In this document: in pieces, positions 1-64,000 of the stretch
How the letters are laid out: each line of letters starts with the position of its first letter
Numbering within the stretch: position 1 is the stretch's first letter
Position numbers and translations under genes: made by a program
From: Clostridia bacterium
GTDB taxonomy: Bacteria > Bacillota > Clostridia > Oscillospirales > Acutalibacteraceae
Assembly: GCA_029007095.1 (NCBI GenBank)
Contig: JAQXHF010000050.1
Coordinates: 1,061-65,060 of the forward strand
Length of the DNA: 64,000 nucleotides
Direction of reading: 5' to 3'
Notes under the pieces: model-generated
The model's input: the letters and a program-made list of their open reading frames with translations, nothing else
Databases searched by the model: none
What the model was told of the DNA's origin: nothing

Positions 1-156
1 GTACCTGTCGAATGGTTTTGGGTTGTTTATCTAATTCAAATCGTTAACTTATCCGGCGCAGCAGGAGATTTGTTCGTAACTGTTAAATTTTCACGCTTGC
101 CAAAAGATATTTTAATACAGGATTATGGTGTTGGAATGAAGGTTTTTTCTAAATAA
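1..156 (+). CDS. C-terminal fragment of a DUF3267-like putative zincin peptidase (5' end outside window)
   Basis: Frame-1 ORF is open at the window edge and ends with TAA at 154-156. The tail ...NLSGAAGDLFVTVKFSRLPKDILIQDYGVGMKVFSK resembles DUF3267 C-termini (from memory, no search). Confidence 0.4.
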   Translation, partial: VPVEWFWVVYLIQIVNLSGAAGDLFVTVKFSRLPKDILIQDYGVGMKVFSK

Positions 157-287
157 TAAGAAAATTGTTTTTTAGACTGATTCCATTTTGAGCGTCTGTA
201 TCATCTTGGGTAATGAAAATTAAACCCGGCTGAAAACTTTTTATCAAGAATTTTCGTGCTTTTTATGAGATTATATAGGTGACTGTT

Positions 288-599
288 ATGGAAGAAAAGA
301 AAGTAATAACATTAGATTTAACCGATTGTAAATCTTTGGGTGAATAGCACGAGCGAATAAGAGTAGCGTTTGATTTTCCTGAATGGTATGGGGCTAATTT
401 GGATGCATTTTGGGACTTGCTGTGGAGTGAATGTTACGCAGACGAGGTTGTGATTACAGGCGTGAATACAATGCCGAATGACCTTGTTGAATATATGTTT
501 GAAATTTATTTGATTTTAGACAGAAAGGCCGAGGAAAGAAATAAGTATGGAAAGCTTTATGATGATATAAAACCATTATATTACCGAATCGAGAGTTAA
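288..599 (+). pseudogene. barstar-like ribonuclease inhibitor interrupted by an in-frame TAG (345-347)
   Basis: ATG 288 is in the same frame as ORF 399-599. MEEKKVITLDLTDCKSLGE-TAG-HERIRVAFDFPEWYGANLDAFWDLLW parallels barstar ...[27 protein letters not shown]. Homology continues on both sides of the stop. Confidence 0.7.
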
Positions 600-708
600 A
601 AGGTGAAAAATATTCACGAAAAGTCAAGCAAAATTATGCGTTTTTGTGAAATCGAAAAATATATTATCTGATTTAGAACTATTATTTGCAAAAAATTGAA
701 ATTTAAAT

Positions 709-847
709 AACTTTCGATATTTTTATTTCTATCTTGCAATAAGAGCAACTTTTCGCTAAAATAATCACAGAACATATTTGTCAAATCCTTTTAACAACAT
801 TCTTCTTTTTCATTTGGCGGATTTTTCAAATATGCTCTACTGCTTTT
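709..847. repeat. Copy A of a ~139-bp direct repeat (partner 3468-3607), with an embedded sigma70-like promoter on +
   Basis: Near-identical to 3468-3607 with only a handful of substitutions by eye. Contains TTGCAA (734-739), a 17-nt spacer and TAAAAT (757-762), then an imperfect 16-bp hairpin at 773-788/819-834. Confidence 0.85.
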
Positions 848-880
848 TATCTATTATTATTTATTATAAAGTTTTAAAAA

Positions 881-910
881 AATAGGCGAGCCTTAGTCGG
901 CTTGCCTATT
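881..910. terminator. Bidirectional rho-independent terminator
   Basis: AATAGGCGAGCC-ttagtc-GGCTTGCCTATT forms a 12-bp stem with one G-U pair. It is flanked by an A-run upstream and a T-rich run downstream, and it abuts the stop of the minus-strand XRE gene. Confidence 0.7.
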
Positions 911-911
911 T

Positions 912-1229
912 TCATTTTGCTTTGTATGATTTAATCAATTTTTCAACCACTTCTTTCTGCTCGACGGAAAGCGATAGCCAGTCGTCAAAGAGTTCCTTTT
1001 GCCTTTTTGTCAGATAGACGGCTTCCTCACAATCGTCCTCCGAAAAAAACTGCGACATAGTAATTCCCAGTCCGTTGCAGATAGCTTCAATAGTTGGCAG
1101 TGTTGGAGAAGTGTTTCGTATAAATATGTTGGAAATAGTGCTTTGTGACAGCCCGCTCTGCTTTGCCAGACGGTATTCGGTCATATTTTTTTCCTGCATC
1201 AGTTGTTTTATTCTCACTTTTGCGTCCAT
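912..1229 (-). CDS. XRE-family helix-turn-helix transcriptional regulator
   Basis: MDAKVRIKQLMQEKNMTEYRLAKQSGLSQSTISNIF... is a typical Cro/C1 HTH. Start was moved to ATG 1229, which follows the RBS AAGAGGTG. The ORF-track start at 1310 has no RBS. Confidence 0.8.
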   Translation of the reverse strand: MDAKVRIKQLMQEKNMTEYRLAKQSGLSQSTISNIFIRNTSPTLPTIEAICNGLGITMSQFFSEDDCEEAVYLTKRQKELFDDWLSLSVEQKEVVEKLIKSYKAK

Positions 1230-1293
1230 ATTATACACCTCTTTTGAGTATATTGTACTATTATGTTGAGTTAAAAAGTAGTAAATATTAGTA

Positions 1294-1322
1294 TTGACAA
1301 TACTACTCAACTGAGTTATAAT
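1294..1322 (+). promoter_or_regulatory. Consensus sigma70 promoter for the lipoprotein operon, overlapped by inverted repeats (1265-1311)
   Basis: TTGACA (1294-1299), 17-nt spacer, TATAAT (1317-1322). The palindrome AGTATTG-a-CAATACT (1290-1304) covers the -35. Outer arms are GTTGAGT..AGTAGTA / TACTACTCAAC. Confidence 0.6.
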
Positions 1323-1361
1323 GTTGACACCAACCGAAAATTAGAAAGTGAGGAACAGTAA

Positions 1362-2423
1362 ATGAAAATGGTAAAAAGAATTTTGGGAATGTTTTTAATT
1401 CTTTCCCTGATTACGGTCAGTCTTTCGTCATGCGGCAAGAGCAACTCAATCACGGGTATGTGGTACAACGAAGACGGAGAAGTCCTGAATGTTCAGGAGG
1501 ACGGTACTTATAACTATGAGCGCGAGTACGGTACCGGAACATGGAAGATTCTTGACGACAAAACGACAATTGAATTCAAGGATTTCTACGGAGAAACAAC
1601 GAACATCGAAATCATGGAGGAAGATATAGGCGTTAAAATCAAATATCATGGAGAATATTTTTACAAAGACGCTTATCCGAGTGACGAAGAAATATCTGAG
1701 AATAAAGAAAAGAACGCTCAGACGATTGACGCTTTTGCAGGTTTGAGCTATGAAGTAACCGGAATATCTCCTTATTGTCAGTTAACAATCAACAATCAAG
1801 GTTGCAGCGAAGAAGTGCGGCAATATGTCAGTTATCAGCTTGACAAGGAGCGGTATGCAAACGGAGATACAGCCGTTATAACTGCAACTCTAAATGCTAA
1901 CACAGGCGACTCGGCTTATAAGCTTGAATCAACAACATCTAATTATAAAATTACAGGACAGTCCGAGTACTTAACCTCGGTTGATGGATATGATTTAACT
2001 AAGCTTAAAGCAGAGCTTTCGGACTATATCACCGCATGCTTTGCAAAAGCTCAGACACCATATTGGTCAGAGCTTTTCGGAAAAAGTGTTTATGATGTTC
2101 ATTCCGTAAGCAAAACAGACGGAGATGTTTATTTTTCATCATTAAAGCTTGATAAGAACGCCGAGAATATTGAATTTGTAAACAGACTTTCTTTCACTTA
2201 TAAGATTACCTATAAAACAACAGACGGAACAGAAGTTTTCTATGCCTGTATAAGTGCGGTTAATATTATGAAAACTGCTGACGGTTCAATAAAATGGGGC
2301 TCAGAAAACGCAGACGATTTCGATTTCATAGCGCAAAATGCAGAAGGAAGTATAGAAAACTGCGTTACAACCTTGATAATGTGTAACAAGGATAACTTTA
2401 ATATATCGAAAGTTGCGGTGTAA
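1362..2423 (+). CDS. Lipoprotein of unknown function
   Basis: Signal peptide with lipobox LSSCGK. RBS GAGGAA lies upstream of ATG 1362. No recognisable catalytic motif. Confidence 0.7.
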   Translation: MKMVKRILGMFLILSLITVSLSSCGKSNSITGMWYNEDGEVLNVQEDGTYNYEREYGTGTWKILDDKTTIEFKDFYGETTNIEIMEEDIGVKIKYHGEYFYKDAYPSDEEISENKEKNAQTIDAFAGLSYEVTGISPYCQLTINNQGCSEEVRQYVSYQLDKERYANGDTAVITATLNANTGDSAYKLESTTSNYKITGQSEYLTSVDGYDLTKLKAELSDYITACFAKAQTPYWSELFGKSVYDVHSVSKTDGDVYFSSLKLDKNAENIEFVNRLSFTYKITYKTTDGTEVFYACISAVNIMKTADGSIKWGSENADDFDFIAQNAEGSIENCVTTLIMCNKDNFNISKVAV

Positions 2424-2427
2424 AAAG

Positions 2428-2955
2428 ATGAAAATGAAAAATATAAAGAATTTGTATATCATCGCAGCAATACTACAAATAATATCAGCCGTGCTTTGGT
2501 TTGTTCCGTCATTTGACGGAGTGAAATATATTATGTCTAATTCGCTGGGTGAGGTTACAGGCGTATCTATCCGTGATTACACATTGTTTGAATATTTCGA
2601 TGATATGCGTTTCATAAGTGTGGCAAGCATAATCGGTATGGCACTTTCGTGCATATTATTACTCATTCCGATTTTTAAAAAAACATGTGAAAAACGGCAT
2701 AGATTGATCTACTCGAAAATCACCGCAATTTATAGCCTTGTTATTTTTTGCGCCGCATTTTATTCAATTTACGATGGTTCAATGGAATATTCTTATATCG
2801 GCGGAAAGTCGGATATATTTTTCGGAGGAATAGCGCTTATTGCCGTGAGTGTTGCTTTTCTTGCTTTGCTGTTTGTTATATCAATTCAAACAAATAAGTT
2901 ATCTAAGCAAGCAAAACTTCAAAATATTGAAGATACTGTAATAGCGAATAAATAA
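2428..2955 (+). CDS. Multi-pass membrane protein of unknown function
   Basis: Four to five hydrophobic segments. The first ATG comes 5 nt after the upstream stop. The ORF-track start at 2413 is a TTG overlapping the previous gene. Confidence 0.55.
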   Translation: MKMKNIKNLYIIAAILQIISAVLWFVPSFDGVKYIMSNSLGEVTGVSIRDYTLFEYFDDMRFISVASIIGMALSCILLLIPIFKKTCEKRHRLIYSKITAIYSLVIFCAAFYSIYDGSMEYSYIGGKSDIFFGGIALIAVSVAFLALLFVISIQTNKLSKQAKLQNIEDTVIANK

Positions 2956-3008
2956 AAAAAGGTTTATCAAGTCGTAATGACTAAAATAAAGAAAAGGGGT
3001 AAAAAACT

Positions 3009-3335
3009 ATGTATTGTAAAAACTGTGGAAAATAAATAGCTGATAATGCTGCCGTATGTATTCATTGCGGTGTTGCTGTTCAGCAGGTAACCGATGTAAA
3101 CGGCGGACATTAATACCACGATGTGCCGAAATGCCGTAAATGCGGATATGTCGGTGAATTCAAAAGAGGAAAAATGTTCAGGCCTATTGACTGGGTTATC
3201 GGTCTGGCTACTGTCTGGTTTGGTTTTGGAATTATTTACTTTATTATAATTGCAGTCCTGCGCCATGACGAAAAAAACAGAGAAACAATTTGTCCCCATT
3301 GCGGCGAAAAGAACAGCGCAATGGATGTATATTGA
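3009..3335 (+). pseudogene. Zinc-ribbon/TM protein gene with two in-frame TAA stops (3033-3035, 3111-3113); the distal 70-aa part may still be expressed from GTG 3123
   Basis: RBS AAGGGG then ATG 3009. A single frame reads MYCKNCGK*IADNAAVCIHCGVAVQQVTDVNGGH*YHDVPKCRKCGYVGEF...TM...CPHCGEKN. The N-terminal CxxC...CxxC zinc ribbon is split by the first TAA. Confidence 0.6.
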
Positions 3336-3467
3336 TTTGATGTGATAAAAAGTTTGTATCGGATTTTTTCCGTTACAAACTTTTTTGCTAATATGAGGGG
3401 AGTTGAACGCGATATACCGAAAACTTGTTTTTGCGGCGACTTTTCACTTTTTGAAAAGAAATTAAAA

Positions 3468-3607
3468 AACTTTCGATATTTTTTGCTTTCAATCTTGCAA
3501 TAAGAGAAACTTTTCGATAAAATAATCACAGAGCATATTTTTCAAATTCTTTTAACAACATTCTTCTTTTTCATTTGGCGGATTTTTCAAATATGCTCTA
3601 CTGCTTT
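3468..3607. repeat. Copy B of the ~139-bp direct repeat; it acts as promoter and leader for the GH127 gene
   Basis: Aligns with 709-847. TTGCAA (3495-3500), 17-nt spacer, TAAAAT (3518-3523). The GH127 ATG lies about 140 nt downstream. Confidence 0.85.
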
Positions 3608-3665
3608 AATTTTTTCTGAACTTTATTTATTGTTTACACTATCGTTTATAAGGGAGTATTTATTT

Positions 3666-5510
3666 ATGCAAAATATCGGATTTTCGGACATAAAAATAAC
3701 GGGCGGTTACTGGAAAACAAGACAGGAGATTAACAGCTCTGTTACGATTAAATCCGTTTATGAGCGCTTTCGGGAAACTCATAGGTTTGACGCGCTTAGA
3801 TGTGAATGGAAAGACGGCGAACCCGATATGCCGCATATTTTCTGGGATTCTGATGTTGCGAAGTGGATGGAAGGCGCGGCTTATATTCTTAATTCAAAGA
3901 ACGATGAAACGATTGCGGAAATAATTGAAGACGCCATAGACTGCATTATTGAAAACAGCGATGAAAACGGATATTTTAACAGTCATTATCTTGTGACGGA
4001 GCAGGAAAATAGGTTCCGCAACAGAGATTGTCACGAGCTTTACTGTGCCGGACATCTTTTTGAAGCTGCCGTCGCTTATTATGAAATTACGGGGAAAGAC
4101 CGCTTCTTAAAGGCAATGTGCAAATATGCCGACTATATAGAAAAGGTATTTAAAACCGATAAAAATGCCGCCTTTACTACACCCGGACACCCGGAAATAG
4201 AACTTGCGTTAATGAAACTTTATAAGGCTACGGGTGAGAAGCACTATGCCGACCTTGCAAAATATTTCATTGACGAGCACGGAAAGCATACCGAAGAGCA
4301 AAATTATATTGAATCTTTTAACGAATATTATAACCAGGACGAAATGCCGATTAAAGACCGCGAAACTGCCGAGGGACATTGCGTGCGCGCACTATATCTT
4401 ATGTGTGGTGCGGCGGATGTTGCATATGAGTATAGTGACGACGAGCTGAAAAAAGCCTGCGAGCGTTTTTTTGACAATATCGTTAATAAGCGTATGTATA
4501 TCACAGGTGGCGTAGGCTCTACATATATCGGTGAATCATTTACGATTGATTATGATTTGCCTAACAGAACTGCATATACCGAAACCTGCGCGGCAATATC
4601 CCTTGCAATGTTTGCGAACCGTATGCTTAAATTCGGCGCCGATTCAAAATATGCGGACATTGTCGAAAAAGCAATCTATAACGGTGTAATGTCGGGCGTT
4701 TCGTTAGACGGAAAATCGTTTTTCTATGAAAATCCGCTTGAAATAGATCCCGAATTTAATAATGTAAATACTTCAACAAAGCAAAAGGAGCGTTTTCCTA
4801 TAACACAAAGGCTTGAAGTTTTCGAGTGCTCCTGTTGTCCGCCGAATATATTGCGCTTTGTCGCGTCAATAGCAGGATTTTTATACAGCTTTGACGATGA
4901 AACCGTTTATGTTCATCAGTATATGGATTCGGAAACAAATGCTAATGGAATTAAAATCACACAAAAAACGGAATATCCCGCAAACGGAAAAATAATTGTC
5001 AGATGTGAGTCGGACAAAAAGAAGATTGCTTTCCGCATACCGGGTTGGTGCAAAGCTTTCACCGTTAACCGCAATTATGTTATTAAAAACGGATATGCTT
5101 ATGTTGTGCTTAACGGAGAAGATAAAATAGAACTTGAATTTGATATGCCTGTAAGAATTATCGCCGCAAACCGCCGCGTCCATGAGAACGCAGGCAGAGT
5201 TGCAATTATGCGCGGCCCTGTTGTGTATTGTGCCGAGAGCGTTGATAACGGCGCGGATTTGAAGAGCGTTTCGATTGATATAAACGCTGAGTTTGAAGTA
5301 AATGACAGCGAGTTATTACTGCCCGTACTTAAAACAAAGGCATATCGTCCTAAGGAAAACGAAAATCTTTATTATGAGGCGGGCTATGATTACGAAGAAA
5401 TACCGCTCACACTTATCCCGTACTACGCTTTTGCCAATCGCGGCGAGAGCGAAATGCAGGTATGGCTTTTAAGGAAGCAGCAAATAAGGGGGTTGTGTAA
5501 TAAGACCTAA
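3666..5510 (+). CDS. Glycoside hydrolase family 127 (DUF1680, beta-L-arabinofuranosidase-like)
   Basis: MQNIGFSDIKITGGYWKTRQEIN... The length, the ...HELYCAGHL... motif and the cysteine cluster FECSCCPPNILR are typical of HypBA1-like enzymes. ATG 3666 follows RBS AGGGAG. Confidence 0.85.
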   Translation: MQNIGFSDIKITGGYWKTRQEINSSVTIKSVYERFRETHRFDALRCEWKDGEPDMPHIFWDSDVAKWMEGAAYILNSKNDETIAEIIEDAIDCIIENSDENGYFNSHYLVTEQENRFRNRDCHELYCAGHLFEAAVAYYEITGKDRFLKAMCKYADYIEKVFKTDKNAAFTTPGHPEIELALMKLYKATGEKHYADLAKYFIDEHGKHTEEQNYIESFNEYYNQDEMPIKDRETAEGHCVRALYLMCGAADVAYEYSDDELKKACERFFDNIVNKRMYITGGVGSTYIGESFTIDYDLPNRTAYTETCAAISLAMFANRMLKFGADSKYADIVEKAIYNGVMSGVSLDGKSFFYENPLEIDPEFNNVNTSTKQKERFPITQRLEVFECSCCPPNILRFVASIAGFLYSFDDETVYVHQYMDSETNANGIKITQKTEYPANGKIIVRCESDKKKIAFRIPGWCKAFTVNRNYVIKNGYAYVVLNGEDKIELEFDMPVRIIAANRRVHENAGRVAIMRGPVVYCAESVDNGADLKSVSIDINAEFEVNDSELLLPVLKTKAYRPKENENLYYEAGYDYEEIPLTLIPYYAFANRGESEMQVWLLRKQQIRGLCNKT

Positions 5511-5569
5511 ATTATATATTAAAATTTTGTGAGTATCCGATATTATTTCACTGAACCGTAACCGATATT

Positions 5570-6034
5570 ATGGAGGATTACGGAGAGCAAAGAGATGAGT
5601 GGCAGACATTATTGACAATGGAAAATGGAAAAGTAAAAAGTTTTCGTCATAGTAATGGTAAAACTTTTTATTGTGAGCAAATAGATGATTATAAAGTTGA
5701 TCCCACAATCGAAGAAACCCTAAAAGGGAAAACGATTGAAAAGAAAATGGATTACTATTATGTGACCGAATCTGTAAGACTGTATGAAACTGCATATGGA
5801 GAAATAACAAAAGAAAGACTTAATGAAAAGGCAGTACACCTTTCTGAATATGATGGGATAATTAAATTGTTACTTAAAGATGATATATTAGTTGGAGCCA
5901 CAGTAAAAGGATATTTTAAAGATGGAAATCTTTTGTTAGATAGATGTGTTTGTACATATTATGCATATGATAATGAGGGCAGCGGAACAAAAGACCGTGA
6001 AGATTATGTATACTTGATTTTTTATAAGGATTAA
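5570..6034 (+). CDS. Hypothetical protein
   Basis: 154-aa ORF with no convincing RBS and no recognisable motif. Confidence 0.35.
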   Translation: MEDYGEQRDEWQTLLTMENGKVKSFRHSNGKTFYCEQIDDYKVDPTIEETLKGKTIEKKMDYYYVTESVRLYETAYGEITKERLNEKAVHLSEYDGIIKLLLKDDILVGATVKGYFKDGNLLLDRCVCTYYAYDNEGSGTKDREDYVYLIFYKD

Positions 6035-6055
6035 AAATTAGAAGAATAAATTGAA

Positions 6056-6250
6056 ATGAAAAACCTTATGTTAGACGGAATGACGAATTGCACGAACATT
6101 ATCGATATACGTAGCAAAGGCGAATACCCCTCTTGTGCATTGTCAAATTTTGCCGAACAGTTATTCATTGACAATGTAAAGTGTTTGATTATGGAATACG
6201 TATTGAAACACATGAAATACATATTGCCAAACTTCGTGGTGATACATTAA
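6056..6250 (+). pseudogene. Possible truncated NADAR (YbiA/DUF1768)-like remnant
   Basis: ...YPSCALSNFAEQLFIDNVKCLIMEYVLKHMKY follows the NADAR pattern FSNFA..I.VDG......SEHYFQAQKF. The ORF stops after 64 aa, and no continuation is seen in any frame. Confidence 0.25.
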
Positions 6251-6484
6251 TACAAAAATCAGGGCTAATATCGGAAACTGATTGCTTTTAAGCTAATAAC
6301 AATTACTCTCGGCGCGAGTGAATATAATTCACTATTGCCGCTTGTAACATTTAATTTAATTCCAAGATAAACTTTTGCAAATATTGTCAAGAAATTATTG
6401 TTTGATATTGGAACTTATAAAACTCTTTATGCAACAATATTTATGGGCGTGTTTATAAAATTTTAACAAATATTTATTAAAATA

Positions 6485-6513
6485 TTGACAGTTTTTGGCT
6501 TCTGTGATAGAAT
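6485..6513 (+). promoter_or_regulatory. Sigma70 promoter with extended -10
   Basis: TTGACA (6485-6490), 17-nt spacer, TGaTAGAAT (6505-6513). Located upstream of the PHP-domain gene. Confidence 0.55.
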
Positions 6514-6551
6514 TTCTAATATAACAAATATTTTGAGAATGGAGTGTTTTT

Positions 6552-8027
6552 ATGTTTAAGAAGATGCTCGCCGTCATACTTGCCGGTATAATGGCAATTC
6601 CTTTTATCGGCGTATCGGTTTCGGCGTCCGATGAAAAGACTGCAAGAAATGCCGACAAAAACTACATAATTACAAATCCGTATGAAGATGTTGACTGGGA
6701 CACATGGGGCGCATACAAGGCGCAGCTTCATTGCCACACCAATGCAAGCGACGGATATCTCCCTATTCACGAATTCGTGCAGATGCATTATGACCTTAAT
6801 TATGATATTGTTGCTCTGACGGATCACGGAACAATCAACAAGGGTTGGAATGTCGAGCCGGATACCGTTCCCTTACTCCGTCTTATTAAAAAGGAAAGAA
6901 CGCATATGGCGGAGATCATTCCGCTTTCCGAGGAGGAGTATGCATCCTATCTTAACGGTACTGCTCCGTCTGAAACCCGTACTCACGAGAACGGTATGCT
7001 TGATGTTCCCAAGGGAATCGAGCTTAATATGGCTACGCCTATTGCAGATTGTCATTTGACAGGTTATTTTTCCGACTATGGTCAGGGGCTTGCCGGTGTT
7101 TTCGGCGATTATGAAACTCCAACGGAAGGCGTTAAGAAAAACGGCGGTATTTCCATGCTTTCCCATGTCGGTGAATATGTTTACACAGACAAGGACAGTG
7201 CTGATCATGTCGGTCAGCTTGTTGACGATTACTATGCCGAGAAATTTGCAAAGTTGTTCATTGACAATCAAGGTTCAAGCGTAGGTATGGGCATAAACAG
7301 TGCAACCGACGCCCATACGCGATGCGACAGAATTCTTTACGATCAAATTTTACAGAAGACAATTCCCAACGGTGTAGTTCCCTGGTCATTCACTTTCTCG
7401 GATTCGCACAATGTCAGATCCCTGAATGACGCATACACAATGCACCTTATGCCGGAGCTTACGATGGATAATTTCCGAACAAGTATGGAAAAAGGTCAGT
7501 TTTTTTCGATTTCTCACTATTCAAACGGAGTTGAGCTTAACGGAATGGCAGAAATGCCCGGTTATAACGACGACTGCGATTCGGTGGATTATAACAGCGA
7601 TACAACGCCTATGGTTACCCGCCTTACCGTTAATCAGGATAATGATACCATTTCTGTCGAGGGTACAAACTTCAATATGATAACATGGGTTTCCAACGGC
7701 AATGTAATTCTCCGCGAGACTGATATTACCGACGGTAAAGCAACTCTCGACCTACATTCCGAACTGCTTGACGAGCCGTATCTCTATGTAAGATTTTACC
7801 TGACCGGTGACAACGGAATCTGCTATTCACAGCCTTTCGTACTTAATATTGAGGGCGAGGAATTTGCTCCCGTCAAGGTTAACAAGGTTTACGATGTGCC
7901 CTGGTTCCTGAGAAAGCTTGTTACCGTGCTTGATGTAGTATTTTTCAGATACAATCCGATTGTGTGGGTATTCAAGTATTTTGCGTTGGGTTACGACGCG
8001 TTGGAAAGAATTTCCGATCCGTTTTAA
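6552..8027 (+). CDS. Secreted/anchored PHP-domain (polymerase and histidinol phosphatase-type) metal-dependent phosphoesterase
   Basis: Signal peptide MFKKMLAVILAGIMAIPFIGVSVSA. PHP motif AQLHCHTNASDGYLPIHEFV...IVALTDHG. Hydrophobic C-terminal segment. Confidence 0.7.
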   Translation: MFKKMLAVILAGIMAIPFIGVSVSASDEKTARNADKNYIITNPYEDVDWDTWGAYKAQLHCHTNASDGYLPIHEFVQMHYDLNYDIVALTDHGTINKGWNVEPDTVPLLRLIKKERTHMAEIIPLSEEEYASYLNGTAPSETRTHENGMLDVPKGIELNMATPIADCHLTGYFSDYGQGLAGVFGDYETPTEGVKKNGGISMLSHVGEYVYTDKDSADHVGQLVDDYYAEKFAKLFIDNQGSSVGMGINSATDAHTRCDRILYDQILQKTIPNGVVPWSFTFSDSHNVRSLNDAYTMHLMPELTMDNFRTSMEKGQFFSISHYSNGVELNGMAEMPGYNDDCDSVDYNSDTTPMVTRLTVNQDNDTISVEGTNFNMITWVSNGNVILRETDITDGKATLDLHSELLDEPYLYVRFYLTGDNGICYSQPFVLNIEGEEFAPVKVNKVYDVPWFLRKLVTVLDVVFFRYNPIVWVFKYFALGYDALERISDPF

Positions 8028-8222
8028 TAAGGACTTCTTTGAATTAGCTAAAACAGAATAAGCAAAATCGAGTTCGTGCGAGTAAAATCGTGCGAACTTT
8101 TTGCGTAATTGTTATTATAAAATTGTATATAAAACACATAACATTGATAGGATTTGAGTCTAAATAACTAATAAAAAAGAATATAAACGACGATTTTCTA
8201 TAAATCCCACAATAATTACTTG

Positions 8223-8251
8223 TTGACATTCCGCGAAATTTGTCGTATTAT
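8223..8251 (+). promoter_or_regulatory. Sigma70-like promoter upstream of the large surface-protein gene
   Basis: TTGACA (8223-8228), 17-nt spacer, TATTAT (8246-8251). Confidence 0.5.
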
Positions 8252-8308
8252 TATGATATTAAGTATAATGGGATAGTGAAAAAATAAATACCGATTGCGA
8301 TTAAACTT

Positions 8309-11300
8309 ATGTTAATGCAGATAATGAAAAAACAGAAAGGAATGATAAAATTGATGGCAAAAAACAAGGGATTTAAAAGATTGTTTAGCCTTATACTGTG
8401 CTGCATTATGATACTCGGCATAGTACCTGCGACTGCTTTTGCGGTTGAAAGCGACAGGACATTTACTGCCGACGAGCAGGAGCAATACGATAAGCAGATC
8501 GTTAAAAGCAGTAAGGACAAGCTTTCCAATGAGATAAAAGAAGACGGAAAGGTCGAGATAAACGAGCAAGTCTTCCCGACCGGTAAAGAGAATGAATTTG
8601 AAATTCAGCTTGATGTTACTACCGACCAGACCGAGCTTCCCGGTGAAGCGTCAGCAGACGCGGCTGTTTACATCATGGTTGACAAGTCGAGCAGTATGAA
8701 CGGTTACAGCCCGGCAGTTCTTGATTCGGAGGAATATAACGCCATACTGGAAAAAGAGAGCATACTCAAAGGCGTCGAATTGCCGATCGGTACTTATCCT
8801 TCAAACGGAGTTTTAACGGCGGTCAAAGAGATATTGGATTCGGTAGACGGTATGACTGATGAAATTCGTCAGGAGGTTTACAACTGCTATCACAGACGAG
8901 CATGGTTTGAGAGAAAGGCTGTTATAAACTTCCTTGATGCTTACACTATGGATATACCGGAGGGTACTCACAGATATTTTGCTCTCGGTTCTTTCCATAA
9001 AGATGCAAAAACCTCTGTTGCATGGGCAGAAGTCGACTCCGATTGGCGTAACAGCTCGATAGCCAATACTGTTTTGGATTATACAAAAGGAACGACTTTT
9101 GAACCGTGGAATTCCTATTTTGCAAATTGGGCATACAATGCCGGATCTTCCGTATATACTAACGGAAGCGGTACAAATATCGAGGGCGCATATATCCTTA
9201 TGGATAATATGATTGCCTCAATTCAAAAAGAACAAAATATACCGGAGGAGAATTTATATTGTTTCTTCATTTCCGACGGTGAGCCTACGGCTTATGCTAC
9301 CGATCCCTCATCAACGGCAATAGATAGAGTTAAAGGTACTTCTATGCCGAGCAACAATCATTTGTATGATGAGACAAGGCTTAATAATATAGCAAGCCGC
9401 GTTAGTGACGAAAGCTATCAGGTTAGCGTTATTTGGTACGGTAACGCCACTCTTGATAACTCAATATATAACCTTGAAAACGGACACACGCTTTACGCCG
9501 ATAATTTCTCCGATGTAGGTACAGAGGAAAAAATTTCAAACTTGGACATCAGTACCGAGTTCATAAGTAAGGCTAAAAAAATAACAAGGATTAACCCTTG
9601 GACGGTTGATTTGTCGCTTGATTCCGCCAGATTTAGTTATGACGGAGTATGCTCTGACAGCCCTTCGCCGGCAAGCACCGTAACTTTAAGCGACGATAAA
9701 ACCGAGCTTGAATGGAATTTGAAACAATGTACTCCGACAACGCTTGAAGACGGACGGAATTATTATCAGATCAATTATCTTGCAACGCTCGATAATACGA
9801 CCGAGGACTTTGTTGAGGAACAGGCGTATCGGACTAACAGCCGCGCGGTTCTGCATTATGCTGTAACCGAAAATGATATTGTAACAAATTTGCGAAATGC
9901 AGAGTTTGATTTGCCTGAGGTCAAAGGCTATCTCGGTGATGTTATTATTAACAAGACCGATGATTCCGGCGCGCCGCTTGAGGGTGCTGTATTCAAACTG
10001 AAAAATGATGAAATCGGCGCAAAAACCGCTGTTTCCGCTGCTGACGGAACGGTAAGCTTTACTTCAATACCGTCTGCGAGAACATATACTCTCAGCGAGG
10101 TATCCGCACCGTTTGGATTCCTTCCCGACACTACCGACCATTCGGTTGAGATAAGATACGGCGTTGTAACATTTGACGGAGTCGATGACTCCCTTACCGT
10201 TGTTAACAAGAGCAACGGAGATATTCAGAAGCTTTCACCGGATTCGGTTGTTATTGATTACGGTATACCCGTCAAAATCAGCGTAGTTGCAAACGACTAT
10301 GTAAAGGATACCGGCAATCTTAATGCGATTTCGGCTTCGGTTACTGACGGAACAGAGCTTAACAATACCGCATACAGCGAGAGCAGACTTGTTAATCCGT
10401 CCCAGACGGTTCAGCTTGTTCACGGTACGGCTCAGATTTCGGGAAATCAGATTATCTATCAGCTAAACGATATGACGATTAACAAGGAAGAAGTCCTTTA
10501 CTACGAATTCCTTGATTCCGACGGAAATTACTATTATACTACCGTTACCGTAATTCCTGCGACGAATATTTATTATGAAGATTCGTTCATAACTTTTAAA
10601 GATAACGGTGATTACAAGTGGGTTACCGAGGGTGAGCCGTACACCGGCAAATTCCAGGCGGAGGACAGACCAGGCACATTTAGCTTGTCCGAGTATGACG
10701 CTAACAATCCTTACGGAAGCGACAGCGCATACAATGACAGCTCCGTAACTTACAGTATGGGCAGCGTTAAGAGCGCGACGGTTGACGCCGGCTCGCTCGG
10801 TAAAGAGCCGACCGCAGAGTTCACTTTCTGCGGAACCGGATTCGATCTGTTCAGCGTGACGAATGCCGAATCGGGCGCAATGCTCGTCGCTGTCTATAAC
10901 GAGAGCGGAACTCGCGTTAAGAATTATGTCGTTCATACATATTACGGATACAGCTACGATGAGGAAGAGGGCAAATTCCTGCCCAATCTTGAATCAACAG
11001 ACGGTCTTTATCAGGTTCCCGTTATCCGTGCAAGAGATTTTGATTACGGAACCTACAAGGTTGTTATCACTCCGAAATACGGCAAGACTTTCGATATGAA
11101 TTACGACGAGAATGCGACCGATAATTCATACAAGCTTTATGTCGATTCGGTAAGAATATATGATCCCGCAGGAAAACAGCCTGATCCTAATTCGGTTGTA
11201 GGCGAAGCGTATATTCAGGATCACGAGTATTTCCCGCAGTATATGGAAATAAGAGATAATATTATTTCTGCTGAGACTTTTTATGATTCTACTGCGGAGC

Positions 11301-12475
11301 TTGACGAAACTCAGTACACAACCGGAGCTGTATTTATAGACGGTATTTCTTCGGTTGACGGTAACGGAATCAGCGACAAGTTCCTTGAAAGCGGACCTAA
11401 CAACGAGGTTTATCTTGCCAAAGGGCAGGCTATCGCGTTCCACCTTACTTCAAACCGTGCGATTGAGCCGGGCGGCAGTCTGGCTCTCGGAATGAAAGTC
11501 GTCGGCGGTGCTACGGACGGTAAGCTTATATGTATGAATTCTAATGAGCTTAGTCCGAACACAATTACTATATGCGGCGGCCACGAGATGTTCAGAAGTC
11601 TTGATTCCTGCGTTGAATGGGAACTTACAGACGGAACATATAAGACTAAGTATCCGATAATTCTTATTAACAGTTCCGACTGCATTATTTCTCTTACTAA
11701 CCTCAAATGGGCATATGCTACAACGGAAGATGAGGCTAATAACGGACTCACCCTTTCTGTAACAAGCTCAACTCCGAAATCGGCTCTGATGGCTGTTCGC
11801 AACTTCGCTCTTAGCGTGAATGAATTTACCCCCGAAAATGTTTCGGCAGAATGGGTAAGTGACAGCGTTTACAGATACGATTCCGCTACACTTAAAATTA
11901 CAACAGACAGCGATGTTGATAAAGTTATAGCGGACGGTAAGGAAATCACTAAGTTCACGACCGATGAAAACGGCTGTCGCGTATGGATATATAAAATTAC
12001 TGCATACAACTGCGGTGAGAAAAAGGTTTCACTTGTCTTTGAAAACAGTAACGGCGTTCAGTCCGCGGCGATTGAAAGTCCGGTGCTTACCGTAACCAAG
12101 ATTCCGATGTCCGAGAGTATCAAGAGCGTCGAGTGGGTTAAATCAAGCGTAAGCCTTAACAGTACTGCTGTGCTTAAAATAACAACAGGATTGAATGTTA
12201 CTTCGGTTAAAATTAACGGTGTTGATACTGCCGAATATGTTTGTATGTATCAGGACGGCACGGAGTACAGCTCGGGAACTAAGGTTTGGACTTACAGATT
12301 CACAGCGTCTGTAAGCGGAAGACAGGCGGTTACCGTTACCGCATATGACAGTGATAATGAATCAAGCGGCAATATCACATCTCCGGTTCTCACGGTTAAC
12401 AGTCGAAGCTCAAATAATTGGCTGACTGCAATATTTATGAAGATAGTCGCGTTTTTCGGAGGTCTGATGAAATGA
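8309..12475 (+). CDS. Large surface protein: signal peptide, vWA domain (MIDAS DKSSS at 8681-8695), CnaB/SpaA-type fold, Ig-like regions, two tandem ~95-aa repeats (about 11818-12100 and 12101-12404), C-terminal TM anchor
   Basis: AAVYIMVDKSSSM...GTNIEGA...FISDGEPT (vWA). GDVIINKTDDSGAPLEGAVFKLKN...TYTLSEVSAPFGF (CnaB). The tail NNWLTAIFMKIVAFFGGLMK is hydrophobic. No LPXTG motif. True start could be anywhere from 8309 to 8354. Confidence 0.85.
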   Translation: MLMQIMKKQKGMIKLMAKNKGFKRLFSLILCCIMILGIVPATAFAVESDRTFTADEQEQYDKQIVKSSKDKLSNEIKEDGKVEINEQVFPTGKENEFEIQLDVTTDQTELPGEASADAAVYIMVDKSSSMNGYSPAVLDSEEYNAILEKESILKGVELPIGTYPSNGVLTAVKEILDSVDGMTDEIRQEVYNCYHRRAWFERKAVINFLDAYTMDIPEGTHRYFALGSFHKDAKTSVAWAEVDSDWRNSSIANTVLDYTKGTTFEPWNSYFANWAYNAGSSVYTNGSGTNIEGAYILMDNMIASIQKEQNIPEENLYCFFISDGEPTAYATDPSSTAIDRVKGTSMPSNNHLYDETRLNNIASRVSDESYQVSVIWYGNATLDNSIYNLENGHTLYADNFSDVGTEEKISNLDISTEFISKAKKITRINPWTVDLSLDSARFSYDGVCSDSPSPASTVTLSDDKTELEWNLKQCTPTTLEDGRNYYQINYLATLDNTTEDFVEEQAYRTNSRAVLHYAVTENDIVTNLRNAEFDLPEVKGYLGDVIINKTDDSGAPLEGAVFKLKNDEIGAKTAVSAADGTVSFTSIPSARTYTLSEVSAPFGFLPDTTDHSVEIRYGVVTFDGVDDSLTVVNKSNGDIQKLSPDSVVIDYGIPVKISVVANDYVKDTGNLNAISASVTDGTELNNTAYSESRLVNPSQTVQLVHGTAQISGNQIIYQLNDMTINKEEVLYYEFLDSDGNYYYTTVTVIPATNIYYEDSFITFKDNGDYKWVTEGEPYTGKFQAEDRPGTFSLSEYDANNPYGSDSAYNDSSVTYSMGSVKSATVDAGSLGKEPTAEFTFCGTGFDLFSVTNAESGAMLVAVYNESGTRVKNYVVHTYYGYSYDEEEGKFLPNLESTDGLYQVPVIRARDFDYGTYKVVITPKYGKTFDMNYDENATDNSYKLYVDSVRIYDPAGKQPDPNSVVGEAYIQDHEYFPQYMEIRDNIISAETFYDSTAELDETQYTTGAVFIDGISSVDGNGISDKFLESGPNNEVYLAKGQAIAFHLTSNRAIEPGGSLALGMKVVGGATDGKLICMNSNELSPNTITICGGHEMFRSLDSCVEWELTDGTYKTKYPIILINSSDCIISLTNLKWAYATTEDEANNGLTLSVTSSTPKSALMAVRNFALSVNEFTPENVSAEWVSDSVYRYDSATLKITTDSDVDKVIADGKEITKFTTDENGCRVWIYKITAYNCGEKKVSLVFENSNGVQSAAIESPVLTVTKIPMSESIKSVEWVKSSVSLNSTAVLKITTGLNVTSVKINGVDTAEYVCMYQDGTEYSSGTKVWTYRFTASVSGRQAVTVTAYDSDNESSGNITSPVLTVNSRSSNNWLTAIFMKIVAFFGGLMK

Positions 12476-12711
12476 AAAAGAAATATATAAAACCTGAAAT
12501 AGGCTTTGAGAGTTTCAGACTTTCAACAGACATTGCCGCCGGCTGCGCTATGCTTGGTCAGCAGGCTCCGAATGCTTGCAAAATATACTATCCCGAATGG
12601 GGTATGACTTTGCTGACGGAGGAATTGTTATGCGACGCGACTCCGCCGAGCGGAACCGATTATGTTTGCTATCATGTTCCTGTTGCTGATACTAATGTTT
12701 TTGAATCATAA
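12472..12711 (+). CDS. 79-aa Cys-containing peptide, candidate RiPP precursor
   Basis: ATG 12472 overlaps the upstream TGA (ATGA). GGAGG lies 8 nt upstream of the ATG. Sequence: MKKKYIKPEIGFESFRLSTDIAAGCAMLGQQAPNACKIYYPEWGMTLLTEELLCDATPPSGTDYVCYHVPVADTNVFES. It has four Cys and a C-terminal Ser, and lies directly upstream of rSAM/SPASM and PqqD genes. Confidence 0.6.
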   Translation: MKKKYIKPEIGFESFRLSTDIAAGCAMLGQQAPNACKIYYPEWGMTLLTEELLCDATPPSGTDYVCYHVPVADTNVFES

Positions 12712-12756
12712 TTTAATTTGACGGAAGACAGGGAACTCTTTTCTTGCGTCAGAATA

Positions 12757-12792
12757 GGTCTGTCGCTTACTGCGGCAGACCTTGAGTTTTTT
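12757..12792 (+). terminator. Hairpin plus T-tract after the peptide gene (attenuator-like partial terminator)
   Basis: GGTCTGTCGC-ttac-TGCGGCAGACC with one mismatch, then ttgagTTTTTT. The RBS AGGAG of the next gene follows immediately. Confidence 0.5.
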
Positions 12793-12804
12793 CAGGAGTT
12801 TACG

Positions 12805-13509
12805 ATGAAGAAAAAGGTTATAATTATAATAATTGCAGTTGCTGTTTTGTGTGCGGCGGCTCTCGCTGTTGCCGTTTTTTTAAATGACGGCGAAAATGAA
12901 AACAATACCGATAGCGGCGTTGCGGCAAGTCAGCAGGATTTCGATTTGCCTTATGCACTTCCGAACGGCTGCGTGATTACCGAAATCAAATCATACAACG
13001 GACCTTTTGTAGAGGACGGAAGCGGCGAAGAGAAAACAAATGTGACGGCAATCGTTATAAAAAATGATACAGGCAAAAATTTTCAGTATATAGATTTTAA
13101 TTTAAAATTCGAGGGTGCGGATAAAGATTATAATTTCAAAATTACAACTCTTTTTGACAACAGTTCTATGACGGTACTTGAAAGCAATGCGGCTGATTTT
13201 ATATCGGATAAAATAACTCACGCCGATATTTCACAGAGCATTGAATTTGCTTCTCAGCCTACCGTTCATCCGCAGGAGCTTGAAATATCGGTTGGCGACG
13301 GAATGATGAATGTTAAAAATATTTCCGGTGAGGATATAAACGGAAATATTTATGTGTATTATAAGATTGCAGACGGTGACGATTGGTTCGGCGGAATCAC
13401 CTATCGCTCTGCGGTGAGCGGATTAAAGAACGGCGAGCTTAAACAAATTTCAACAAGTCACTTCAAAAGTGAAACCTGTAAGGTTGTGTTTACCGAATAT
13501 GATAAGTAG
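12805..13509 (+). CDS. Signal-anchored extracytoplasmic protein of unknown function
   Basis: RBS AGGAG then ATG 12805. MKKKVIIIIIAVAVLCAAALAVAVFL is an N-terminal TM segment, followed by a beta-rich soluble domain. Confidence 0.65.
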   Translation: MKKKVIIIIIAVAVLCAAALAVAVFLNDGENENNTDSGVAASQQDFDLPYALPNGCVITEIKSYNGPFVEDGSGEEKTNVTAIVIKNDTGKNFQYIDFNLKFEGADKDYNFKITTLFDNSSMTVLESNAADFISDKITHADISQSIEFASQPTVHPQELEISVGDGMMNVKNISGEDINGNIYVYYKIADGDDWFGGITYRSAVSGLKNGELKQISTSHFKSETCKVVFTEYDK

Positions 13510-14341
13510 CTTTTACTCAATAGCAGATGTGATTTTAAGGCTCGACAGCGACGGATTGATTAAAGCAAACGGAATGCTCAGAAAGTTTGCGGTAAGTCGG
13601 ACGAGCGCAGATGTAACCGTGCGAGTCTTTAATACAGGCAGTCTCCCCGAAAAAGGCGAAAAGCTTGTTTACGGTGACGGCAGACGCTCGTTTTATGACA
13701 ACAACGGAACTTATCAGATGTTTTGCTCGTATTTTGATTCTGCTTTGAATGATTATGTTCCGTATTCCTGCCTGATTGGTTCCGGCGCGGAATATGAGCT
13801 GTATATAAAATATAAAAACGGCGAAATTTGGGATACAATGCTTTTGGACGCACTCGATTTTCCGAATATACTGCTCGATTTCGGAGCTGTTATTATGCAT
13901 TGCTCGTTTATAATCAAGGACGGTAAAGCCATACTTTTTACCGCAGATAAGCAGGTCGGCAAATCTACGCAGGCGGCTCTTTGGGAAAAATATTCGGGCG
14001 CTGAGATAATCAACGGCGACCGTGCGGCCGTTAAGCTTAAAGGCGGCGAGCTTTATGCTTACGGAGTTCCTTACTGCGGTTCGTCGGATATAAGCGAAAA
14101 CAAATCTGCACGGATAGCGGCTGTTGTCGAACTGTCGCAGAGTAAAAATAATGCGATTTACAAGCTTGACGAGGCGGCCGCATTCCGCTGCGTCCTTGGT
14201 AAATTCAGTTATAACCTGAACGATATGGATAAAGCTGTTAAGGCGGCCGATATGGCGGCTTTGATTTCAAGAAGTAAAGTCTATCATTTATCTTGTCTGC
14301 CCGACGAGAGCGCAGTAAGATTATTGGAGGAAGAGCTTTGA
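13499..14341 (+). CDS. HPr kinase-like P-loop protein (HprK-related kinase family)
   Basis: HCSFIIKDGKAILFTADKQVGKSTQAALW..GAEIINGDRAAV parallels the HprK core HG.LV...G.GVLI.G.SG.GKS..AL.L...GH.L..DD. Start is uncertain: ATG 13499 or GTG 13469. Confidence 0.6.
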   Translation: MISSFYSIADVILRLDSDGLIKANGMLRKFAVSRTSADVTVRVFNTGSLPEKGEKLVYGDGRRSFYDNNGTYQMFCSYFDSALNDYVPYSCLIGSGAEYELYIKYKNGEIWDTMLLDALDFPNILLDFGAVIMHCSFIIKDGKAILFTADKQVGKSTQAALWEKYSGAEIINGDRAAVKLKGGELYAYGVPYCGSSDISENKSARIAAVVELSQSKNNAIYKLDEAAAFRCVLGKFSYNLNDMDKAVKAADMAALISRSKVYHLSCLPDESAVRLLEEEL

Positions 14342-14343
14342 AA

Positions 14344-15510
14344 ATGCTGAATGAACAGAAAAATAATTTTCGTTATGCTTCGTCAGAACCGGAAATTTCA
14401 TTTTTGCTCCATGAAAAAGGGCGAAGACTCGGCATACCGGTTTCTGGTACTTTTGAGCTTTGTTCACGATGCAATTTTAATTGCAAAATGTGCTATATTC
14501 ACAGAATGGGCGATACTGCGGAAAACGAGCTGACGGCTGAACAATGGCTCAAACTCGGAGAGAAGGCACGAGATGCCGGAACGGTTTTTCTGCTTCTTAC
14601 GGGAGGCGAACCGCTTATCAGATCCGATTTTAAGCAAATATATTCCGGACTTAAAAGTTTTGGCTTGGTTGTTTCGATAAATACAAACGGATTTCTTCTT
14701 TCCGGCGAGATGACGGAATTTTTTATAAAAAATCCTCCTTACAAACTGAATATAAGCCTTTACGGTTCAAACGACGATATCTACCAAAAGCTGTGCGGCG
14801 TTCCGGCGTATTCGGTTGTTATAGATAACATAAAGAAGCTGAAAGCTCACGGAATTCAGGTGAAGCTCAACATAAGTATTACTCCCGAAAACTGCGGTCA
14901 GATAAAGGAGATATATTCAATAGTAAAAGAATTAGGCATTAACGCTAAGGCTACAACCTATATGTATCCGCCGATTCGTACCGCCGGCGGCAAAACCGGC
15001 GAAAATTCCGGAAGATTATCTGCCGCCGAAGCTGCACAATACCGTGTTGAATGGGACGAATTGAGATATGGGAAGAAGCAGTTTATAAGCCGAATCGACG
15101 CTATGGAAAAAGGCTTGGCGGTTTATGAAAACGAATGTATAGAACCGAGCGAAGACGCAGACAGGATGCGTTGTCGGGCAGGAAGCAGTAGCTTCTGGAT
15201 AAATTACAGAGGTGAAATGAGCGCCTGCGGAGTAATGACCAACCAGGTCTTTAACACTATGGAGCTTGGCTTTGACGAAGCTTGGAAAAAAGTTCGCGAA
15301 AGTACCGCGTGCATACGACTTCCTAAGGAATGTACCGTATGTAAATATCGAAATTTTTGCAATGTTTGCGCTGCGGTTTGTTACAGCGAGAGCGGAAAAA
15401 CGGACAAAGTTCCCGATTATGTATGCGAGCTTTCCCGACTTACCGCGGTATATTCAAGCAAAAGAAAAACGGAACTTCTGAACGGAGATGATTTACAAAA
15501 TGAAGATTAA
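14344..15510 (+). CDS. Radical SAM/SPASM-domain peptide-modifying enzyme
   Basis: CNFNCKMC (CX3CX2C), GGEPL. C-terminal Cys-rich SPASM region CRAGSSSFWINYRGEMSACG...CTVCKYRNFCNVCAAVCY. ATG 14344 follows GGAGG. Confidence 0.85.
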   Translation: MLNEQKNNFRYASSEPEISFLLHEKGRRLGIPVSGTFELCSRCNFNCKMCYIHRMGDTAENELTAEQWLKLGEKARDAGTVFLLLTGGEPLIRSDFKQIYSGLKSFGLVVSINTNGFLLSGEMTEFFIKNPPYKLNISLYGSNDDIYQKLCGVPAYSVVIDNIKKLKAHGIQVKLNISITPENCGQIKEIYSIVKELGINAKATTYMYPPIRTAGGKTGENSGRLSAAEAAQYRVEWDELRYGKKQFISRIDAMEKGLAVYENECIEPSEDADRMRCRAGSSSFWINYRGEMSACGVMTNQVFNTMELGFDEAWKKVRESTACIRLPKECTVCKYRNFCNVCAAVCYSESGKTDKVPDYVCELSRLTAVYSSKRKTELLNGDDLQNED

Positions 15511-15766
15511 AAAAGAAGTTGTTTTCCGTTCCGTTGCAGGAGAGAATATGCTTATACCTGTCGGTGAAACGGTAGGGGAATACAACGGTATTTTTTCGAT
15601 GACTGAGGTAGGAGCCGAGATTTGGCAGGCTATCGAAAACGGCAGTAATGAAAAGCAGATTGTCGATTTGATTTCATCTGAGTATGAAATTGATTCCGAT
15701 ACGGCAAAAGCAGATGTGAAAAGTTTTATTGATAAACTTTGTGAATTCGGAATTGTTGAGAGATAA
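15500..15766 (+). CDS. PqqD-family protein (RRE-type peptide chaperone)
   Basis: ...GIFSMTEVGAEIWQAIENGSNEKQIVDLISSEYEIDSDTAKADVKSFIDKLCEFGIVE fits the PqqD pattern. The gene overlaps the end of the rSAM gene. Confidence 0.7.
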   Translation: MKIKKEVVFRSVAGENMLIPVGETVGEYNGIFSMTEVGAEIWQAIENGSNEKQIVDLISSEYEIDSDTAKADVKSFIDKLCEFGIVER

Positions 15767-15770
15767 AAAA

Positions 15771-15796
15771 TCCCGCTTGCATGTCAGCAGGCGGGA
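15771..15796. terminator. Bidirectional terminator between convergent genes
   Basis: TCCCGCTTGC-atgtca-GCAGGCGGGA, a 10-bp stem. An A-run precedes it, giving a T-run on the minus strand. The T-tract on the plus strand is weaker. Confidence 0.55.
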
Positions 15797-15816
15797 CTTT
15801 ATATTTGGTTTTGAAA

Positions 15817-16380
15817 TTAAACGATAAAACCTGTTTTGTCATTAAGCAAGTTTTTCATTTCTTCTTTTTTAGCGTCGTCAATTTTATCAACTTTATATTC
15901 TTCACCGAATACGGGACTGGACTGCATTAGTTCTTTTTTACTTTCAAAGTATTCGTCAAATGTTTTGATAACTCTGGCGGGATTGCCGACCGCAACGCTG
16001 TTGGAGGGAATATCTTTTGAAACAACGCTTCCTGCTCCGATTACAACCTTGTCGCCTATGGTTACTCCGGGCAGAACGGTTGTACCTGCGCCGATAAAAA
16101 CATCGTTGCCTATCGTTACTTTACCGAGCATTGTGTACCCCAATGTGTTTTTCAGGCTTGCATCGTGCGCTATTATATTTACACGCGGAGCCATGGTAAC
16201 CCGGTCGCCTATTGTTATAAGCCAGCAATGTCCCATATCAAAGGTGCAGTTTTCCATAATATGACAGTTTTCACCTATTGTCAGTCCTGTGTCCTTGAGG
16301 ATTTCAAGCTGAGGACGAGGATCAATGCCGAAAATTTTATTTTTGATTTTTAAAAGTAAATTACCGATGAAGTTACGCAT
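15817..16380 (-). CDS. Hexapeptide-repeat (LbH) acetyltransferase, maltose/galactoside O-acetyltransferase-like
   Basis: GDRVTMAPRVNIIAH...IGNDVFIGAGTTVLPGVTIGDKVVIGAGSVVSKDIPSNSVAVGNPARVI. Start set at ATG 16380. Confidence 0.75.
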   Translation of the reverse strand: MRNFIGNLLLKIKNKIFGIDPRPQLEILKDTGLTIGENCHIMENCTFDMGHCWLITIGDRVTMAPRVNIIAHDASLKNTLGYTMLGKVTIGNDVFIGAGTTVLPGVTIGDKVVIGAGSVVSKDIPSNSVAVGNPARVIKTFDEYFESKKELMQSSPVFGEEYKVDKIDDAKKEEMKNLLNDKTGFIV

Positions 16381-16538
16381 AAATATCCCTGCCAAAAAAC
16401 AATTACAACTGAAATTCTACAATATTAGTTGTTGTTTGTCAAGATACGCAAACAACTTGCATTTAGACAATAAAGGGAATGTAAAAAACTTTCGTTTTTT
16501 ACAGCGCTTTTTAAGGAAATAGGAAAAAAGATGAAGAA

Positions 16539-16626
16539 CGGACAAACTGAGCAAAATCAAGATTTTTGTCTTGATTTTGTCTGCCCGACGGCGTACAAAG
16601 GTACGCCGAGTGGCGAAGTTTGTTCG
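16539..16626. other. Structured intergenic element (three-helix junction) overlapping a 32-aa Cys-peptide ORF (16531-16629, +)
   Basis: Outer stem 16539-16548/16617-16626 (10 bp, one G-T). Hairpin AAAATCAAGA/TCTTGATTTT (16553-16578). Hairpin GGCGTAC/GTACGCC (16590-16607). Confidence 0.35.
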
Positions 16627-16768
16627 TAGTATAAAACATAAAAATATTTATATTTTACACTTTAAAGTAATTATATAGGGTTCTTACTGTTTTCAATACC
16701 GAAGAACCCCATTATTGTATTATACGGTTTTATACGGTCTTCGCTTTTTTTACATCCCCTTTTAATAT

Positions 16769-17380
16769 TTAATCGTTTTCTGTAATGAGCGTTCTAACTC
16801 TTAAAGGAATTTGCATTTCGTCAGCGATTTTCTGACATTCTGTGATTTCTTCCTTTGTAATTATATCAACAACGGTAAACTTGACCGTGGGAATGTATTT
16901 TTTACATTCTTTTGCGAAATTAAGCAAAGACGAATACGATTCTTTGCCGAATTTAGGGCGAGAAACCTCTGCATAGCGTTCAGCCGACGGAGCGTTAAGG
17001 CTTATCGAAACGGTGTCGACTATTCCTTTAAGCAAAGGCGCAACTGATTTACCGTTTATCAGGTCGGCAAGGCCGTTAGTGTTGAGCCTGATTTTAATAT
17101 CATATTTTGATTTGAGATATTCTGCGCTTTTGATAAGGTTATCAAGAGCCTGAGTCGGTTCTCCGTAACCGCAGTAAATGACTTCTTTATACGGCGAAAA
17201 ATCAAACTTGTCGATTTCCGCTTTGATTTCGTCGATAGTGGGATCTTTTGAGAGCCAAAGCGAATCGGCAGAGCCTAAACCGTCGCCGTTGCTTCGTATG
17301 CAGAATGTGCAGGAGCAGGGACATTTATTGGTAATGTTCATATAGACGCTGCCGCCGTAGGTGTAAACAATGTCAGCCAT
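16769..17380 (-). CDS. Small radical SAM protein (resembles the TatD-associated radical SAM family)
   Basis: MADIVYTYGGSVYMNITNKCPCSCTFCIR... includes CX3CX2C. About 200 aa. GYGEP motif present. Confidence 0.65.
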   Translation of the reverse strand: MADIVYTYGGSVYMNITNKCPCSCTFCIRSNGDGLGSADSLWLSKDPTIDEIKAEIDKFDFSPYKEVIYCGYGEPTQALDNLIKSAEYLKSKYDIKIRLNTNGLADLINGKSVAPLLKGIVDTVSISLNAPSAERYAEVSRPKFGKESYSSLLNFAKECKKYIPTVKFTVVDIITKEEITECQKIADEMQIPLRVRTLITEND

Positions 17381-17382
17381 AA

Positions 17383-17952
17383 TTAAAAACTCCTTAACTT
17401 TGATTTAATGTTGATTTTATCAAGAGCAACCGCGAGTACGAAGAAAACAACCGCACTTCCTGCCGCCTGAATGACATTTCCGACGAGGCAGTATGTTGCC
17501 GAAACCCACGGAGTTGCACTGAAAAAGTAGCTTGTGAATTGTGAAAAGCTTGCGGTAGAACCGAGAGCAACGATTACAACCTCAGCTATGTAATAGCCGA
17601 TAACCGTTATCGCAGAGCCGATTGCGACAGCGACGCAGTTGCGTACATTGAGAATCTTGTCTTTCTTCGATGTGAAGGAGGGAACAAGGAGAGCCTTGAT
17701 GATAAGAGTGGGCAGTATATACATAGTATAACCGCCGATAGCATCCGAAAGCATACCGCCGATTCCGGCGCTGAGCATAGCGAGCGGAGTCGGAAGAAGA
17801 CAGGCGGCAATATATATCATAGCGTCACCGAGATGAATGTATCCGTTGTGCGACGGAATTTTTACAAAATATGTCAGCGCAAAGGTCATAGCCGCAAACA
17901 GAGAAGCGAGAATAATTTGTCTTAGCAATGTTTTTTCGTTGTTTTTTTTCAT
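17383..17952 (-). CDS. ECF-transporter S (substrate-capture) component, substrate unknown
   Basis: About 190 aa with six hydrophobic helices. ...YIHLGDAMIYIAACLLP...GGMLSDAIGG... is typical of ECF S components. It sits 2 nt upstream of the rSAM gene. Confidence 0.65.
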   Translation of the reverse strand: MKKNNEKTLLRQIILASLFAAMTFALTYFVKIPSHNGYIHLGDAMIYIAACLLPTPLAMLSAGIGGMLSDAIGGYTMYILPTLIIKALLVPSFTSKKDKILNVRNCVAVAIGSAITVIGYYIAEVVIVALGSTASFSQFTSYFFSATPWVSATYCLVGNVIQAAGSAVVFFVLAVALDKINIKSKLRSF

Positions 17953-18073
17953 AAATGAATTCAGCCTTTCTTTGACAAGAACTTGTCTTTTTTGATTTGT
18001 TGGTATATAATATACAATAAGTTTGTCATTATTAAAATAGACAAAAACAATAATTTTAACAAGGACAGTTTAT

Positions 18074-19411
18074 ATGAAAAAATTATTTTCATCATATTCC
18101 GACGAGCCGTTATATATACAGTTATATATGTATTATCGAGATATGATAATTAACGGTGAAATAAAAAGCGGTGATAAGCTGCCGTCCGTCAGGAAGTGCG
18201 CGCTTGAATACGGTATAAGCAAGATGACGGTTGAAAACGCGTATATGCAGCTTGTGTCCGAGGGATATATCTATGCCAAAAGTCAAAGCGGCTATTATGT
18301 GAGCAAAATTTCGGACCTTGCCGATAACGGTGAATATGACCGACTGCGTACAGAAAACATTAACTCGAACAATGCGGTGAATGAACCGACGGTATCGGCG
18401 GCAGAGAATGAATGTTTTAATTTTAAGCTTTGGCAGAAATATGTCAAAAATGCTCTGCGGTGTGAGGACAGACTGCTGACATACGGAGAATATCAGGGAG
18501 AGCGTGATTTGCGTGAGGCGCTCAGCGAATACGCGAGCAAACAGAGGGGCGTTGTATGCAGCGCCGACGATATAGTTGTTGGCGCGGGAGTTCAGAACCT
18601 GCTTCAACTCCTGTGCAATCTTGACGCGGACAAAGGCACAGTCCTTTTTACAGGTACGCCGTTTATTCAGGGACGCACGGTTTTTGAGGATTACGGATAT
18701 GAGGTAACTGACAGTAAGGCTCGCGCTCGGGAGGGCAAGCTTAATTTTATATATACATCGCCGTCAAGGTCAAACAAATTTAATTCAGTTATGAATATTT
18801 CCGACAGGATAGATATGCTGAATTTTGCGGTGGAGCGCGGAAGCATTGTTATAGAAGATGATTATGACAGCGAATTTTGCTATTTTGCCCGTCCCGTCCC
18901 GTCGTTACAGGGCCTTGACAGGGGAGAGAATGTTGCATATATCGGTACATTTTCTAAGTTGTTGCTGCCGTCAATCCGAATAAGCTTTATGGTATTGCCG
19001 CAGAAGTTGCGTGAAAAATATTCCGAGAGAGGCAGATTTTACAATCAGACGGCTTCAAAGACAGAGCAGATTGCGCTTGCGAGGTATATAACCGACGGGA
19101 AGCTTGTAACCCAGATACGCAAGGCGAGAAAGCATTACGAGAGTAAAGCTGAGCAAATTATCGACGAAATTGAAAAGCAAACAAATCCGTTAAAGGTCGG
19201 TATAAGCGATTCGGGATTTATGCTGTGGTTTGAATACGAAACTGTAAATACGGCGGCTGAAATCGAAAGGAATTTATGCGAAAAAAACATTAAAATCAAG
19301 CAAATTGAGCAGATTGACCAAAATAGAGTTAGATTATTTGTAAATTCCACTACAATAAATATTGATGAAATTGGAAATTTTGTAAATTTTATAAAAAATA
19401 CACTAACTTGA
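18074..19411 (+). CDS. MocR/PdxR-type regulator (GntR HTH fused to an aminotransferase-like PLP domain)
   Basis: N-terminal PLYIQLYMYYRDMIINGEIKSGDKLPSVRKCALEYGISKMTVENAYMQLVSEGYI (GntR wHTH). The C-terminal ~330 aa has a fold-type-I aminotransferase pattern including ...YIGTFSKLLLPSIRISF. Confidence 0.85.
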   Translation: MKKLFSSYSDEPLYIQLYMYYRDMIINGEIKSGDKLPSVRKCALEYGISKMTVENAYMQLVSEGYIYAKSQSGYYVSKISDLADNGEYDRLRTENINSNNAVNEPTVSAAENECFNFKLWQKYVKNALRCEDRLLTYGEYQGERDLREALSEYASKQRGVVCSADDIVVGAGVQNLLQLLCNLDADKGTVLFTGTPFIQGRTVFEDYGYEVTDSKARAREGKLNFIYTSPSRSNKFNSVMNISDRIDMLNFAVERGSIVIEDDYDSEFCYFARPVPSLQGLDRGENVAYIGTFSKLLLPSIRISFMVLPQKLREKYSERGRFYNQTASKTEQIALARYITDGKLVTQIRKARKHYESKAEQIIDEIEKQTNPLKVGISDSGFMLWFEYETVNTAAEIERNLCEKNIKIKQIEQIDQNRVRLFVNSTTINIDEIGNFVNFIKNTLT

Positions 19412-19559
19412 ACCGAAAAAATCTACACCCAAAAATATGAAAAAAGTATTTACAAATTATAATTTTTTTGATAAGATTAACATAAGCCTAAGTATGGGGA
19501 TTTGTGCAGGTATGCAATCTGCATAGATTACGGCAATAACATAGGAGGTGTTTCTTACC

Positions 19560-22500
19560 ATGAAACAGTCTAAGAAGCTTTTGTGCGTTCTGCTCTCAAT
19601 GCTCATTATGATGACTGCATTGACCGTAGGTGCGAGCGCATATAAAACCGCCTATCTTTATCCTGAGGGATACGACTCGATCAACGATCCTTATTGGAAT
19701 AAAGATCAGGCTTCTACCGCTTTCCTCGATTATATCGATGACTTCCTTGCGGGAGCCAATGTTCACGAGAGCTATGCGGGAATTGATATTGAAATTTATT
19801 CTCTTGATTCTACTTTCGACACTCTCAAAGGAATCAGAGAAGGCGCTATTTGGGGACTCAGAGGTCTTTGCGGTGACATCGCTGACCTTGACCTCAGTAT
19901 TCCCAAAAACAGCAGTATCAGAAGAACTTCAACAACTATGAGTGATAACGAGTTCTTCTTCTATGTTCTCAGTTTCTTCGCAAGCAATGCCGATCCGCTC
20001 TATAAAATAGCGGACAATACACTTGACCTCGGTGTTATCGGATGGTTCCTCGATATCGGCGATATGATTAAGAGCAATATGCCGACTATCGACCTTAACG
20101 ACCTCCACGGCTCTATTAACGGTATTCTTTACGAAACACTCAACGGTTCAAGAGACGGATTTGACGCTTCAACCGCAAGACTTGACGACATTCTTCAAAC
20201 TTTTGTCAACAGTAATTGCGTAACCGTCATCTGCAATATGTTTGCCGACGCAGAAACCGGCGAAAATACTGTTGCGTCTTTCCTCGGATTGCCTTTGAAC
20301 GCTGACGGTACTATTAACGGAAACTTCGGTTTGCTTGACCTTTGTCCGAGCTTGAGCGCGGATAAGATTGATATTACCAAGGTTTCTCTCTATGAGCTTG
20401 TTGAGAATTTGGTAGGCGCTCTTGTTGATGACCTTATCGTTCCTCTTGCCGGCGGATTGCTCATGGATTTGCTCAAAATTGATCCGGAAAATCCCGATGA
20501 TCCGAATATGGCGTATGTTGATATGGTTATATCTCTGTTCCTCACCGCCGATTATGTCGGACTTCCCGAGGACGCTTCGGCAGACGAGATTATGACGGCG
20601 TTTATGACGATGAAGGGCGTTGAGAACCCCGAAAATCCGAAGCCGCTCGACAAACTCAATGTCGGTATCGAATATATTCTTAAAGAAGGTATCACTCAGT
20701 ACATCTACTTCGAGGAAGACGGACAGGGCGGTAAATACCTTACTCTCGCTCCGTCGCTTGCAGGACAGATTACTAACCTTATAAAAACTGTTGTTCCTTT
20801 GCTTCCGACTTTCTGGGATGACGCCCCCGTACTTTCTCAGGAAGAGCTTGACGCATTTAACGCAATGGGCGACGAGGAAACATTTGCTTATACCGTTCAG
20901 ATTATTTTGAGCGCAGTAACAGATGATATCGTTTTCCCGACTAACTGTAAGACCATTAAGGAACTTGCAACATATACTCTTATAGGTATCGCTGAGGATT
21001 ACTGCCCGAACATTGATTTCGAGGCAAAAATCGCTTCCGGTGAGATTGTTCCGAATTCGGACGATTGCCTTGATGTTGCGGCTGTTCTTCTTCGCTACTA
21101 TATGGTAGGTACGGTTAATATCATAGTTCCCGACGAGGAGCCTACATTTGAGGAGCTTCTCAATTATCTGATGGATTATGCTATTGATTTGATCGGCGGT
21201 CTTTTCAATGTTTACCCCAACGAAGGCGATAAAGAAACCTATGCCGACAATCCGTGGTATAAGATATATATGACGGTCTGCCAGTGGCTTCCGCTTCAAA
21301 CAATGTTCTACGGTACAGAGGATTCATGGATGGGCCTCAGAGAGCTTATCATGGACAGAATACTTAACAATATTCTTGACTTCAATCTTCAAGGAATTCT
21401 CTCCCTTATCGGTAAGCGTCTCGATTCCGGAATGGCAAAACCGTTCTCTCAGATGGTCTGCGACCTCCTTGCCCGTATAGTTAACGGTCTGTTTGACCTC
21501 GCTCCCGAAATGAGTACCGATGTTACAGACAATGCTCAGCAGAAAGCTCTTATCATTCCTTACGGCTATTCTATGGTAGATATGCTTATAACGAATGTTA
21601 ACTCTGAGGGCGCATATAACGGAACAGGTCTGAAAAACACAGTCAAGATGCTTCTGACCTATCTTCCGAACATTGCCGACGGCGACGACGCACTCCTTAG
21701 AAATTCACTTCCTCTGGTTTGCAGTCTTATCGGTATCCTTGATAAAGATAACAACTCTTATATCAAGACGCTTTATCGTAAGAATTCCTCTGCGGGAATG
21801 TCTTACAGTATCAAACAGCTCAAAGAGCTTTATAACGAAAAAGCGTTTATAGTAGATGAAACTAAGAACTACTATGATGACAGCTATGTTTATTATGAAA
21901 TGGTTGACTATGCACCGTGGGCATACAACGAGTACGAGGACATCGTTGACGACGCAAAGAAGATTATAGATCAGTATGACGCGGCAAAGGCGGATCCCGA
22001 CAACAATACTTTCCCGTCAAGATCCGATATTACTTATGCTTACTTTGCACTTGATAATTACTATGATGTTCTTATCTCCAATCAGACTTTGACATCTGAT
22101 TATCAGTTCTCCAAGGTTTATAACAGTGTTCTTGCTGCAAACTATACTAATGTAAATGATGACGGTTCGCAGAAGTACACAGACAGAACATGGAAAGCTT
22201 ACGAACACGCTCTTGCTTTTGCACAGCAGGTTCGCGCGGAGTATGACAGCTATGCAAGCAAAGGCGTACTTAGCGATTATCAGCAGTCCAAGGTTAATAT
22301 GGCTAAGAATAAGCTCCGTGCAGCAGTAAATAATCTTAAAGCTTATTGCGGACTTGCAGATTATACTGAGCTTGATACTAATGTTGAGCGTGTTGTTTAC
22401 GCGAGTGAGAGTCCCAGCGCATTCACAATGGAAAGCGTTATGGAAGTGCTGAAAGCTTATGACGCAGCGCTGAAACTTGACCGTGACTACGATATTGACG

Positions 22501-23120
22501 ATCAGAGAATTGTTGATATGTATTCAGACGCTCTTGATGAGGCTCTTGCAAATCTTCAGGTTGGCGCATATATCCAGCTTGAAAATACAGTTGACGATAC
22601 AAAGCAGTACATCGACTACAATACCGGATTCATCTTCGGCTTGCCTGAGAATTTCGCAAGTCAGGAAAAGATTGACGAGTGGGGCAGCTTCAGCGACTAC
22701 TTCTATGACTACGGTTATCAGGAGAACGGTGAAGACCTTGAAATTGCTTCGACTGCAAACGGTAACGGTACAGGTTCCAAGATAAAAATTATAGGCTATG
22801 ACGATAGCGGCAGAAATGTTGTACTCCGTGATTACACAGTAGTTATTTTCGGCGATGTTAACGGTGACGCATTCGTTGACGCTCAGGACGCAGTTATAAT
22901 GAGAGCTTACGCTTCGTTTGCTCTTGATTCCGAATTCGCTCCCGATAGCGTTGTTTTCGCAGGCGATGTTGACTATAATAATATCCTTGGTATAGGCGAC
23001 GCAAAGATGATTGAGAAAGCCGGACTTAAAAAGTCAGGTTCTGAAATCAATCAGTCTCCTGAGCAGTTCATGCAGGATGAATACACATTTATGTCAATCT
23101 ACGAAGCTAATTTCAAATAA
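19560..23120 (+). CDS. Large secreted dockerin-bearing protein of unknown function (FIVAR-like helical repeats, then a C-terminal type-I dockerin)
   Basis: RBS AGGAGG then ATG 19560. Signal peptide ...TALTVGASA. C-terminal GDVNGDAFVDAQDAVIMRAY...AGDVDYNNILGIGDAKMIEKA is a duplicated Ca-binding dockerin repeat. Confidence 0.8.
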   Translation: MKQSKKLLCVLLSMLIMMTALTVGASAYKTAYLYPEGYDSINDPYWNKDQASTAFLDYIDDFLAGANVHESYAGIDIEIYSLDSTFDTLKGIREGAIWGLRGLCGDIADLDLSIPKNSSIRRTSTTMSDNEFFFYVLSFFASNADPLYKIADNTLDLGVIGWFLDIGDMIKSNMPTIDLNDLHGSINGILYETLNGSRDGFDASTARLDDILQTFVNSNCVTVICNMFADAETGENTVASFLGLPLNADGTINGNFGLLDLCPSLSADKIDITKVSLYELVENLVGALVDDLIVPLAGGLLMDLLKIDPENPDDPNMAYVDMVISLFLTADYVGLPEDASADEIMTAFMTMKGVENPENPKPLDKLNVGIEYILKEGITQYIYFEEDGQGGKYLTLAPSLAGQITNLIKTVVPLLPTFWDDAPVLSQEELDAFNAMGDEETFAYTVQIILSAVTDDIVFPTNCKTIKELATYTLIGIAEDYCPNIDFEAKIASGEIVPNSDDCLDVAAVLLRYYMVGTVNIIVPDEEPTFEELLNYLMDYAIDLIGGLFNVYPNEGDKETYADNPWYKIYMTVCQWLPLQTMFYGTEDSWMGLRELIMDRILNNILDFNLQGILSLIGKRLDSGMAKPFSQMVCDLLARIVNGLFDLAPEMSTDVTDNAQQKALIIPYGYSMVDMLITNVNSEGAYNGTGLKNTVKMLLTYLPNIADGDDALLRNSLPLVCSLIGILDKDNNSYIKTLYRKNSSAGMSYSIKQLKELYNEKAFIVDETKNYYDDSYVYYEMVDYAPWAYNEYEDIVDDAKKIIDQYDAAKADPDNNTFPSRSDITYAYFALDNYYDVLISNQTLTSDYQFSKVYNSVLAANYTNVNDDGSQKYTDRTWKAYEHALAFAQQVRAEYDSYASKGVLSDYQQSKVNMAKNKLRAAVNNLKAYCGLADYTELDTNVERVVYASESPSAFTMESVMEVLKAYDAALKLDRDYDIDDQRIVDMYSDALDEALANLQVGAYIQLENTVDDTKQYIDYNTGFIFGLPENFASQEKIDEWGSFSDYFYDYGYQENGEDLEIASTANGNGTGSKIKIIGYDDSGRNVVLRDYTVVIFGDVNGDAFVDAQDAVIMRAYASFALDSEFAPDSVVFAGDVDYNNILGIGDAKMIEKAGLKKSGSEINQSPEQFMQDEYTFMSIYEANFK

Positions 23121-23178
23121 TATGTTTGAAATAAATTGAAAACGGTATCTTGCATAACTTAAAATAATTTAACAAAAA

Positions 23179-23209
23179 CAGGCTTGTGTGTGAAAGCACA
23201 TAAGCCTGT
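23179..23209 (+). terminator. Terminator after the dockerin-protein gene
   Basis: CAGGCTTGTGTG-tgaaag-CACATAAGCCTG stem-loop followed by a T-rich run. Confidence 0.6.
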
Positions 23210-23412
23210 CTTATTTGCAGAAGCATTTGATAAATATACAAAAATTTTGAATATAAATGAATATTGTTGCGCGTAAAAATAGGTTTATAATTGTAATAAT
23301 TCTGATTTCAGTTGAAATGTGTAGATTTAACAGTTAATTTGCATATAAATTTTTTTAAAAGTAAATAAGCTTTATGCAAGCTAACAAAATAAGAAATATT
23401 TACAAAAATTGC

Positions 23413-23441
23413 TTGCATATTTATTCATTTCGTGTTAGTAT
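23413..23441 (+). promoter_or_regulatory. Putative argG promoter overlapped by an ARG-box-like operator (23414-23427)
   Basis: TTGCAT (23413-23418), 17-nt spacer, TGtTAGTAT (23433-23441). TGCATATTTATTCA matches the ARG-box core TGAATwwwwATTCA with one mismatch. TGCATA recurs in 23340-23470. Confidence 0.4.
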
Positions 23442-23484
23442 ATATGCATAAAAGCAAGCAAGATTGCATATCGGAGGTATAAAT

Positions 23485-24714
23485 ATGAATAAGAAAGATA
23501 TTAAAAAAGTTGTTCTTGCCTATTCGGGCGGACTTGACACATCAATCATTATCCCTTGGTTAAAGGAAAATTACAACAACTGCGAGGTTATTGCTGTTTC
23601 CGGTAATGTCGGTCAGGCAAGCGAGCTTGAAGGACTTGAAGAGAAAGCTATCAAGACCGGCGCTTCTAAAATTTATATTGAGGATCTTACAAAGGATTTC
23701 CTTGACAACTATGTTTTCCCCTGTGTTCAGGCAGGCGCTAAATATGAAGATTATCTTCTCGGTACCGCATTCGCTCGTCCTGCAATCGCAAAGAGACTTG
23801 CTGAGATTGCTGTGACTGAGGGCGCAGACGCTATTTGCCACGGTTGCACAGGTAAGGGCAACGACCAGGTAAGATTTGAACTTGCTATTAAGGCATTCGC
23901 TCCCGATATGCCGATAATCGCTCCTTGGAGAGAGTGGGATATCAAATCCCGTGAGGAGGAGATTGAATACGCCGAGGCTCATAATGTACCTCTTAAAATA
24001 AACAGAGAGACAAACTATTCTAAGGATAAGAACCTTTGGCATCTTTCACACGAAGGTCTTGACCTTGAAGATCCTGCAAATGAGCCGCTTTATAATAAGG
24101 AAGGCTTCCTTGAAATGGGCGTTTCTCCGGAAATGGCTCCCGATAAGCCGACCTATGTTAAGATTCACTTTGAAAAGGGTGTTCCGACAGCGATTGACGG
24201 TGAGGAGATGGATTCCGTCGCTCTTGTAACAAAGCTTAATGAGCTTGGCGGTGCAAACGGTATCGGCTTGCTTGATATTGTTGAAAACAGACTTGTAGGT
24301 ATGAAATGCCGTGGCGTTTATGAGACTCCGGGCGGCACAATCCTTTACAAGGCTCACGAGGTACTTGAAACAATCACTCTCGACAAAGAGACCGCACATT
24401 ATAAGGCTCTTGTTGCACATAAGCTTGCTGAGCTTGTTTACAACGCACAGTGGTTCTCACCGCTCACTCAGGCTATACTTGCTTTTGTTAAGGAAACTCA
24501 GAAAACAGTTACCGGTGATGTAACTCTCAAACTCTACAAGGGTAATATGATAAACGCAGGAGTTACTTCTCCGTATTCACTCTACGATCCTGAGATTGCA
24601 ACATTTGATGAGGATAATGTTTACAATCAGGCTGATTCGGCAGGATTTATCAATCTCTACGGACTGCCGATCAAGGTTCAGGCTAAGATGAAGGCTAAGA
24701 ATAATCTTAAATAA
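23485..24714 (+). CDS. argG: Argininosuccinate synthase
   Basis: [20 protein letters not shown]...[15 protein letters not shown]... are hallmark motifs. RBS GGAGG. Confidence 0.95.
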
Positions 24715-24733
24715 TTTCGGAGTTAGATATATT

Positions 24734-26113
24734 ATGGAAAAGATGTGGGCAGGAAGATTTGCCAAGGCTCTCGACAAGGAGGCTGACGACTTTAATTCGT
24801 CAATCCACTTCGACTGCAAAATGTATAAGCAGGATATAACCGGTTCTATGAAGCATGCGGCTATGCTTGCCATGCAGGGAATAATCAGTCAGGATGACTG
24901 CGACGAAATAGTTGACGGCTTACAGACGATTCTCGATGATTTGAACAGCGGCAAGCTTCAGTTTGATCCGGACGCCGAGGATATTCATATGTTTGTTGAG
25001 TCTGAACTGACGGCTCGCATCGGTGATGTCGGCAAACGACTTCATACCGCGAGAAGCAGAAACGATCAGGTTGCGCTTGATATACGCCTTTACCTGAGAG
25101 ATGAAACAAACGAGATAATCGAGCTTATTAAAAATCTTCTCAGCGCTATTCTTGTCCAAGCTAAGGCTAATAAAAGCACAATAATGCCGGGATATACGCA
25201 TCTTCAACGCGCACAGCCGATAACTTTCGCACATCAGATTTTGGCATACGCGATGATGTTCACGAGGGATATCGACAGACTCAAAGACGCTCTGAAAAGG
25301 ATGAATTACTGTCCGCTCGGTTCGTGTGCGTTGTCGGGAACAACATATAATACCGACCGTGATTTTGTTGCAGAGCAGCTCGGATTTGACGGTATAACGC
25401 TTAACAGTATCGACGGCGTTTCCGACAGAGATTTTTGCGTTGAATTACTGAGCGCATACTCAACAGTAATGATGCATTTATCCCGTTTTTCTGAGGAAAT
25501 TATCCTTTGGTCAAGCTGGGAATTTAAGTTCATTGAGCTGGACGACAGTTATACGACCGGTTCGAGCATTATGCCGCAGAAGAAAAATCCCGATATGGCT
25601 GAGCTTGTCCGCGGTAAAACCGGCAGAGTTTACGGCGATTTGGTTACGATGCTCACGGCTTTGAAAGGTCTTCCGCTTGCATACAACAAGGATATGCAGG
25701 AGGATAAGGAGTGTATCTTTGACGCGATTGAAACCGTTAAAAAGTGTCTGAAAGTTTTTGCCCCGATGATAGAAACAATGAATGTTTTGGCGGACAATAT
25801 GTATTCGGCGGCACAAAAGGGATTCATCAATGCGACCGACCTTGCCGATTACCTGACAAAGAAAGGTATGCCTTTCAGAAGCGCATACAAAATTGTTGGT
25901 CAGATAGTAGCCGAATGTATATCAAAGGGTATCGTGCTTGACACAATGCCGATTGAGGACTATCGCAAACACAGTGAGCTTTTTGACGAGGATTTGTATA
26001 ACGAAATTTCACTTGAAACCTGTGTTGAAAAGAGAATTTCGGCAGGCGGAACGGGAAAAGCCTCGGTAGAAAAGCAAATTGAATATATCAGCGAATTTAT
26101 AGATAAAAATTAA
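24734..26113 (+). CDS. argH: Argininosuccinate lyase
   Basis: MWAGRF...TARSRNDQVALD...GSSIMPQKKNPD (fumarate-lyase signature). Confidence 0.95.
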   Translation: MEKMWAGRFAKALDKEADDFNSSIHFDCKMYKQDITGSMKHAAMLAMQGIISQDDCDEIVDGLQTILDDLNSGKLQFDPDAEDIHMFVESELTARIGDVGKRLHTARSRNDQVALDIRLYLRDETNEIIELIKNLLSAILVQAKANKSTIMPGYTHLQRAQPITFAHQILAYAMMFTRDIDRLKDALKRMNYCPLGSCALSGTTYNTDRDFVAEQLGFDGITLNSIDGVSDRDFCVELLSAYSTVMMHLSRFSEEIILWSSWEFKFIELDDSYTTGSSIMPQKKNPDMAELVRGKTGRVYGDLVTMLTALKGLPLAYNKDMQEDKECIFDAIETVKKCLKVFAPMIETMNVLADNMYSAAQKGFINATDLADYLTKKGMPFRSAYKIVGQIVAECISKGIVLDTMPIEDYRKHSELFDEDLYNEISLETCVEKRISAGGTGKASVEKQIEYISEFIDKN

Positions 26114-26181
26114 AATAATCCTAATCGTTTAGGGCGGAGCAAAATCCGCCCTTTACAGGTTGTTGCAGAAAAGGTGATTTT

Positions 26182-27165
26182 ATGGTTAACTTAAAAGGCA
26201 GAGATTTCCTGAAGCTTTTGGATTTCACAAGCGAGGAGATAGAGTATCTTATCGACTACGCCGCTGAGCTTAAAGCTCAGAAAAAAGCAGGTCAGAAGCA
26301 TAGAATTCATGAGGGTAAAAATGTTGCCCTGATTTTTGAAAAAACAAGCACAAGAACAAGATGCAGCTTCGAGGTTGCGGCGAGCGACCTCGGAATGGGC
26401 TCAACTTATCTTGCCGAGGGTTCGCAAATAGGAAAGAAAGAGAGCATTGCCGATACCGCAAGAGTTCTCAGCTCAATGTTTGACGGTATCGAGTACCGCG
26501 GCTACGGTCAGGAAATAGTCGAGGAGCTTGCTAAATACTCCTCTGTCCCCGTGTGGAACGGACTTACAAATGAATTTCATCCGACTCAGATTTTGGCTGA
26601 TTTTCTTACGATTAAGGAACATTTCGGATATCTCAAAGGTATCAATTTTGTTTATATGGGTGACGCAAGGTACAATATGGGCAATTCTCTGATGGTTGGC
26701 TGTGCAAAAATGGGATTGAATTTTACCGCGTGTGCGCCTAAAAAATACTTCCCTGACGAAAAGTTGATTGCAGAGTGCGAAAAAATCGCGGCTCAGACGG
26801 GCAGTAAGCTCAGCTTTATCGAAAATCCGATGGAAGCGGTAAAGAACGCGAATGTAATCTACACCGATGTATGGGTTTCAATGGGCGAGCCGATAGAGGT
26901 ATGGCAGGAGAGAATAGACGATCTTGCTCCGTATCAGGTCAATAAGCCGCTGATGGACGCGGCAGATGAAAACTGCGTATTTATGCATTGTCTGCCTGCA
27001 TACCACGACCATAAAACCGCGGTCGGCAAGGAAATGGGCGAAAAATTCAACCGTGAAGCTATGGAAGTAACCGATGAGGTTTTTGAAAGTGAAAAATCCA
27101 TAGTATTCCAAGAAGCGGAAAACAGAATGCACACCATAAAGGCGGTAATGGCAGCTACGCTTTGA
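26182..27165 (+). CDS. argF: Ornithine carbamoyltransferase
   Basis: [22 protein letters not shown] motifs. About 327 aa. Confidence 0.9.
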
Positions 27166-27196
27166 TTTGTAGGGATAAATAAATTCTGAAAATTTG

Positions 27197-27250
27197 AGGG
27201 ATTGTTCGCACTTAGCAAATTAAATCCGAGTGCGGCAATCCCTTTTCGTT
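27197..27250 (+). terminator. Terminator after argF
   Basis: AGGGATTG...CGCACT / AGTGCG...CAATCCCT long stem followed by TTTTCGTTT. Confidence 0.6.
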
Positions 27251-27335
27251 TGAATTTTATCTTTGATAGCTTTTGAAAATAAGCTAATAAGCACCCTTTT
27301 GATAAGCAGAAAAACTTAAAATACATCGAATTTTA

Positions 27336-27364
27336 TTGACTTATTATCAATTTAGATGTAAAAT
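27336..27364 (+). promoter_or_regulatory. Sigma70-like promoter for putP
   Basis: TTGACT (27336-27341), 17-nt spacer, TAAAAT (27359-27364). Confidence 0.5.
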
Positions 27365-27407
27365 AAACTTTATTACTATCGCTTGCGAGCGATATGGAGG
27401 GATTTAT

Positions 27408-28991
27408 TTGAACGGTAATTCTATTCAGGTTCTGATTGCGATGATTTGTTATATGGCTATCGTTATCGGAATCGGTTTGTTCTTTGCAAAGAGAGCAAAT
27501 AAAAATACGGAAAACTATTTCATCGGCGGACGCTCTCTCGGCCCGTGGATAGCCGCGATGAGCGCAGAGGCTTCCGATATGAGCGGATGGCTTCTCATGG
27601 GCTTGCCCGGAGTCGCTTATTGGTACGGTATTGCTGACGCGGCATGGACGGCTATCGGTCTTGCTCTCGGTACATACCTTAACTGGCTGTTGGTGTCGAA
27701 ACGACTTCGCAGATATTCTTATGTTGCGGACAATGCCATCACTTTGCCTGACTTTTTCAGCAACAGATATAAGGAAAACAAAAAAGTCCTTATGCTCATT
27801 TCTTCTCTGTTCATACTTATTTTCTTTGCGGTTTATGCCGGCAGCTGCTTCGTCACCTGCGGTAAGCTTTTCAGCACTCTGTTTAATACAGATTACAGAC
27901 TTATGATGATTCTCGGCGCTGTATTCGTTCTCGTTTATACATTCCTCGGCGGCTTCCTTGCCGAGAGCGCCTCTGACTTTATGCAGGCTATCGTTATGAT
28001 ATGCGCGCTTATTACCGTACTTGTACTCGGTACGATTCATGCAGGCGGTATTCATGCTGTTATTGAGAATGCGCGCAGCATACCCGGATTCTTCACTTTC
28101 TTCGGAATGGCAAATCCTGAACTCGGAGCTGACGGACTGCAAAAGATATCCGATGGTTCGCCTGTCTTCGGTGAGGCAAGCAAGTATGGATTCCTCACTA
28201 TAATATCGACTCTTTCTTGGGGACTTGGATATTTCGGAATGCCGCAGGTTCTTCTTCGCTTTATAGCGATTCGCAAAACAGACGAACTCAAACGATCCAG
28301 ACGAATCGCAACAGTTTGGGTTTTGATTTCCCTTTTTGCGGCTGTTTCGATAGGCGTTATCGGCAGAGCTATGCTCCCGACCGAGCTTCGTACTGCATCT
28401 GATTCGGAAAATATCTTTTCGATAATGTCTTCGACTCTTATGCATCCGCTTCTTGCCGGTGTTGTAATGGCAGGTATTCTTGCCGCAACAATAAGCTCGT
28501 CGGATTCATATTTGCTGATTGCCGCTTCGGCTTTCTCAAAAAATATTTTCCAGGGAATTATCAAAAAGGACGCAACGGATAAGCAGACGATGACGGTAAG
28601 CCGTATTACTTTACTTGCGGTTGCACTTGTCGGTGTGCTTATTGCCCTTGATGAAGACAGCGTTATTTTCACAATAGTCAGCTTTGCGTGGGCGGGCTTC
28701 GGAGCGACATTCGGACCGGTTATGCTGTTCTCGCTTTTCTGGAAGCGCACAACGCGCGCAGGTGCGATTGCCGGTATGGTTTCCGGCGGAGCTATGGTAT
28801 TCCTTTGGAAACTTGTTATTAAGCCAATCGGCGGAGTCTTCAGAATATACGAGCTGCTTCCCGCATTCCTTTTCTCATGCATAGTTATAGTTGTTGTATC
28901 GTTGCTGACAAAGAAACCGTCGGCAGATATAGAAAAAGAATTTGATGCGGCTAAAAACGAGGAAAGCTTCAACAAATATGTAAACGGTTAA
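27408..28991 (+). CDS. putP: Sodium:proline symporter (SSF family)
   Basis: ...NYFIGGRSLGPWIAAMSAEASDMSGWLLMGLPG... About 13 TM segments. TTG start at 27408 lies 6 nt after GGAGGG. No ATG is in a suitable position. Confidence 0.85.
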   Translation: MNGNSIQVLIAMICYMAIVIGIGLFFAKRANKNTENYFIGGRSLGPWIAAMSAEASDMSGWLLMGLPGVAYWYGIADAAWTAIGLALGTYLNWLLVSKRLRRYSYVADNAITLPDFFSNRYKENKKVLMLISSLFILIFFAVYAGSCFVTCGKLFSTLFNTDYRLMMILGAVFVLVYTFLGGFLAESASDFMQAIVMICALITVLVLGTIHAGGIHAVIENARSIPGFFTFFGMANPELGADGLQKISDGSPVFGEASKYGFLTIISTLSWGLGYFGMPQVLLRFIAIRKTDELKRSRRIATVWVLISLFAAVSIGVIGRAMLPTELRTASDSENIFSIMSSTLMHPLLAGVVMAGILAATISSSDSYLLIAASAFSKNIFQGIIKKDATDKQTMTVSRITLLAVALVGVLIALDEDSVIFTIVSFAWAGFGATFGPVMLFSLFWKRTTRAGAIAGMVSGGAMVFLWKLVIKPIGGVFRIYELLPAFLFSCIVIVVVSLLTKKPSADIEKEFDAAKNEESFNKYVNG

Positions 28992-29016
28992 ATTCTCCGA
29001 TTACAAAATAAATACA

Positions 29017-29056
29017 ATCGGCGGTTCTGCTCTTGAAGCGGAATCGCTGATTTTTT
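29017..29056 (+). terminator. Terminator after putP
   Basis: ATCGGCGGTTCTGC-tcttgaa-GCGGAATCGCTGAT, a 14-bp stem including G-U pairs, followed by TTTTTT. Confidence 0.6.
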
Positions 29057-29138
29057 GATTATTTATATTGAAGCAAGTTTAACTTTATGTTATAATAATA
29101 TATCTAAATTAAAACGGCATAAATTTCGGGGTGATTTT

Positions 29139-30950
29139 TTGGCAGTTAAAAAAGACAATATACGCAATTTTTCCATAATTGCTCACATAGATCACGGCAA
29201 ATCTACGCTTGCCGACCGTTTGCTTGAAAAAACCGAATCGGTTGCAGTTCGAGATATGACCGAACAGTTGCTTGACGATATGGATCTTGAACGCGAGAGA
29301 GGTATAACTATAAAGGCTCACGCGGTAAAATTGAATTACAAGGCAAATGACGGCGAGGAGTATGAACTTAATCTGATTGACACACCCGGTCATGTTGACT
29401 TCAATTACGAGGTTTCGCGTTCACTTGCCGCCTGCGAAGGCGCGCTTCTCATAGTCGACGCTTCTCAGGGAGTTGAAGCGCAAACGCTTGCCAACACTTA
29501 TCTTGCGCTTGATCACGATCTCGAAATAGTGCCTGTCATAAATAAAATTGACCTGCCGGCGGCAGACCCCGACAGAGTTGCCGAGGAAGTCGAAGAAATC
29601 ATCGGTCTCGACTGCTCGGACGCGCCGCGCGTTTCGGCTAAAACCGGTGAAAATATTGAACAGGTGCTTGAACATATTGTCAAGGATATTCCCGCGCCTA
29701 TTTATGCCGATGATACCAAACCGCTTCGTGCGCTGGTTTTTGACTCGGTTTATGACAATTACAGAGGCGTTATAGTTTATGTCAGAATAATGGACGGTAA
29801 AATTAAAGCCGGAGATACTATGCTGCTTATGGCTACGGGCGCAAGGTTTACCGTTGTAGAGGTCGGATATATGAGAGCGACTTCGCTTGAACCTGCCGAT
29901 GAGCTTACCGCCGGAGAGGTTGGATACATTACCGCTTCTATCAAGACGGTCAGCGACGCGAGAGTCGGTGATACCGTAACTACCGCTGAAAATCCGGCTT
30001 CCGAGCCGCTTCCCGGTTACAGGAAGGTTAATCCGATGGTGTTCTGCGGAGTTTACCCAGCTGACGGAGCAGATTATGAAAATTTGCGTGACGCACTTGA
30101 AAAATTACAGCTCAATGACGCGGCGCTGTCGTATGAACCGGAAACATCGGGCGCTCTCGGCTTCGGTTTCAGATGCGGATTTCTCGGCTTGCTTCATTTG
30201 GAAATCATACAGGAGCGCTTAGAGAGAGAATACAACCTCGATTTGGTGACAACGATTCCGAGCGTTGTTTACAGGATACATCTGACCGACGGCTCGGTAG
30301 TCGAGATTGATAATCCCACAAAATATCCCGATCCCGCTTATATCGACTATTGCGAAGAGCCTATTGCGGACGCGCATATCTATTCGCCTAATGAATATGT
30401 CGGAGCGATTATGGATTTGTGTCAGGAAAGGCGCGGAGTCTTTAAGGATATGACATATGTTTCTCCCGACAGAGTGGATATCTCGTATAATTTGCCGCTC
30501 AACGAGATAATATATGATTTCTTTGATGTGCTTAAATCAAGAACAAAAGGTTACGCGTCGTTTGATTATGAAATCAAGGGATATGAACGCTCAAATCTTG
30601 TTAAGCTTGATGTATTGCTTAACGGAGATACGATTGACGCGCTTTCATTTATAATTCATTCGGATAAGGCATATGGCAGAGCGAGAAAAATTGCAGAGAA
30701 GCTCAAAGATAATATACCGAGACAGATGTTTGAGATTCCCGTGCAAATCGCAATCGGCGGCAAGGTTATCGCCAGAGAAACGATTAAAGCGATGCGTAAA
30801 GATGTTCTGGCAAAATGCTACGGCGGAGATATAACCCGTAAGAAGAAGCTGCTTGAAAAGCAAAAAGAGGGTAAAAAGCGTATGCGCCACTTCGGAACGG
30901 TAGAGGTTCCGCAGGAGGCATTTATGGCAGTACTTAAACTTGATGAGTGA
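29139..30950 (+). CDS. lepA: Translation elongation factor 4
   Basis: [22 protein letters not shown]...DTPGHVDF...NKIDL, and the LepA C-terminal domain. Inferred TTG start at 29139 after GGGGTGA. Confidence 0.95.
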
Positions 30951-31078
30951 TTTTTATACAAAATGAATATCTTTAACATAAAAATATAGATTATTTTATA
31001 AAAATATATTGCAAATTACGATGCAGATGTGTTATAATATTCATTGTTTTAAGATATTTATTGTTAGGAGGTAAAAAT

Positions 31079-32608
31079 TTGGCTGCTGAAACAAAAAATA
31101 AAAAAGCCGATTCATCGGAAGTTAATGAACAGCAGGCTAACCGTAAGTTGCCAAAAAGCAGGCGCTATGTCGGAAGTAAAGAAACTTTTACATATGTTCT
31201 TTATGATATCGCGCAGTCTTTTAATATCGGTTCAAAGACCACATATTACCTGAACGATGTTTTGGTTATTTCCTATTGGTGGCAGGCGATCGTCAATTTC
31301 TTCGTCAGCATTTGGGATATTGTTAATGACCTTTTCCTTGCGGCGATAGTTGACCGTACAAATACAAGATTCGGTAAATTCAAACCGTATCTCATTATGT
31401 ACGCTATTCCCGGAACAATAATGAGTGTTATTTATTGGATGCTGCCGGCCATTTTCCCGGATACTTCAGCGACATTTATGCCGAAGATTATTACATTCTT
31501 CGTTCTGCAAATGGTTCAAAACCTTGTAACCTCAATGTATAACATCGCTAAAACGGGTATTTTGTCTACTATTACCCCTGATGTTATGGACAGAACGAGA
31601 CTTATCAATCAGGCAAACCTGTTCTCTTCCTTGGTTGAAAATATACCGAAACAGCTTATGACGGTATTTGTTGACCTTGTTAACCACGGTACGCTGAAAA
31701 TCAAGATGACCACCTTGTTTGTTTGGATGGGTTCAGTAACTGCGATTATTGCCGGTGCTCTCGGACTTATCTTCGCCCTGAAATGCAAAGAGCGTGTTCT
31801 TCAATCCGTTGAGAAGCCTTCTTTCAAAAATTCATTCGGCTCGATATTCAAGAATAAGCCGTTGCTTCTCTTGACATTGTCCGAATTCCTTGCACAGTTC
31901 CATGTTGACGCAGGAATTGATTTGTATTACATAAATGTTTTGAACTTCGGTTCTGCTTCCTTGATTGTTGGTATTCCGGGTATGCCGGTTACTTATCTGT
32001 CATATACTTATGTTAATAAGCTTCGTGAGAGATTCTCTACCAAGGCTTTGTGGGTATTCAGCGATAGCTTAGGCCCTGTTCTTACTATCATGGCATTCCT
32101 GTTAGGTTCTATTAACAAGAATTATAAGAAAGTTGTACCGATGATGATTATCCTTGCCGCAAAAGAGGCTATATGGAATACCATTTACGCTACTCGTAAG
32201 GTTATTCCTGAGGAAGTCCGTAATGAGATTATCGACTACGGTGAGTGGACCTGCGGTTACCGTACTGAGGGTATGACCGGTGTTGCAAAAGGTCTTGTTT
32301 CTAAGATTGTTGCTACATTCAAAAACAGCTTCCAGGCTGCTCTTCTCGGAATTATCGGATACAAGCAGGGACTTAAACCCGGTCAGCAGACCGAGCGCAC
32401 AGAGTATCTCCTCTTTGTGTGCGTAACTCTCGTACCTGCACTTACCGGTATGATTAGTAATATTCCTAAGATGTTCTACAACATTGACGCTAAGACTAAG
32501 GAGAGAATGTATAGCGAGCTTAAAGTTCGCCGTGCCGAAACCGAAAGATTGCTTCGTGAAAAAGAGGCAATGGAGTCAATCGGCCAGAGTGTTAACTCCG
32601 AGGGATAA
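31079..32608 (+). CDS. GPH-family (glycoside-pentoside-hexuronide:cation) MFS symporter
   Basis: DRTNTRFGKFKPYL motif and 12 predicted TM segments. TTG 31079 lies 7 nt after AGGAGG. A promoter TTGCAA-N18-TGtTATAAT is at 31009-31038. Confidence 0.8.
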   Translation: MAAETKNKKADSSEVNEQQANRKLPKSRRYVGSKETFTYVLYDIAQSFNIGSKTTYYLNDVLVISYWWQAIVNFFVSIWDIVNDLFLAAIVDRTNTRFGKFKPYLIMYAIPGTIMSVIYWMLPAIFPDTSATFMPKIITFFVLQMVQNLVTSMYNIAKTGILSTITPDVMDRTRLINQANLFSSLVENIPKQLMTVFVDLVNHGTLKIKMTTLFVWMGSVTAIIAGALGLIFALKCKERVLQSVEKPSFKNSFGSIFKNKPLLLLTLSEFLAQFHVDAGIDLYYINVLNFGSASLIVGIPGMPVTYLSYTYVNKLRERFSTKALWVFSDSLGPVLTIMAFLLGSINKNYKKVVPMMIILAAKEAIWNTIYATRKVIPEEVRNEIIDYGEWTCGYRTEGMTGVAKGLVSKIVATFKNSFQAALLGIIGYKQGLKPGQQTERTEYLLFVCVTLVPALTGMISNIPKMFYNIDAKTKERMYSELKVRRAETERLLREKEAMESIGQSVNSEG

Positions 32609-32627
32609 GAATTTGTTGATTAAAAAA

Positions 32628-32660
32628 TCTCCCATATCCATTTTGATATGGGAGGTTTTC
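32628..32660 (+). terminator. Terminator after the GPH transporter gene
   Basis: TCTCCCATATC-cattttg-ATATGGGAGG followed by TTTTCTTTT. Confidence 0.65.
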
Positions 32661-32685
32661 TTTTATCGGAAGTAGGGGATTTGAT

Positions 32686-33792
32686 GTGAAAAAAATCGGT
32701 CTGTATATTCATATTCCTTTTTGTGCGAGCAAGTGTCCGTACTGTGACTTCTATTCTATGCGCGCTGATAAAAGCACATTTGACAGTTATACGGATGCGG
32801 TTATAAGGCAGATGCACAGTTGGGTGAAGCGATATCCCTATCAGGCGGAAACCTTGTACCTCGGCGGCGGAACACCGTCGCTTATCGGCGCTGAAAATAT
32901 AGCAAAAATCGTTTCTGCGGCGAAGCAACTTTTCGGGACTAACGGTGAGATTACTGTTGAGTGCAACCCATCTGCGATAGAGGACGGATTTTTTGAAATG
33001 ATTGCCGCGTCGGGTGTGAACCGTATTTCACTCGGTTTGCAATCGGCGGTGGATTCCGAGCGCAGGATTCTCGGCAGACGCTCAGGTAATGAAACAATAA
33101 TAAAAAGAATCGAACAGGCGCGAACTGCCGGGATTGATAATATTTCACTTGATGTTATGCTCGGAGTTCCAAATCAAACCGAAGAAAGCTTAAAAGAAAC
33201 GGTGGATTTTTGCCTTGACTGCAATATTCCTCATATAAGCGCGTATATGCTAAAACTTGAAGAGGGTACTTATTATTATAAAAATGCCGATAGACTGAAT
33301 TTGCCTGATGACGACAGAGTTGCTGATATGTATTTATTGCTTTGTGATATGCTTAATGAGTCAGGTTTTTGTCATTATGAAATTTCAAATTTTGCGAAGC
33401 CGGGTTTTGAAAGTCAGCATAATTTGAAATATTGGAACTGTGAAGAATATCTCGGAATAGGTCCGTCCGCACATTCTTTTTTAGACGGTAAGCGATTTTA
33501 CTATCCGCGGGATTTGAATTCGTTTTTATCGGGAACTGATGTGATTAGTGACGGGTTCGGAGGGGACAAATCCGAATATATTATGCTCAGGCTCAGGTTA
33601 AAGGACGGACTTGATTTCAAAGAATATAAAGAGCGATTTTCTGAGAAAATTCCGAATGATTTTATCGTCAGAGCAGGGCAGTTTGCACGGCTCGGCTTGA
33701 TGAAAGTTGACGAGAACGGAGCAAGTATTACGGAAAAAGGTTTCCTTGTTTCAAATTATATAATTTGCGAATTAGAATTGAATTTATTATAA
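32686..33792 (+). CDS. hemW: Radical SAM heme chaperone HemW (coproporphyrinogen III oxidase-like)
   Basis: GLYIHIPFCASKCPYCDF...LYLGGGTPS. GTG start. Confidence 0.85.
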   Translation: MKKIGLYIHIPFCASKCPYCDFYSMRADKSTFDSYTDAVIRQMHSWVKRYPYQAETLYLGGGTPSLIGAENIAKIVSAAKQLFGTNGEITVECNPSAIEDGFFEMIAASGVNRISLGLQSAVDSERRILGRRSGNETIIKRIEQARTAGIDNISLDVMLGVPNQTEESLKETVDFCLDCNIPHISAYMLKLEEGTYYYKNADRLNLPDDDRVADMYLLLCDMLNESGFCHYEISNFAKPGFESQHNLKYWNCEEYLGIGPSAHSFLDGKRFYYPRDLNSFLSGTDVISDGFGGDKSEYIMLRLRLKDGLDFKEYKERFSEKIPNDFIVRAGQFARLGLMKVDENGASITEKGFLVSNYIICELELNLL

Positions 33793-33878
33793 AATATATA
33801 TTTAAAATAAATAAAATCTCTTGAATTTAATATATCGCTATGTTATAATACTAACAAACAAATAAGGAGGTTTTTACT

Positions 33879-34712
33879 ATGAGTTTTCCTGTTGCACTTC
33901 AGCTTTATTCGGTTCGCGACGATATGGAAGCTGATTTTGCAGGTACGATAAAAGCTGTCAAAGCTATGGGCTATGACGGCGTAGAGTTTGCAGGACTTTA
34001 CGGCAAAACAGCCGCAGAGGTTAAGGCGATTGTTGACGAAGCGGGTATTGTTCCGATTTCTGCTCATGTTCCGTATGATGAGCTTATCGCGGATCCCGAA
34101 AAAGCTGTTTCGACTTATGCCGAAATCGGCTGTAAGTACATAGCATATCCCTATGCAGTTGAGGAGCGCCGCCCCGGTGCAGAGCTTTTTGACGATACCG
34201 TAGAGGGTATGAAAAAAATTGCGGAGGTTGCCGCAAAGTATGGCATAACTATGCTTTATCACAACCACGATTTTGAGTTTAAAAAGGTTGACGGTGTTTA
34301 CGGTCTTGACCTTTTATACAGCTCGCTCACTCCCGAACAGCTCAAAACTCAGCTTGATACTTGCTGGGTTAATGTCGGCGGCGAAAATCCTGCCGAATAT
34401 ATTAAAAAGTACTCAGGCCGCGCACCTGTTGTTCATCTTAAAGATTTCTATATGAGCGGAAAAGGTAAGCCGGCAAAGCTTTATCAGCTTATCGGAATTG
34501 ACGATTCTGCCCAGGAGGAACAGAACGGCGAGGAAGCTTTCGGATTCCGTCCCTGCGGTTACGGTGTTCAGAATTTCCCCGAAATTCTTGAAGCCTGCAA
34601 GAGCGCGGAAACAAAGTGGGTTGTTGTCGAGCAGGATCAGCCCTCACTCGGCAAAACTCCTATGGAGTGCGCTAAAATGAGCATTGAATATGTAAAAGAA
34701 ATCAATAAGTAA
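33879..34712 (+). CDS. Sugar phosphate isomerase/epimerase (xylose-isomerase-like TIM barrel)
   Basis: About 277 aa. GYDGVEF...HNH...LKD pattern. A promoter TTGAAT-N17-TATAAT is at 33821-33849. Confidence 0.75.
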   Translation: MSFPVALQLYSVRDDMEADFAGTIKAVKAMGYDGVEFAGLYGKTAAEVKAIVDEAGIVPISAHVPYDELIADPEKAVSTYAEIGCKYIAYPYAVEERRPGAELFDDTVEGMKKIAEVAAKYGITMLYHNHDFEFKKVDGVYGLDLLYSSLTPEQLKTQLDTCWVNVGGENPAEYIKKYSGRAPVVHLKDFYMSGKGKPAKLYQLIGIDDSAQEEQNGEEAFGFRPCGYGVQNFPEILEACKSAETKWVVVEQDQPSLGKTPMECAKMSIEYVKEINK

Positions 34713-34750
34713 AAATTTTATTTTAACTTATTAGGAAAGGATTTGTTTTT

Positions 34751-35902
34751 ATGTCTGACGCAGTATTGAATCAATTTACACAGACAGTTTATGAAGAGGA
34801 GAAAAACTCCGAGAGACGCTTTAAGGTTGGTATTATAGGAACAGGTTGGATTGCAGAGTCGCACATTGAGAGTTATTTGCAGATGGACGATGTTGATATC
34901 GTTGGCGTTGCCGACCTCATTCCCGGAAAGGCTGAGAAATTTATCGCCCGTTACAATAAGGACGGCAAGCTTGATAATGTTCACTACTATCCGAGCCATA
35001 AGGAATTGCTTGACAGCGAGGAGCTTGACGCTGTAAGCGTTTGCACATACAACAAAACTCATGCAGAGTGTACTATTTATGCTCTTGAAAAGGGCGTAAA
35101 TGTTCTGCTTGAAAAGCCGATGTGCGTTACAACAGAGGAAGCTGTTGAAATTATGAAAGCCGAGAAGAAGAGCGGAAAAATTGTTTCCGTCGGTTTCCAG
35201 CCGCGCGGCGATGAAAATATGAAGATGGTTAAGAAAATCGTTCAGTCCGGCGAGCTTGGCGAGATTTATTACATACAGACCGGTGGCGGACGCCGCAGAG
35301 GTATTCCCAACAGCACATTTATCGAGGAAAAAACCGCAGGTATCGGCGCAATGGGCGATATCGGTTGCTATTCTCTTGATATGGTTCTTAACGCTATCGG
35401 ATATCCGAAGCCGCTTACAGTTACCGGATATACATCGGATTTCTTCGGCACAAATCCGCTTTATAACAATCCTGCCGATGCAGCCCGTTTCAATGTCGAG
35501 GACTTTGCCGCAGCCTTTGTTCGTCTTGAAGGCGGTATAATACTTGACTTCCGTATTTCGTGGGCTTCTCATATCGACTCTCCGGGCGACACTATCATTA
35601 TGGGTAAGAAGGGCGCTCTCAGAATTCCCGCAACCGAGTGCTGGAACGGCGAAATGTCAGGCCCGATGACTGTTTACCACGATGTTGCCGGTGAGCAGGT
35701 TCAGACTGTAATTCCTCTCATTGAGTCAAAGGGCAAGGGACTTTTCTACAAGAAGTGCCGCTCATTCCTTGACGCTGTTGCAAACGGAGACAAGGCTCCC
35801 GTACCGACAAGTGAGATTCTTTACAATCAGGCAATAATCGACCATATTGTTAAGTCGGCTAAGCTTGGCAAGGAAATTCCCGTAGTTATTCCTGAAATCT
35901 AA
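34751..35902 (+). CDS. Gfo/Idh/MocA-family NAD(P)-dependent oxidoreductase
   Basis: FKVGIIGTGWIAESH (Rossmann fold), ...LLEKPM..., and a C-terminal alpha/beta domain. Confidence 0.85.
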   Translation: MSDAVLNQFTQTVYEEEKNSERRFKVGIIGTGWIAESHIESYLQMDDVDIVGVADLIPGKAEKFIARYNKDGKLDNVHYYPSHKELLDSEELDAVSVCTYNKTHAECTIYALEKGVNVLLEKPMCVTTEEAVEIMKAEKKSGKIVSVGFQPRGDENMKMVKKIVQSGELGEIYYIQTGGGRRRGIPNSTFIEEKTAGIGAMGDIGCYSLDMVLNAIGYPKPLTVTGYTSDFFGTNPLYNNPADAARFNVEDFAAAFVRLEGGIILDFRISWASHIDSPGDTIIMGKKGALRIPATECWNGEMSGPMTVYHDVAGEQVQTVIPLIESKGKGLFYKKCRSFLDAVANGDKAPVPTSEILYNQAIIDHIVKSAKLGKEIPVVIPEI

Positions 35903-35974
35903 AATTGAATTACAATGTAAACGGAGCTGTTAAACGCAGTTCCGTTTTCTTTTAAATATATTTAAGATATAAAA

Positions 35975-36015
35975 AACTTCCGCGATAAGAGAATGAGTCA
36001 ATTATCGCGGAAGTT
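35975..36015. terminator. Bidirectional terminator
   Basis: AACTTCCGCGATAA-12 nt-TTATCGCGGAAGTT, a 14-bp perfect stem flanked by A- and T-runs. It lies between convergent genes. Confidence 0.65.
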
Positions 36016-36040
36016 GTTTTACATAAAGATAAATACTGAA

Positions 36041-36883
36041 TTATTGAGTTGTCATAACTACTGTTGACGGTACGCGCTTATCTGATTTGCAAAGCTGTTC
36101 GAGTATAGGCATTGTATTCGCCGCTTCAATGTATGAAATATCGCTTGCGGTTTCAAGCTTTGAGAGAACTTTTCTGTAAATATCCATTCCGTTTTCAACA
36201 TTATCGGAGTTTATATAGTTGTCAAGCATAGCGCATATCAGCTCGCCCTGAGTTTTAAGTCCCGTTATGCCGAGCGTTTTGCAATAACGGAAATACTTTA
36301 TCAGCGTTTCTCCCTTGATGGTTTGCTTGCCCTGAGTCAGAATTAGCGTGAAATTATCGCTTCTGTATTCGATGCGGTTGGTAACATTATACTCCAAACC
36401 GCCCATATAGTTTATCGCCAGGGCAAATGTCTCGGAATTTGAAGCGATATATTTGTCAATCTGTATGCTCCTGTTTGCCGCGACCGCATTGACGAGCGTT
36501 TTAGCTCCGCTTTTAGAAAGAATATCAGAATAGGAACTTCCGTTGTAAGTGCCGTCTGTATCTATCGGATAAACTTTAAAGGTTTGTTCGCTCATATCCG
36601 CCTTTATGACAGCAAGGAAGAACAACTCGTTTGTTTCGCTGTCAGCGCTGTAAATCATTATGTTAGCGCTGCCTGATAACTTAGTTCCGTCGGAACCGGA
36701 CTCGGTTTTTTCGGTTTTGTCCTTTGAAAAAAAGCCCTGTGGCGTAATTTCATTATTGCGTATCACAACAAGAGCGGAAATTCCGCCGAAAACGAGCGCA
36801 AATATAACAAATGCGGTAACAAAACGAATTATATTTCCGTGTTTAGCTTCTTTTTCAGTTTTGAAAGTGTGGTTTTTTCTCAT
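36041..36883 (-). CDS. LytR-CpsA-Psr (LCP)-like membrane-anchored protein
   Basis: N-terminal TM segment. ...NIMIYSADSETNELFFLAVIKADMSEQTFKVYPIDTD...IDKYIASNSETFALAINYMGGLEYNV fits the LCP pattern loosely. Confidence 0.5.
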   Translation of the reverse strand: MRKNHTFKTEKEAKHGNIIRFVTAFVIFALVFGGISALVVIRNNEITPQGFFSKDKTEKTESGSDGTKLSGSANIMIYSADSETNELFFLAVIKADMSEQTFKVYPIDTDGTYNGSSYSDILSKSGAKTLVNAVAANRSIQIDKYIASNSETFALAINYMGGLEYNVTNRIEYRSDNFTLILTQGKQTIKGETLIKYFRYCKTLGITGLKTQGELICAMLDNYINSDNVENGMDIYRKVLSKLETASDISYIEAANTMPILEQLCKSDKRVPSTVVMTTQ

Positions 36884-36887
36884 TTTA

Positions 36888-38753
36888 TCACAATCTTTTT
36901 AAAATTATTGTTGACTTCGCGCCGATATCGACAAGATTATTTTTAACATAGGCGTTGCCGAGCATATCTTGCGCGTTACTCCATTCGCTCTTCATATAAT
37001 ATGTTATCGGGTGGGCGTTCATATTTGCAATCACAAGTATAGCTTCGCCGGAGTCGCTTCTGCTGTATGCGGTACAGCCTGCGACCGATGAAAGAATTTC
37101 AAATTTTCCCTCGGAAAAAAGAGGGTTATCTTTTCTTATTTTTCCGAGCTTGCGGTAATGCTCCGTAAGCTCGTTGTTTATGTTTTCCCATGGGAAAAAT
37201 CCACGGTTAAACGGATCTTTGTAGCCTTGCATACCTGCCTCGTCGCCGTAGTATATGCTCGGCACTCCCGGCAGAGTGAACTGAATGGTAGAGGCCGCTT
37301 TTAAAAGGTTCACACCCTCTCGGTATTGATACTCATTCAGCTTTTGCACGCTTTGCCAATATCTGTCTCTATACGCACAGCTTTCACCGGCAAGAGCCGT
37401 TATTGCCCGTACGGTATCGTGCGTTCCGATATGATTCATCAGCGAATCAAGAACCGGCTTTGGGTAGTTCTCAACAATTTTCATAATTGATTCTGCAAAT
37501 TTTTCCGCGTCGGAATTGCGAACAAAATCAAGGATAGCTTCGGCAAACGGATAATTCATAACGCTGTCGAGCTGTTGACCGAGCAAATATCTGCGGCGGT
37601 GAGAATAGCTGAATTTATTTGAAGCGTCCTCCCAAACCTCTCCGAGTACGAGCGCGTCAGGCTTCGCTTTTTTTACAGCTTGTCTGAAATTGTCGAGGAA
37701 GCAGTCGGGCAGTTCGTCCGCAACATCAAGCCGCCATCCCGAAGCACCGAGATTCAGCCATTTTGCGGCAATTCCGTCGTCGCCGTTGATATACTCGTTG
37801 AAATTCGGATTTTCCTCAACCACCTCAGGCAAAATATCTATGCCCCACCAGCTATGATAATCTTCGGGCCATGAATTAAACTTATACCAGCCGTAGTATT
37901 CCGAGCTTTGAGACTGATATGCACCCGTATCGGGGTATCGGCCGTATTTGTTGAAATAAACGCTGTCGTCGCCGGTGTGACTGAATACTCCGTCGAGAAT
38001 TATTCTTATTCCGAGCTTTTCCGCATGGGAGCAAAGACTCTTGAAATCATCTTCGTCTCCGAGCAGAGAGTCGATTTTTTTGTAATTTGCGGTATCATAT
38101 CTGTGATTACTCTGAGCTTCAAAAATAGGATTGAGATATATGCAGGTAACGCCAAGGTCTTTAAGATACGGCAGTTTTTGTTCGATTCCCTTTAAATCGC
38201 CGCCGAAATAATCGTTGTTTTGTATTTTGCCGTTTTCATCGGGACGCCAAAAAGGTTCGCCGTTTATATCTTTGCGGATGATTCTGTCCGGCGGAACATT
38301 AAGCTTTTCTTCACCCGAATTATTAAATCTGTCCGGGAAAATCTGATAAAATACTCCGCCCTTTATCCAATCGGGAGTTGAAAAATTTCTGTCGAATACA
38401 GTAAGCTGCCAATCGTTTCCGTTGTCACATATTCTGCCGGTGCTGTCACCGAAGTTGAAAATTCTTCCGTTGCCCCAGATAGTATCGTATTCAAAATGGT
38501 ACTCGTAAAGTCCTGTTTCGGCAGGCGTAAAAATAATTTTCCACCATTCTTCGCTGTCACCCTGCATACAGTCCCAGTACATATTTATTTTGTCATAATA
38601 ATCGCGGCTGTCGGATTTTATTACAAGCCGTGCCGCCGTGCACCTGAATTCGCGGGGTAAAATGATTCTGAATGTCACGCTCTGAGAGTCCCTAACTGCA
38701 CCGAAAGGGTATTTATGATAATCTAATCTTGAATTATAAGGAATGTACTGCAT
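36888..38753 (-). CDS. GH13 alpha-amylase-family enzyme (neopullulanase/cyclomaltodextrinase-like), cytoplasmic
   Basis: VFYQIFPDRF, DGVFSHTG, GWRLDVADE, LGEVWED, HIGTHD (GH13 regions I-IV). N-terminal CBM34-like domain. No signal peptide. Confidence 0.85.
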   Translation of the reverse strand: MQYIPYNSRLDYHKYPFGAVRDSQSVTFRIILPREFRCTAARLVIKSDSRDYYDKINMYWDCMQGDSEEWWKIIFTPAETGLYEYHFEYDTIWGNGRIFNFGDSTGRICDNGNDWQLTVFDRNFSTPDWIKGGVFYQIFPDRFNNSGEEKLNVPPDRIIRKDINGEPFWRPDENGKIQNNDYFGGDLKGIEQKLPYLKDLGVTCIYLNPIFEAQSNHRYDTANYKKIDSLLGDEDDFKSLCSHAEKLGIRIILDGVFSHTGDDSVYFNKYGRYPDTGAYQSQSSEYYGWYKFNSWPEDYHSWWGIDILPEVVEENPNFNEYINGDDGIAAKWLNLGASGWRLDVADELPDCFLDNFRQAVKKAKPDALVLGEVWEDASNKFSYSHRRRYLLGQQLDSVMNYPFAEAILDFVRNSDAEKFAESIMKIVENYPKPVLDSLMNHIGTHDTVRAITALAGESCAYRDRYWQSVQKLNEYQYREGVNLLKAASTIQFTLPGVPSIYYGDEAGMQGYKDPFNRGFFPWENINNELTEHYRKLGKIRKDNPLFSEGKFEILSSVAGCTAYSRSDSGEAILVIANMNAHPITYYMKSEWSNAQDMLGNAYVKNNLVDIGAKSTIILKRL

Positions 38754-38756
38754 AAC

Positions 38757-39086
38757 TTAATCAATACTTTCTTTTGCGTTGTCTGTAATTTCGTCCGCCT
38801 TAACGGTAACCTGATTTTCAAAGTATTTCTCGTCAATGTATTGTTTTGTTGTAGAGGTTTCTTCGGCGTTATAAGGCGCTTCCGATATTTCGAGAACGGC
38901 GTCGGTAACGATGAAGCTGACAAAAGCAATAACAAGCATAAATGCGGCTATTATGATATATTTCAGCACGGACATACCTCGTTTTTGCTTATCGGTGCTG
39001 ATGAAATATTTTTTGTTATCGCTGTATGAGGTTCTGAATTCGGTACAGCTTTTTCTTCTTTTGTTAAGTTTGTTTTCAGCTTTCAT
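38757..39086 (-). CDS. Small single-pass membrane protein, unknown function
   Basis: ATG 39086 follows GAGGAC. One TM segment (VLKYIIIAAFMLVIAFVSFIV). The ORF-track start at 39200 would overlap the divergent gene. Confidence 0.4.
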   Translation of the reverse strand: MKAENKLNKRRKSCTEFRTSYSDNKKYFISTDKQKRGMSVLKYIIIAAFMLVIAFVSFIVTDAVLEISEAPYNAEETSTTKQYIDEKYFENQVTVKADEITDNAKESID

Positions 39087-39177
39087 AACGGTCCTCACAA
39101 TTATATACAAGCAATTAACCGAGTTCATCGGCATATAATGAAGTGTAACGGGTAAAATCGGAAAGGGAGTGACAGAC

Positions 39178-39702
39178 TTGGAAATACAGTCAATCGGCAA
39201 GGATAAATTTGCGGTTGCGCTTAGCAGGTCGGATATGATAGGTTTAGATATAACCTACGACGGATTAGACGGCACAAATGCTCAGACGAAAAGAGTTATA
39301 CTGATAATTCTTGACGCGGTGCGCCGCAAAACCGGCAGAGAAGTGGATCCGACAGCAAGTATTCTCATAGAGGCCGTGCCGACAGGCGATTATGGCTGTC
39401 TGCTTATTTTTACTCTGCCTGCGCAGACTTCCGGCAAAGGAGCTAAGCTTTCAAGGCGAAAAACGGTTCGCATTGCCGAGTTTGAAAACATCGACGCCTT
39501 ACTCGATGTGTTGAATGTTTTAGACGATAAAACTCAGATAGGCGGTATTTATACCAACGGAAAAAAATATCGAGCTGAATTTCCGGCATTGAGTTCCGCA
39601 CAAATGCTGAGAATTATCGGTGAATACGGCAAGGTATTTGTAAAAAACGAGCTTGTCGAAGCGTACACCAAGGAGCATTGGGAAAGGTTAAATCCTCTGT
39701 AA
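39178..39702 (+). CDS. mecA: MecA-like adaptor protein
   Basis: (M)EIQSIGKDKFAVALSRSDMIGLDITYDGLD... and the C-terminal ...IIGEYGKVFVKNELVEAYTKEHWERL resemble MecA N- and C-terminal domains. TTG 39178 lies 8 nt after AAAGGGAG. Confidence 0.55.
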   Translation: MEIQSIGKDKFAVALSRSDMIGLDITYDGLDGTNAQTKRVILIILDAVRRKTGREVDPTASILIEAVPTGDYGCLLIFTLPAQTSGKGAKLSRRKTVRIAEFENIDALLDVLNVLDDKTQIGGIYTNGKKYRAEFPALSSAQMLRIIGEYGKVFVKNELVEAYTKEHWERLNPL

Positions 39703-40335
39703 ATTTCTGATGATTTCGGCAGGATTTTCGCTGCCGTAAACCGCGCTGCCTGCCACGAGTACCGTTGCGCCCGCATTAACGGCGTCGGGAGCGGTAGTCA
39801 TAGATATACCACCGTCAACCTCGATAGGGATATTTATGTTTCTTCGCTTGCACTCGTTACTGATGGCAGAAATTTTAGGAAGCATATCCGACATAAATTT
39901 CTGACCGCCGAATCCCGGCTCAACAGTCATAATAAGCACCATATCGAGCCTGTCGAGAAACGGAAAAACCGCCTCGGCAGGTGTTTTCGGTTTTAAGGTA
40001 AGTCCGACTTTGCAGCCGAGAGACTTGATTTTATCAATAGTATCTTCGATAGGGGACTGACATTCAATATGAAAATTTATTATATCGGCTCCGGCTTTTG
40101 CAAAATCCTCTGCATATTTAAGCGGTTCGCTTATCATAAGATGGCAGTCGAATGTTTTATCGGTAAAAGGTCTTATGCTTTTGACAATCGGCGCGCCAAA
40201 AGTAATATTTGGTACGAAGTGGCCATCCATAATATCAATATGAATCCAATCTGCACCCCAAAGGTCAGTTTTTTTAATTTCGGTTCCGAGCTGCGAAAAG
40301 TCACAGGACAGGATTGACGGTGCAACTTTAATCAT
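39688..40335 (-). CDS. rpe: Ribulose-phosphate 3-epimerase
   Basis: MIKVAPSILSCDF...HIDIMDGHFVPNITFG...VDGG. Confidence 0.95.
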   Translation of the reverse strand: MIKVAPSILSCDFSQLGTEIKKTDLWGADWIHIDIMDGHFVPNITFGAPIVKSIRPFTDKTFDCHLMISEPLKYAEDFAKAGADIINFHIECQSPIEDTIDKIKSLGCKVGLTLKPKTPAEAVFPFLDRLDMVLIMTVEPGFGGQKFMSDMLPKISAISNECKRRNINIPIEVDGGISMTTAPDAVNAGATVLVAGSAVYGSENPAEIIRNLQRI

Positions 40336-40497
40336 ACGGATTTACCCTCTTTTATGAAAATTTATAAAATACCATTTACTATTATACACCCGATATATAC
40401 AAAAATCAACGCAAACTGCAATTAGTTTTGAATTTAATGAATTTTCGTTTTACATATTCTTGTTTTTTTGATATAATACTCGTCGAGGTGCTAAAAT

Positions 40498-41220
40498 ATG
40501 AATAAATCCATAAACCGGACAGCCTTTTTAAAAGGATTTAAAGACGGCATACCGATAGGTCTTGGCTATTTTGCTGTTGCTTTTTCTCTTGGAATTGCTG
40601 CGCGAAGCGCGGGTATGAGTCCGTTGCAAGGCTTCTTGATGAGTATATTGAATAATGCGTCCGCAGGAGAATATGCTGCCGTTTCTGTTATAGCCGCAGG
40701 CGGCGCTTACATAGAAATGGCGATAATTACACTTGTGACAAATGCAAGGTATCTGCTTATGAGCTGCGCATTAAGTCAGCGTTTGTCCACTAATACCCGT
40801 CTTCCTCACCGATTGCTAATGGGCGCTGTTGTTACCGACGAGATTTTTGCCGTAACTATCTCACAGCCGGGATACGCTAACCCTTATTATACATACGGCG
40901 CTATTGTAATAGCGTCGCCGTTGTGGGCTGTCGGTACTGCATTTGGCATAGCGGCCGGCAATTTTTTACCGGCAAATATTGTGAGTGCTTTCAGCGTAGC
41001 GCTTTTCGGAATGTTCATTGCCGTACTTATTCCTCAGGCAAAAAAGGATAAAAAAATGGCTATCGTGATAATTGCAAGCTTTTTGCTTAGCTGGCTGTTC
41101 GCGGCTTTGCCTGCTGTGAAAGAAATGTCGGAGGGAACAAGGACGATTATACTGACGGTTGGTATTTCCGCCGTTGCCGCGCTGATTTTCCCCGTCGCGG
41201 AGGATGACAAAAATGAATAA
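40498..41220 (+). CDS. azlC: AzlC-family branched-chain amino acid exporter subunit
   Basis: FLKGFKDGIPIGLGYFAVAFSLGI...NARYLLMS. Paired with a downstream azlD. Confidence 0.85.
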   Translation: MNKSINRTAFLKGFKDGIPIGLGYFAVAFSLGIAARSAGMSPLQGFLMSILNNASAGEYAAVSVIAAGGAYIEMAIITLVTNARYLLMSCALSQRLSTNTRLPHRLLMGAVVTDEIFAVTISQPGYANPYYTYGAIVIASPLWAVGTAFGIAAGNFLPANIVSAFSVALFGMFIAVLIPQAKKDKKMAIVIIASFLLSWLFAALPAVKEMSEGTRTIILTVGISAVAALIFPVAEDDKNE

Positions 41221-41518
41221 TAATATCTATATCTATATTGCGGTTATGACTGTAATTACCTATGCGATAAGAGTTTTGCCGCTGACGGTTTTCCGTAAAC
41301 CTATTAAAAATAAATATATTCGCTCGTTCCTCTATTATGTGCCGTATGTCACTCTGTCGGTTATGACATTTCCGGCGATAATAAACGCAACGCAAAGTCC
41401 TGTTTCGGGAATCCTTGCTCTTGCGGTCGGAATAATCGTGGCATATTTCAAAGGAAATCTTTTCATAGTGTCGGTTTCGTGCTGTGCAATAGTTTTTGTA
41501 TCCGAGCTTATAATTTAA
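41213..41518 (+). CDS. azlD: AzlD-family subunit
   Basis: About 100-aa hydrophobic protein. ...TYAIRVLPLTVF... It overlaps the azlC stop. ATG 41213 follows GAGGA. Confidence 0.75.
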   Translation: MNNNIYIYIAVMTVITYAIRVLPLTVFRKPIKNKYIRSFLYYVPYVTLSVMTFPAIINATQSPVSGILALAVGIIVAYFKGNLFIVSVSCCAIVFVSELII

Positions 41519-41535
41519 AATACCAAACATAAAAT

Positions 41536-41587
41536 AATCCGCTTACTGCGATTCGGCTGTTCGCCGTTGAAATTCAGTAAGCGGATT
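41536..41587. terminator. Long-stem hairpin between convergent genes
   Basis: AATCCGCTTACTG...CAGTAAGCGGATT, a 13-bp perfect stem with a large loop. Flanked by A/T-rich runs. Confidence 0.5.
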
Positions 41588-41608
41588 TATATTTATAGAA
41601 ATAATTTA

Positions 41609-43075
41609 TTATTCCTTTGAAGCTGCTTTTATGTATTCGCGGAAGAAAATAACGGCTTCACCGAGCGTAGCTATGGGACAGCGCTCGTTTGTTGCGTGAG
41701 TCGTCTTGAACAGGCTTATAGAAACATCAAACGGCGCAAAGCGAAGAATATTATCACAGATATCCTGATAGAAATAGGCGTCTGTGCCTCCCATAACAAG
41801 ATATGGAACGGTAGCAACTTCGCCGGGGTGAAGTCCCTCCTCAACCTCTTTGATTGCATTGAATGCTCTCGAATATGTCGGTGAAAATTTGGACGCTTCT
41901 TTTGCTTTCATACGCTCGATTTCAATATCCTTGTAGCGTATAGATTTTTTAATATGCTTCTCAACATCGTCTACGCTGTCGCCTTGAAGTGGACGGAAGT
42001 TGACGGTTATACTCGGTCTTTGCGGCAACACATTCGGAGCAGGACTGCCCTCGCACATAGAAACGCTTGTTACGGTTCTTATCATACTTGATGATTCACC
42101 GATTCGGCTCATAACCGCTCTAACCAGCGGTTTGAATAAGGGGAAGTTACACATTACAACTCGTCCGAGATAGGACGCCTGTTTGCCAACTCCGCAGAAA
42201 AGCTCGTCAAGAAACGGAAGCCACCTTGTTTTGAACTGATGATTTTCGAGGTCTTTAACCATATTTGCAAGCTTTGCCATACCGCTGTGACGGGGCGAAG
42301 CCGAGGTGTGACCGCCCTTGTCGTGAGCGGTAATTTTAAAATCAACATAACCTTTTTCCGCCGTTCCGATTGCGGCGATATATGTATGAATTAAGCCGGG
42401 CATATCAAGTCTTATCAGCGCGCTGCCCTCGTCGAGAACGCTGTCAAGGTGAATTCCGCGCGATTTGAGTGTTTTCATTATGCTTTTTGCGCCCGAATTT
42501 TCCGGGGAAACAACTTCTTCATTGTGACCGAAGCAGAGATATACATCTCTCTGAGGGACAAAGCCCTCTGAGATAAGGCTATCGACAGCCTCCATCACGC
42601 ATATCAGATGATTTTTCATATCAAGAGCGCCTCTGCCCCAGATAAATTCGCCGTCGATGTATCCGTCAAAAGGCGGGTGAGTCCAGTCGCCCTCTGTTCC
42701 TTCGGCAACGGGGACTACATCCTGATGTGAAAGCAGAGCTATGGGATCAAGGTCGGGATTTTTGCCTTTCCAATGGTAAATTATGCTTGCTCCGTCAACG
42801 ATTTCTTTCTCGGTATTTTGTGCAATATTCGGATAGGTTTCTTCAAGAAAATCCCTGAATTTTTCAAATTCATTCCAATCCGTTTTACTCTCATCTGTAT
42901 GAGAAACGGTTTTGATTTGTATTGCACGGGACAGATGTTCCGCAACCTTTTTTTTGTCAACAGCAACTTTGTCTATTTTGACGGAGTTGTTCTTTTTAGG
43001 CTTGAAAAACGCCGCTCTGATAAGAGTGACGATTATAAATACCGCAAAAAGACAAAGCAAAATTTTCCACCACAT
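41609..43075 (-). CDS. M20-family metallopeptidase (carboxypeptidase-like), N-terminal membrane anchor
   Basis: ...LLSHQDVVPV...GRGALDMK...GHNEE... ATG 43075 gives the TM segment MWWKILLCLFAVFIIVTLI and avoids overlap with the upstream gene. Confidence 0.8.
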   Translation of the reverse strand: MWWKILLCLFAVFIIVTLIRAAFFKPKKNNSVKIDKVAVDKKKVAEHLSRAIQIKTVSHTDESKTDWNEFEKFRDFLEETYPNIAQNTEKEIVDGASIIYHWKGKNPDLDPIALLSHQDVVPVAEGTEGDWTHPPFDGYIDGEFIWGRGALDMKNHLICVMEAVDSLISEGFVPQRDVYLCFGHNEEVVSPENSGAKSIMKTLKSRGIHLDSVLDEGSALIRLDMPGLIHTYIAAIGTAEKGYVDFKITAHDKGGHTSASPRHSGMAKLANMVKDLENHQFKTRWLPFLDELFCGVGKQASYLGRVVMCNFPLFKPLVRAVMSRIGESSSMIRTVTSVSMCEGSPAPNVLPQRPSITVNFRPLQGDSVDDVEKHIKKSIRYKDIEIERMKAKEASKFSPTYSRAFNAIKEVEEGLHPGEVATVPYLVMGGTDAYFYQDICDNILRFAPFDVSISLFKTTHATNERCPIATLGEAVIFFREYIKAASKE

Positions 43076-43109
43076 TTTAATCAACCTTTCTTTTGTTACA
43101 TCATCGGAC

Positions 43110-43529
43110 TCAGTCCTCGTCGTAATCCTCCGTAGAGTAGTCGAAGTTTTTGTCAACCTCTACCTTACCGAATTTACGGTGCTTAGCGACAGACGGAGCT
43201 TCGCCATGATAAATATTATGAATAAAGCAAGTCCTGTGACTGCCGTTTTCGTGGCAAACATGACCAACCTGATCGACATATACGAGCAGGCTTTTTTTGT
43301 TATAGTCTGTATTCATTGAAACGAGCCGCTGGATATTTCCGTCTTTTGCTCCGAACATAACGGCGTCGTCCTTTTCCTCGTCGTAATACCATACCTTACG
43401 GGTTTTGAGCGTATATGCAAACGCGGCTTTATTCATATAACCTATCATAAGGACGATATTGCTTTTGTAATCGACGGCAGCGACGGGCATAAGCTCGTTT
43501 TCCTGCCAAAGTTCGCTTAAATTTATCAT
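43110..43529 (-). CDS. HisI (phosphoribosyl-AMP cyclohydrolase)-like protein with degenerate catalytic motifs and an acidic tail
   Basis: LMPVAAVDYKSNIVLMIGYMNKAAFAYTLKTRKVWYY...GNIQRLVSMNTDYNKKSLLVYVDQVGHVCHENGSHRTCF is collinear with the HisI core (LMPVIVQ...VLMLGYMN.EAL..TL..G...F.SR....W.KGETSGN......DCD.D.LL..V...G..CH.G..SCF). Confidence 0.6.
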   Translation of the reverse strand: MINLSELWQENELMPVAAVDYKSNIVLMIGYMNKAAFAYTLKTRKVWYYDEEKDDAVMFGAKDGNIQRLVSMNTDYNKKSLLVYVDQVGHVCHENGSHRTCFIHNIYHGEAPSVAKHRKFGKVEVDKNFDYSTEDYDED

Positions 43530-43602
43530 TTTAATCTCCGTTCCTGCAAAGGTAATAATTCCGATGGTTGGGATTATTGCCTTACAAAATTATTTGTGCT
43601 TA

Positions 43603-46600
43603 TTAAAACCCGAAAAAGCTGATTTGCGTACTCTGAGGTAATCCTTCAAGCGCGCCGCTTTGTTCCAGAGTTTCCATAACTGATTTGCTTATTCCTGCAC
43701 GCTGCTGCAAATCGTCACGGGACATATATTCTCCCTCGCCGTCATCGCGGGCTTTCATAAGTGAAATCGCGGCGGATTCGCCTGTTCCCGACATAGAGGC
43801 AAAGGGCAAGCGTATTTTTCCGTCCTCAATTTTGTAAACAGTCGCGTGGGATTTATACAAATCAACCGGCAGGAACTCGACTCCGCGAGCCATCATTTCG
43901 TTGACGACCTGCATAGCGACAAACATATTTTCTTCCTTTGCGGTTGCGTCCTTACCCTTTTCGGTGATGGACCGCATACAGCGCTTAACCGCGTCTCTTC
44001 CGTTCATTATAGCAACGGTGTCGAGATCTTCGCCGCGGACGGACATATAAGTTGCATAATATTCGGTAGGGTAATAAACCTTGTACCACGCGAGGCGCAT
44101 TGCGGCAATAACATATGCGGCGGCATGAGCCTTGGGGAACATATATTTTATCTTCATACAGGAGTCAATGTACCATTGCGGAACATTGTGCGATTTCATT
44201 GCATTGATGTGATCCTGCGTCAGAAGCTTTGTTGCGTTTCCTTTACGGACTATTTCCATAATCTTGAACGCCATATCGGGTTCAAGTCCTTTGTGCATCA
44301 GATACACCATAATGCTGTCACGAGTACCGATAACCTCGGAAATTGTGCAGGTTCCGTTTTTGATAAGGTCCTGAGCATTGCCGAGCCAAACATCGGTACC
44401 GTGAGAAAGTCCCGATATTTGAAGCATATCCGAAAAGTTTTTTGGCTTTGCGTCAAGCAGCATCTGACGGACAAACGGCGTACCAAGCTCAGGCAGGGAT
44501 AGCGTTCCCGTTTCGCAGGAAATCTCATCGGCAGTTACGCCTAAGGGTTCGGGGGAGGTAAGAAGCTGATAAAGCTTAGGATCGCAGACATCTGCTTCAA
44601 ATACTTTAACTCCGGTAAGATCTTCAAGATGCTTATAAAAGGTCGGAACATCATGACCGAGATTATCGAGCTTCAGGATTGTATCGTGAAGCGAATGGAA
44701 ATCAAAGTGAGTTGTCCTGAGTCCGCCGCTTACATCGTCTGCCGGGTGCTGTATCGGAGTGAAATCCTCCGCGTCATTATCAGCAGGGATAACAACCATT
44801 CCTCCGGGGTGCTGACCTGTTGTGCGCTTAACTCCGACGCAGCCTTTGGCGAGCCTTTCTTCCTCGGCTCGGTTCACGGTAAGTCCGTTGACTTCGAGCC
44901 ATTTTTTGACAAATCCGTAAGCTGTCTTTTCTGCAACTGTGCCGATTGTTCCGGCTTTGAAGGTATGGTCTTCACCGAAAAGCTCCTCTGTGTAACGGTG
45001 AGCGTAGAATTGGTACTCACCGCTGAAATTAAGGTCGATATCGGGCTGTTTGTCGCCTTTAAATCCAAGGAAAGTTTCAAACGGAATATCGTGTCCGTCA
45101 CGGTGCATGGGAATTCCGCAGTTAGGACAATTCTTCGGCGGCAGGTCGAAGCCTGAGCCTACCGAACCGTCTTCAAAAAATTCACTGTGCTTGCACTTTT
45201 CGCAAACATAATGCGGAGGGAGGGGATTTACTTCGGAAATACCTGCGGCGTGAGCTACAAACGACGAGCCGACGCTGCCTCGCGAACCGACATAGTATCC
45301 GTGTTCTTCGGAGTTCTGAACGAGCTTCTGCGCGATCATATACAAAACGCCGAATCCGTTGGAAATTATGGATTTAAGCTCCTTGTCAAGTCGTGCGGCA
45401 ACATTTGGCGGAACAGGATCGCCGTAGTCGCGTTTAGTCCTCTCCCAGCAAATTCTCGTAAGGTCCTCGTCTGCGCCGTCAAGGCTCGGAGGGAAAGTAC
45501 CTCTCGGAAACGGAGTCATATCCGCTTCGCAGAGGTCTGCTATTTTATTGGTATTTGTAATTACGACTTCGCGAGCCGTTTCTTCACCGAGGTAAGCAAA
45601 TTCGGCAAGCATTTCGTCGGTAGTCCTGAAAAACAACGGAGCTTGCTGCGACGCGTCCTTAAATCCCATTGAAGTCATAAGAATTTCTCTGTAAACCGAG
45701 TCGCCGGGATCTCTGAAATGCACATCACAGGTAGCAACGGTCAGCTTGCCGAGCTTGTCCGCAATGCGAATGAGCTTCTTGTTAAGCTCTTCCAAGTCCT
45801 CGACAGTTTTGAAACGCTCATAGCGCTCATCGTTGCTTCTGAGCATAAACGAGTTGTTGCCGGTCGGCTGAATTTCAAGATAATCATAAAAATCGGCTAT
45901 CTTTAAAAGCTCATCATCGCTTTTTCCGTCAACCATTGCGTGGTAAAGCTCTCCGGCCTCACACGCGCTTCCTATAAGAAGCCCCTCGCGGTATTGCATA
46001 AGCCTGTGACGGGGAATCCTCGGTCTGCGCTTGAAAAATTTAAGATTTGAATCGGTTATAAGTTTATAAAGATTTTTAAGTCCCTGAGTATTCTTAGCAA
46101 GTATAATTATATGATAGGTTTTCTCGGCTCTGACCTCGTCTGCATATTCATCGGGTATTTCGTCATCAATTCCGAAACCGTATTTGTCGTAGAAAGCGTC
46201 ATCGTTTACGAGGTAGCCTTCCATGCCGTAGATTATTTTGATACCTGCCTTTGCGGCGGTATTGCAAGCCTCCGGGAAAGACTGAACAACGCCGTGATCG
46301 GTTATGGCGATTGCCTTGTGTCCCCAAGCGGCGGCTCGGCTGACTAAATCCTTTGCGCTTGATATTCCGTCCATAGCGGACATATTTGTATGCAGGTGAA
46401 GCTCGACTCTCTTTTCCTGAGAGGTATCCTGCTTTTCGATTTTTTCGATTTGGGTTACGGCTTTTGCGTCAAGGATATATGTGTGCATATAACTGTCCAT
46501 AGTTATCGCACCTCGGATGAGCACGGTCATACCGTCCTTTATCGAGTTTACAAAGTCTTCGCATTTTTGCTTATTGCCGAAAACCTTGACGGGGTAGGAG

Positions 46601-47400
46601 GAGGTATAATCGGTTATGTTGAAGCTTATAATGCTGAATCTTCCGTCTTTTGAAGATCTGACTTCTGAGGAAAATATATCGCCCCATACGATAATTTCTC
46701 CGTCATCGGGCGTACATTCAGCGATTTTTTTGGGCTTTCCCTTGACTATCGTGCCGAAAAGAGCTTTTGCATTCGTTATTGATATCGGCAAATCATCGTA
46801 AGCCTGTGCTTTCGGCTTCTTCTCCACAGGAGCTTTTGAAGCGGCGACAGGATCGGAACGGACAGCCGTTACGGCTATCTTTTGATTTTCATTACTTTGA
46901 ATTTTTTGCAGAACTGCGATGTCGTCCTGCGGCTTCTCGGAGCTTTGAATCTGAACCGTAAAACGGCGGTCAAATCTTTCTGAAATAATATTTGATATAA
47001 ATTTATCGCAGCCGAGATTTACAAGAATATCGCGTCCGTTTTCGGCAAGGTTTATTTTAACGGTATTTGCAGAAACAGAGTATTCTGCCCCGTCGAGAAT
47101 TTTTTGCGAAGCAGGGAAATTGATGTAAACTTCTTTTATTATAGGAGCAAGACAGTCCTCGTTGAAGCTTTCGGGAGGAAAGTGAAATTTGAAATCGAGA
47201 TGTTTAAGCCGCATTATATTTTTGAGCTGTTCACCGGTGGATTTTATTACGGAGATATCAACAGGCATGGGAAAATTAACAAGCATACTCACGCTTCTTT
47301 CGCTGAGGCTTGCTTCTATTTTTTCCACCGTTGCAGAGCCGAAATATGCGGCGCAGCCCGGATCTATGTATTCACCGAATAACTCTAAAAATGTTTTCAA
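43603..47400 (-). CDS. polC: PolC-type DNA polymerase III alpha subunit, lacking the 3'-5' exonuclease insert
   Basis: RVELHLHTNMSAMDGI...AITDHGVVQSFPEA (PHP), ...YHIIILAKNTQGLKNLYKL..., polymerase core, Zn-finger CEKCKHSEF...CPNCG. 1265 aa. Confidence 0.93.
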   Translation of the reverse strand: MKTFLELFGEYIDPGCAAYFGSATVEKIEASLSERSVSMLVNFPMPVDISVIKSTGEQLKNIMRLKHLDFKFHFPPESFNEDCLAPIIKEVYINFPASQKILDGAEYSVSANTVKINLAENGRDILVNLGCDKFISNIISERFDRRFTVQIQSSEKPQDDIAVLQKIQSNENQKIAVTAVRSDPVAASKAPVEKKPKAQAYDDLPISITNAKALFGTIVKGKPKKIAECTPDDGEIIVWGDIFSSEVRSSKDGRFSIISFNITDYTSSYPVKVFGNKQKCEDFVNSIKDGMTVLIRGAITMDSYMHTYILDAKAVTQIEKIEKQDTSQEKRVELHLHTNMSAMDGISSAKDLVSRAAAWGHKAIAITDHGVVQSFPEACNTAAKAGIKIIYGMEGYLVNDDAFYDKYGFGIDDEIPDEYADEVRAEKTYHIIILAKNTQGLKNLYKLITDSNLKFFKRRPRIPRHRLMQYREGLLIGSACEAGELYHAMVDGKSDDELLKIADFYDYLEIQPTGNNSFMLRSNDERYERFKTVEDLEELNKKLIRIADKLGKLTVATCDVHFRDPGDSVYREILMTSMGFKDASQQAPLFFRTTDEMLAEFAYLGEETAREVVITNTNKIADLCEADMTPFPRGTFPPSLDGADEDLTRICWERTKRDYGDPVPPNVAARLDKELKSIISNGFGVLYMIAQKLVQNSEEHGYYVGSRGSVGSSFVAHAAGISEVNPLPPHYVCEKCKHSEFFEDGSVGSGFDLPPKNCPNCGIPMHRDGHDIPFETFLGFKGDKQPDIDLNFSGEYQFYAHRYTEELFGEDHTFKAGTIGTVAEKTAYGFVKKWLEVNGLTVNRAEEERLAKGCVGVKRTTGQHPGGMVVIPADNDAEDFTPIQHPADDVSGGLRTTHFDFHSLHDTILKLDNLGHDVPTFYKHLEDLTGVKVFEADVCDPKLYQLLTSPEPLGVTADEISCETGTLSLPELGTPFVRQMLLDAKPKNFSDMLQISGLSHGTDVWLGNAQDLIKNGTCTISEVIGTRDSIMVYLMHKGLEPDMAFKIMEIVRKGNATKLLTQDHINAMKSHNVPQWYIDSCMKIKYMFPKAHAAAYVIAAMRLAWYKVYYPTEYYATYMSVRGEDLDTVAIMNGRDAVKRCMRSITEKGKDATAKEENMFVAMQVVNEMMARGVEFLPVDLYKSHATVYKIEDGKIRLPFASMSGTGESAAISLMKARDDGEGEYMSRDDLQQRAGISKSVMETLEQSGALEGLPQSTQISFFGF

Positions 47401-47414
47401 TTTTACACTTCCGT

Positions 47415-48464
47415 TTAAATTTTTTCTATTTCTTTTACTAATTCAGTAACAATATCTTTTTCTTCGATTTTGCGTATTATTTCGCCTTTTTTGAAAAGCA
47501 TGGCGCAGCCGTCGCCCCCGGCGATACCGATATCGGCTTCATGAGCCTCACCCGGTCCGTTTACAACGCAGCCCATAACAGCTACTTTGATGTTTTTTTT
47601 GCAGTCTTTCAGAGCGGCTTCGACTTCATTGGCAACCCTTATCAGGTCGATTTTGGTGCGGCCGCAGGTGGGGCAGGAAACTATCTGAACTCCGTCACGG
47701 CGAAGTCCGATAGCTTTGAGAATATCAATTCCCGCATACACTTCATTCACCGGATTGTCCGTCAGCGAAACTCTTATGGTATCGCCTATACCGTGGAGAA
47801 GCAGACTGCCGATACCGGCGCTTGATTTAATAAGTCCCATACGGGCGGTGCCTGCTTCGGTAACTCCGAGGTGGAGAGGATAGCTACATTGCTGAGCGAC
47901 TGTTTCATAGGCGCTTATCATATTTTTGACATCTGATGATTTGATAGAAATTACAATATCGTCGAAATCGAATTTTTCAAGCAAAGACGCATGGTACATC
48001 GCGCTTTTTGCCATAGCTTCGGGTGTAGGCGCGCCGAATTCGGCAAGGATTTCTTTCTCGACCGAACCGGAATTTACACCTATCCTTATAGGAATATTTC
48101 TTGCGCGGCATGCTTTGACAACTTCTTTTACACGGTCGTCAGAACCGATATTACCCGGATTTATGCGTACCTTGTCAACTCCTGCCGCGACCGATTCTAT
48201 CGCAAGACGGTAATCAAAGTGAATATCCGCGACTATGGGAGCTTTTACCGCTTCTTTTAAGGCAGGAATCAGCTTAACTGCCTCTTTATCGGGGATAGCG
48301 GCTCTTATTATCTGACAGCCGGCTTTTTCAAGTTCAACAGCTTGCTTAACACTTGCTTCAATATCGTGAGCAGGTTTATTTAGCATTGATTGGACGCTTA
48401 TCGGCGCGTCACCGCCGACAAGTACGCCGCCGACCGATACTTGCTTTGTTTTTCGTCTTTCCAT
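47415..48464 (-). CDS. ispG: 4-hydroxy-3-methylbut-2-en-1-yl diphosphate synthase
   Basis: VSVGGVLVGGDAPISVQSM...RINPGN...SCPTCGR...MGCVVNGPGE. Confidence 0.95.
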   Translation of the reverse strand: MERRKTKQVSVGGVLVGGDAPISVQSMLNKPAHDIEASVKQAVELEKAGCQIIRAAIPDKEAVKLIPALKEAVKAPIVADIHFDYRLAIESVAAGVDKVRINPGNIGSDDRVKEVVKACRARNIPIRIGVNSGSVEKEILAEFGAPTPEAMAKSAMYHASLLEKFDFDDIVISIKSSDVKNMISAYETVAQQCSYPLHLGVTEAGTARMGLIKSSAGIGSLLLHGIGDTIRVSLTDNPVNEVYAGIDILKAIGLRRDGVQIVSCPTCGRTKIDLIRVANEVEAALKDCKKNIKVAVMGCVVNGPGEAHEADIGIAGGDGCAMLFKKGEIIRKIEEKDIVTELVKEIEKI

Positions 48465-48541
48465 AGATACAACAGCCCCTTTTCTGAGGTTAAATGAATG
48501 TTATGAATTGTGCTTTGTGATTTTTATGAAAGCTAAGCACA

Positions 48542-49132
48542 TTAAATATGCCAAGAGATGTTTTCTTTTATAATTTTTGCCGGTACTCCTCCGTTAACAT
48601 CATGAGTAACTACGGCTCCGGCGGCAATGACGCTTCCTCGTCCGATAGTTACCCCTTTAAGTATTTTAGCACCCATTCCAATCCAGACATCATCTTCAAT
48701 TACTATCGGTGCGGATTTCTTTTGATTGCCGGAAATAAGATGATTGTCGCTGTCCCGGATAATAACATCTTCTGCAATGATTACATTTTTGCCTATCGTT
48801 ATGCTTTCATAGCAATAAATTTTGCTGTCACAATTACAATAACCGCTGCCTATTTTTAATTCGGCATTTTTCATTACGCTCAATTTACATCCGGTATAAA
48901 AGGTAAATTCTCCGTCGCAGCTAATCTTTGAACCTTGACCGATTTCAATATAACCTGCGGTTTTTCTCTTTTGTTTAGAGTTGAGCGGAACATTGAAATA
49001 AATCAGTCCGCTAACATCAATTTTACTTGATTTATCTTTAACAACAGAAACGGGACGATAGCAATAAAAGTTTTTGCAAACCTTTGTTATTCCTCTGAAA
49101 AACAAAAGAATCTCATTTAAAAATTGTTTCAT
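48542..49132 (-). CDS. Hexapeptide-repeat (LbH) acetyltransferase
   Basis: ...[19 protein letters not shown]...[35 protein letters not shown]. Three consecutive ATGs (49138/49135/49132) directly follow the GGAGG formed by the last codons of rseP. The third has the best spacing. Confidence 0.7.
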
Positions 49133-49134
49133 CA

Positions 49135-50199
49135 TCATCCTCCGACTATCAATACCCAAATATCTTTAAAAGTTATAGCAAGCATAAGAAGAAGCAGAAT
49201 AACAAGACCGATTGCGTGTACCAAACCCTCGCGTTTAGGATCAACAGGCTTGCCGCGAACAAGTTCTATCAGGAGGAAAAACAGTCTTCCGCCGTCAAGA
49301 GCGGGAATAGGCAGGAGGTTAAATACACCGATATTTATTGATATCATCGCCATAAGGCTTATCATACCCGAATAATCCTTATCTGTCTTAGAACTCTCGG
49401 CGACCTTTGAAACGGTATCAACTACGCCGACAGGTCCGGAAACATCCTTGAATGAATATTTGCCTGTTATCAGGTCAAAAACGCTCAGCCATATCATTCT
49501 GAATGTGCTTGCAGACTCTTTGAAAGTATCTTTTATAATTGTTTTAGCCGTTCTGTCCGTGCCGAAAACAACTATTGAATAGGTTGGAATTTCCGCATCG
49601 GTAAGCTCGATTTTTTCACCGTTTCTTTCGATAGTGATATCAGCTTTACCGTCGGCATTTCTACCGAGCAGATAATATATATCGAGGTAATAATAAATTC
49701 GTTTACCGTCTATTTTGATTATTTTATCGTTTTGCTGTAAACCGCCGTAGGAGGTAACTTTCTTATCATCTATTATAAAACCGTTTACATAGCTGCTTCC
49801 GGAAAGACTGTTGCTTATTCCCTGTGAAATTCCGACAAGCATAAGACCGAGAATTATATTGACGAGAGCGCCGGCAACAACTATTACGATTCTTTGCCAG
49901 CACGATTTTTTGTTAAAGGCGTTTTCGTCTTCGCTGTCCTCGTCCTCACCCTCCATACTGACATATCCGCCGATAGGCAGAAGCCTGAGAGAGTAGGTGG
50001 TATTGTTCTTCTTTTTGCTGAAAAGCTTAGGCCCCATTCCGATAGCGAATTCGTTAATTTTTACTTTAAAAAGCTTCGCAAAACAGAAGTGACCTAATTC
50101 GTGTGTTATTATTATCAATCCAAAGAAAAGAATGGCCAGAACTATCGTCCATTTGTCGAGAATTGATGACATTATACTTGAAAAACTGAGTAACTGCAA
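49135..50199 (-). CDS. rseP: RIP (site-2) zinc metalloprotease RseP/RasP
   Basis: ITHELGHF (HExxH), PDZ region, [11 protein letters not shown]. Start is uncertain: TTG 50199 or ATG 50172. Confidence 0.85.
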
Positions 50200-50220
50200 A
50201 GCGTGTAAGACACCTCCGAT

Positions 50221-51363
50221 TTATATTTTGCTTTTTACAAAATCGCTTGCCCATTTGCAGGCGTCGTGTATGTCCGAAAGAGTGTAATCGGATTTCTGAC
50301 AGGCAAGCTCAACGGCAGAGCGAACAAGCTCCTCAATTTGCGTGAATTTTATCTTACCCTGTCTGAAAGCCAGGTTAGCTTCCTCATTTGCAGCGTTGGC
50401 GCAAGCGGGTTTGAGACCGCCCTCGTTGATTGCGGCTCTGCAAACATTGATAAGTCCGAAAGTTTCATAATCCGGTTTGTCAAAGGTGAGCGTTCCGTAA
50501 TCGGTAAGAGAAAGCTGTTTAACGGGCGAGGGGATTCGATCGGGATAGGTGAGAGCGTACTGTATCGGTATCCTCATATCAGGAACGCCGAGCTGTGCTA
50601 TTACTGAATTGTCGCAGTATTCGACAAGAGAATGTACTACACTCTGACGGTGAACGACTATATCAATATTGTCGGGTTTCATATCAAAAAGCCACACAGC
50701 CTCGATAAGTTCAAGTCCTTTGTTCATCATTGTAGCGGAATCTATCGTTATTTTGGCTCCCATACTCCAATTCGGGTGGTTCAAAGCCTGTTCGACTGTA
50801 ATATCCGCAAGCTCCGATTTCTTCTTGCCGAAGAAAGGTCCGCCGGAGGCCGTAAGAATAAGCCTTTTTACCTCTGAAAAATTACGACAGCCTTGAAGTG
50901 ACTGAAATATAGCTGAATGTTCGCTGTCAACGGGGAGGATTTTTATGCCTTTCTCTTTGGCAAGCTCAGTTACGATTTTGCCGCCGGTGACGAGAGTTTC
51001 TTTGTTAGCAAGCGCAAGCTTATTGCCTGCATTGAGGACGGAAATCGTCGGTTCAAGCCCTGCCATTCCGACAATGCTGTTAAGCACATAGTCGGCTGAG
51101 AGCGACGCACATTCGCAAACTCCGTCCATGCCGGAAAGAATTTTTGTGCCTGTGTCGCTGACCTTGACTTTAAGCTCGCCCGCCGCCTTTTCGTCAACGA
51201 GAGCGGCATATTTAGGCTTATACTTTCTTATTTGATTTTCCATTTTATCGACGCAGGAATTGGCGGTCAGAGCGAGAACCTCATAACCCTGCATATCCAC
51301 AACATCGAGAGCCTGAGTGCCGATGGAGCCTGTTGAACCGAGAATAGTTACAACCTTACTCAT
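50221..51363 (-). CDS. dxr: 1-deoxy-D-xylulose 5-phosphate reductoisomerase
   Basis: ILGSTGSIGTQALDV...LANKE...VDSEHSAIFQ...NKGLE. Confidence 0.95.
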   Translation of the reverse strand: MSKVVTILGSTGSIGTQALDVVDMQGYEVLALTANSCVDKMENQIRKYKPKYAALVDEKAAGELKVKVSDTGTKILSGMDGVCECASLSADYVLNSIVGMAGLEPTISVLNAGNKLALANKETLVTGGKIVTELAKEKGIKILPVDSEHSAIFQSLQGCRNFSEVKRLILTASGGPFFGKKKSELADITVEQALNHPNWSMGAKITIDSATMMNKGLELIEAVWLFDMKPDNIDIVVHRQSVVHSLVEYCDNSVIAQLGVPDMRIPIQYALTYPDRIPSPVKQLSLTDYGTLTFDKPDYETFGLINVCRAAINEGGLKPACANAANEEANLAFRQGKIKFTQIEELVRSAVELACQKSDYTLSDIHDACKWASDFVKSKI

Positions 51364-51372
51364 ATTATCACC

Positions 51373-52227
51373 TTAAAATGCATTGATAATGCAAACTATT
51401 GCGTACATTGTCGGCAGGACAAAAACCATACTGTCAAAACGATCCATAACTCCGCCGTGACCGGGGATTATCCAACCGTAGTCTTTAACGCCGAAATTAC
51501 GCTTTATTACAGAGGCGGAAAGATCGCCGAATATGCTTATTATTGAAATTATAATTGAAATGGGGATTATCGTGTACCATTCCCAATCTGTGAAAGGAGA
51601 AGTGAAAAACTTTGCTTTGAAAATGAAATAGAGCGCGATATTTGCCGCCGCTGTGAGCAAAACTCCTCCGACAGCACCCTCCCAGGTTTTTTTAGGACTT
51701 ATTACGGGAGTCATCTTATGCTTTCCGAATGCAACGCCGGAAAAATACGCAAATGTATCCGTAAGCCAAGCGCAGAAGAAAGCGAAAAGAATTAAGTATA
51801 TCGCGTGCGAAGCGTTGTATTTGCCATCAAAATCGTATTGAACATCGTGAAGCCTTATCCAGCAGGAGAGGGCTTCGGGTATCGCAAGAGAAGAAAAAAT
51901 CGAAACTGCAACCTGTTCAAATTTATTTTTATTATGGCGAACAACCATAATGATGAGCATTGCTATTACATAAAAAGACAGCGCGGTAAGCGGCTGAATA
52001 TTTATTTTGTCGAGCAATTCATATTCAACATTTATGGGTATAAAAGCGGCAACTGCGATTGAGGGAATCATTACGGACAAATCCGCTTTGACAATGTTGT
52101 TCATCTCATAAACTCCGACTGCGCTTGCAAGCGCGACAAAAAGCGCGAGCGCCGGGGTGTTCATAAGGAAAAGCACCGCGATAACGAGAGCGGCGTATAA
52201 TACTCCTGAAATAATGCGAGTTTTCAT
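51373..52227 (-). CDS. cdsA: Phosphatidate cytidylyltransferase
   Basis: ...ISPKKTWEG..GG...GDL.AS.IKR..GVKD.G..IPGHGG.MDRFDS. ATG 52227 follows AGAGAGGA. Confidence 0.9.
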   Translation of the reverse strand: MKTRIISGVLYAALVIAVLFLMNTPALALFVALASAVGVYEMNNIVKADLSVMIPSIAVAAFIPINVEYELLDKINIQPLTALSFYVIAMLIIMVVRHNKNKFEQVAVSIFSSLAIPEALSCWIRLHDVQYDFDGKYNASHAIYLILFAFFCAWLTDTFAYFSGVAFGKHKMTPVISPKKTWEGAVGGVLLTAAANIALYFIFKAKFFTSPFTDWEWYTIIPISIIISIISIFGDLSASVIKRNFGVKDYGWIIPGHGGVMDRFDSMVFVLPTMYAIVCIINAF

Positions 52228-52390
52228 GATGGAAAATCCTCTCTTTTGAACTATTCGATTAGGGACAAAGTTCTGCAAATCAGCGGTTCAGCGGTGGATT
52301 TACCACCGCTGACAGAATTAAGCAGATTATACCTTGCTGTGTGAACCCTGCTCTAAATTATATTGCCGAAATAATACTTACAGAACAGTA

Positions 52391-53107
52391 TCAAACTCCG
52401 CCGAAGCGCCTTGTTCGCTTGTTGTAGTCGTCAATGGCTCTGTCAAGATCTTTTTCCGTAAAATCCGGCCAAAGGATATCCGAAAACCAGAATTCGGAAT
52501 ATGCGGACTGCCATATCATAAAGTTTGAAAGCCTGTATTCGCCGCTCGGACGGATTATTAAATCGGGATCCGGCTGACCGGCGGTATATATGTTTGCGGA
52601 GATATCGTCCTCGGTTATGTCTTCGGGATTTATCTCGCCGTTTTTTACTTTTTGTGCAATAATTCTGCACGCGTCGGTAATTTCAAGTCTGCCGCCGTAA
52701 TTGACCGCGATATTGACATTTATGCGGTTTGCGCTTCTCGATTCTTTTTCGGTTGTATCAAAAAGCTCGATTATGTCCTCCGGCATACCTTCTCTGTGAC
52801 CGATAAAACTGATATGCATACCTTTTTCTTCGTTTTCATCCTGTCTTTCCTGAGCCTCTTTCAGATAATCTCTGAAAAGGTCCATAAGGGCGGAAACTTC
52901 CTCGGGAGGTCTGCGCCAGTTCTCGGTAGAGAAAGCGTAAAAGGTTATATTTTTAATTCCGATTTCATCGGCATAATCGCAAATGCGGCGAAAAACCTGC
53001 GCTCCGGCTTTATGCCCCTCGGAACGCGGCAGGTTTCTTTGCTTCGCCCAGCGGCCGTTGCCGTCCATTATTATGCCGATATGGGCGGGAACATTTCTTT
53101 TTTCCAT
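52391..53107 (-). CDS. uppS: Isoprenyl transferase (undecaprenyl diphosphate synthase)
   Basis: HIGIIMDGNGRWA...FSTENW.RP..EV...RPSGE.RLSNF..WQ..YSE. Confidence 0.95.
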   Translation of the reverse strand: MEKRNVPAHIGIIMDGNGRWAKQRNLPRSEGHKAGAQVFRRICDYADEIGIKNITFYAFSTENWRRPPEEVSALMDLFRDYLKEAQERQDENEEKGMHISFIGHREGMPEDIIELFDTTEKESRSANRINVNIAVNYGGRLEITDACRIIAQKVKNGEINPEDITEDDISANIYTAGQPDPDLIIRPSGEYRLSNFMIWQSAYSEFWFSDILWPDFTEKDLDRAIDDYNKRTRRFGGV

Positions 53108-53158
53108 ATAAATATCTCCGTAGCAAATAAATATTTATATCTCAGCGCAAGCCGATAT

Positions 53159-53713
53159 TTATATTTCCATAACCTCTTTTTCTTTTGCGGAGGAAAGAGC
53201 GTCGATATCCTTGATAAAACCGTCTGTGATTTTCTGAAGCTCGTCTTCACCGCTTTTAAGATCGTCCTCTGTGATTTCGGAGGCTTTCTGCATCTTTTTG
53301 AGCTTATCAATGCAGTCGCGGCGGATTGAACGGATAGCAACTTTGGAATCCTCTGCGGTTTTCTTTACCTCTTTTACGAGTTCCTTTCTTCTGTCCTCGG
53401 TGAGCTGAGGGAAGGTAAGTCTGATAACCGAACCGTCATTCTGCGGATTTATTCCGATGTCGGAGGACTGAATTGCCTTATAAATTGAGTTGAGCGTGGA
53501 TTTATCCCACGGCTGGATTACGAGGATTCTTGCCTCTGCGACCGAAACTGCCGCCATCTGATTTATCGGTGTGGGAACTCCGTAGTAGTCAACAAGAACC
53601 TTGTCGAGTACGCTTGCGTTTGCTCTGCCTGCGCGCAAAGCGGCGTAATCGTTTTTGAGTACGGAGGTGGTTTTTGACATTTTTTCCTTTGCATAATTGA
53701 ATACTTCTTTCAT
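53159..53713 (-). CDS. frr: Ribosome recycling factor
   Basis: 184 aa. ...LRAGRANASVLD.V.VDYYG..TP..Q.A.....EAR...I.PWD. Confidence 0.95.
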   Translation of the reverse strand: MKEVFNYAKEKMSKTTSVLKNDYAALRAGRANASVLDKVLVDYYGVPTPINQMAAVSVAEARILVIQPWDKSTLNSIYKAIQSSDIGINPQNDGSVIRLTFPQLTEDRRKELVKEVKKTAEDSKVAIRSIRRDCIDKLKKMQKASEITEDDLKSGEDELQKITDGFIKDIDALSSAKEKEVMEI

Positions 53714-53752
53714 AGTGATTCTCCTTTGTGATTTTATTTGTTGATTATGTTA

Positions 53753-54451
53753 TTATTCTTTGACTAAGGTTCCTACGCTTTCACCGTTAAGCGCGCGCAG
53801 GATGTTTTCGGGATCTTCAAGGTTGAATACAAGAATCGAGATTCCGTTATCCCTGCAAAGTGAAGCCGCGGTGCTGTCCATAACTTTAAGTCCCTTTGCA
53901 AGAACCTCGGAGTGAGTAAGCACATCGTATTTTACGGCGTCGTCGAATTTGTTGGGATCTTTGTCATATACTCCGTCAACATTAGTGGCTTTGAAGATGA
54001 CATCGGCTTCGATTTCGGCGGCTCTGAGCGCTGCGGTTGTATCTGTCGAGAAGAAAGGACAGCCTGTGCCGCAGCCGAAAATGACAACTTCACCGTCATT
54101 GAGGTGAGCAACGGCGTCACGGGCAACATACTGCTCTGCAATCGGCTGCATTGCGACCGACGACATAACGCGCGCTTTAACTCCGAGCTGTTCAAGAGCT
54201 TCGCAAAGAGCGAGAGAGTTCATAACCGTTGCGAGCATACCCATATTGTCCGCTCGTACGCGGTTCATATCTCCGCTGCTGCGTCCGCGCCAGAAGTTTC
54301 CTCCTCCGACAACAAGACCTATCTGAACTCCTGTGTCGGCGGCTCTCTTGATATATTGACATATATCGGATACGGTATCAAAATCAATTCCGTGGCCCGC
54401 CTTACCGGCAAGAACCTCGCCGCTGAGTTTGAGTAAAATTCTTTTAAACAT
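53753..54451 (-). CDS. pyrH: UMP kinase
   Basis: MFKRILLKLSGEVLAG...VVGGGNFWRG...ATNVDGVYD.DP. ATG 54451 follows GGAGG. Confidence 0.95.
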   Translation of the reverse strand: MFKRILLKLSGEVLAGKAGHGIDFDTVSDICQYIKRAADTGVQIGLVVGGGNFWRGRSSGDMNRVRADNMGMLATVMNSLALCEALEQLGVKARVMSSVAMQPIAEQYVARDAVAHLNDGEVVIFGCGTGCPFFSTDTTAALRAAEIEADVIFKATNVDGVYDKDPNKFDDAVKYDVLTHSEVLAKGLKVMDSTAASLCRDNGISILVFNLEDPENILRALNGESVGTLVKE

Positions 54452-54622
54452 ATTCGTACCTCCATGGTATCGCATTATACAAATATATTTTACTTGAAAA
54501 CTGCGGCGGTGTAAAGTGAAATTTAAAATAATTAACATATTTTTTTATTTTTTACGGATTTATTTGCGATTGTCGGATTTATGATGTATAATATACTCAT
54601 ATTTTATTTGGGAGACAAGACG

Positions 54623-56722
54623 ATGATTGATTTTATCAGACGAAATACGCCGAAAATTGCCGGTAATTTTACTCTTAAATATACAGAAACTCCGCCCGAC
54701 GGTTCGGATTACTACGAGATATATTCCGAGGACGGTAAAATAGTCCTTGCAGGCAACAGCAATCTCAGCCTTGCGATGGCATATTACCGATATCTCAATG
54801 AATACTGCTCGGTTGTAATAACAAGCGGCGAATACGATATTTCTTCGATTTACCGTTCGCCGTTGCCTGAAAAGAAGATTACCTATACCGCTCCGCAGAA
54901 AATCCGCGCGAGAATAAGCTACGAGATGTTTTCGCTTTCGGGTAATTTCTGGGGCTTTGACCGTTGGGAAAAAGAAATCGACTTTATGGCTATGCACGGA
55001 ATCAATGCCGCGCTTCAAACCGTCGGCTTTGAAGCCGTAACATTTTATACGCTTACAGACCTCGGTATGGATAAAAATTTCTGCGCCGAATTTGCAAGCG
55101 GACCGGCTTTCATAAGCCGTCAGGTTACGGGCAATATTGCAGGTATCCATTCGATAAACAGCATTGATTATATTGAAAAGAAGCTCTCTGTCGCAAAGAT
55201 GATTAACGATAGGGAAAGACAGCTCGGTATCGAGCCGATTTTCCCGGCGGCTATGCCGAGCGTGCCGTTCAGCCTCAGAAAGAAATACACAAAGATGGAT
55301 ATTTTCAAGGCGCCGCAATGGTACAATCTTCCTCCGATTTTTTACATTGAGCCTGACAACGGATTTTTCAGCGTGTTTAACCGTAAATTTCTTGAAACTC
55401 AGCGCGAGCTTCTCGGTGAAACGCACAGCTATATTTTTGAGCCTGCTTACGATGTTGATAAAAAAGGATATAACGCATATTTTAAAAATCTCGGTCCTGC
55501 CTTGTCGCAGCTTCTTGACGATTTTGACAGCGAAGCGGTTTGCTATACGCATGCAAGCTCTGTGAATGAGAATTTCTTTGAAAATATGGCGGGCAAAAAA
55601 TTTATTTTCATAGACGACTGCAACGCCGTTAGCGGTAATTTACTGGACGGCAAAAAATTCATTGTTGATATAGGCGGAAATAAATACGGAAGAACGGGAC
55701 TTTACGGCAACATAGATAAGCTTTGCAAAAATCCTTATGCACAGGCAAAGGCTGTCCGTCCCGATGTCTGCGGCTCCTGCATAAGCATTGATTCGTTTGA
55801 CGAAAATCCAATGTTCTGCGCCTGCGCTCTCGAAAGTATCAAGCGTTCTCAGCCGTTTGACTGCGAGGAATTCCTGCGCGATTTTGCGGAGAAACGATAT
55901 TCGACGGACAAGTTTGACTCTGCTGTAATTAAACTCAAAGAAATATGCTATAACACGGACGAATGTGCAGGTTCTATAATATGTGCAAGACCTGCAACCG
56001 AGTTAAAACATACCGCGCCGTATGATAATCTTACAGACAGGAACATAGATTTTCACGCGCTTTATGAGTTGGCAAGGGAAATAACCGACAGCGACGAAGC
56101 AAAAAATGATGAGATGAGAGCCGATATTCAGTCGATAGTCAGGCAGATTCTCAGCGAGCTTGCATATCCCGTATATCTTAAAGCAACCGAAAGCTTCAAA
56201 CAGCAAAATGTCGGCCTTTTTGAACAGCTAAGCAACCTTTTTCTTGAAATATGCAAGGATATGGACAGACTTTTGAAGACAAGAAAAGAAACGAATCTGT
56301 TTACGCATATTGAAGAAGCTCGTCAGCTCGGTTCGGATAAGGACGAGATACAAAGCTTAGAAATAAATTATCTGATGCTGCTCACAATTTGGGGACCTAT
56401 TGACCACTCGATGCTGTATGATACCGTGTGGAGAGAGTGGGGAGGTTTTGTCGAGGATTTTTACGCTCAGAGATGGTATATGTATTATCATTCGCTTGCG
56501 GCATATTTTGACAAGCCGAAAAAGCTTAAAGATGTTTCTAAAAGACAGCCGCTTGACAGGAACGAATACCAAGGTTCATATCAGGCTAAAAGATTGACGC
56601 TTTTTGAAAATAATTTTATTGAGAATTACATACCTAAGAGCGACGGAATTGCCGAAGAAGACGCGCTTACCGTTGCTAAGGAGCTTTTACATAAATACTC
56701 CGAGGTTATATACCAGTTCTGA
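54623..56722 (+). CDS. GH89 alpha-N-acetylglucosaminidase (NAGLU-like), no signal peptide
   Basis: ...WGFDRWEKEIDFMAMHGINAALQTVGFEAV..., a TIM-barrel core and a helical C-terminal domain, in the NAGLU three-domain layout. ATG 54623 follows GGGAGA. Confidence 0.8.
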   Translation: MIDFIRRNTPKIAGNFTLKYTETPPDGSDYYEIYSEDGKIVLAGNSNLSLAMAYYRYLNEYCSVVITSGEYDISSIYRSPLPEKKITYTAPQKIRARISYEMFSLSGNFWGFDRWEKEIDFMAMHGINAALQTVGFEAVTFYTLTDLGMDKNFCAEFASGPAFISRQVTGNIAGIHSINSIDYIEKKLSVAKMINDRERQLGIEPIFPAAMPSVPFSLRKKYTKMDIFKAPQWYNLPPIFYIEPDNGFFSVFNRKFLETQRELLGETHSYIFEPAYDVDKKGYNAYFKNLGPALSQLLDDFDSEAVCYTHASSVNENFFENMAGKKFIFIDDCNAVSGNLLDGKKFIVDIGGNKYGRTGLYGNIDKLCKNPYAQAKAVRPDVCGSCISIDSFDENPMFCACALESIKRSQPFDCEEFLRDFAEKRYSTDKFDSAVIKLKEICYNTDECAGSIICARPATELKHTAPYDNLTDRNIDFHALYELAREITDSDEAKNDEMRADIQSIVRQILSELAYPVYLKATESFKQQNVGLFEQLSNLFLEICKDMDRLLKTRKETNLFTHIEEARQLGSDKDEIQSLEINYLMLLTIWGPIDHSMLYDTVWREWGGFVEDFYAQRWYMYYHSLAAYFDKPKKLKDVSKRQPLDRNEYQGSYQAKRLTLFENNFIENYIPKSDGIAEEDALTVAKELLHKYSEVIYQF

Positions 56723-56785
56723 TTGACAATAAATTTCAATAATGTTATAATTTTTTTAATATATTAGAAGGTGGATGCGTTTTAT

Positions 56786-59404
56786 ATGAATTTCAGCTAT
56801 AAATTTACTGTAATTATCCCTGTTTATAACCGCGGAGATATGGTTCATATAGCTTTTGAGTCTGTTAAAAATCAAACTATGAATTTTGATGATATCGAGG
56901 TTCTTATCGTTAACGACGGTTCGACCGACGATAGCCTTAAAAAGTGCAGAGCACTTGCCGGAAACTCTAAGAATGTCAAGGTTCTTGACAAGCCCAACGG
57001 CGGAATTAGCTCTGCGAGAAACTGCGGAATAAAAAACGCAACCGGAAAATATATTGCTTTTCTTGACGACGATGACGCTCTTGAAGAGAAAACGCTGGAA
57101 AGTTCGTATAATCTTTTTGAAGAGCATTACGACGAGATAGATTTACTTACCTATAAAATAACATATATTCAGAACGGACAAAAGGCAAAATGGAGACATT
57201 TCAGATATGATGTCCTTACGGAGACGGGCGTATACAGCTTGGAGGAAAATCCGTCTATTGTTCAGACAACGATAAATGTTTGCATTAAGAATCAGGCTGA
57301 AAACACTAAGCTTTTTGACGAAAGTCTGTCATATATGGAGGACCAGGCATACAACAACGCCGTCCTTGCAGACAAGATGAAAATAGGCTTTGTCGAGGAC
57401 GGAGAATATCTTTACAACAGACATGACGACAGCGCCGTTTCGGTTTCGTCGAGCGCTATTCATTGCTTTGAGAAGTTTATGAATTATTTTGAAACGCTTT
57501 TCGGCAAGTATGACGCTGTACCGAAGTATTACCAGTGCTGTTTCCTCCATAATCTGACTTACAGACTGAAAGATGATGTGCTTTTCCCGTATCATTACAA
57601 CGAAAAGGATTTTGCCGCGGCAATGGGCAGGATATCGTCTTTGCTTGCGAGAGTCGATGAAACGACAATGTTTATCGACTTCCCGATGGACGATTTCTAC
57701 CGCACTTATTTCTGGTGTCTTAAACCCAACCGTAAGGCTGAGCTGAAATTCAATGATTTCTCGCAGGAGCTTGTTCTCGGAAAACGGGTTCTTATGGAGC
57801 GCCATAATGTAACTTTTGTTGTCAAAAGATTCTTCTTTGACGGAAAATCGGCTCGTTTTATCGGCTATATCCGTTCGCCTTTCTTTAATTTTATGGACAA
57901 GCCGGAGCTGTATCTCAATTTCTATGACGGCGGCAGGGATATACAGATAGAGCTTAACAAGTCCTCTTTCTGCTACTATTTCTGCAAGCACGAATGTGCA
58001 AAGGCATGGTCGTTTGACTTTACCGTAAATCTTAACAGAACGGTCAATTTTGATTTTTACTGCAAAATGGGCGAAAGATGCTACCCGTGCGTTTATGAAT
58101 TCAATTCAAATATAGTTGCAAAACCGAATTCTCCGGGATTCATTTATATGAAGAACGACACAAGAATTCAGCTCAAAGAAAATCTCTTTATGGTAAAGAA
58201 AATGTCCCATAGCGAGTATTTACGCAGGGAAACCAAGAGAATGCTTCATCTTGCCTCGACAAAACCCGCCGACGGCATCAGCTATATGATTATCAAAGAG
58301 CTTAAAAAGAATGAAATTTGGCTGTATAACGATAATTTATATACTGTAAAGGATAATGCATATTATCAGTTTAAGCACGATTTTAATAAAGATGACGGAG
58401 TTAAAAGATACTATGTAATGGACGGAGATCCGAGCAGGATGAAAGGTCTTTTCACTCCTGAGGAAGAAAAGCATATTGTAAAATTTGCTTCAAAGAAGCA
58501 TATACTTTTATTCTTTGCGGCGTCAAAGATAATAACATCTTTCTGCGAGGCGAGCGCATTTACTCCCGTTATTCCGAAACACAGGAGAATGTTCTTTGAC
58601 CTTACTGATTTTGAGGTTATTTATTTGCAGCACGGAATACTCCACGCGACTACTCCGACCAAGTATTCAAAGGACAGAGTTTTTGTCGATAAGATTGTTG
58701 TATCGTCGCAGTTTGAGATTGATAATCTTACGGAGAACTACGGTTATAATTTCTCAGACCTGATTCCGTCGGGTATGCCTCGCTATGATTATACCGATTT
58801 GGCAAAGAAGCCTAAGAACAGAATACTTTATGCTCCGAGCTGGCGCGACAAGCTCGTCGGTAAATATGTAAACCGTGAAAGAAAGTTCTACGATTCTGTT
58901 CTTAAAAATTCCAATTATTATAAGGGAATCGTTGCTTTCCTTACCGATCCCGTGTTGCTCGAAGCTCTTGAAAAGAATGATATCATTCTTGATTTCAAGC
59001 CTCATCCGAATTTCCGCGGATACGCTCATCTGTTTGAGCCGTTCCTCAACGACAGGATTGTGCTTGCAGCTCCCAATGTAGAGCTTGCGGACTATAAGCT
59101 CTTTATTACGGATTTTTCGAGCTTTAATTTCGATTATATTTATCAGGGCAGACAGCTTTTGTATTTCGTACCTGACCTCGATGATTTCAAATGCGGTGCC
59201 GTTACATTTTACAGGGATATTGATTTGAAGTTTGAGGACGGCTTCGGTGATTATACTACCGATCCGCACGAAGCTGCCGAGCTTGTTGTGAAACGAATTA
59301 ACTGCAATTTTGAAACAGATGAAAAATATAAGGACCGCATTGATAATTTCTTCCTCTCAAAAGGAAATCATTGCGAAAAACTGTATAGGTATCTCAAAAA
59401 ATAA
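56786..59404 (+). CDS. Fusion of a GT2 glycosyltransferase (N-terminal) and a CDP-glycerol glycerophosphotransferase (TagB/TagF-like, C-terminal)
   Basis: FTVIIPVYNRGDMV...LIVNDGSTD...FLDDDD (GT-A/GT2). The C-terminal ...ILYAPSWRD...KPHP...TDFSSFNFDY pattern is typical of TagF-family enzymes. Confidence 0.8.
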   Translation: MNFSYKFTVIIPVYNRGDMVHIAFESVKNQTMNFDDIEVLIVNDGSTDDSLKKCRALAGNSKNVKVLDKPNGGISSARNCGIKNATGKYIAFLDDDDALEEKTLESSYNLFEEHYDEIDLLTYKITYIQNGQKAKWRHFRYDVLTETGVYSLEENPSIVQTTINVCIKNQAENTKLFDESLSYMEDQAYNNAVLADKMKIGFVEDGEYLYNRHDDSAVSVSSSAIHCFEKFMNYFETLFGKYDAVPKYYQCCFLHNLTYRLKDDVLFPYHYNEKDFAAAMGRISSLLARVDETTMFIDFPMDDFYRTYFWCLKPNRKAELKFNDFSQELVLGKRVLMERHNVTFVVKRFFFDGKSARFIGYIRSPFFNFMDKPELYLNFYDGGRDIQIELNKSSFCYYFCKHECAKAWSFDFTVNLNRTVNFDFYCKMGERCYPCVYEFNSNIVAKPNSPGFIYMKNDTRIQLKENLFMVKKMSHSEYLRRETKRMLHLASTKPADGISYMIIKELKKNEIWLYNDNLYTVKDNAYYQFKHDFNKDDGVKRYYVMDGDPSRMKGLFTPEEEKHIVKFASKKHILLFFAASKIITSFCEASAFTPVIPKHRRMFFDLTDFEVIYLQHGILHATTPTKYSKDRVFVDKIVVSSQFEIDNLTENYGYNFSDLIPSGMPRYDYTDLAKKPKNRILYAPSWRDKLVGKYVNRERKFYDSVLKNSNYYKGIVAFLTDPVLLEALEKNDIILDFKPHPNFRGYAHLFEPFLNDRIVLAAPNVELADYKLFITDFSSFNFDYIYQGRQLLYFVPDLDDFKCGAVTFYRDIDLKFEDGFGDYTTDPHEAAELVVKRINCNFETDEKYKDRIDNFFLSKGNHCEKLYRYLKK

Positions 59405-59456
59405 TTGACTCTATACAGGCGCGCCGAGTTCGGCGCAGAGCAAAAATCATAAAAAT

Positions 59457-59510
59457 AAAGCTATAATTTACAACTGAGCGCAATAATTGCCGTTTGTAAA
59501 TTATAGCTTT
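59457..59510. terminator. Bidirectional terminator (17-bp perfect stem)
   Basis: AAAGCTATAATTTACAA-20 nt-TTGTAAATTATAGCTTT followed by TTTT. It lies between convergent genes. A smaller hairpin GCGCCGA-gt-TCGGCGC lies just upstream. Confidence 0.7.
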
Positions 59511-59535
59511 TTTGTTGAAAAATTGTCTTGTTTTA

Positions 59536-61005
59536 TTACAATGCTATTTTCAGAAAATCGGAGTAAGCATTTTCCCATTTGTCAGGATCCTGCGGTTCGT
59601 AAATTTTAAGCTCGGAGGAGTCGGAAACGATTTTTCTCGCTTCGCTTATCGAGTCTATGCATCCGTCCGCGAGAAGCTGAACGGCGATATTGCCCATTAC
59701 GGTAGCTTCTACGGGGCCTGCCGCAACTCTGACATTGCAGGCGGAGGAGGTCATCTGACAGAGCAAAGTGTCTTTTGTTCCGCCGCCGATGACATGAATT
59801 ACGGGGTATTTCTTTTCGGTACATTCCGAGAGCTTCGCAAATGTAAGCTTATACTTCATCGCAAGGCTTTCGTATATACAGCGCATAACCTCGCCGACGG
59901 TCTGAGGAACATACTGGCCGGTTTTTTTACAGAATTCGCGCACTCTTTCGGGAATGTTGCCGTGAGGAACAAACTCAGGAGCGTCCGGATCAATGAAGCA
60001 TTTGAACGGTTCGGACGCAAGAGCGGCTTTTTCAAGGTCTGCATATGAGTATTCCTCTCCCTCTCTGCGCCATTGACGGCGGCTCTCCTGAATGAGCCAA
60101 AGACCGATTATATTTTTAAGGAAACCTACGGCTTTGCCGTAACCGCCCTCGTTTGTTATGTTTATATCAAGAGATTTTTCATTAACGATCGGCGCGTCAA
60201 GCTCCGTTCCGAAAAGAGACCATGTTCCGCTTGAAATGAAAGCGAAATCTCCGCTTTCGCAGGGCACGGCGGTGATTGCCGACTGCGTATCGTGTCCGCA
60301 TACTGAGATTACGGGTACGCTCTTTGTACCGCACTCCTCGCAGATATCGTCGCTGAGCATACCGAGAACAGTTCCGGATGGAACTATATCCGGCAAAAGT
60401 CTTTTAGGAATTTCAAATGCTTCAAGAAGCTCGTCCGACCAGTCCCCACTCGTTATATCAAGCATCTGCGAGGTCGAAGCGATTGAATATTCCGCGCATT
60501 TTTTGCCTGTCAGCATATACGCAAAAAGGTCGGGCATAAACAGGATTTTGTCTGCTCTGTCAAGCATCCACGGGCGATTTTTTTTGAGAGATATAAGCTG
60601 ATACAGCGTGTTAAGTTCCATAAACTGCGTTCCCGTAGTTGCATAGAGCTTGTCTTTGGGAACGGTTTTGAATGCCTCGTCAACCATTCCCGCGGTTCTT
60701 TTATCACGGTAGTGAATCGGATTTTCCATCAGCTTATCCTCGGCGTCGATAAGACCGAAATCAACTCCCCAGGTATCAATTCCGATGCTGTCAAATCCGC
60801 CGGCGAGAGCCGCTTTTGTGATTCCCTGTTTAATCTCGTAAAACAGGCGCAGAACATCCCAGTAAACCGTTCCGCCGACGCTGACGGGATCGTTTGAAAA
60901 GCGGTGAATTTCCTGAAGCGTTATTTTCTTGCCGTCGAAAGAACCTATTATAGCTCTTCCGCTTGAAGCGCCGAAGTCAAAAGCGAGAATTCTTTTTTCA
61001 GTCAT
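59536..61005 (-). CDS. rhaB: Rhamnulokinase (FGGY carbohydrate kinase)
   Basis: ILAFDFGASSGRAIIGSFDGKKITLQEIHRFSNDPV...YWDV parallels the E. coli RhaB N-terminus. About 489 aa. Confidence 0.85.
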   Translation of the reverse strand: MTEKRILAFDFGASSGRAIIGSFDGKKITLQEIHRFSNDPVSVGGTVYWDVLRLFYEIKQGITKAALAGGFDSIGIDTWGVDFGLIDAEDKLMENPIHYRDKRTAGMVDEAFKTVPKDKLYATTGTQFMELNTLYQLISLKKNRPWMLDRADKILFMPDLFAYMLTGKKCAEYSIASTSQMLDITSGDWSDELLEAFEIPKRLLPDIVPSGTVLGMLSDDICEECGTKSVPVISVCGHDTQSAITAVPCESGDFAFISSGTWSLFGTELDAPIVNEKSLDINITNEGGYGKAVGFLKNIIGLWLIQESRRQWRREGEEYSYADLEKAALASEPFKCFIDPDAPEFVPHGNIPERVREFCKKTGQYVPQTVGEVMRCIYESLAMKYKLTFAKLSECTEKKYPVIHVIGGGTKDTLLCQMTSSACNVRVAAGPVEATVMGNIAVQLLADGCIDSISEARKIVSDSSELKIYEPQDPDKWENAYSDFLKIAL

Positions 61006-61426
61006 TTATTACAACACCTTTTTGGAGAATGATATTCGCATAAATTGCGGTTTCGCCTGTGGCGATTATTGCATAGGCGTTTCTTGCCTTTTCATAGAAA
61101 TCAAATCTTTCTATAAGCTCGATTTTTTTGTCGCCTTCGTTCTTTTTGATTATATCCTTGTATGTCTGCCAGATTTCGGGCGGATTTTCGCTGTCGCCGT
61201 TATCCATAAGCCCAACGGGACATTCAACATAGGTGTCGAGGGGCATAAGTTGAAGTATTGCGTCAAGAATTTCGGGAACTCCGTGTCCGTCACAGCGTAT
61301 AAGTCTTTTGGCGTTTGCCGCGGCGGGGAAGTTACCGTCGCCTATTACAATATAGTCACCGTGTCCCATTTCCATAAGAGTTTTGAGAAGCTCCGGGGAT
61401 AATACCGACGGAATATTTTTAAGCAT
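60998..61426 (-). CDS. fucU: RbsD/FucU-family sugar mutarotase (L-fucose mutarotase-like)
   Basis: MLKNIPSVLSPELLKTLMEMGHGDYIVIGDGNFP... 142 aa. Overlaps the rhaB start by 8 nt. Confidence 0.8.
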   Translation of the reverse strand: MLKNIPSVLSPELLKTLMEMGHGDYIVIGDGNFPAAANAKRLIRCDGHGVPEILDAILQLMPLDTYVECPVGLMDNGDSENPPEIWQTYKDIIKKNEGDKKIELIERFDFYEKARNAYAIIATGETAIYANIILQKGVVIND

Positions 61427-61578
61427 AGCAATTTACTCCTTTTTACAATTTTATTTAATTATACAATAATCTTATATAAAAATAAAGTAAAATACTTGAA
61501 AATCTTTCATAAATTTGATTTAATATTTTTGTCGTAAAACGGCCTGTATGATATCAGGCGAAATTTGAAGGTGTTTAA

Positions 61579-63108
61579 ATGTTTGCAAAAGTGAACAGTA
61601 TGGGAATTTTCGGACTTGAAGTTTTCCCGGTCACGGTAGAAGCGGATATTTCTTCGGGATTGCCGAGGTTTGATATTGTCGGTTTGCCCGATTCCGCGGT
61701 AAGCGAATCGCGCGACAGAGTACGCTCGGCAATGAAAAATGTCGGTTATGATTTCCCTGTCAGCAGGATAACGGTAAATCTTGCGCCTGCCGACCGCCGC
61801 AAGGAGGGGCCGACTTATGACCTTGCCGTTTTTATTGCTTTGCTTGAAGCTTCTCAGCAGATTAAGGTTGACAGCCGCGAATATTCGTTCCTCGGTGAGC
61901 TTTCGCTTGACGGAACGGTGCGCAGAGTAAACGGAGTCCTGCCCATGGCGATAGGAGCTATGAAGAGCGGAATAAAAGGAATTTTCGTTCCCGACGAGAA
62001 TGCGAGCGAAGCCGCCGTAGTTGAGGGTATAGATGTCTATCCCGTTTCAAATGTTATTGATGTTATCAATCATCTTTGCGGCAGAAAACCGATTAAGCCG
62101 GCAGCCGCGATAAGCACGACCGACAAGAACCCGTTTGAATTTATGCCGGATTTTGCCGATGTCAAAGGTCAGTCTGAGGCAAAGAGAGCGCTTGAAGTAG
62201 CAGCCGCCGGAGGTCATAATACCATTATGATAGGCAGTCCGGGAACGGGCAAAAGTATGCTTGCAAAGCGCCTTCCGTCAATTCTTCCGTCTATGACTTT
62301 TGAAGAAAGTCTTGAAACAACTAAGATATACTCGGTCGCCGGTGCTCTTAAAAAAGATTCACGGCTTATAACGCAAAGACCGTTCCGCTCACCGCACCAC
62401 ACCGTATCTACGGTAGGCTTGGCGGGAGGAGGAGCAGTGCCGAAGCCGGGTGAGCTTTCGCTTGCACATAACGGCGTGTTGTTTCTTGACGAGCTGCCGG
62501 AATTCTCACGGCAGACGATGGAGATAATGCGTCAGCCGCTTGAAGACGGAATTATAACGATATCACGCGCCGCCGGCACTTTTTCGTATCCGTGTTCGGT
62601 TATGCTCGTTTGCGCGATGAATCCGTGTCCGTGCGGATATTACGGACACCCGACGAGGGAGTGTACCTGCCACGAAGGAGCTGTTTCAAGATATTTGTCA
62701 AAGGTAAGCGGACCTCTGCTGGACAGGATAGATATTCATATTGAAGTGCCTCCGGTTGACTTCCATAAGCTCTCGGACAACCGAAAGGCGGAAAGCTCGG
62801 AAAGTATAAGAAAAAGAGTCGAAGCCGCAAGAAAAATTCAGCAGGAAAGGCTGAAAGGAACAACGGCAAACTGTAACGCGCAGATGAATTCGGCTATGAC
62901 GAGAGAATATTGTCAAGCCACAGACGAAGCAATGCGGCTTTTGAACGCGGCGTTTGATAAGCTCGGACTTTCTGCGAGAGCCTACGATAAAATACTCCGT
63001 GTTGCAAGGACGGTTGCCGACCTCGGCGGCTCTGAAAAAATTGAAGCAAATCACATTGCCGAAGCAATCCAATACAGATCTCTCGACAGAAAGTTCTGGG
63101 AGAGATAA
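61579..63108 (+). CDS. YifB/ComM-family Mg-chelatase-like AAA+ ATPase
   Basis: N-terminal Lon-protease-like fold. Walker A MIGSPGTGKSMLA. ...GVLFLDELPEF... C-terminal ChlI domain. Confidence 0.9.
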   Translation: MFAKVNSMGIFGLEVFPVTVEADISSGLPRFDIVGLPDSAVSESRDRVRSAMKNVGYDFPVSRITVNLAPADRRKEGPTYDLAVFIALLEASQQIKVDSREYSFLGELSLDGTVRRVNGVLPMAIGAMKSGIKGIFVPDENASEAAVVEGIDVYPVSNVIDVINHLCGRKPIKPAAAISTTDKNPFEFMPDFADVKGQSEAKRALEVAAAGGHNTIMIGSPGTGKSMLAKRLPSILPSMTFEESLETTKIYSVAGALKKDSRLITQRPFRSPHHTVSTVGLAGGGAVPKPGELSLAHNGVLFLDELPEFSRQTMEIMRQPLEDGIITISRAAGTFSYPCSVMLVCAMNPCPCGYYGHPTRECTCHEGAVSRYLSKVSGPLLDRIDIHIEVPPVDFHKLSDNRKAESSESIRKRVEAARKIQQERLKGTTANCNAQMNSAMTREYCQATDEAMRLLNAAFDKLGLSARAYDKILRVARTVADLGGSEKIEANHIAEAIQYRSLDRKFWER

Positions 63109-63129
63109 ATTTGAAAGGGAGTAATTATT

Positions 63130-63603
63130 ATGAGGCGTTCAGACAGAGAAATTAAAAGCTTTGATGAAATTATCAAGGTTATTGAGGAATGTGATGTTTG
63201 CCGTGTTGCGTTGAACGCGGACGGATATCCTTATATAATTCCGCTTAATTTCGGAATGAAAACCGACGGCGAAAGAGTTGAACTTTATTTCCACGGCGCA
63301 AAAGAGGGTACAAAATATGAACTGATAGAAGCGGACAACAGAGCGAGCTTTGAAATGGACTGCGCGCACAAACTTGTGACCGATACCGAAAGCGGAAACT
63401 GCACAATGGAATATAAAAGCGTCATAGGCAGAGGACGCATTGAACCGATTGACGACGCGGAAAAGCTGAACGCGCTTTCGATACTTATGGAGCATTATCA
63501 TAAATCGGATTTTTCTTTTGATAAATCTGTAATGCCGCAAACCGCTGTCTTTAAGCTCGTAGTTGAGAGTATGACGGGAAAAGCGAGACTGAAAAAGAAA
63601 TAA
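63130..63603 (+). CDS. Pyridoxamine 5'-phosphate oxidase-family (split-barrel flavin-binding, NimA-like) protein
   Basis: MRRSDREIKSFDEIIKVIEECDVCRVAL..DGYPYIIPLNFG...YFHGAKEGTK. About 157 aa. Confidence 0.8.
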   Translation: MRRSDREIKSFDEIIKVIEECDVCRVALNADGYPYIIPLNFGMKTDGERVELYFHGAKEGTKYELIEADNRASFEMDCAHKLVTDTESGNCTMEYKSVIGRGRIEPIDDAEKLNALSILMEHYHKSDFSFDKSVMPQTAVFKLVVESMTGKARLKKK

Positions 63604-63842
63604 AAATCGAGCCGTAACGGCGAGTAAAGCCGCAATTCATTAAATTACACGCAATGCTGACCGAATGATAAAATAACTGTTTTATAAAAGCTTAAAACCG
63701 AATAAAACTTTCATTTGATGTGTTGCAAATTCTTTTAAATAGTGTATAATTAGTTTGTATCCGGCTTGAAAATAAAAAGCGGAATAAGGATATTAACGCT
63801 AAAACGCGTTTGAAATTTGGATTTACGAAAGGAAGAATGAAT

Positions 63843-64000
63843 ATGGCAGAGAACAGATATCTCGGCGAATATCCCGTAATCGGAATCCGTCCGATAATCG
63901 ACGCAAGACGAGGACCTCTTAAAGTCAGAGAGTCGCTTGAAGATCAGACTATGGGTATGGCGAAAGCCGCAAAGAAGCTTTTTTAGGAGAACTTAAAATA
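63843..64000 (+). pseudogene. fucI: 5' end of L-fucose isomerase with an in-frame TAG at 63984-63986 (continues beyond window)
   Basis: [54 protein letters not shown] is collinear with the E. coli FucI N-terminus ...[40 protein letters not shown]. A promoter TTGCAA-N16-TATAAT is at 63723-63750. Confidence 0.55.

Follow-up and report, generated by a model that had tools for sequence, protein, structure and literature searches.

The window, a 64,000-nucleotide stretch of DNA, contains a unit of six genes (8309-15766, all on the + strand) that, judging from sequence, looks like an unnamed peptide-modifying pathway. The reading to which we give about even weight is that this unit is an operon for the joint production of a large surface protein, associated with the membrane through its C-terminus, and a small partner peptide that is stapled enzymatically. 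A preliminary description had reported an uncharacterised RiPP-like cassette of five genes beginning at 12472. The core of that description stands: the five ORFs are real, co-directional and tightly packed, and the NCBI gene calls have identical starts for all of them (12472-15766). The extent does not, because a sixth gene, encoding a 1388-aa surface protein and almost obligately linked to the rest, was overlooked; the unit begins at 8309. This linkage alters the likely biology of the cassette.

The large surface protein (8309..12475, +) was recognised through Pfam SpaA and GBS104-like_Ig matches. It consists, in order, of a signal peptide, a VWA-like region, the GBS104-like Ig and SpaA domains, a conserved module, two Ig-like repeats and a hydrophobic/aromatic C-terminal tail. 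LPXTG is absent from the window's protein. The VWA-like region was read by eye from a DxSxS motif, Pfam VWA matches being found only in homologues, and together with the GBS104-like Ig and SpaA domains it makes up a variable passenger. Depending on the locus, the N-terminal passenger is a VWA adhesin or a GH20 glycosidase, and the module is constant. The module is specific to the cassette and unannotated (~450 aa, residues ~680-1140; 10346..11728, +). Its motifs are TVTVIPATxIYYEDSF, QAEDRPG, FTFxGTGFD, DAVRIYDPAG, and GPNNEVYLAxGQAIAF. Searches of Pfam and of PDB sequences returned no match to it. The AF2 model of the module is an all-beta fold (pLDDT 79), for which Foldseek gave only bicupin matches at low TM (~0.2).

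The link between the surface protein and the peptide is visible from both sides. Surface-protein homologues lie directly 5' of the peptide gene in 53/64 loci, and the peptide gene is directly 3' of the module-bearing gene in 65 of the 66 module-anchored loci. In the window the stop codon of the surface-protein gene and the start codon of the peptide gene overlap (ATGA), and across loci the distance from stop to start takes no values other than -3/-6 or +13 to +21 nt. Further downstream, the anchored-protein and HprK-like genes overlap by 11 nt, a 2-nt gap separates the HprK-like gene from the radical SAM (rSAM) gene, and the rSAM and PqqD genes overlap by 11 nt. The full set occurs in identical order in 50 of the 64 rSAM-anchored loci with enough upstream sequence and in 26 of the 27 module-anchored metagenome loci; the arrangement is far beyond chance. 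The co-occurrence of the small ORF, the HprK-like gene and the anchored protein with the rSAM, which had been suggested as a check, holds in most of the loci examined. Three loci contain the same gene set with the order shuffled, and some contain only ScmC-rSAM-PqqD, with no peptide nearby. Around the 87 + 80 loci examined there was no further conserved gene, and no conserved exporter, protease or cyclase was found there, in agreement with the earlier remark that the cassette has no leader peptidase, ABC exporter or lasso cyclase. The cassette is present in hundreds of Oscillospirales species and is widespread, not scattered. The six-gene unit is common among gut Clostridia.

A promoter-like site, TTGACA-17-TATTAT (8223..8251, +), was found by a consensus scan with 11/12 matches; as a pattern match alone, it is a putative operon promoter. 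A GC-rich hairpin with an 11-bp stem and a T-run lies 3' of the peptide gene (12756..12792, +), and the intergenic sequence following that gene folds at -36.1 kcal/mol (z = -5.1). This hairpin, read as an attenuator or terminator, has an equivalent of different sequence after the peptide gene in 51/60 loci. The operon ends in a terminator-like hairpin (15771..15796, +; 10-bp stem, 7 GC pairs, T-rich tail). A weaker hairpin with a T-run (6 bp, 4 GC) shares part of this sequence on the opposite strand, and the next gene after the operon lies on the opposite strand.

The precursor-like peptide (79 aa; 12472..12711, +) is annotated by NCBI as a 'hypothetical protein' (MDD6275822.1), and its ATG is preceded by GGAGG at ~10 nt. 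Residues 1-24 (MKKKYIKPEIGFESFRLSTDIAAG) form a conserved leader with a YxxPx(I/L) motif, as the leader-like N-terminus noticed earlier had suggested. Residues 25-79 form an acidic core of ~55 residues with the four reported cysteines (Cys25, Cys35, Cys53, Cys65), a CYHVP motif and the C-terminus NVFES. The peptide family comprises at least 346 clusters; the leader is conserved, and the core is variable with an architecture that is kept over its full length. Among 150 family representatives, the leader motif YxxPx[ILVMF], with conserved Y5 and P8, is found in 138, exactly four cysteines in 124, and a near-invariant C-terminal Ser in 145; the C-terminal motif is [VLI]-F-x-S. The cysteines are spaced by 11-12, 17-19 and ~12 residues, and 159 of 167 sequences place the fourth exactly 13 residues before their end. 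The aromatic patch KIYYPEWG singled out in the preliminary description is conserved in the closest subfamily but not in the rest of the family. Conservation of the small ORF beside rSAM homologues was confirmed in 60 of 73 loci. One divergent locus, L006, has the family's leader in front of an unrelated core.

The radical SAM/SPASM enzyme (388 aa; 14344..15510, +; Pfam Radical_SAM 84 bits) contains the expected CX3CX2C motif (C43-x3-C47-x2-C50), which is invariant among homologues, and eight SPASM cysteines (C277, C295, C330, C333, C339, C342, C346, C361). Seven to eight of these are kept across homologues, and C277, C295, C330, C333, C339, C342, and C361 are invariant. A PDB profile search gave SkfB as its closest solved relative (74 bits). 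An identity as an anaerobic sulfatase maturase was rejected, as anSME scored 34 bits in the same search; no sulfatase gene is present in the neighbourhood of the cassette. All named maturase models scored far below their cut-offs (bits/cut-off: SkfB 74.9/300, StsB 60.9/625, AlbA 54.5/850, WgkB 58/650), as did PqqE (71.2/381) and MftC (84.4/265), and QhpD was absent from the best 25 of 69 NCBIfam matches. The last gene encodes a stand-alone PqqD/RRE-type protein (88 aa; 15500..15766, +), an assignment upheld by Pfam PqqD (59.5 bits, cut-off 23.4) and present in 72/81 loci; its best NCBIfam match is lasso_PqqD_Bac (41.7 bits, cut-off 80). In the NCBIfam search as a whole none of the window's genes reaches the cut-off of any named family, the best scores being AhbD 102/500, ScmC 19/125 and lasso PqqD 42/80, which agrees with the earlier label of the cassette as uncharacterised.

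The ScmC/HprK-related P-loop protein (280 aa; 13499..14341, +) starts at 13499, not 13469, according to NCBI MDD6275824.1. In the numbering of the alignment (translation of window positions 13502-14341), H133, GKST (153-156; GK[ST]) and D173-R174 are invariant in the family. The family profile detects L. casei HprK/P in the PDB (1jb1, E = 0.003) across the H...GxxGKS...DR core, and 8/20 members match Pfam Hpr_kinase_C. NCBIfam matches, all below cut-off, were to ScmC (17/20, best E = 2e-11), HprK_rel_A (15/20) and HPr(Ser) kinase (5/20), and homologues bear precomputed PF27840 ScmC matches. The likeness to the HPr kinase core noted previously is real and remote. The membrane-anchored extracytoplasmic protein (234 aa; 12805..13509, +), also anticipated, was characterised by its AF2 model and its conserved motifs FVEDGSDE, YVYYK, and GGITYR. 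In the model (mean pLDDT 90.8) an N-terminal helix (residues 3-25), read as a TM helix, is joined by a linker to a tandem pair of Ig/FN3-like beta-sandwich domains. Many homologues contain a lipobox Cys, and the protein is present in 63 of 75 loci.

We propose that the surface protein and the peptide are co-produced, abundantly, and that the four genes 3' of the hairpin would be expressed through read-through. The PqqD protein would bind the 24-residue leader through YxxPx(I/L), and the rSAM/SPASM enzyme would then install intramolecular cross-links in the core, most likely thioethers from the four cysteines. The HprK/ScmC-like protein would probably phosphorylate the C-terminal Ser on its side chain, as kinases of this family do in lasso pathways (see below). 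The modified peptide would finally act at the cell envelope with the surface-protein module and the anchored two-domain protein, not as a free antibiotic. Both chemistries, and the location of the peptide, are what we infer from sequence. In favour of this reading are the retained gene order, together with the shuffled loci, the constant module joined to changing passengers, the narrow stop-to-start distances, the recurrent hairpin, the conserved leader with its variable core, the fixed Cys spacing, the leader kept at L006, the enzyme set with its invariant motifs, the lack of other conserved neighbours, and the lasso and QhpC/QhpD precedents given below. Several observations count against it. 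At L006 the peptide lacks Cys altogether and does not end in Ser, although the locus has the same enzymes; three loci (L029, L045, L047) are without an HprK-like gene yet their peptides end in Ser, and some loci, as mentioned, have the three enzyme genes without the peptide. The HprK-like protein of the window itself scores weakly against HprK-type models, neither the module nor the anchored protein has an informative structural homologue, and it is not apparent how the peptide could act outside the cell, because exporters and leader proteases are not conserved nearby.

The operon could instead encode a conventional secreted RiPP, a bacteriocin or signal of the sacti-/ranthipeptide type, with the anchored lipoprotein providing LanI-like immunity or binding and the surface-protein gene tied to it by shared regulation only. 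Such systems are classically recognised by the combination of a Cys-containing precursor, an rSAM/SPASM enzyme and an RRE; a hairpin 3' of the precursor gene is typical for RiPP operons, and the lipoprotein adjoins the precursor gene. The missing exporter and protease speak against it, although to our knowledge SCIFF-type clusters also lack exporters. A free antibiotic is nevertheless not the best reading, because the surface protein is almost obligately linked and the cassette occurs in hundreds of Oscillospirales species: whichever partner is taken as the starting point, the link to one surface-protein module is nearly obligate, the stop and start codons overlap, and the spread is broad and not patchy. 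The architecture of the core is conserved throughout, unlike hypervariable bacteriocin cores. The anchored protein had no Foldseek match in the PDB at E <= 0.001, and there was no lantibiotic-immunity protein among its 50 best Foldseek matches. We regard this explanation as unlikely. An improbable one is that the rSAM and PqqD proteins modify the surface or anchored protein, the small ORF being a chaperone or assembly factor and not the substrate. The surface protein is indeed the most tightly linked partner, and SPASM enzymes of the anSME type act on proteins, but the kinship of this rSAM to anSME is distant. The surface and anchored proteins have export signals and neither conserved Cys nor a leader-like motif (the surface-protein tails are 0% Cys), whereas the small ORF has conserved Cys and the YxxPxL-type leader expected for an RRE ligand.

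Two further readings seem to us very improbable, and to the same degree. A small cofactor or metabolite might be made from the peptide, with its C-terminal residues alone being used, along the lines of PQQ and mycofactocin. PqqD, rSAM/SPASM and a small peptide indeed recur in PqqA/D/E and MftA/B/C, the peptide family has an invariant [VLI]-F-x-S C-terminus, and the weak NCBIfam matches include MftC and PqqE. Their scores are far under the cut-offs, however, no peptidase or further tailoring gene is conserved, and four cysteines with their spacing kept through a 55-residue core would be needless in a discarded scaffold; the surface-protein link would also be left without a rationale. Alternatively, four conserved Cys in an acidic protein of ~80 residues might mean that the peptide binds a metal or Fe-S cluster and assists the enzymes, for instance by donating electrons, without being their substrate. 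We know of no ferredoxin, rubredoxin or zinc-ribbon motif with such Cys spacing, while a substrate role fits both the L006 variant, which is free of Cys, and the pairing of a constant leader with a changing core. It is also with the surface-protein gene, not the enzyme genes, that the peptide gene is coupled.

Among known systems, SynChlorMet (ScmC, ScmD, ScmE, and ScmF; NCBIfam TIGR04248-04251), which is bioinformatically defined and experimentally uncharacterised, shares the combination of an HprK-related ScmC-type P-loop protein, a PqqD-like protein and a radical SAM/SPASM enzyme, and ScmC is the model matched by most HprK-like members. The window's proteins nonetheless fall far under the equivalog cut-offs (ScmC 18.9/125, ScmD 17.8/100, ScmE 82.7/400, ScmF 64.7/400), and there is a single rSAM per cassette here and two there. 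The present cassette also differs in its ~80-aa precursor family, its anchored beta-sandwich protein, its obligately linked surface-protein module and its taxonomic range, gut Oscillospirales. The sacti-/ranthipeptide maturases (SkfB, AlbA, StsB, CteB/PapB) are similar in rSAM/SPASM architecture, in the RRE and in a Cys-bearing precursor with a leader encoded nearby. The precursor here is far longer and conserved throughout, no named maturase model is reached, and the accessory genes and surface-protein link are unlike those of any described cluster.

HPr-kinase homologues phosphorylate the C-terminal Ser of linear lasso precursors (PMC8498205), a precedent for the serine step. As in paeninodin-type phosphorylated lasso clusters, the cassette pairs an HprK-family protein, here with a predicted kinase role, with a precursor ending in Ser. 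The leader YxxPx(L/I) and the best PqqD score, against the lasso B1 model, are also lasso-like. The differences are an rSAM/SPASM enzyme in place of a B2 protease, C cyclase and ABC exporter, a long core with four Cys, and a PqqD score under the B1 cut-off. QhpC is a small acidic polypeptide with a leader and four Cys that is cross-linked internally by the rSAM/SPASM enzyme QhpD and then becomes the gamma subunit of quinohemoprotein amine dehydrogenase, a larger extracytoplasmic protein of the same operon (PMC7876137). The window likewise encodes a small acidic four-Cys peptide with a leader, for which cross-linking is predicted, an rSAM/SPASM enzyme and a large extracytoplasmic protein in one operon. 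Homologues of QhpA, QhpB, QhpE, QhpF, and QhpG and a dedicated exporter or protease were not found among the neighbours, the rSAM is not a QhpD equivalog, the RRE is a separate PqqD protein, and the partner is a non-enzymatic beta-sandwich module on adhesin or GH20 passengers. By analogy, the logic of the cassette would still be closest to that of QhpD, which staples a small subunit of a larger extracytoplasmic enzyme.

The five co-directional genes at 12472-15766 that the preliminary description took for a RiPP-like cassette are all present in the ORF list of the window. That reading was right in kind but incomplete, since the large protein encoded upstream was left out of the unit. The operon spans 8309-15766 on the forward strand and encodes a surface protein (8309-12475), a 79-aa peptide with four Cys (MKKKYIKPEIGFESF..., 12472-12711), an anchored protein (12805-13509), an HprK-like P-loop protein (13499-14341), a radical SAM (rSAM)/SPASM enzyme (14344-15510) and a stand-alone PqqD protein (15500-15766). 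An exact look-up found the same genes called by NCBI in a 'Clostridia bacterium' MAG (locus tags PUB20_03235 to about 03255), with products of 79, 280, 388 and 88 aa named 'hypothetical protein', 'radical SAM protein' or 'PqqD family protein'. The starts of the HprK-like (13499) and PqqD (15500) genes follow these calls.

The gene set is conserved. Three loci with homologues of the rSAM enzyme show the same gene order, with a very large protein in front whose stop overlaps the start of the small ORF. An rSAM-alignment scan of species-representative genomes gave 483 matching stretches, nearly all labelled Oscillospiraceae, Acutalibacteraceae, Faecousia, Fimenecus or Oscillibacter, and 80 loci were taken from these. 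Components were detected with HMMs built from the window proteins and counted among loci with enough flank. The HprK-like gene and PqqD each lie beside the rSAM gene in 72/81 loci, the anchored protein in 63/75 and the large protein in 53/64, while the peptide, as the cassette reading required, recurs in other genomes (60 of 73 loci). HprK-like protein, anchored protein, peptide and large protein are all present in order in 50 of 64. All-against-all clustering of every ORF of at least 90 aa in the rSAM-anchored loci uncovered no further conserved neighbour; the next-commonest family is limited to 12 loci and lies about 7 kb off. A conserved exporter, protease, cyclase or regulator is therefore lacking, which upholds the earlier remark that leader peptidase, exporter and cyclase are missing near the cassette. 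The window itself has unrelated flanking genes: GH127, a PHP-domain protein, a hexapeptide acetyltransferase on the opposite strand, a TIGR04100 rSAM, an ECF S-component and a GntR/aminotransferase.

The linkage was also surveyed in reverse, independently of the rSAM enzyme. Only residues ~620-1270 of the 1388-aa surface protein are consistently found upstream of the peptide gene, and alignment of the C-terminal regions of the large proteins revealed one strongly conserved block of about 450 residues (the module, 10346-11728). A metagenome scan with the module matched at least 415 stretches, and 80 of these were retained for analysis. The peptide gene is immediately downstream of the module protein in 65 of the 66 loci with enough downstream sequence, and peptide, anchored protein, HprK-like protein and rSAM enzyme are all present in 26 of 27 module-anchored loci. 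In three loci (L106, L110, L122; L numbers denote homologous loci from other genomes or metagenomes) the order is module protein, anchored protein, PqqD, peptide, HprK-like protein, rSAM enzyme, with the set unchanged, which argues for functional linkage. The link between the surface-protein module and the cassette is near-obligate and unprecedented.

Surface-protein and peptide genes are closely coupled. In 60/60 loci examined, the peptide gene either overlaps the stop of the large protein (distance -3 or -6 nt) or starts +13 to +21 nt after it; in the window the two form an ATGA overlap, with GGAGG upstream of the peptide start. Directly 3' of the peptide gene is a GC-rich hairpin with an 11-bp stem (12756-12782) followed by a T-run (12756-12792 together, forward strand), and the intergenic fold has a free energy of -36.1 kcal/mol (z = -5.1). 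An equivalent hairpin of unrelated sequence follows the peptide gene in 51 of 60 loci. A promoter-like site was found by pattern match before the large gene (8223-8251, forward strand) and a terminator-like hairpin after the PqqD gene (15771-15796, forward strand). Judging from these signals, the surface protein and the peptide would be co-produced abundantly and the four downstream genes expressed by read-through.

The 58 unique peptides of the locus sets align end to end. Searched exhaustively, 1.84 billion cluster representatives yielded at least 346 relatives at E <= 1e-3, all of 69-92 aa, and among these 346 no fusion to another domain. No Pfam or NCBIfam model matches the peptide above threshold. 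Its consensus is MKKxYxKPx(I/L)xFExFxLSxNIAxG-C...C...F...C...CYHVPxxxxN(L/V)Fx-S. YxxPx[ILVMF] is found near the N-terminus in 138 of 150 representatives, exactly four Cys in 124 of 150, and a C-terminal Ser in 145 of 150, the other five having one additional residue past it. Of 167 sequences, 124 have their first Cys at position 25 and 159 have their last one exactly 13 residues from the end; the spacings between Cys are 11-12, 17-19 and ~12 residues. Acidic residues outnumber basic ones in the core (D+E 13.4% vs K+R 2.9%). The aromatic patch KIYYPEWG singled out earlier does occur in the window peptide, but the family alignment confines it to the closest subfamily. A Sec or lipoprotein signal was considered for the leader, which ends in a lipobox-like I-A-A-G-C, yet on inspection the would-be hydrophobic core contains conserved acidic residues and the idea was rejected.

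The divergent locus L006 separates leader from core. Its coupled small ORF keeps the leader (MKEYVKPDFDV...NIA), while the core is unrelated to that of the family, contains no Cys and has ...DDRWWG as its last residues. A constant leader combined with an exchangeable core is the hallmark of an RRE-recognised precursor; from Sumida et al. 2019 and related work, YxxPxL is reportedly the motif recognised by lasso B1/PqqD proteins. The L006 cassette (1-7399) has a 44-aa coupled ORF, the same anchored, ScmC-like, rSAM and PqqD proteins as elsewhere, and a giant upstream protein without the module; this variant may have a different cross-link chemistry. Duplications were also seen. L020 has an extra divergent 94-aa peptide paralogue after PqqD (11960-12241) with the same leader, six Cys and the end ...NFFSS, and L019 (a Fimenecus MAG) has two complete cassettes in tandem (3716-11098 and 13614-21095) whose peptides differ (...NVFES vs ...NIFES).

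The enzyme assignments proposed from the sequence, rSAM/SPASM and stand-alone PqqD, are supported by Pfam (Radical_SAM 84 bits, PqqD 59.5 bits). The window rSAM protein has C43-x3-C47-x2-C50 and a Cys-rich C-terminus; across the family CX3CX2C is invariant, as is the SPASM pattern C277-x12-G-x4-C295 ... C330-x2-C-x5-C-x2-C-x3-C346 ... C361. Its NCBIfam scores (bits/cut-off) are all weak and undiscriminating: AhbD 102/500, NirJ2 88/500, MftC 84/265, ScmE 83/400, SkfB 75/300, PqqE 71/381. Against PDB the family profile ranks SkfB at the top (74 bits), then MoaA, PqqE and SuiB, with the sulfatase maturase anSME at just 34 bits. The enzyme is therefore not a sulfatase maturase and probably represents a distinct SPASM clade. 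An anti-phage role was rejected, as PADLOC finds only generic viperin-core similarity. The best NCBIfam model for the PqqD protein is the Bacillota lasso B1 chaperone (41.7 bits, cut-off 80).

The P-loop protein, described earlier as collinear with the HPr kinase core, does align as a family profile with L. casei HprK/P 1jb1 (E = 0.003) through ...LIADDR, pairing the kinase-core His, P-loop and Asp-Arg. H133, G153-K-S/T-T-Q-A, N-G-D173-R174 and G..GSS are invariant in 20 members. Among these 20, 17 match NCBIfam ScmC (best 2e-11), 15 HprK_rel_A, 12 HprK_rel_B, 8 Pfam Hpr_kinase_C and 5 HPr(Ser) kinase. The window protein itself has no Pfam or NCBIfam match above threshold and reaches just 19 bits with the ScmC model, whose cut-off is 125. 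The protein represents a new subfamily of the ScmC/HprK-related group.

The anchored protein (234 aa) has the hydrophobic N-terminus expected of a membrane-anchored product, and in many homologues a lipobox Cys replaces the plain anchor. No Pfam or NCBIfam model matches it above threshold. In its AF2 model (36-sequence alignment, pLDDT 90.8) a disordered linker joins an N-terminal helix (3-25) to two beta-sandwich domains. Foldseek against PDB found nothing at E < 1e-3, only generic tandem Ig/FN3-like matches, and a fold assignment was dropped; the nearest shapes are transglutaminase tandem beta-barrel domains, GH2 Ig-like domains and RbmA. The protein is probably an extracytoplasmic, non-enzymatic binding scaffold.

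The module of the surface protein is marked by the motifs TVTVIPATxIYYEDSF, QAEDRPG, YGYDxAY, FTFxGTGFD, LYQVPV, DAVRIYDPAG, GPNNEVYLAxGQAIAF and ILSLTNxK, and sequence-profile searches of Pfam and PDB gave no match to it. Its AF2 model is all-beta (pLDDT 79). A fold assignment was abandoned here too, as Foldseek returns only bicupin/vicilin seed proteins at TM ~0.2; these generic double jelly-roll matches are the sole ones and their TM is low, so no function follows. The N-terminal passenger varies. In the window it comprises a VWA-like region (DxSxS motif read by eye), a GBS104-like Ig domain and SpaA; Pfam VWA or VWA_2 is matched in L004, L011 and L023, and a GH20 catalytic domain is the passenger in L054, L074, L088 and L089. 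GH20 and module are on one ORF in L054 and L074 and on separate ORFs in L088 and L089, sharing a frame with one stop codon between in L089 (6964-7001) and lying in different frames in L088 (~7001). This split could be sequencing error, pseudogene or recoding. The C-terminus of the surface proteins is a short tail in which Trp, Phe, Ile, Lys and Arg abound and Cys and LPXTG are absent (...IALWRNLF, ...TWWNWWF; in the window ...WLTAIFMKIVAFFGGLMK). This tail may act as a membrane-interface anchor; in one locus a classical TM segment followed by RRKTR takes its place. A motif common to tail and peptide C-terminus was rejected, since no more than 11 of 101 tails contain [ND][LIVM]F, which is hence not general.

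Some loci and neighbours depart from this pattern. L027, L037, L053, L062 and L072 (Faecousia and others) have ScmC-like, rSAM and PqqD genes only, and no peptide, anchored protein or module was found within 4-10 kb upstream; the substrates of their enzymes may be encoded elsewhere in those genomes. L038 (7797-8909) and L039 (7131-8216), both Acutalibacteraceae loci without peptide or module, have a second rSAM gene just upstream of the anchored-protein gene, whose product (...CNLSCEYCFYRD...) looks anSME-like. The cassette-bearing MAGs of L055, L074 and L033 are labelled Bacteroidaceae, Akkermansia or Erysipelotrichaceae. In cassette architecture and in the subtypes of peptide and surface protein, these loci match Oscillibacter/Clostridiales loci, and the surface-protein tails of L074 and L078 are almost identical; mis-binning is more likely than true presence outside Oscillospirales. 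In the window, a second, unrelated rSAM gene and an ECF-type riboflavin-transporter S component lie on the reverse strand (16769-17380 and 17383-17952). This rSAM protein is a member of NCBIfam TIGR04100 (307.5 bits, cut-off 262) and is not conserved beside the cassette in other loci. A 1190-aa secreted protein (19548-23120, forward strand) has no Pfam match at E <= 1e-3, and its C-terminus (GDVNGDAFVDAQDAVIMRAY...GDVDYNNILGIGDAKMIEKAGL) resembles by eye a dockerin with two repeats; cohesin-dockerin display may be in use in this organism. Upstream of the operon (3630-5510, forward strand) lies the gene of a GH127 beta-L-arabinofuranosidase (324 bits), which together with the GH20-passenger surface proteins elsewhere fits a glycan-foraging gut organism.

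The mechanism proposed here starts from direct observations, namely the gene set, the two-way linkage, the coupling distance, the hairpin, motif conservation, the cofactor-binding Cys and conservation of the HprK core. PqqD would bind the peptide leader via YxxPx(I/L) and the rSAM/SPASM enzyme would cross-link the core. The four invariant Cys and their acidic, D/E/T-rich surroundings make thioethers, as in sacti-/ranthipeptides and QhpC, the likely cross-links. The HprK-like protein would phosphorylate the invariant C-terminal Ser, a step with direct precedent in the HPr-kinase homologues of paeninodin-type lasso clusters (PMC8498205). The modified peptide may work with the surface-protein module and the anchored protein; the closest parallel for this is QHNDH, in which the rSAM enzyme QhpD staples the small, four-Cys, leader-bearing QhpC, which is then a subunit of the periplasmic enzyme of the same operon (PMC7876137). 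Several observations speak against this mechanism: no export route or leader protease is visible, three loci without the HprK-like gene nonetheless have peptides ending in Ser, the L006 core is Cys-free, and a minority of loci consist of ScmC, rSAM and PqqD only.

A broader reading is tentative and, in our estimate, rather unlikely. The cassette might be an unrecognised envelope system of gut Oscillospirales, in which RiPP-type maturation serves surface-protein assembly or anchoring and the product is not an antibiotic. Surface proteins with swappable passengers (VWA adhesins, GH20 glycosidases) and a common module and aromatic tail would depend on a co-translated peptide, stapled by the rSAM enzyme and phosphorylated at its C-terminal Ser. 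The peptide would work alongside a dedicated lipoprotein of two domains, as an adaptor or structural subunit, and thioether staples would stand in lieu of disulfides in strict anaerobes.

Enzymes of the rSAM/SPASM type paired with RRE proteins are a main source of new peptide chemistry. The present family is large, with 483 stretches in species-representative genomes, at least 415 in metagenomes and no fewer than 346 clusters of the peptide. It is restricted to Clostridia of gut and rumen that are abundant and poorly cultured, has no NCBIfam name, and its members are 'hypothetical' in NCBI annotation. On this architecture, four fixed Cys should be cross-linked, the invariant C-terminal Ser should gain 80 Da and the leader should be recognised via YxxPx(I/L). 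An HprK/ScmC-type protein is here paired with an identifiable, likely substrate, which suggests a possible function for ScmC-type proteins. Neither for the SynChlorMet cassette nor for the 'HprK-related kinase A/B' systems do we know of a described substrate, and literature searches on them found nothing. If the module coupling reflects a physical partnership, RiPP-type machinery would build part of the cell envelope in anaerobes that dominate the gut, with consequences for adhesion and for the foraging of glycans by GH20 passengers.

Among known systems, NCBIfam and Pfam scans of all components gave nothing over cut-off bar generic Radical_SAM, PqqD, SpaA and GBS104-Ig, and every equivalog model tested was far under its cut-off, in line with the initial failure to place the peptide by eye in a named precursor family. 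By its sequences the cassette appears to work like an RRE-dependent rSAM RiPP pathway, yet it is in no named family. Literature searches on ScmC/SynChlorMet, HPr kinase with rSAM/PqqD, HprK with SPASM, and Oscillospiraceae rSAM RiPPs, partly swamped by other senses of 'SCMC' and 'spasm/ripple', returned no description of it. Haft's SynChlorMet cassette (ScmC, PqqD-like ScmD, rSAM/SPASM ScmE/F) comes closest among named systems; to our knowledge it is uncharacterised and has no known precursor. Phosphorylated lasso peptides share the logic of a kinase and a C-terminal Ser, but the cassette is without their B2 and C genes; QHNDH shares the logic of a stapled small subunit but no proteins. What is likely to be new here is the near-obligate surface-module link, together with a likely substrate for a ScmC-type protein.

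What the first reader, a model, noticed from the sequence alone, without database searches (positions are those of the whole stretch)
12459..12480. Peptide gene is translationally coupled to a 1388-aa vWA/CnaB surface protein (ATGA overlap)
The TGA of the giant surface-protein gene (12473-12475) overlaps the ATG of the peptide ORF (12472-12474). GGAGG (12459-12463) lies inside the last codons of the upstream gene. RiPP precursors normally head their own operon. Here the candidate precursor is the distal cistron of an adhesin-like gene. This suggests either that the modified peptide works together with the surface protein, or that the adhesin promoter was captured. I know of no described system that pairs a vWA/CnaB surface protein with an rSAM-matured peptide.
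Basis: seen in the sequence. Interest (0 to 1): 0.65.

Follow-up and report, generated by a model that had tools for sequence, protein, structure and literature searches.

The report
Surface protein gene paired with modified peptide
A gene for an 80-residue cysteine-rich peptide, matured by a radical-SAM enzyme, sits directly behind the gene for a giant cell-surface protein, and the same pairing recurs in about 25 other gut Clostridia loci, so the two products probably work together in a system not yet described.

Summary
The overlap is real. The TGA of the 1388-aa ORF (12473-12475) overlaps the ATG of a 79-aa ORF (12472-12474). A 4-nt overlap alone is ordinary. What matters is that the pairing is conserved.

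The peptide belongs to a large family with no Pfam or NCBIfam model: 1726 clusters at 50% identity. Its consensus is MKKKYxKPxIxFExF…AAGC…C…C…CYHVPxxxxNxFxS.

In 25 of 27 distinct locus arrangements from five or more Clostridia and Erysipelotrichales families, the peptide gene lies -4 to +29 nt behind a surface-protein gene on the same strand (64 nt in one fused case). A hairpin/T-run terminator usually follows.

The conserved partner is not the vWA/CnaB head. Heads vary: GH2, GH20, metallophosphatase, SLH, dockerin. The shared part is an undescribed all-beta module of about 550 aa.

The pair stays adjacent when the maturase genes move or are absent. Those genes encode PqqD, a rSAM/SPASM enzyme, an HprK-like P-loop protein and a membrane-tethered protein.

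Best reading (confidence 0.45): the matured peptide is a dedicated partner of the module, by QhpC-like logic. Main rival: a bacteriocin or signal peptide co-regulated with the surface protein.

This is a new variant of rSAM-RiPP systems. Interest 0.7.

The parts
8223..8251 (+). Best sigma-70-like promoter match on the + strand (TTGACA-17-TATTAT, 11/12). Candidate promoter of the surface-protein/peptide transcript.
   Evidence: This is a consensus match only. No match of 9/12 or better lies between 10541 and 12472 on the + strand.
8309..12475 (+). Gene for the 1388-aa secreted surface protein ('BIG'). In order: N-terminal signal peptide, RrgA/GBS104-like head, conserved module, two Ig-like repeats, aromatic amphipathic C-terminal tail. 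No LPXTG.
9650..10156 (+). GBS104-like Ig domain (aa 448-539) and SpaA/CnaB-type prealbumin-fold domain (aa 543-616). These form the variable 'head', which is not the conserved partner of the peptide.
   Evidence: PF21426 1e-7, PF17802 2.3e-14; RrgA 2ww8
10226..12118 (+). Conserved all-beta module (aa ~640-1270; core aa ~740-1135) with no Pfam or NCBIfam model. This is the part shared by every surface protein that precedes a peptide gene.
   Evidence: AF2 model pLDDT 86, made of Ig-like and jelly-roll sandwiches. Foldseek returns only generic beta-sandwich matches.
12404..12472 (+). C-terminal aromatic, amphipathic tail (SRSSNNWLTAIFMKIVAFFGGLMK). Homologues carry similar tails, but those ending in SLH or dockerin do not. 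Probable anchor.
   Evidence: inference from mutual exclusivity
12458..12462 (+). Shine-Dalgarno GGAGG of the peptide gene, 9 nt before the ATG and inside the last codons of the big gene.
   Evidence: An equivalent GGAGG/AGGAGG lies before the peptide ATG in nearly all homologous loci.
12472..12475 (+). ATGA overlap: ATG of the peptide gene (12472-74) and TGA of the big gene (12473-75).
   Evidence: The same 4-nt overlap (GTGA) occurs in L029, and a 1-nt overlap (TAATG) in L031.
12472..12711 (+). 79-aa precursor-like peptide: MKKKYIKPEIGFESFRLSTDIAAGC…C…C…CYHVPVADTNVFES. It has a YxxP leader motif, four Cys, a conserved CYHVP…F.S end and a C-terminal Ser.
12756..12792 (+). Intrinsic-terminator-like hairpin (11-bp stem, 7 GC pairs) plus T-run, between the peptide gene and the maturase genes. 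Preceded by a second hairpin at 12717-12753.
   Evidence: z=-4.6. A comparable GC hairpin follows the peptide gene in most of the 17 loci checked, with a clear T-run in most of those.
12805..13509 (+). Membrane-tethered extracytoplasmic protein ('MEM', 234 aa). It has an N-terminal TM helix here and a lipoprotein-type lipobox in some homologues. No family assignment.
13469..14341 (+). HprK-like / ScmC-like P-loop protein.
   Evidence: TIGR04249 ScmC 7e-4, far below cutoff; PF27840 ScmC on homologues; profile hits HPr kinase/phosphorylase 1jb1/2qmh, E=0.04, over the H…GxGKS…DR motif
14344..15510 (+). Radical SAM enzyme with a SPASM-type C-terminal Cys cluster.
   Evidence: PF04055 1.7e-23; partial hits to many rSAM/SPASM maturases, all below cutoff; SkfB 6efn 4e-13; C44x3C48x2C51, plus 9 C-terminal Cys
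15488..15766 (+). Stand-alone PqqD-family protein (RiPP recognition element).
   Evidence: PF05402 4e-16; best NCBIfam hit is lasso_PqqD_Bac, below cutoff
15771..15796 (+). Terminator-like hairpin that closes the cassette. The next gene is convergent.

Best explanation
The junction is the centre of a conserved two-gene unit: a surface-protein gene followed at once by a gene for an ~80-aa Cys-rich peptide. This unit sits inside a six-gene cassette that is widespread in gut Clostridia and has not been described.

Proposed mechanism:
1. One transcript starts upstream of the big gene and mostly ends at the hairpin/T-run just after the peptide gene. Surface protein and peptide are therefore made together and in step. 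The ATGA overlap and the GGAGG 9 nt upstream let ribosomes start the peptide as they finish the big protein. Read-through supplies lower amounts of the maturation proteins. (Gene order, signals and their conservation are shown. The transcript is inferred.)
2. In the cytoplasm the PqqD protein binds the invariant YxxP leader and hands the peptide to the rSAM/SPASM enzyme. That enzyme cross-links the four conserved cysteines, most likely as thioethers. (Inferred from family knowledge.)
3. Where present, the HprK-like P-loop protein phosphorylates the nearly invariant C-terminal Ser, as HPr-kinase homologues do on lasso-peptide precursors. (Inferred.)
4. The matured peptide leaves the cell by an unidentified route. 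At the cell surface it acts as a dedicated partner, either a tightly bound ligand or a small subunit, of the conserved beta-sandwich module. The membrane-tethered protein may assist. This is the same logic by which the rSAM-cross-linked QhpC peptide becomes the gamma subunit of quinohemoprotein amine dehydrogenase. (Inferred. This is the least certain step.)
For: Adjacency:
- The window and 24 further distinct arrangements have a module-bearing gene directly upstream of the peptide gene on the same strand, at -4 to +29 nt. One fused case is at 64 nt, and L008 is inferred from a contig edge.
- The organisms are labelled Ruminococcus, Acutalibacteraceae, Oscillospiraceae, Lachnospiraceae, Faecalimonas and Erysipelotrichaceae.
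- Starting from the module instead of the peptide, 8 of 9 contexts again show the peptide gene.

The pair is the stable unit:
- In L007 the maturase genes precede the big gene, yet the peptide gene still follows it.
- In L035/36, PqqD precedes the big gene.
- In L010/L022/L023 and L029 the pair has no adjacent maturase genes. L027 lacks the rSAM and HprK-like genes.

Only the module is shared:
- Heads vary: SpaA/GBS104 here, VWA, GH2, GH20, Metallophos+Big_2, Big_3, SLH, dockerin, Flg_new.
- Module and rSAM distance matrices correlate (Mantel r=0.81, p<=0.0005, n=17).

Transcription signals:
- A terminator-like hairpin follows the peptide gene here, and a comparable GC hairpin follows it in most loci checked.
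- There is a promoter-like site upstream of the big gene and none in its 3' end.

Peptide features, from 186 family members (alignment):
- YxxP in the first 20 residues in 183.
- Exactly four Cys in 152.
- C-terminal Ser in 170.
- A CY[HNDQ]x[PA] motif near the C-terminus in 171.
- The C-terminal motif is as conserved as the leader, which suggests a conserved binding partner.

Maturases: PqqD, rSAM/SPASM and HprK-like proteins.

Precedents:
- HPr-kinase homologues phosphorylate the C-terminal Ser of lasso precursors (PMC8498205).
- QhpD cross-links QhpC, which then joins exported subunits (PMC7876137).

The cassette also encodes a second extracytoplasmic protein, which is either TM-anchored or a lipoprotein.
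Against: - No physical interaction has been shown.
- No protein fusing the peptide to the module appears among the 150 best family representatives.
- The cassette has no exporter and no leader protease, so there is no known way for a cytoplasmically matured peptide to reach the surface protein.
- One module protein has no peptide gene (L028). One peptide gene has no adjacent big gene (second cassette in L011). One has the big gene on the opposite strand (L012).
- The HprK-like gene is missing in the closest relative, L031, so phosphorylation cannot be essential.
- The Mantel correlation would also arise from plain vertical inheritance.
- The module model looks complete without the peptide (pLDDT 86).
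- The sample of about 27 arrangements is small against 1726 clusters.
Confidence: 0.45

Rival explanations
1. The peptide is a free secreted RiPP, either a sacti/ranthipeptide-type bacteriocin or a signalling peptide. The membrane-tethered protein is its immunity or receptor protein. The surface protein is only co-regulated with it, or helps deliver or process it outside the cell.
For: - A Cys-rich precursor plus PqqD plus rSAM/SPASM is the standard kit of thioether bacteriocins. The closest solved relative of the enzyme is the sactisynthase SkfB.
- The middle of the peptide varies in length and sequence, as bacteriocin cores do.
- The membrane-tethered protein is a lipoprotein in some lineages. 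That is the architecture of LanI-type immunity proteins (established knowledge).
- A terminator after the precursor gene is usual in bacteriocin operons.
Against: - It does not explain why the peptide gene stays glued to one particular module across very different heads and rearranged cassettes.
- It does not explain why big-gene/peptide pairs persist without nearby maturase or candidate immunity genes.
- No ABC exporter or leader protease lies in any cassette examined.
- The 14-residue C-terminal motif is conserved across 1726 clusters. That is unusual for a diversifying toxin.
Confidence: 0.25
2. There is no functional link. The precursor gene uses the promoter of a highly expressed surface-protein gene, and the arrangement has simply been inherited vertically.
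For: - 4-nt overlaps and short gaps are ordinary in operons. GGAGG-N9-ATGA occurs 4 times in this window.
- Every peptide gene has its own Shine-Dalgarno sequence, and the junction RNA is unstructured.
- The Mantel correlation fits simple co-inheritance.
Against: - The adjacency survives head swapping, relocation of the maturase genes to the other side of the big gene (L007), insertion of the big gene between PqqD and the peptide gene (L035), and loss of adjacent maturase genes.
- Peptide identity among these loci falls to about 31-35% across several families. Neutral gene order rarely survives that much divergence.
Confidence: 0.1
3. The peptide is a sacrificial precursor of a small cofactor, as PqqA and MftA are. 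The cofactor would be cut from the conserved CYHVP region and used by the surface module.
For: - PqqD and an rSAM/SPASM enzyme are the core of the PQQ and mycofactocin pathways. PqqE and mycofactocin maturase appear among the partial NCBIfam hits.
- The conserved C-terminal motif recalls the conserved C-terminal residues of MftA (established knowledge).
Against: - Four conserved Cys are spread over 40 residues, and the peptide is 80 aa long. That fits a cross-linked peptide better than a small excised cofactor.
- No peptidase or oxidoreductase genes accompany the cassette.
- The surface proteins are extracellular, and their heads are hydrolases or adhesins rather than redox enzymes.
Confidence: 0.07
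4. The surface protein itself is a second substrate of the cassette enzymes, through its aromatic, Lys/Arg-rich C-terminal tail. The small peptide would then be a helper.
For: - The tails are rich in Trp/Phe and Lys/Arg (FFKKLFSWFK, IRNWFSSWR). Some rSAM/SPASM enzymes cross-link these residues, as in streptide Lys-Trp (established knowledge).
- The tail is encoded immediately before the peptide gene.
Against: - Surface proteins ending in SLH or dockerin have no tail yet keep the peptide gene.
- The YxxP leader, which the PqqD protein would recognise, is on the peptide and not on the tail.
Confidence: 0.05

Closest known systems
Quinohemoprotein amine dehydrogenase gamma subunit system (QhpC with rSAM QhpD; PMC7876137)
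   Same: A small leader-bearing Cys-rich peptide is encoded in one operon with large exported proteins. An rSAM/SPASM-type enzyme cross-links it in the cytoplasm (Cys-to-Asp/Glu thioethers). It then works as a stoichiometric subunit of the exported protein rather than as a free natural product.
   Different: - No homology to QhpA, B or C was found.
- There is no heme or quinone chemistry, and no QhpE protease, QhpF ABC exporter or QhpG monooxygenase.
- The host is Gram-positive, and the partners are adhesin or glycosidase surface proteins.
- This system has a separate PqqD protein and an HprK-like protein.
- Subunit status here is an inference.
Sactipeptide / ranthipeptide RiPP clusters (SkfB, CteB, PapB, RumMC)
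   Same: A Cys-containing precursor with an N-terminal leader, an rSAM/SPASM maturase and an RRE (PqqD-like) recognition element. The best solved-structure match of the enzyme is SkfB.
   Different: - The precursor family is new, with no Pfam or NCBIfam model.
- The core is long, about 55 aa.
- There is no exporter or protease.
- The precursor is the distal cistron of a surface-protein gene instead of heading its own operon.
- The C-terminal motif is conserved.
SynChlorMet (SCM) cassette of Haft (ScmC HprK-like, ScmD PqqD-like, ScmE/ScmF rSAM/SPASM)
   Same: The same three protein types occur side by side: an HprK-related P-loop protein, a PqqD-family protein and an rSAM/SPASM enzyme (PF27840 ScmC on homologues).
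   Different: - All scores are far below the equivalog cutoffs: 18.9 vs 125, 17.8 vs 100, and 82.7 vs 400 bits.
- There is one rSAM enzyme, not two.
- The taxa differ.
- The SCM cassette has no surface-protein partner that I know of (from memory; no paper found).
HPr-kinase homologues of lasso-peptide clusters (paeninodin PadeK; PMC8498205)
   Same: An HprK-like P-loop protein is encoded next to a PqqD-type RRE and a precursor whose last residue is Ser. The leader carries YxxP, the motif lasso RREs recognise. The best NCBIfam match of the PqqD protein is the lasso type.
   Different: - There is no lasso cyclase and no B2 peptidase.
- The similarity to HprK is remote (E=0.04 to PDB HprK/P).
- The kinase gene is absent from some cassettes (L031).
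- Phosphorylation here is untested.
Sortase-assembled pilus tip adhesins (RrgA, GBS104)
   Same: The N-terminal half of the window protein has a GBS104-like Ig domain and a SpaA/CnaB-type domain, and it hits RrgA. It also has MIDAS-like motifs.
   Different: - There is no LPXTG and no sortase gene next to it.
- This head is replaced by unrelated heads in homologous loci, so it is not what the peptide is linked to.

Membership tests
rSAM-dependent thioether RiPP (sactipeptide/ranthipeptide) | Radical SAM maturase with CxxxCxxC and a SPASM or twitch auxiliary-cluster domain | tested here: met
   PF04055 at 1.7e-23. C44x3C48x2C51, plus a C-terminal C278…C296 and a C331xxC334x5C340xxC343x3C347 cluster. 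NCBIfam alignments to SPASM maturases run to the C-terminus.
rSAM-dependent thioether RiPP (sactipeptide/ranthipeptide) | Leader-bearing Cys-containing precursor and an RRE (PqqD-like) to bind the leader | tested here: met
   Stand-alone PqqD, PF05402 at 4e-16. Conserved N-terminal 25 residues with YxxP, and four conserved Cys.
rSAM-dependent thioether RiPP (sactipeptide/ranthipeptide) | Cys S to C-alpha (or C-beta/gamma) thioether cross-links in the product | not testable with these tools
   Needs mass spectrometry or NMR of the matured peptide.
rSAM-dependent thioether RiPP (sactipeptide/ranthipeptide) | Membership in a curated maturase or precursor family | tested here: not met
   Every NCBIfam hit of the enzyme is far below its cutoff (best 101.9 vs 500 bits). 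The peptide has no Pfam or NCBIfam hit.
SynChlorMet cassette | ScmC, ScmD and two rSAM/SPASM proteins (ScmE, ScmF) scoring above the equivalog cutoffs | tested here: not met
   ScmC 18.9 vs 125 bits, ScmD 17.8 vs 100, ScmE 82.7 vs 400. Only one rSAM gene lies in the cassette.
Lasso peptide cluster | Asn-synthetase-like lasso cyclase and a transglutaminase-like leader peptidase | tested here: not met
   The cassette encodes only the membrane-tethered protein, the HprK-like protein, the rSAM enzyme and PqqD. Neither enzyme appears in the Pfam or NCBIfam scans or in the homologous loci.
HPr kinase/phosphorylase-like peptide kinases | HprK-type P-loop core (His…GxSGxGKS…DDR) and kinase activity on a C-terminal Ser | tested here: inconclusive
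   A profile of 13 homologues hits HprK/P structures first, but weakly (E=0.04), across exactly this motif. H144, the GKST P-loop and GDR are invariant. The peptide ends in Ser in 170 of 186 members. Activity is not testable here.
Quinohemoprotein amine dehydrogenase (qhp) system | QhpA/QhpB/QhpC structural subunits together with QhpD, QhpE and QhpF | tested here: not met
   No such families appear among the hits of any cassette protein, and there is no protease or ABC exporter. The resemblance is one of logic only.
Sortase-dependent pilin/adhesin | C-terminal LPXTG sorting signal and a neighbouring sortase | tested here: not met
   No LPXTG-like motif lies near the C-terminus. The neighbouring genes are a PHP-domain protein and the RiPP cassette.
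   No Pfam VWA hit at E<=0.1 on aa 101-450. DxSxS, T and D motifs are present in the right order, and short local matches to the VWA region of the L007 homologue are not significant. Homologues in L009, L011 and L033 do have VWA hits.

The most novel reading that the evidence does not exclude
A large family of rSAM-cross-linked peptides (at least 1,700 clusters), possibly phosphorylated, are not free natural products. They would be obligatory small subunits or ligands of a previously unrecognised ~550-aa beta-sandwich module. That module is carried by hundreds of Gram-positive surface enzymes and adhesins. This would be a 'RiPP as protein subunit' system at the Clostridial cell surface, or a new surface-protein assembly or anchoring device, with its own membrane-tethered helper and an unknown export route.
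Probability: 0.3. Interest if true: 0.85.

Novelty: new variant of a known kind. Interest (0 to 1): 0.7.

Why it matters
RiPP genome mining treats a precursor plus its tailoring enzymes as a self-contained unit that makes a diffusible compound. Here the most conserved neighbour of the precursor is not an enzyme. It is a giant surface protein carrying a specific, unannotated module.

If the peptide is a partner of that module, three things follow:
- It would extend the rare QhpC-type case, a radical-SAM-matured peptide acting as a protein subunit, to the surface of abundant gut and rumen Clostridia.
- It would give a function to a large 'hypothetical' peptide family and to a widespread domain of unknown function on glycosidases and adhesins.
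- It would point to an unknown export or assembly step.

Even if the peptide proves to be a bacteriocin or signal, the family still matters. It has about 1,700 clusters, a YxxP leader, four Cys and a C-terminal Ser next to an HprK-like protein, and no model in Pfam or NCBIfam. That makes it a clean new target for RiPP chemistry.

Tried and rejected
- **Complex prediction.** I built 8 fused module-linker-peptide sequences with a paired alignment (A5). No interaction test was possible.
- **Peptide alone in AF2.** pLDDT was 55 with no fold, so I ran no fold search on it.
- **Fold search of the whole module.** Only generic multi-beta-sandwich matches came back (canavalin, SGBP-B, PrgB Ig domains, galactose oxidase; TM <= 0.16). 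No function could be assigned.
- **First genome scan.** The scan with the 37-sequence alignment failed for lack of a conserved stretch. It worked with a 20-sequence subset.
- **False positive.** L024 from the metagenome scan is an unrelated MKKKYFKPEM peptide without Cys and was dropped.
- **Programmed frameshift or read-through fusing the big protein to the peptide.** Rejected. The peptide frame is -1 relative to the big gene but there is no slippery site. All homologues have a stop, a gap and their own Shine-Dalgarno sequence.
- **Shine-Dalgarno masking as a basis for strict coupling.** The junction RNA is not more structured than shuffled sequence.
- **Riboswitch or known leader in the cassette.** No Rfam hit.
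- **Defence system.** No PADLOC hit.
- **Membrane-tethered protein as a sortase-like transpeptidase.** Rejected, because it has no conserved Cys.
- **Peptide N-terminus as a lipoprotein signal (MKKK…IAAGC).** Rejected, because the region between is charged rather than hydrophobic.
- **Literature.** Seven full-text searches found nothing describing this pairing. The library lacks many subscription papers, so a prior description cannot be excluded.


Full report
**1. The observation**

The window reads …TTCGGAGGTCTGATGAAATGAAAAAGAAA… around 12455-12480. The 1388-aa ORF 8309..12475 ends with TGA at 12473-12475. An ATG at 12472-12474 opens a 79-aa ORF that ends at 12711.

So the ATGA overlap and the Shine-Dalgarno sequence inside the upstream gene are real. 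On its own this is ordinary. Four-base overlaps are the commonest overlap in bacterial operons (established knowledge), and GGAGG-N9-ATGA occurs four times in this window. The junction RNA is no more structured than shuffled sequence (z=0.21). Nothing therefore shows that peptide translation depends on translation of the big gene.

**2. The genes around it**

Downstream, on the same strand, lie five further features:
- a membrane-tethered protein (12805-13509);
- an HprK/ScmC-like P-loop protein (13469-14341);
- a radical SAM/SPASM enzyme (14344-15510);
- a PqqD-family protein (15488-15766);
- a terminator-like hairpin (15771-15796).

The big protein has these parts:
- a signal peptide;
- a GBS104-like Ig domain and a SpaA/CnaB-type domain, with a hit to the pilus tip adhesin RrgA;
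- a long C-terminal region with no family hit;
- two Ig-like repeats;
- an aromatic amphipathic tail;
- no LPXTG.

A VWA domain is not detected by Pfam, even at E<=0.1. Only MIDAS-like motifs can be seen.

**3. The peptide is a real and very large family**

One search found 37 homologous clusters. An exhaustive profile search of 1.84 billion representatives found 1726 clusters at E<=1e-3 and 576 at E<=1e-10. The best 150 are all stand-alone proteins of 76-102 aa.

The consensus is MKKKYxKPxIxFExFxLSTxIAAGC…C…C…CYHVPxxxxNxFxS. Among 186 members:
- 183 have YxxP in the first 20 residues;
- 152 have exactly four Cys;
- 171 have the CY[HNDQ]x[PA] motif near the C-terminus;
- 170 end in Ser.

AF2 finds no fold for the unmodified peptide (pLDDT 55). 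That is what one expects of a precursor that needs cross-links.

**4. The key result: the junction is conserved**

I collected loci by three routes:
- from the peptide, in one genome per species and in metagenomes;
- from exact peptide sequences;
- independently, from homologues of the big protein's C-terminal region.

Mapping the window proteins onto all loci gives 27 distinct arrangements that contain a peptide gene. In 25 of them, a gene homologous to residues ~640-1270 of the big protein lies directly upstream on the same strand.

| Gap (nt) | Loci |
|---|---|
| -4 | window, L029 (GTGA) |
| -1 | L031 (TAATG) |
| +2 to +4 | L030, L035, L009, L011 |
| +9 to +29 | most others |
| 64 | L018 (fused case) |

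- L017 lies at -1 by the gene call, or about +17 if the conserved MKKQY start is used.
- L008 is cut by the contig edge, but the 30 nt before its peptide gene encode a typical big-protein tail.
- The exceptions are L012 (big gene divergent) and a second tandem cassette in L011.
- Of nine module proteins taken at random from the homologue list, eight are followed by a peptide gene. One (L028) is followed by a terminator instead.

The source organisms are labelled Ruminococcus, Acutalibacteraceae, Oscillospiraceae, Lachnospiraceae, Faecalimonas and Erysipelotrichaceae. Peptide identity to the window falls to about 31-35%.

**5. What is conserved is a module, not the adhesin head**

The upstream proteins range from 487 to more than 3300 aa. 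Their N-terminal parts differ:
- VWA;
- GH2;
- GH20;
- metallophosphatase plus Big_2;
- Big_3;
- Flg_new;
- PA14.

The common part is an all-beta module with strongly conserved motifs: IPATxxYYED, YGxD, FTFxGTGFD, DxxRxYxP, GPNNEVYL and LTNxK. AF2 models it with confidence (pLDDT 86) as Ig-like and jelly-roll sandwiches. Foldseek gives only generic beta-sandwich matches.

Most of these proteins end in a Trp/Phe-rich amphipathic tail. Those that end in SLH repeats or a dockerin lack the tail but keep the peptide gene. The tail looks like one of several alternative anchors. The module is the constant partner.

**6. The pair is more stable than the cassette**

| Locus | Arrangement |
|---|---|
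| L007 | The four maturation genes lie upstream of the big gene; the peptide gene still follows it |
| L035/36 | PqqD precedes the big gene |
| L010/L022/L023, L029 | The pair is followed by unrelated genes |
| L027 | Lacks the rSAM and HprK-like genes |
| L031 (closest relative) | Lacks the HprK-like gene |

Module and rSAM distances correlate (Mantel r=0.81, p<=0.0005, n=17). This fits long co-inheritance but would also follow from vertical descent alone.

**7. Transcription signals**

The best promoter-like site on the + strand is just upstream of the big gene (8223-8251). None scoring 9/12 or better lies in its last ~1.9 kb.

Between the peptide gene and the next gene there is an 11-bp GC-rich hairpin followed by a T-run (12756-12792; z=-4.6). 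A comparable GC hairpin follows the peptide gene in most of the 17 loci examined, with a clear T-run in most of those.

The simplest reading is a big-gene/peptide transcript with partial read-through into the maturation genes. This is inferred, not shown.

**8. Mechanism proposed**

PqqD proteins are RiPP recognition elements. The invariant YxxP of the leader is the motif that lasso-type RREs bind, and the best NCBIfam match of this PqqD protein is the lasso type (family knowledge).

The rSAM/SPASM enzyme is most similar among solved structures to the sactisynthase SkfB. With four conserved Cys, thioether cross-linking is the likeliest chemistry (inference).

The HprK-like protein shares the His / P-loop / DR core of HPr kinase/phosphorylase. 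HPr-kinase homologues in lasso clusters phosphorylate the C-terminal Ser of the precursor (PMC8498205), and this family ends in Ser in 91% of members. Because the gene is missing from some cassettes, this step can only be accessory.

The cassette also encodes an extracytoplasmic protein that is TM-anchored in some lineages and a lipoprotein in others. This points to action outside the cell.

Taken together, the following features lead me to favour a dedicated partnership of the matured peptide with the module:
- the constant adjacency to the module;
- the shared transcript;
- a C-terminal motif as conserved as the leader.

This follows the logic of QhpC, which QhpD cross-links before it joins exported subunits (PMC7876137). 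I put this at 0.45.

**9. Weak points and rivals**

There is no exporter or leader protease in any cassette. No peptide-module fusion turned up.

| Rival | Confidence | Main argument |
|---|---|---|
| Free bacteriocin or signal, with the membrane-tethered protein as immunity | 0.25 | Fits the enzyme kit and the variable middle of the peptide, but not the fidelity to one module or the pairs without maturase genes |
| Pure promoter sharing | 0.10 | Hard to square with the rearranged cassettes |
| Excised cofactor | 0.07 | Four Cys spread over 40 residues fit a cross-linked peptide better |
| Modification of the big protein's tail | 0.05 | SLH- and dockerin-ended proteins lack the tail yet keep the peptide gene |

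**10. Comparison with known systems, and novelty**

The machinery is of a known kind: an rSAM/SPASM RiPP system with a discrete RRE. It resembles Haft's SynChlorMet cassette and the lasso kinases in parts. It fails the membership tests for SCM, lasso, qhp and sortase-pilin systems (see the membership table).

Three things are new:
- the precursor family;
- the module;
- their conserved pairing, with a membrane-tethered helper.

Seven full-text searches found no description of it, though that library is incomplete. I rate it a new variant of a known kind, interest 0.7. There is a 0.3 chance that it is a true 'RiPP as surface-protein subunit' system, which would deserve about 0.85.

Noticed in passing
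L018:9380-10180 (same in L019): In a high-GC Clostridia contig, the gene after the SLH-bearing module protein encodes the precursor peptide through CYHV, fused in frame to the P-loop half of the ScmC/HprK-like protein. There is no separate membrane-protein gene. This is either a natural peptide-kinase fusion or a deletion remnant.
   Followed up: partly
window 12472-12546 (peptide aa 1-25): The conserved N-terminus MKKK…IAAGC looks superficially like a lipoprotein signal: a basic start and an A-[AGS]-[GDS]-C 'lipobox' in 118 of 186 members. But the stretch between is charged and amphipathic, not hydrophobic. Probably a coincidence, but unexplained.
   Followed up: partly
L014:8239-8931, L016:9582-10277, L017:8107-8841, L012:8785-9432 compared with window 12805-13509: The cassette's membrane-tethered protein has a lipoprotein-type signal (…LLxAC/GC) in some lineages and a plain TM anchor in others. 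The ~170-aa extracytoplasmic domain has conserved EDGSD, VYYK and GGITYR motifs, no conserved Cys and no family assignment.
   Followed up: partly
L009 and L011 (two contigs of one Erysipelotrichaceae MAG); L011:13168-16375: One genome carries at least three cassettes. L011 has two in tandem with duplicated PqqD genes, and the second peptide gene has no big gene in front of it.
   Followed up: no
L010:10300-10430 (and L022): After the terminator that follows the peptide gene there is another small ORF (MKAFQYPEVKIQIFAPVDILTDSTSEPTDSTVCDVELPIVPL), then its own strong terminator. This lineage has no maturase genes nearby.
   Followed up: no
L013, L021, L026: In this lineage the module protein is minimal (~490-730 aa) and has no tail. 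The peptide ends …CDCYH(T/S)AA…S(A/Y) instead of CYHVP…F.S. No membrane-protein gene is seen before the contigs end. This may be co-variation between the peptide C-terminus, the tail and the membrane protein.
   Followed up: no
window 16769-17380 (- strand) and 17383-17952 (- strand): A second, unrelated radical SAM gene (TIGR04100 'rSAM_pair_X', 307 bits, above cutoff) lies next to a 189-aa multi-pass membrane protein, just beyond the cassette on the opposite strand.
   Followed up: no
window 19548-23120 (+ strand): Another large secreted protein (1190 aa) whose C-terminus looks like a dockerin (GDVNGDAFVDAQDAVIMRAYA…). This suggests a cellulosome-type organism. It does not contain the module and has no peptide gene after it.
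   Followed up: no
window 12717-12753: A second stable hairpin lies directly before the terminator hairpin, between the peptide gene and the membrane-protein gene. The pair could act as an attenuator. No Rfam family matches.
   Followed up: partly

Follow-up and report, generated by a model that had tools for sequence, protein, structure and literature searches.

The window, meaning the whole 64,000-nucleotide stretch analysed here, carries on its minus strand a polC gene whose product lacks the DEDDh exonuclease insert. The features of this gene, and one stand-alone exonuclease gene encoded elsewhere in the genome, are listed below.

43603-47400, minus strand: polC, 1265 aa, PolC-type DNA polymerase III alpha subunit without the DEDDh exonuclease insert (open reading frame list and profiles)
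46411-47400, minus strand: N-terminal region (residues 1-330), with PolC N-terminal domain II (PF11490 at residues 87-195, E 3.8e-6) and an OB fold (PF01336 at residues 256-302, a weak match), covering positions 23-408 of profile NF001688
46198-46404, minus strand: N-terminal half of the PHP domain (residues 333-401; PF02811 at 333-505), with metal ligands H335, H337, D344, H369, and E394
46117-46206, minus strand: site of the missing exonuclease, a 26-aa acidic linker AFYDKYGFGIDDEIPDEYADEVRAEK (residues 402-427) and flanking residues
45706-46119, minus strand: C-terminal half of the PHP domain (residues 428-565), with metal ligands H430, C480, D559, and H561
44221-45465, minus strand: polymerase core of palm, thumb, and fingers (residues 646-1060; PF07733 and PF17657)
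43633-43884, minus strand: tandem helix-hairpin-helix domain (residues 1173-1256; PF14579, E 3.9e-12)
43612-43626, minus strand: C-terminal QISFF (residues 1259-1263), a candidate beta-clamp-binding motif that aligns with QMSLF, QLSLF, or QISLF of relatives
Contig C27 of the same genome (G000; L001:1474-2001), minus strand: stand-alone DEDDh exonuclease, 175 aa (PF00929, E 1e-32)

The polC reading frame starts with a TTG codon and is unbroken, without a stop codon or frameshift. The whole protein scores above the cut-offs of the PolC equivalog profile NF001688 (1493.7 bits against 873) and of TIGR01405 (1339 bits against 1043). It is collinear with PDB 3F2B from the OB fold through the C-terminus in a single-stretch alignment (residues 229-1263, 1143.8 bits), which settles the PolC fold. 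The preliminary description of this DNA, which had called the product a PolC of 1265 aa with no frameshift, is thereby upheld. Pfam orders the domains as N-terminal domain (NTD), OB, PHP, Pol3 core, and HhH, with the OB fold preceding PHP; the matched families are PolC NII, PHP, DNA_pol3_alpha, finger, and HHH_6. The core contains PDIDLNF (residues 786-792), KLDNLGHD (910-917), and a Cys4 zinc module (HYVCEKCK...CPNCG). PDIDLNF is present in 63/65 aligned PolCs (window PolC included), among which the KLD motif and GSRGSVGSS are also conserved. C-terminal motifs of the QISFF type bind the beta clamp.

Between the two PHP halves, a DEDDh insert of roughly 200 aa is replaced by the linker, whose net charge is about -6. 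Positions 46117-46206 encode residues 399-428 (NDD-AFYDKYGFGIDDEIPDEYADEVRAEK-T), and the flanks IIYGMEGYLVNDD and TYHIIILAKNTQGLKNLYKL, quoted in the preliminary description, are both found in the reading frame. NF001688 is matched in two stretches, profile positions 23-408 and 606-1444, and the exonuclease segment at ~409-605 is unmatched. Counted from residue 398 to 430 of the window PolC, the interval is 33 aa long, versus 183-212 aa in the 26 exonuclease-containing PolCs aligned. These results confirm an exonuclease-less (exo-less) PolC and agree with the earlier claim that the domain is cleanly absent from between PHP halves joined by a ~27-aa acidic linker; the linker proper is 26 aa. 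PF00929 (RNase_T) was not found anywhere in the window PolC by Pfam at E<=1, and neither Pfam at this threshold nor NCBIfam detected an exonuclease elsewhere in the reading frame. The earlier argument that proofreading must come from elsewhere also holds.

An exo-less PolC is not new. The variant was published in 2014: 6% of PolCs lack Exo, and all of these come from Clostridia or Negativicutes with a DnaE1 as well (Timinskas, Balvociute, Timinskas and Venclovas, NAR 2014, PMC3919608). The literature already counts these proteins as PolC (PMC3919608). They share with the window protein the NTD, OB, PHP, Pol3, and HhH domains, the lack of Exo, a clostridial host with a DnaE1-type polymerase, and a conserved PHP metal site. 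The window's host likewise falls in the Clostridia, one of the two groups that define the subgroup (Clostridia or Negativicutes). There is no difference in kind; the window represents a further lineage, an uncultured Acutalibacteraceae-like gut/rumen genus.

Counterparts of this architecture have also been engineered. Gka-PolC-deltaN-deltaExo (PDB 3F2B/3F2C/3F2D) and Sau-PolC-deltaN-deltaExo have the same Exo boundaries within PHP and a short linker in place of the domain. Unlike these laboratory-made constructs, which also lack the N-terminal domain, the window PolC is the product of a natural full-length gene that keeps it, and its 26-aa acidic linker differs from theirs. Because the linker sits at the point where crystallographers cut the G. 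kaustophilus and S. aureus enzymes, the fold and polymerase activity should be kept. The S. aureus construct, from which residues 415-609 were removed, polymerises fast (kpol 330 per second; PMC3656037).

A candidate proofreader lies within the window PolC itself. Its nine PHP ligands spell HHDHEHCDH, a motif that is intact in 146/146 PolCs (65 aligned, 80 further relatives, and the window PolC) and that serves as a criterion for calling a PHP domain 'active' (PMC12926913). C480 occupies the metal-binding Cys position, equivalent to C670 in G. kaustophilus PolC and C669 in C. thermocellum PolC. The C669Y substitution in C. thermocellum PolC, in which the Exo domain is also present, produces a roughly 30-fold mutator (bioRxiv 10.1101/2021.07.30.454558). 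That result is genetic, and the substitution might act via structure, not catalysis. In M. tuberculosis DnaE1, the PHP domain is the proofreader (PMC5636811). M. tuberculosis DnaE1 (PMC5636811) and Thermus thermophilus (Tth) DnaE1 (Stano et al. 2006) are both C-family replicases that proofread by PHP, carry the same nine-residue trinuclear site, HHDHEH[C/H]DH, and have no DEDDh partner domain. Those enzymes are DnaE1, whereas the window protein is a PolC. The motif is equally intact in relatives that have the exonuclease, so that its conservation is not a mark of the exo-less forms. To our knowledge, 3'-5' exonuclease activity has not been demonstrated biochemically for any PolC PHP domain.

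The partner polymerase keeps an equivalent site. Searches of the genome with PF07733 and NF001688 gave only this PolC and one DnaE, with no second polC. The single DnaE (1167 aa, contig C4) is DnaE1-like rather than DnaE3-like by profile and PHP ligands; it exceeds the NF005298 cut-off (1694 bits against 1260), and alignment with Taq DnaE places all nine ligands. MutS and MutL are also present in the genome.

The window protein is probably a functional PolC replicase of the described exo-less class, and its proofreading most likely occurs in cis through its own PHP domain. The PHP site would then be an active 3'-5' exonuclease and the actual proofreader. The preliminary description had named a stand-alone DnaQ-like protein and PHP activity as possible sources of proofreading, with altered fidelity as a third option; the evidence favours PHP activity over the stand-alone protein. 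Under the proposed mechanism, the trinuclear metal site of PolC would proofread in cis, the DnaE1 of the genome would retain its equivalent intact PHP site, and the DEDDh insert may have been lost repeatedly in the family because PHP and DEDDh nucleases are redundant in Clostridia that carry both PolC and DnaE1.

Exo-less PolCs are common in the host's family. A survey of PolC architecture across the Acutalibacteraceae-like family found about 38/150 genera to be exo-less. The number of losses was not addressed by Timinskas et al.; here, we infer at least seven independent losses within this one family (AU test, p = 5e-5). One relative (G094) retains a catalytically dead exonuclease remnant. 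At least 14/150 genera have no PolC match at E<=1e-100, and all five of those checked have only DnaE; in an RpoB tree, three of these five DnaE-only genera nest inside a mostly exo-less clade. These states can tentatively be arranged as a stepwise and repeated dismantling of PolC in one family, from an intact exonuclease through a dead remnant and the exo-less form (reached at least seven times) to no PolC, although we hold this series to be somewhat less probable than not. If it is true, PolC+DnaE1 Clostridia could do without the DEDDh proofreader, and in the end without PolC, because DnaE1 with its PHP domain can take over. The family would in that case provide a natural series in which to ask what nuclease proofreads, and what polymerase replicates, in the still uncharacterised PolC+DnaE1 system.

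The same distribution can be read against proofreading by the window PolC. PolC may be a secondary polymerase that is not proofread, with DnaE1 and its own PHP domain carrying out the bulk of accurate replication and exonuclease loss marking one step of dismantling. The PolC-less genera, their nesting in a mostly exo-less clade, and the dead remnant all agree with this possibility, which was also raised by Timinskas et al. (PMC3919608). Exo-less genomes are smaller as well (mean 1.74 Mb vs 2.15 Mb). However, exo-less PolC is under clear purifying selection: it remains full-length, keeps every catalytic, zinc, PHP, and clamp motif in the 38 genera and 80 relatives, and has persisted through many speciation events after the exonuclease was lost. 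Invariance of the nine PHP ligands would also be unexpected if the nuclease activity were unneeded. An unproofread, declining PolC is unlikely.

Proofreading in trans is less likely still. According to this explanation, the 175-aa DEDDh protein, derived by fission of the PolC exonuclease, would proofread PolC and/or DnaE1 as epsilon does in E. coli. A search for stand-alone DEDDh exonucleases in the genome found this protein and a KapD-like DEDDh. The 175-aa protein has its catalytic residues (D17, E19, D102, H155, and D160) and motifs (DIETTG, HNIGFD, and HRALSD) intact, a fold and motifs that it shares with E. coli epsilon (DnaQ). It aligns with positions 423-585 of the 1445-position PolC profile (E 7e-40), precisely within the segment that the window PolC lacks, and its best PDB match is 2P1J, the T. 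maritima PolC exonuclease domain. Two PolC-less genera (G173 and G180) have homologs with 42-46% identity. Yet the protein scores equally against DinG-type and other DEDD families, and proteobacterial DnaQ is more distant from it than the PolC exonuclease and DinG-type DEDD domains are. Only 19/57 genomes of the genus encode it (15/32 of those at least 90% complete), whereas the tested members are exo-less without exception (25/25), and searches at E<=1e-12 did not detect it in most of the 38 genera with exo-less PolC. Within the genus, its copies are 58-64% identical, compared with 75-93% for PolC among the closest relatives. The neighbouring genes vary among species; they encode transporters and a glycosidase and have no role in replication. 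Unlike DnaQ, the protein lacks both an alpha-binding tail at the C-terminus and a clamp motif: the exonuclease domain occupies residues 12-172 of 175, leaving no tail, and no QL[SD]LF-like motif was found in its sequence. As an obligatory general replacement for the missing domain, the protein is rejected on account of its sporadic spread, fast divergence, and non-syntenic, non-replication context.

Although the source genome is a 146-contig MAG, an assembly or binning error that collapsed the exonuclease segment out of the contig, or a pseudogene, is so improbable that it can be set aside, because the frame is unbroken, the linker is near-identical in a congener (L028), and the exo-less form recurs in frame in all 25 genus genomes tested, in 38 genera, in 80/80 related loci, and on more than 100 independent contigs of up to 1.68 Mb. 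The NF001688 match is split in 25/25 genus genomes, each with a single open frame of 1252-1300 aa except for one copy that is cut by a contig end. Among the matches listed, PF00929 is absent from at least 120 homologs from separate assemblies. One apparently long match (L101) was rejected as an insertion, as it consists of PolC and a neighbouring open reading frame.

Taken alone, the window PolC carries little weight, being another example of a variant catalogued in 2014. The family-level picture, which combines exo-less genera, repeated independent loss, a dead-exonuclease intermediate, genera without PolC, and a PHP site that does not vary, may be of use to anyone looking for a natural experiment that sets PHP against DEDDh proofreading. 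Antibiotics of the ibezapolstat class target PolC, and gut commensals whose PolC is divergent or missing may differ in their response to them.

Branch lengths bear on whether fidelity is altered. In the exo-less lineages, raw lengths from root to tip are greater by a factor of about 1.3 for both PolC (0.955 vs 0.721) and RpoB (0.654 vs 0.515), but the exo-less branch is the longer one in only three of five phylogenetically independent sister pairs. Lower fidelity would fit the longer exo-less branches seen in these raw lengths, with the sister pairs standing at three to two.

The preliminary description held that the PolC encoded in the window lacks the DEDDh 3'-5' exonuclease (RNase_T, PF00929) normally inserted in the PHP domain, and this feature is genuine. 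The sequences quoted there are found in the polC open reading frame (ORF), which sits in the usual rseP-ispG-polC neighbourhood:

43603..47400, minus strand: polC ORF, 1265 aa, TTG start
47415..48464: ispG, with polC directly downstream
48542-49159, minus strand: hexapeptide-repeat acetyltransferase-like ORF of 205 aa, between rseP and ispG
49135-50199: rseP, its end overlapped by the 205-aa ORF

The protein exceeds the cut-offs of two NCBIfam PolC equivalogs, NF001688 (1493.7 bits; cut-off 873) and TIGR01405 (1339 bits; cut-off 1043). Its Pfam matches comprise N-terminal domain II, a weak OB fold, PHP (residues 333-505), DNA_pol3_alpha, the finger domain, and HHH_6, and no RNase_T/DEDDh match was found anywhere in the ORF at E<=1. 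The match to the PolC profile is split into positions 23-408 and 606-1444 of 1445, leaving about 200 exonuclease positions unmatched. Positions 46117-46206 (residues 399-428) specify NDD, followed by the linker AFYDKYGFGIDDEIPDEYADEVRAEK and a T. In a MAFFT alignment, the stretch between residues 398 and 430 spans 33 aa, compared with 183-212 aa in 26 exonuclease-containing PolCs.

Judged from its sequence, the polymerase of this exonuclease-lacking (exo-less) PolC is intact: it conserves PDIDLNF in the palm, the KLD motif, GSRGSVGSS, the Cys4 zinc module, and QISFF at the C-terminus. QISFF, which lines up with QMSLF and QLSLF of relatives, is a candidate beta-clamp-type motif. Residues 229-1263 align in a single unbroken stretch (1143.8 bits) with PDB 3F2B, a G. 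kaustophilus PolC crystallised after its N-terminal and exonuclease domains had been deleted by design; therefore, the natural deletion matches the engineered one. The corresponding construct of S. aureus PolC, with residues 415-609 deleted, reaches a polymerisation rate of 330 per second (PMC3656037). From such constructs, a deletion at this site is known to permit folding and catalysis.

The window's protein belongs to an already published class of PolC variant. PolCs without the Exo insertion were put at 6% and, but for a single additional copy in Thermotogae, were confined to Clostridia and Negativicutes (Timinskas et al. 2014, PMC3919608). Both classes pair PolC with DnaE1, and a summary table gives the internal exonuclease as absent in 16% of PolCs of the PolC+DnaE1 system; how often it was lost is not discussed in the text (PMC3919608). 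A PolC-profile survey of one genome per genus across 150 genera of the Acutalibacteraceae-like family revealed that the exo-less form is common. Roughly 89 genera encode a PolC that includes the exonuclease segment, and 38 have a complete exo-less polC (open frames of 1163-1363 aa). Approximately five more look exo-less, their genes being cut by contig ends. In 14 genera, PolC had no match at E<=1e-100. A repeat search at E<=1e-8 in five of these (G093, G132, G145, G173, and G180; completeness 97-99% in each case) again found no PolC, just a DnaE (1123-1234 aa).

On a PolC tree from which the exonuclease columns had been left out, nine state changes are needed, at least seven of them forced by well-supported branches, and the sister genus of the source genome has the exonuclease (100% SH-aLRT). 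A single exo-less clade is rejected (AU test, log-likelihood difference 535, p = 4.7e-5). An independent RpoB tree agrees: it requires 12 changes (at least eight forced), recovers the same exonuclease-containing sister, and groups three of the five genera confirmed as DnaE-only into one clade within a mostly exo-less group. Linker sequence and length (11-37 aa) vary between exo-less clades. The simplest reading is that the domain was deleted repeatedly and independently, and that PolC itself was sometimes lost afterwards. In one relative from another genus of the family (G094:C1:52100-57500, locus L054), PolC retains the PHP motif and carries a shortened 183-aa insert at the exonuclease site, with D-DDK in place of DEDHD at the five DEDDh positions. 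The insert looks like a catalytically dead remnant and may be an intermediate between the intact and deleted states. In DnaE-only G173, a 437-aa open frame matching PolC-profile positions 443-620 may be a PolC relic. Outside the family but within the order, G025 (locus L053) has an exo-less PolC (1135-aa open frame, 11-aa linker, very long branch of 1.02) and, elsewhere in the genome, a 177-aa stand-alone exonuclease homolog; its loss looks like a separate, more derived event.

Proofreading by the exo-less PolC probably occurs through its own putative PHP nuclease. An 'active' PHP is defined by nine ligands, HHDHEH[C/H]DH (PMC12926913), and all nine are intact here: H335, H337, D344, H369, E394, H430, C480, D559, and H561. 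They are invariant in this protein, in 65 aligned PolCs (39 exo-less, 26 with the exonuclease), and in 80 further relatives. In M. tuberculosis, DnaE1 is proofread by its PHP domain (PMC5636811). Clostridia, according to a 2026 survey by the same group as the 2014 study, typically carry three proofreaders that appear active, namely PolC PHP, DnaE1 PHP, and PolC DnaQ (PMC12926913). Redundancy between PHP and DEDDh in PolC+DnaE1 Clostridia would leave the DEDDh domain free to be lost repeatedly. The family is a convenient natural series for asking whether the PolC PHP domain proofreads.

Alternatively, PolC could be unproofread, secondary to DnaE1, and on a path to loss. DnaE1 has been raised as a possible main replicase in the PolC+DnaE1 system (PMC3919608), and the DnaE-only genera, three of them nested among mostly exo-less relatives, fit such a course. 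However, the conserved catalytic motifs and PHP ligands of an intact polymerase make it rather unlikely. The sole further C-family polymerase in the genome is a 1167-aa DnaE on contig C4 (NF005298, 1694 bits, over the cut-off), whose nine PHP ligands are identical to those of Taq DnaE (2HPI); a profile search of the genome for a second polC found none. MutS, MutL, and MutS2 are encoded. Root-to-tip lengths are ~1.3x longer in exo-less lineages for both PolC and RpoB, and mean genome sizes, rounded and from MAGs, are 1.74 Mb (exo-less, n=38) and 2.15 Mb (exonuclease-containing, n=83). Since the lineages are not phylogenetically independent and only three of five clean sister pairs agree with the trend, no conclusion of lowered fidelity is drawn.

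The preliminary description also pointed to stand-alone DnaQ-like proteins, and the genome encodes two DEDDh exonucleases:

L001:1474-2001 (contig C27), minus strand: minimal DEDDh exonuclease, 175 aa; DIETTG, HNIGFD, and HRALSD intact
L002:1435-2289 (contig C100), plus strand: KapD-like DEDDh exonuclease, 284 aa, with a C-terminal CxxC...CxxC zinc ribbon

The latter gene immediately follows spoIIGA-like and sigE-like genes. Proofreading in trans by the 175-aa protein in this particular genome is quite improbable, even though its catalytic motifs are intact and it matches precisely the PolC-profile segment missing from PolC (423-585, E 7e-40). It is present in only 19 of 57 genus genomes (15 of the 32 that are >=90% complete), while all 25 tested for PolC are exo-less. 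Across the 150 genera, nearly all its matches are exonuclease domains within full-length PolCs, and most exo-less genera have no match at E<=1e-12. DnaE-only G173 and G180 have stand-alone homologs (197-205 aa, 42-46% identical). Among solved structures, the 175-aa protein is closest to the T. maritima PolC exonuclease domain, and its scores are equally high for DinG-type and other DEDD families. Orthologs within the genus are 58-64% identical, compared with 75-93% for PolC among the closest relatives. Here the gene sits between genes for an MFS transporter and a GH38-like glycosidase; in a congener its neighbours encode a TrkH-like transporter and a further MFS transporter. Sporadic and fast-evolving, it shows no synteny with the G007 ortholog. 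The nuclease domain takes up the full 175 aa, which leaves no epsilon-like tail. With this sporadic, divergent, non-syntenic distribution and no tail, the protein is probably not a general replacement.

An assembly artefact is essentially excluded as the source of the missing exonuclease, since independent assemblies share the architecture: the identical split profile match occurs in 24 of 24 other genus genomes searched (single open frames of 1252-1300 aa, apart from a single copy truncated where its contig stops), the best 120 protein homologs (1267 aa long and 84-93% identical, spread over many contigs of up to 1.68 Mb in ENA, Logan, NCBI, and JGI) all lack PF00929 in precomputed domains, and the exonuclease is absent from 80 of 80 related loci of named assemblies (gut MAGs of humans, ruminants, horses, and other hosts, labelled Acutalibacteraceae, Oscillospiraceae, Ruminococcaceae, or Clostridia). 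The source genome is itself a MAG (1.85 Mb, 146 contigs, 97.8% complete), and the linker is almost unchanged in a congener: AFYDDYGFGVDDEIPSGYIEKVRAEK.
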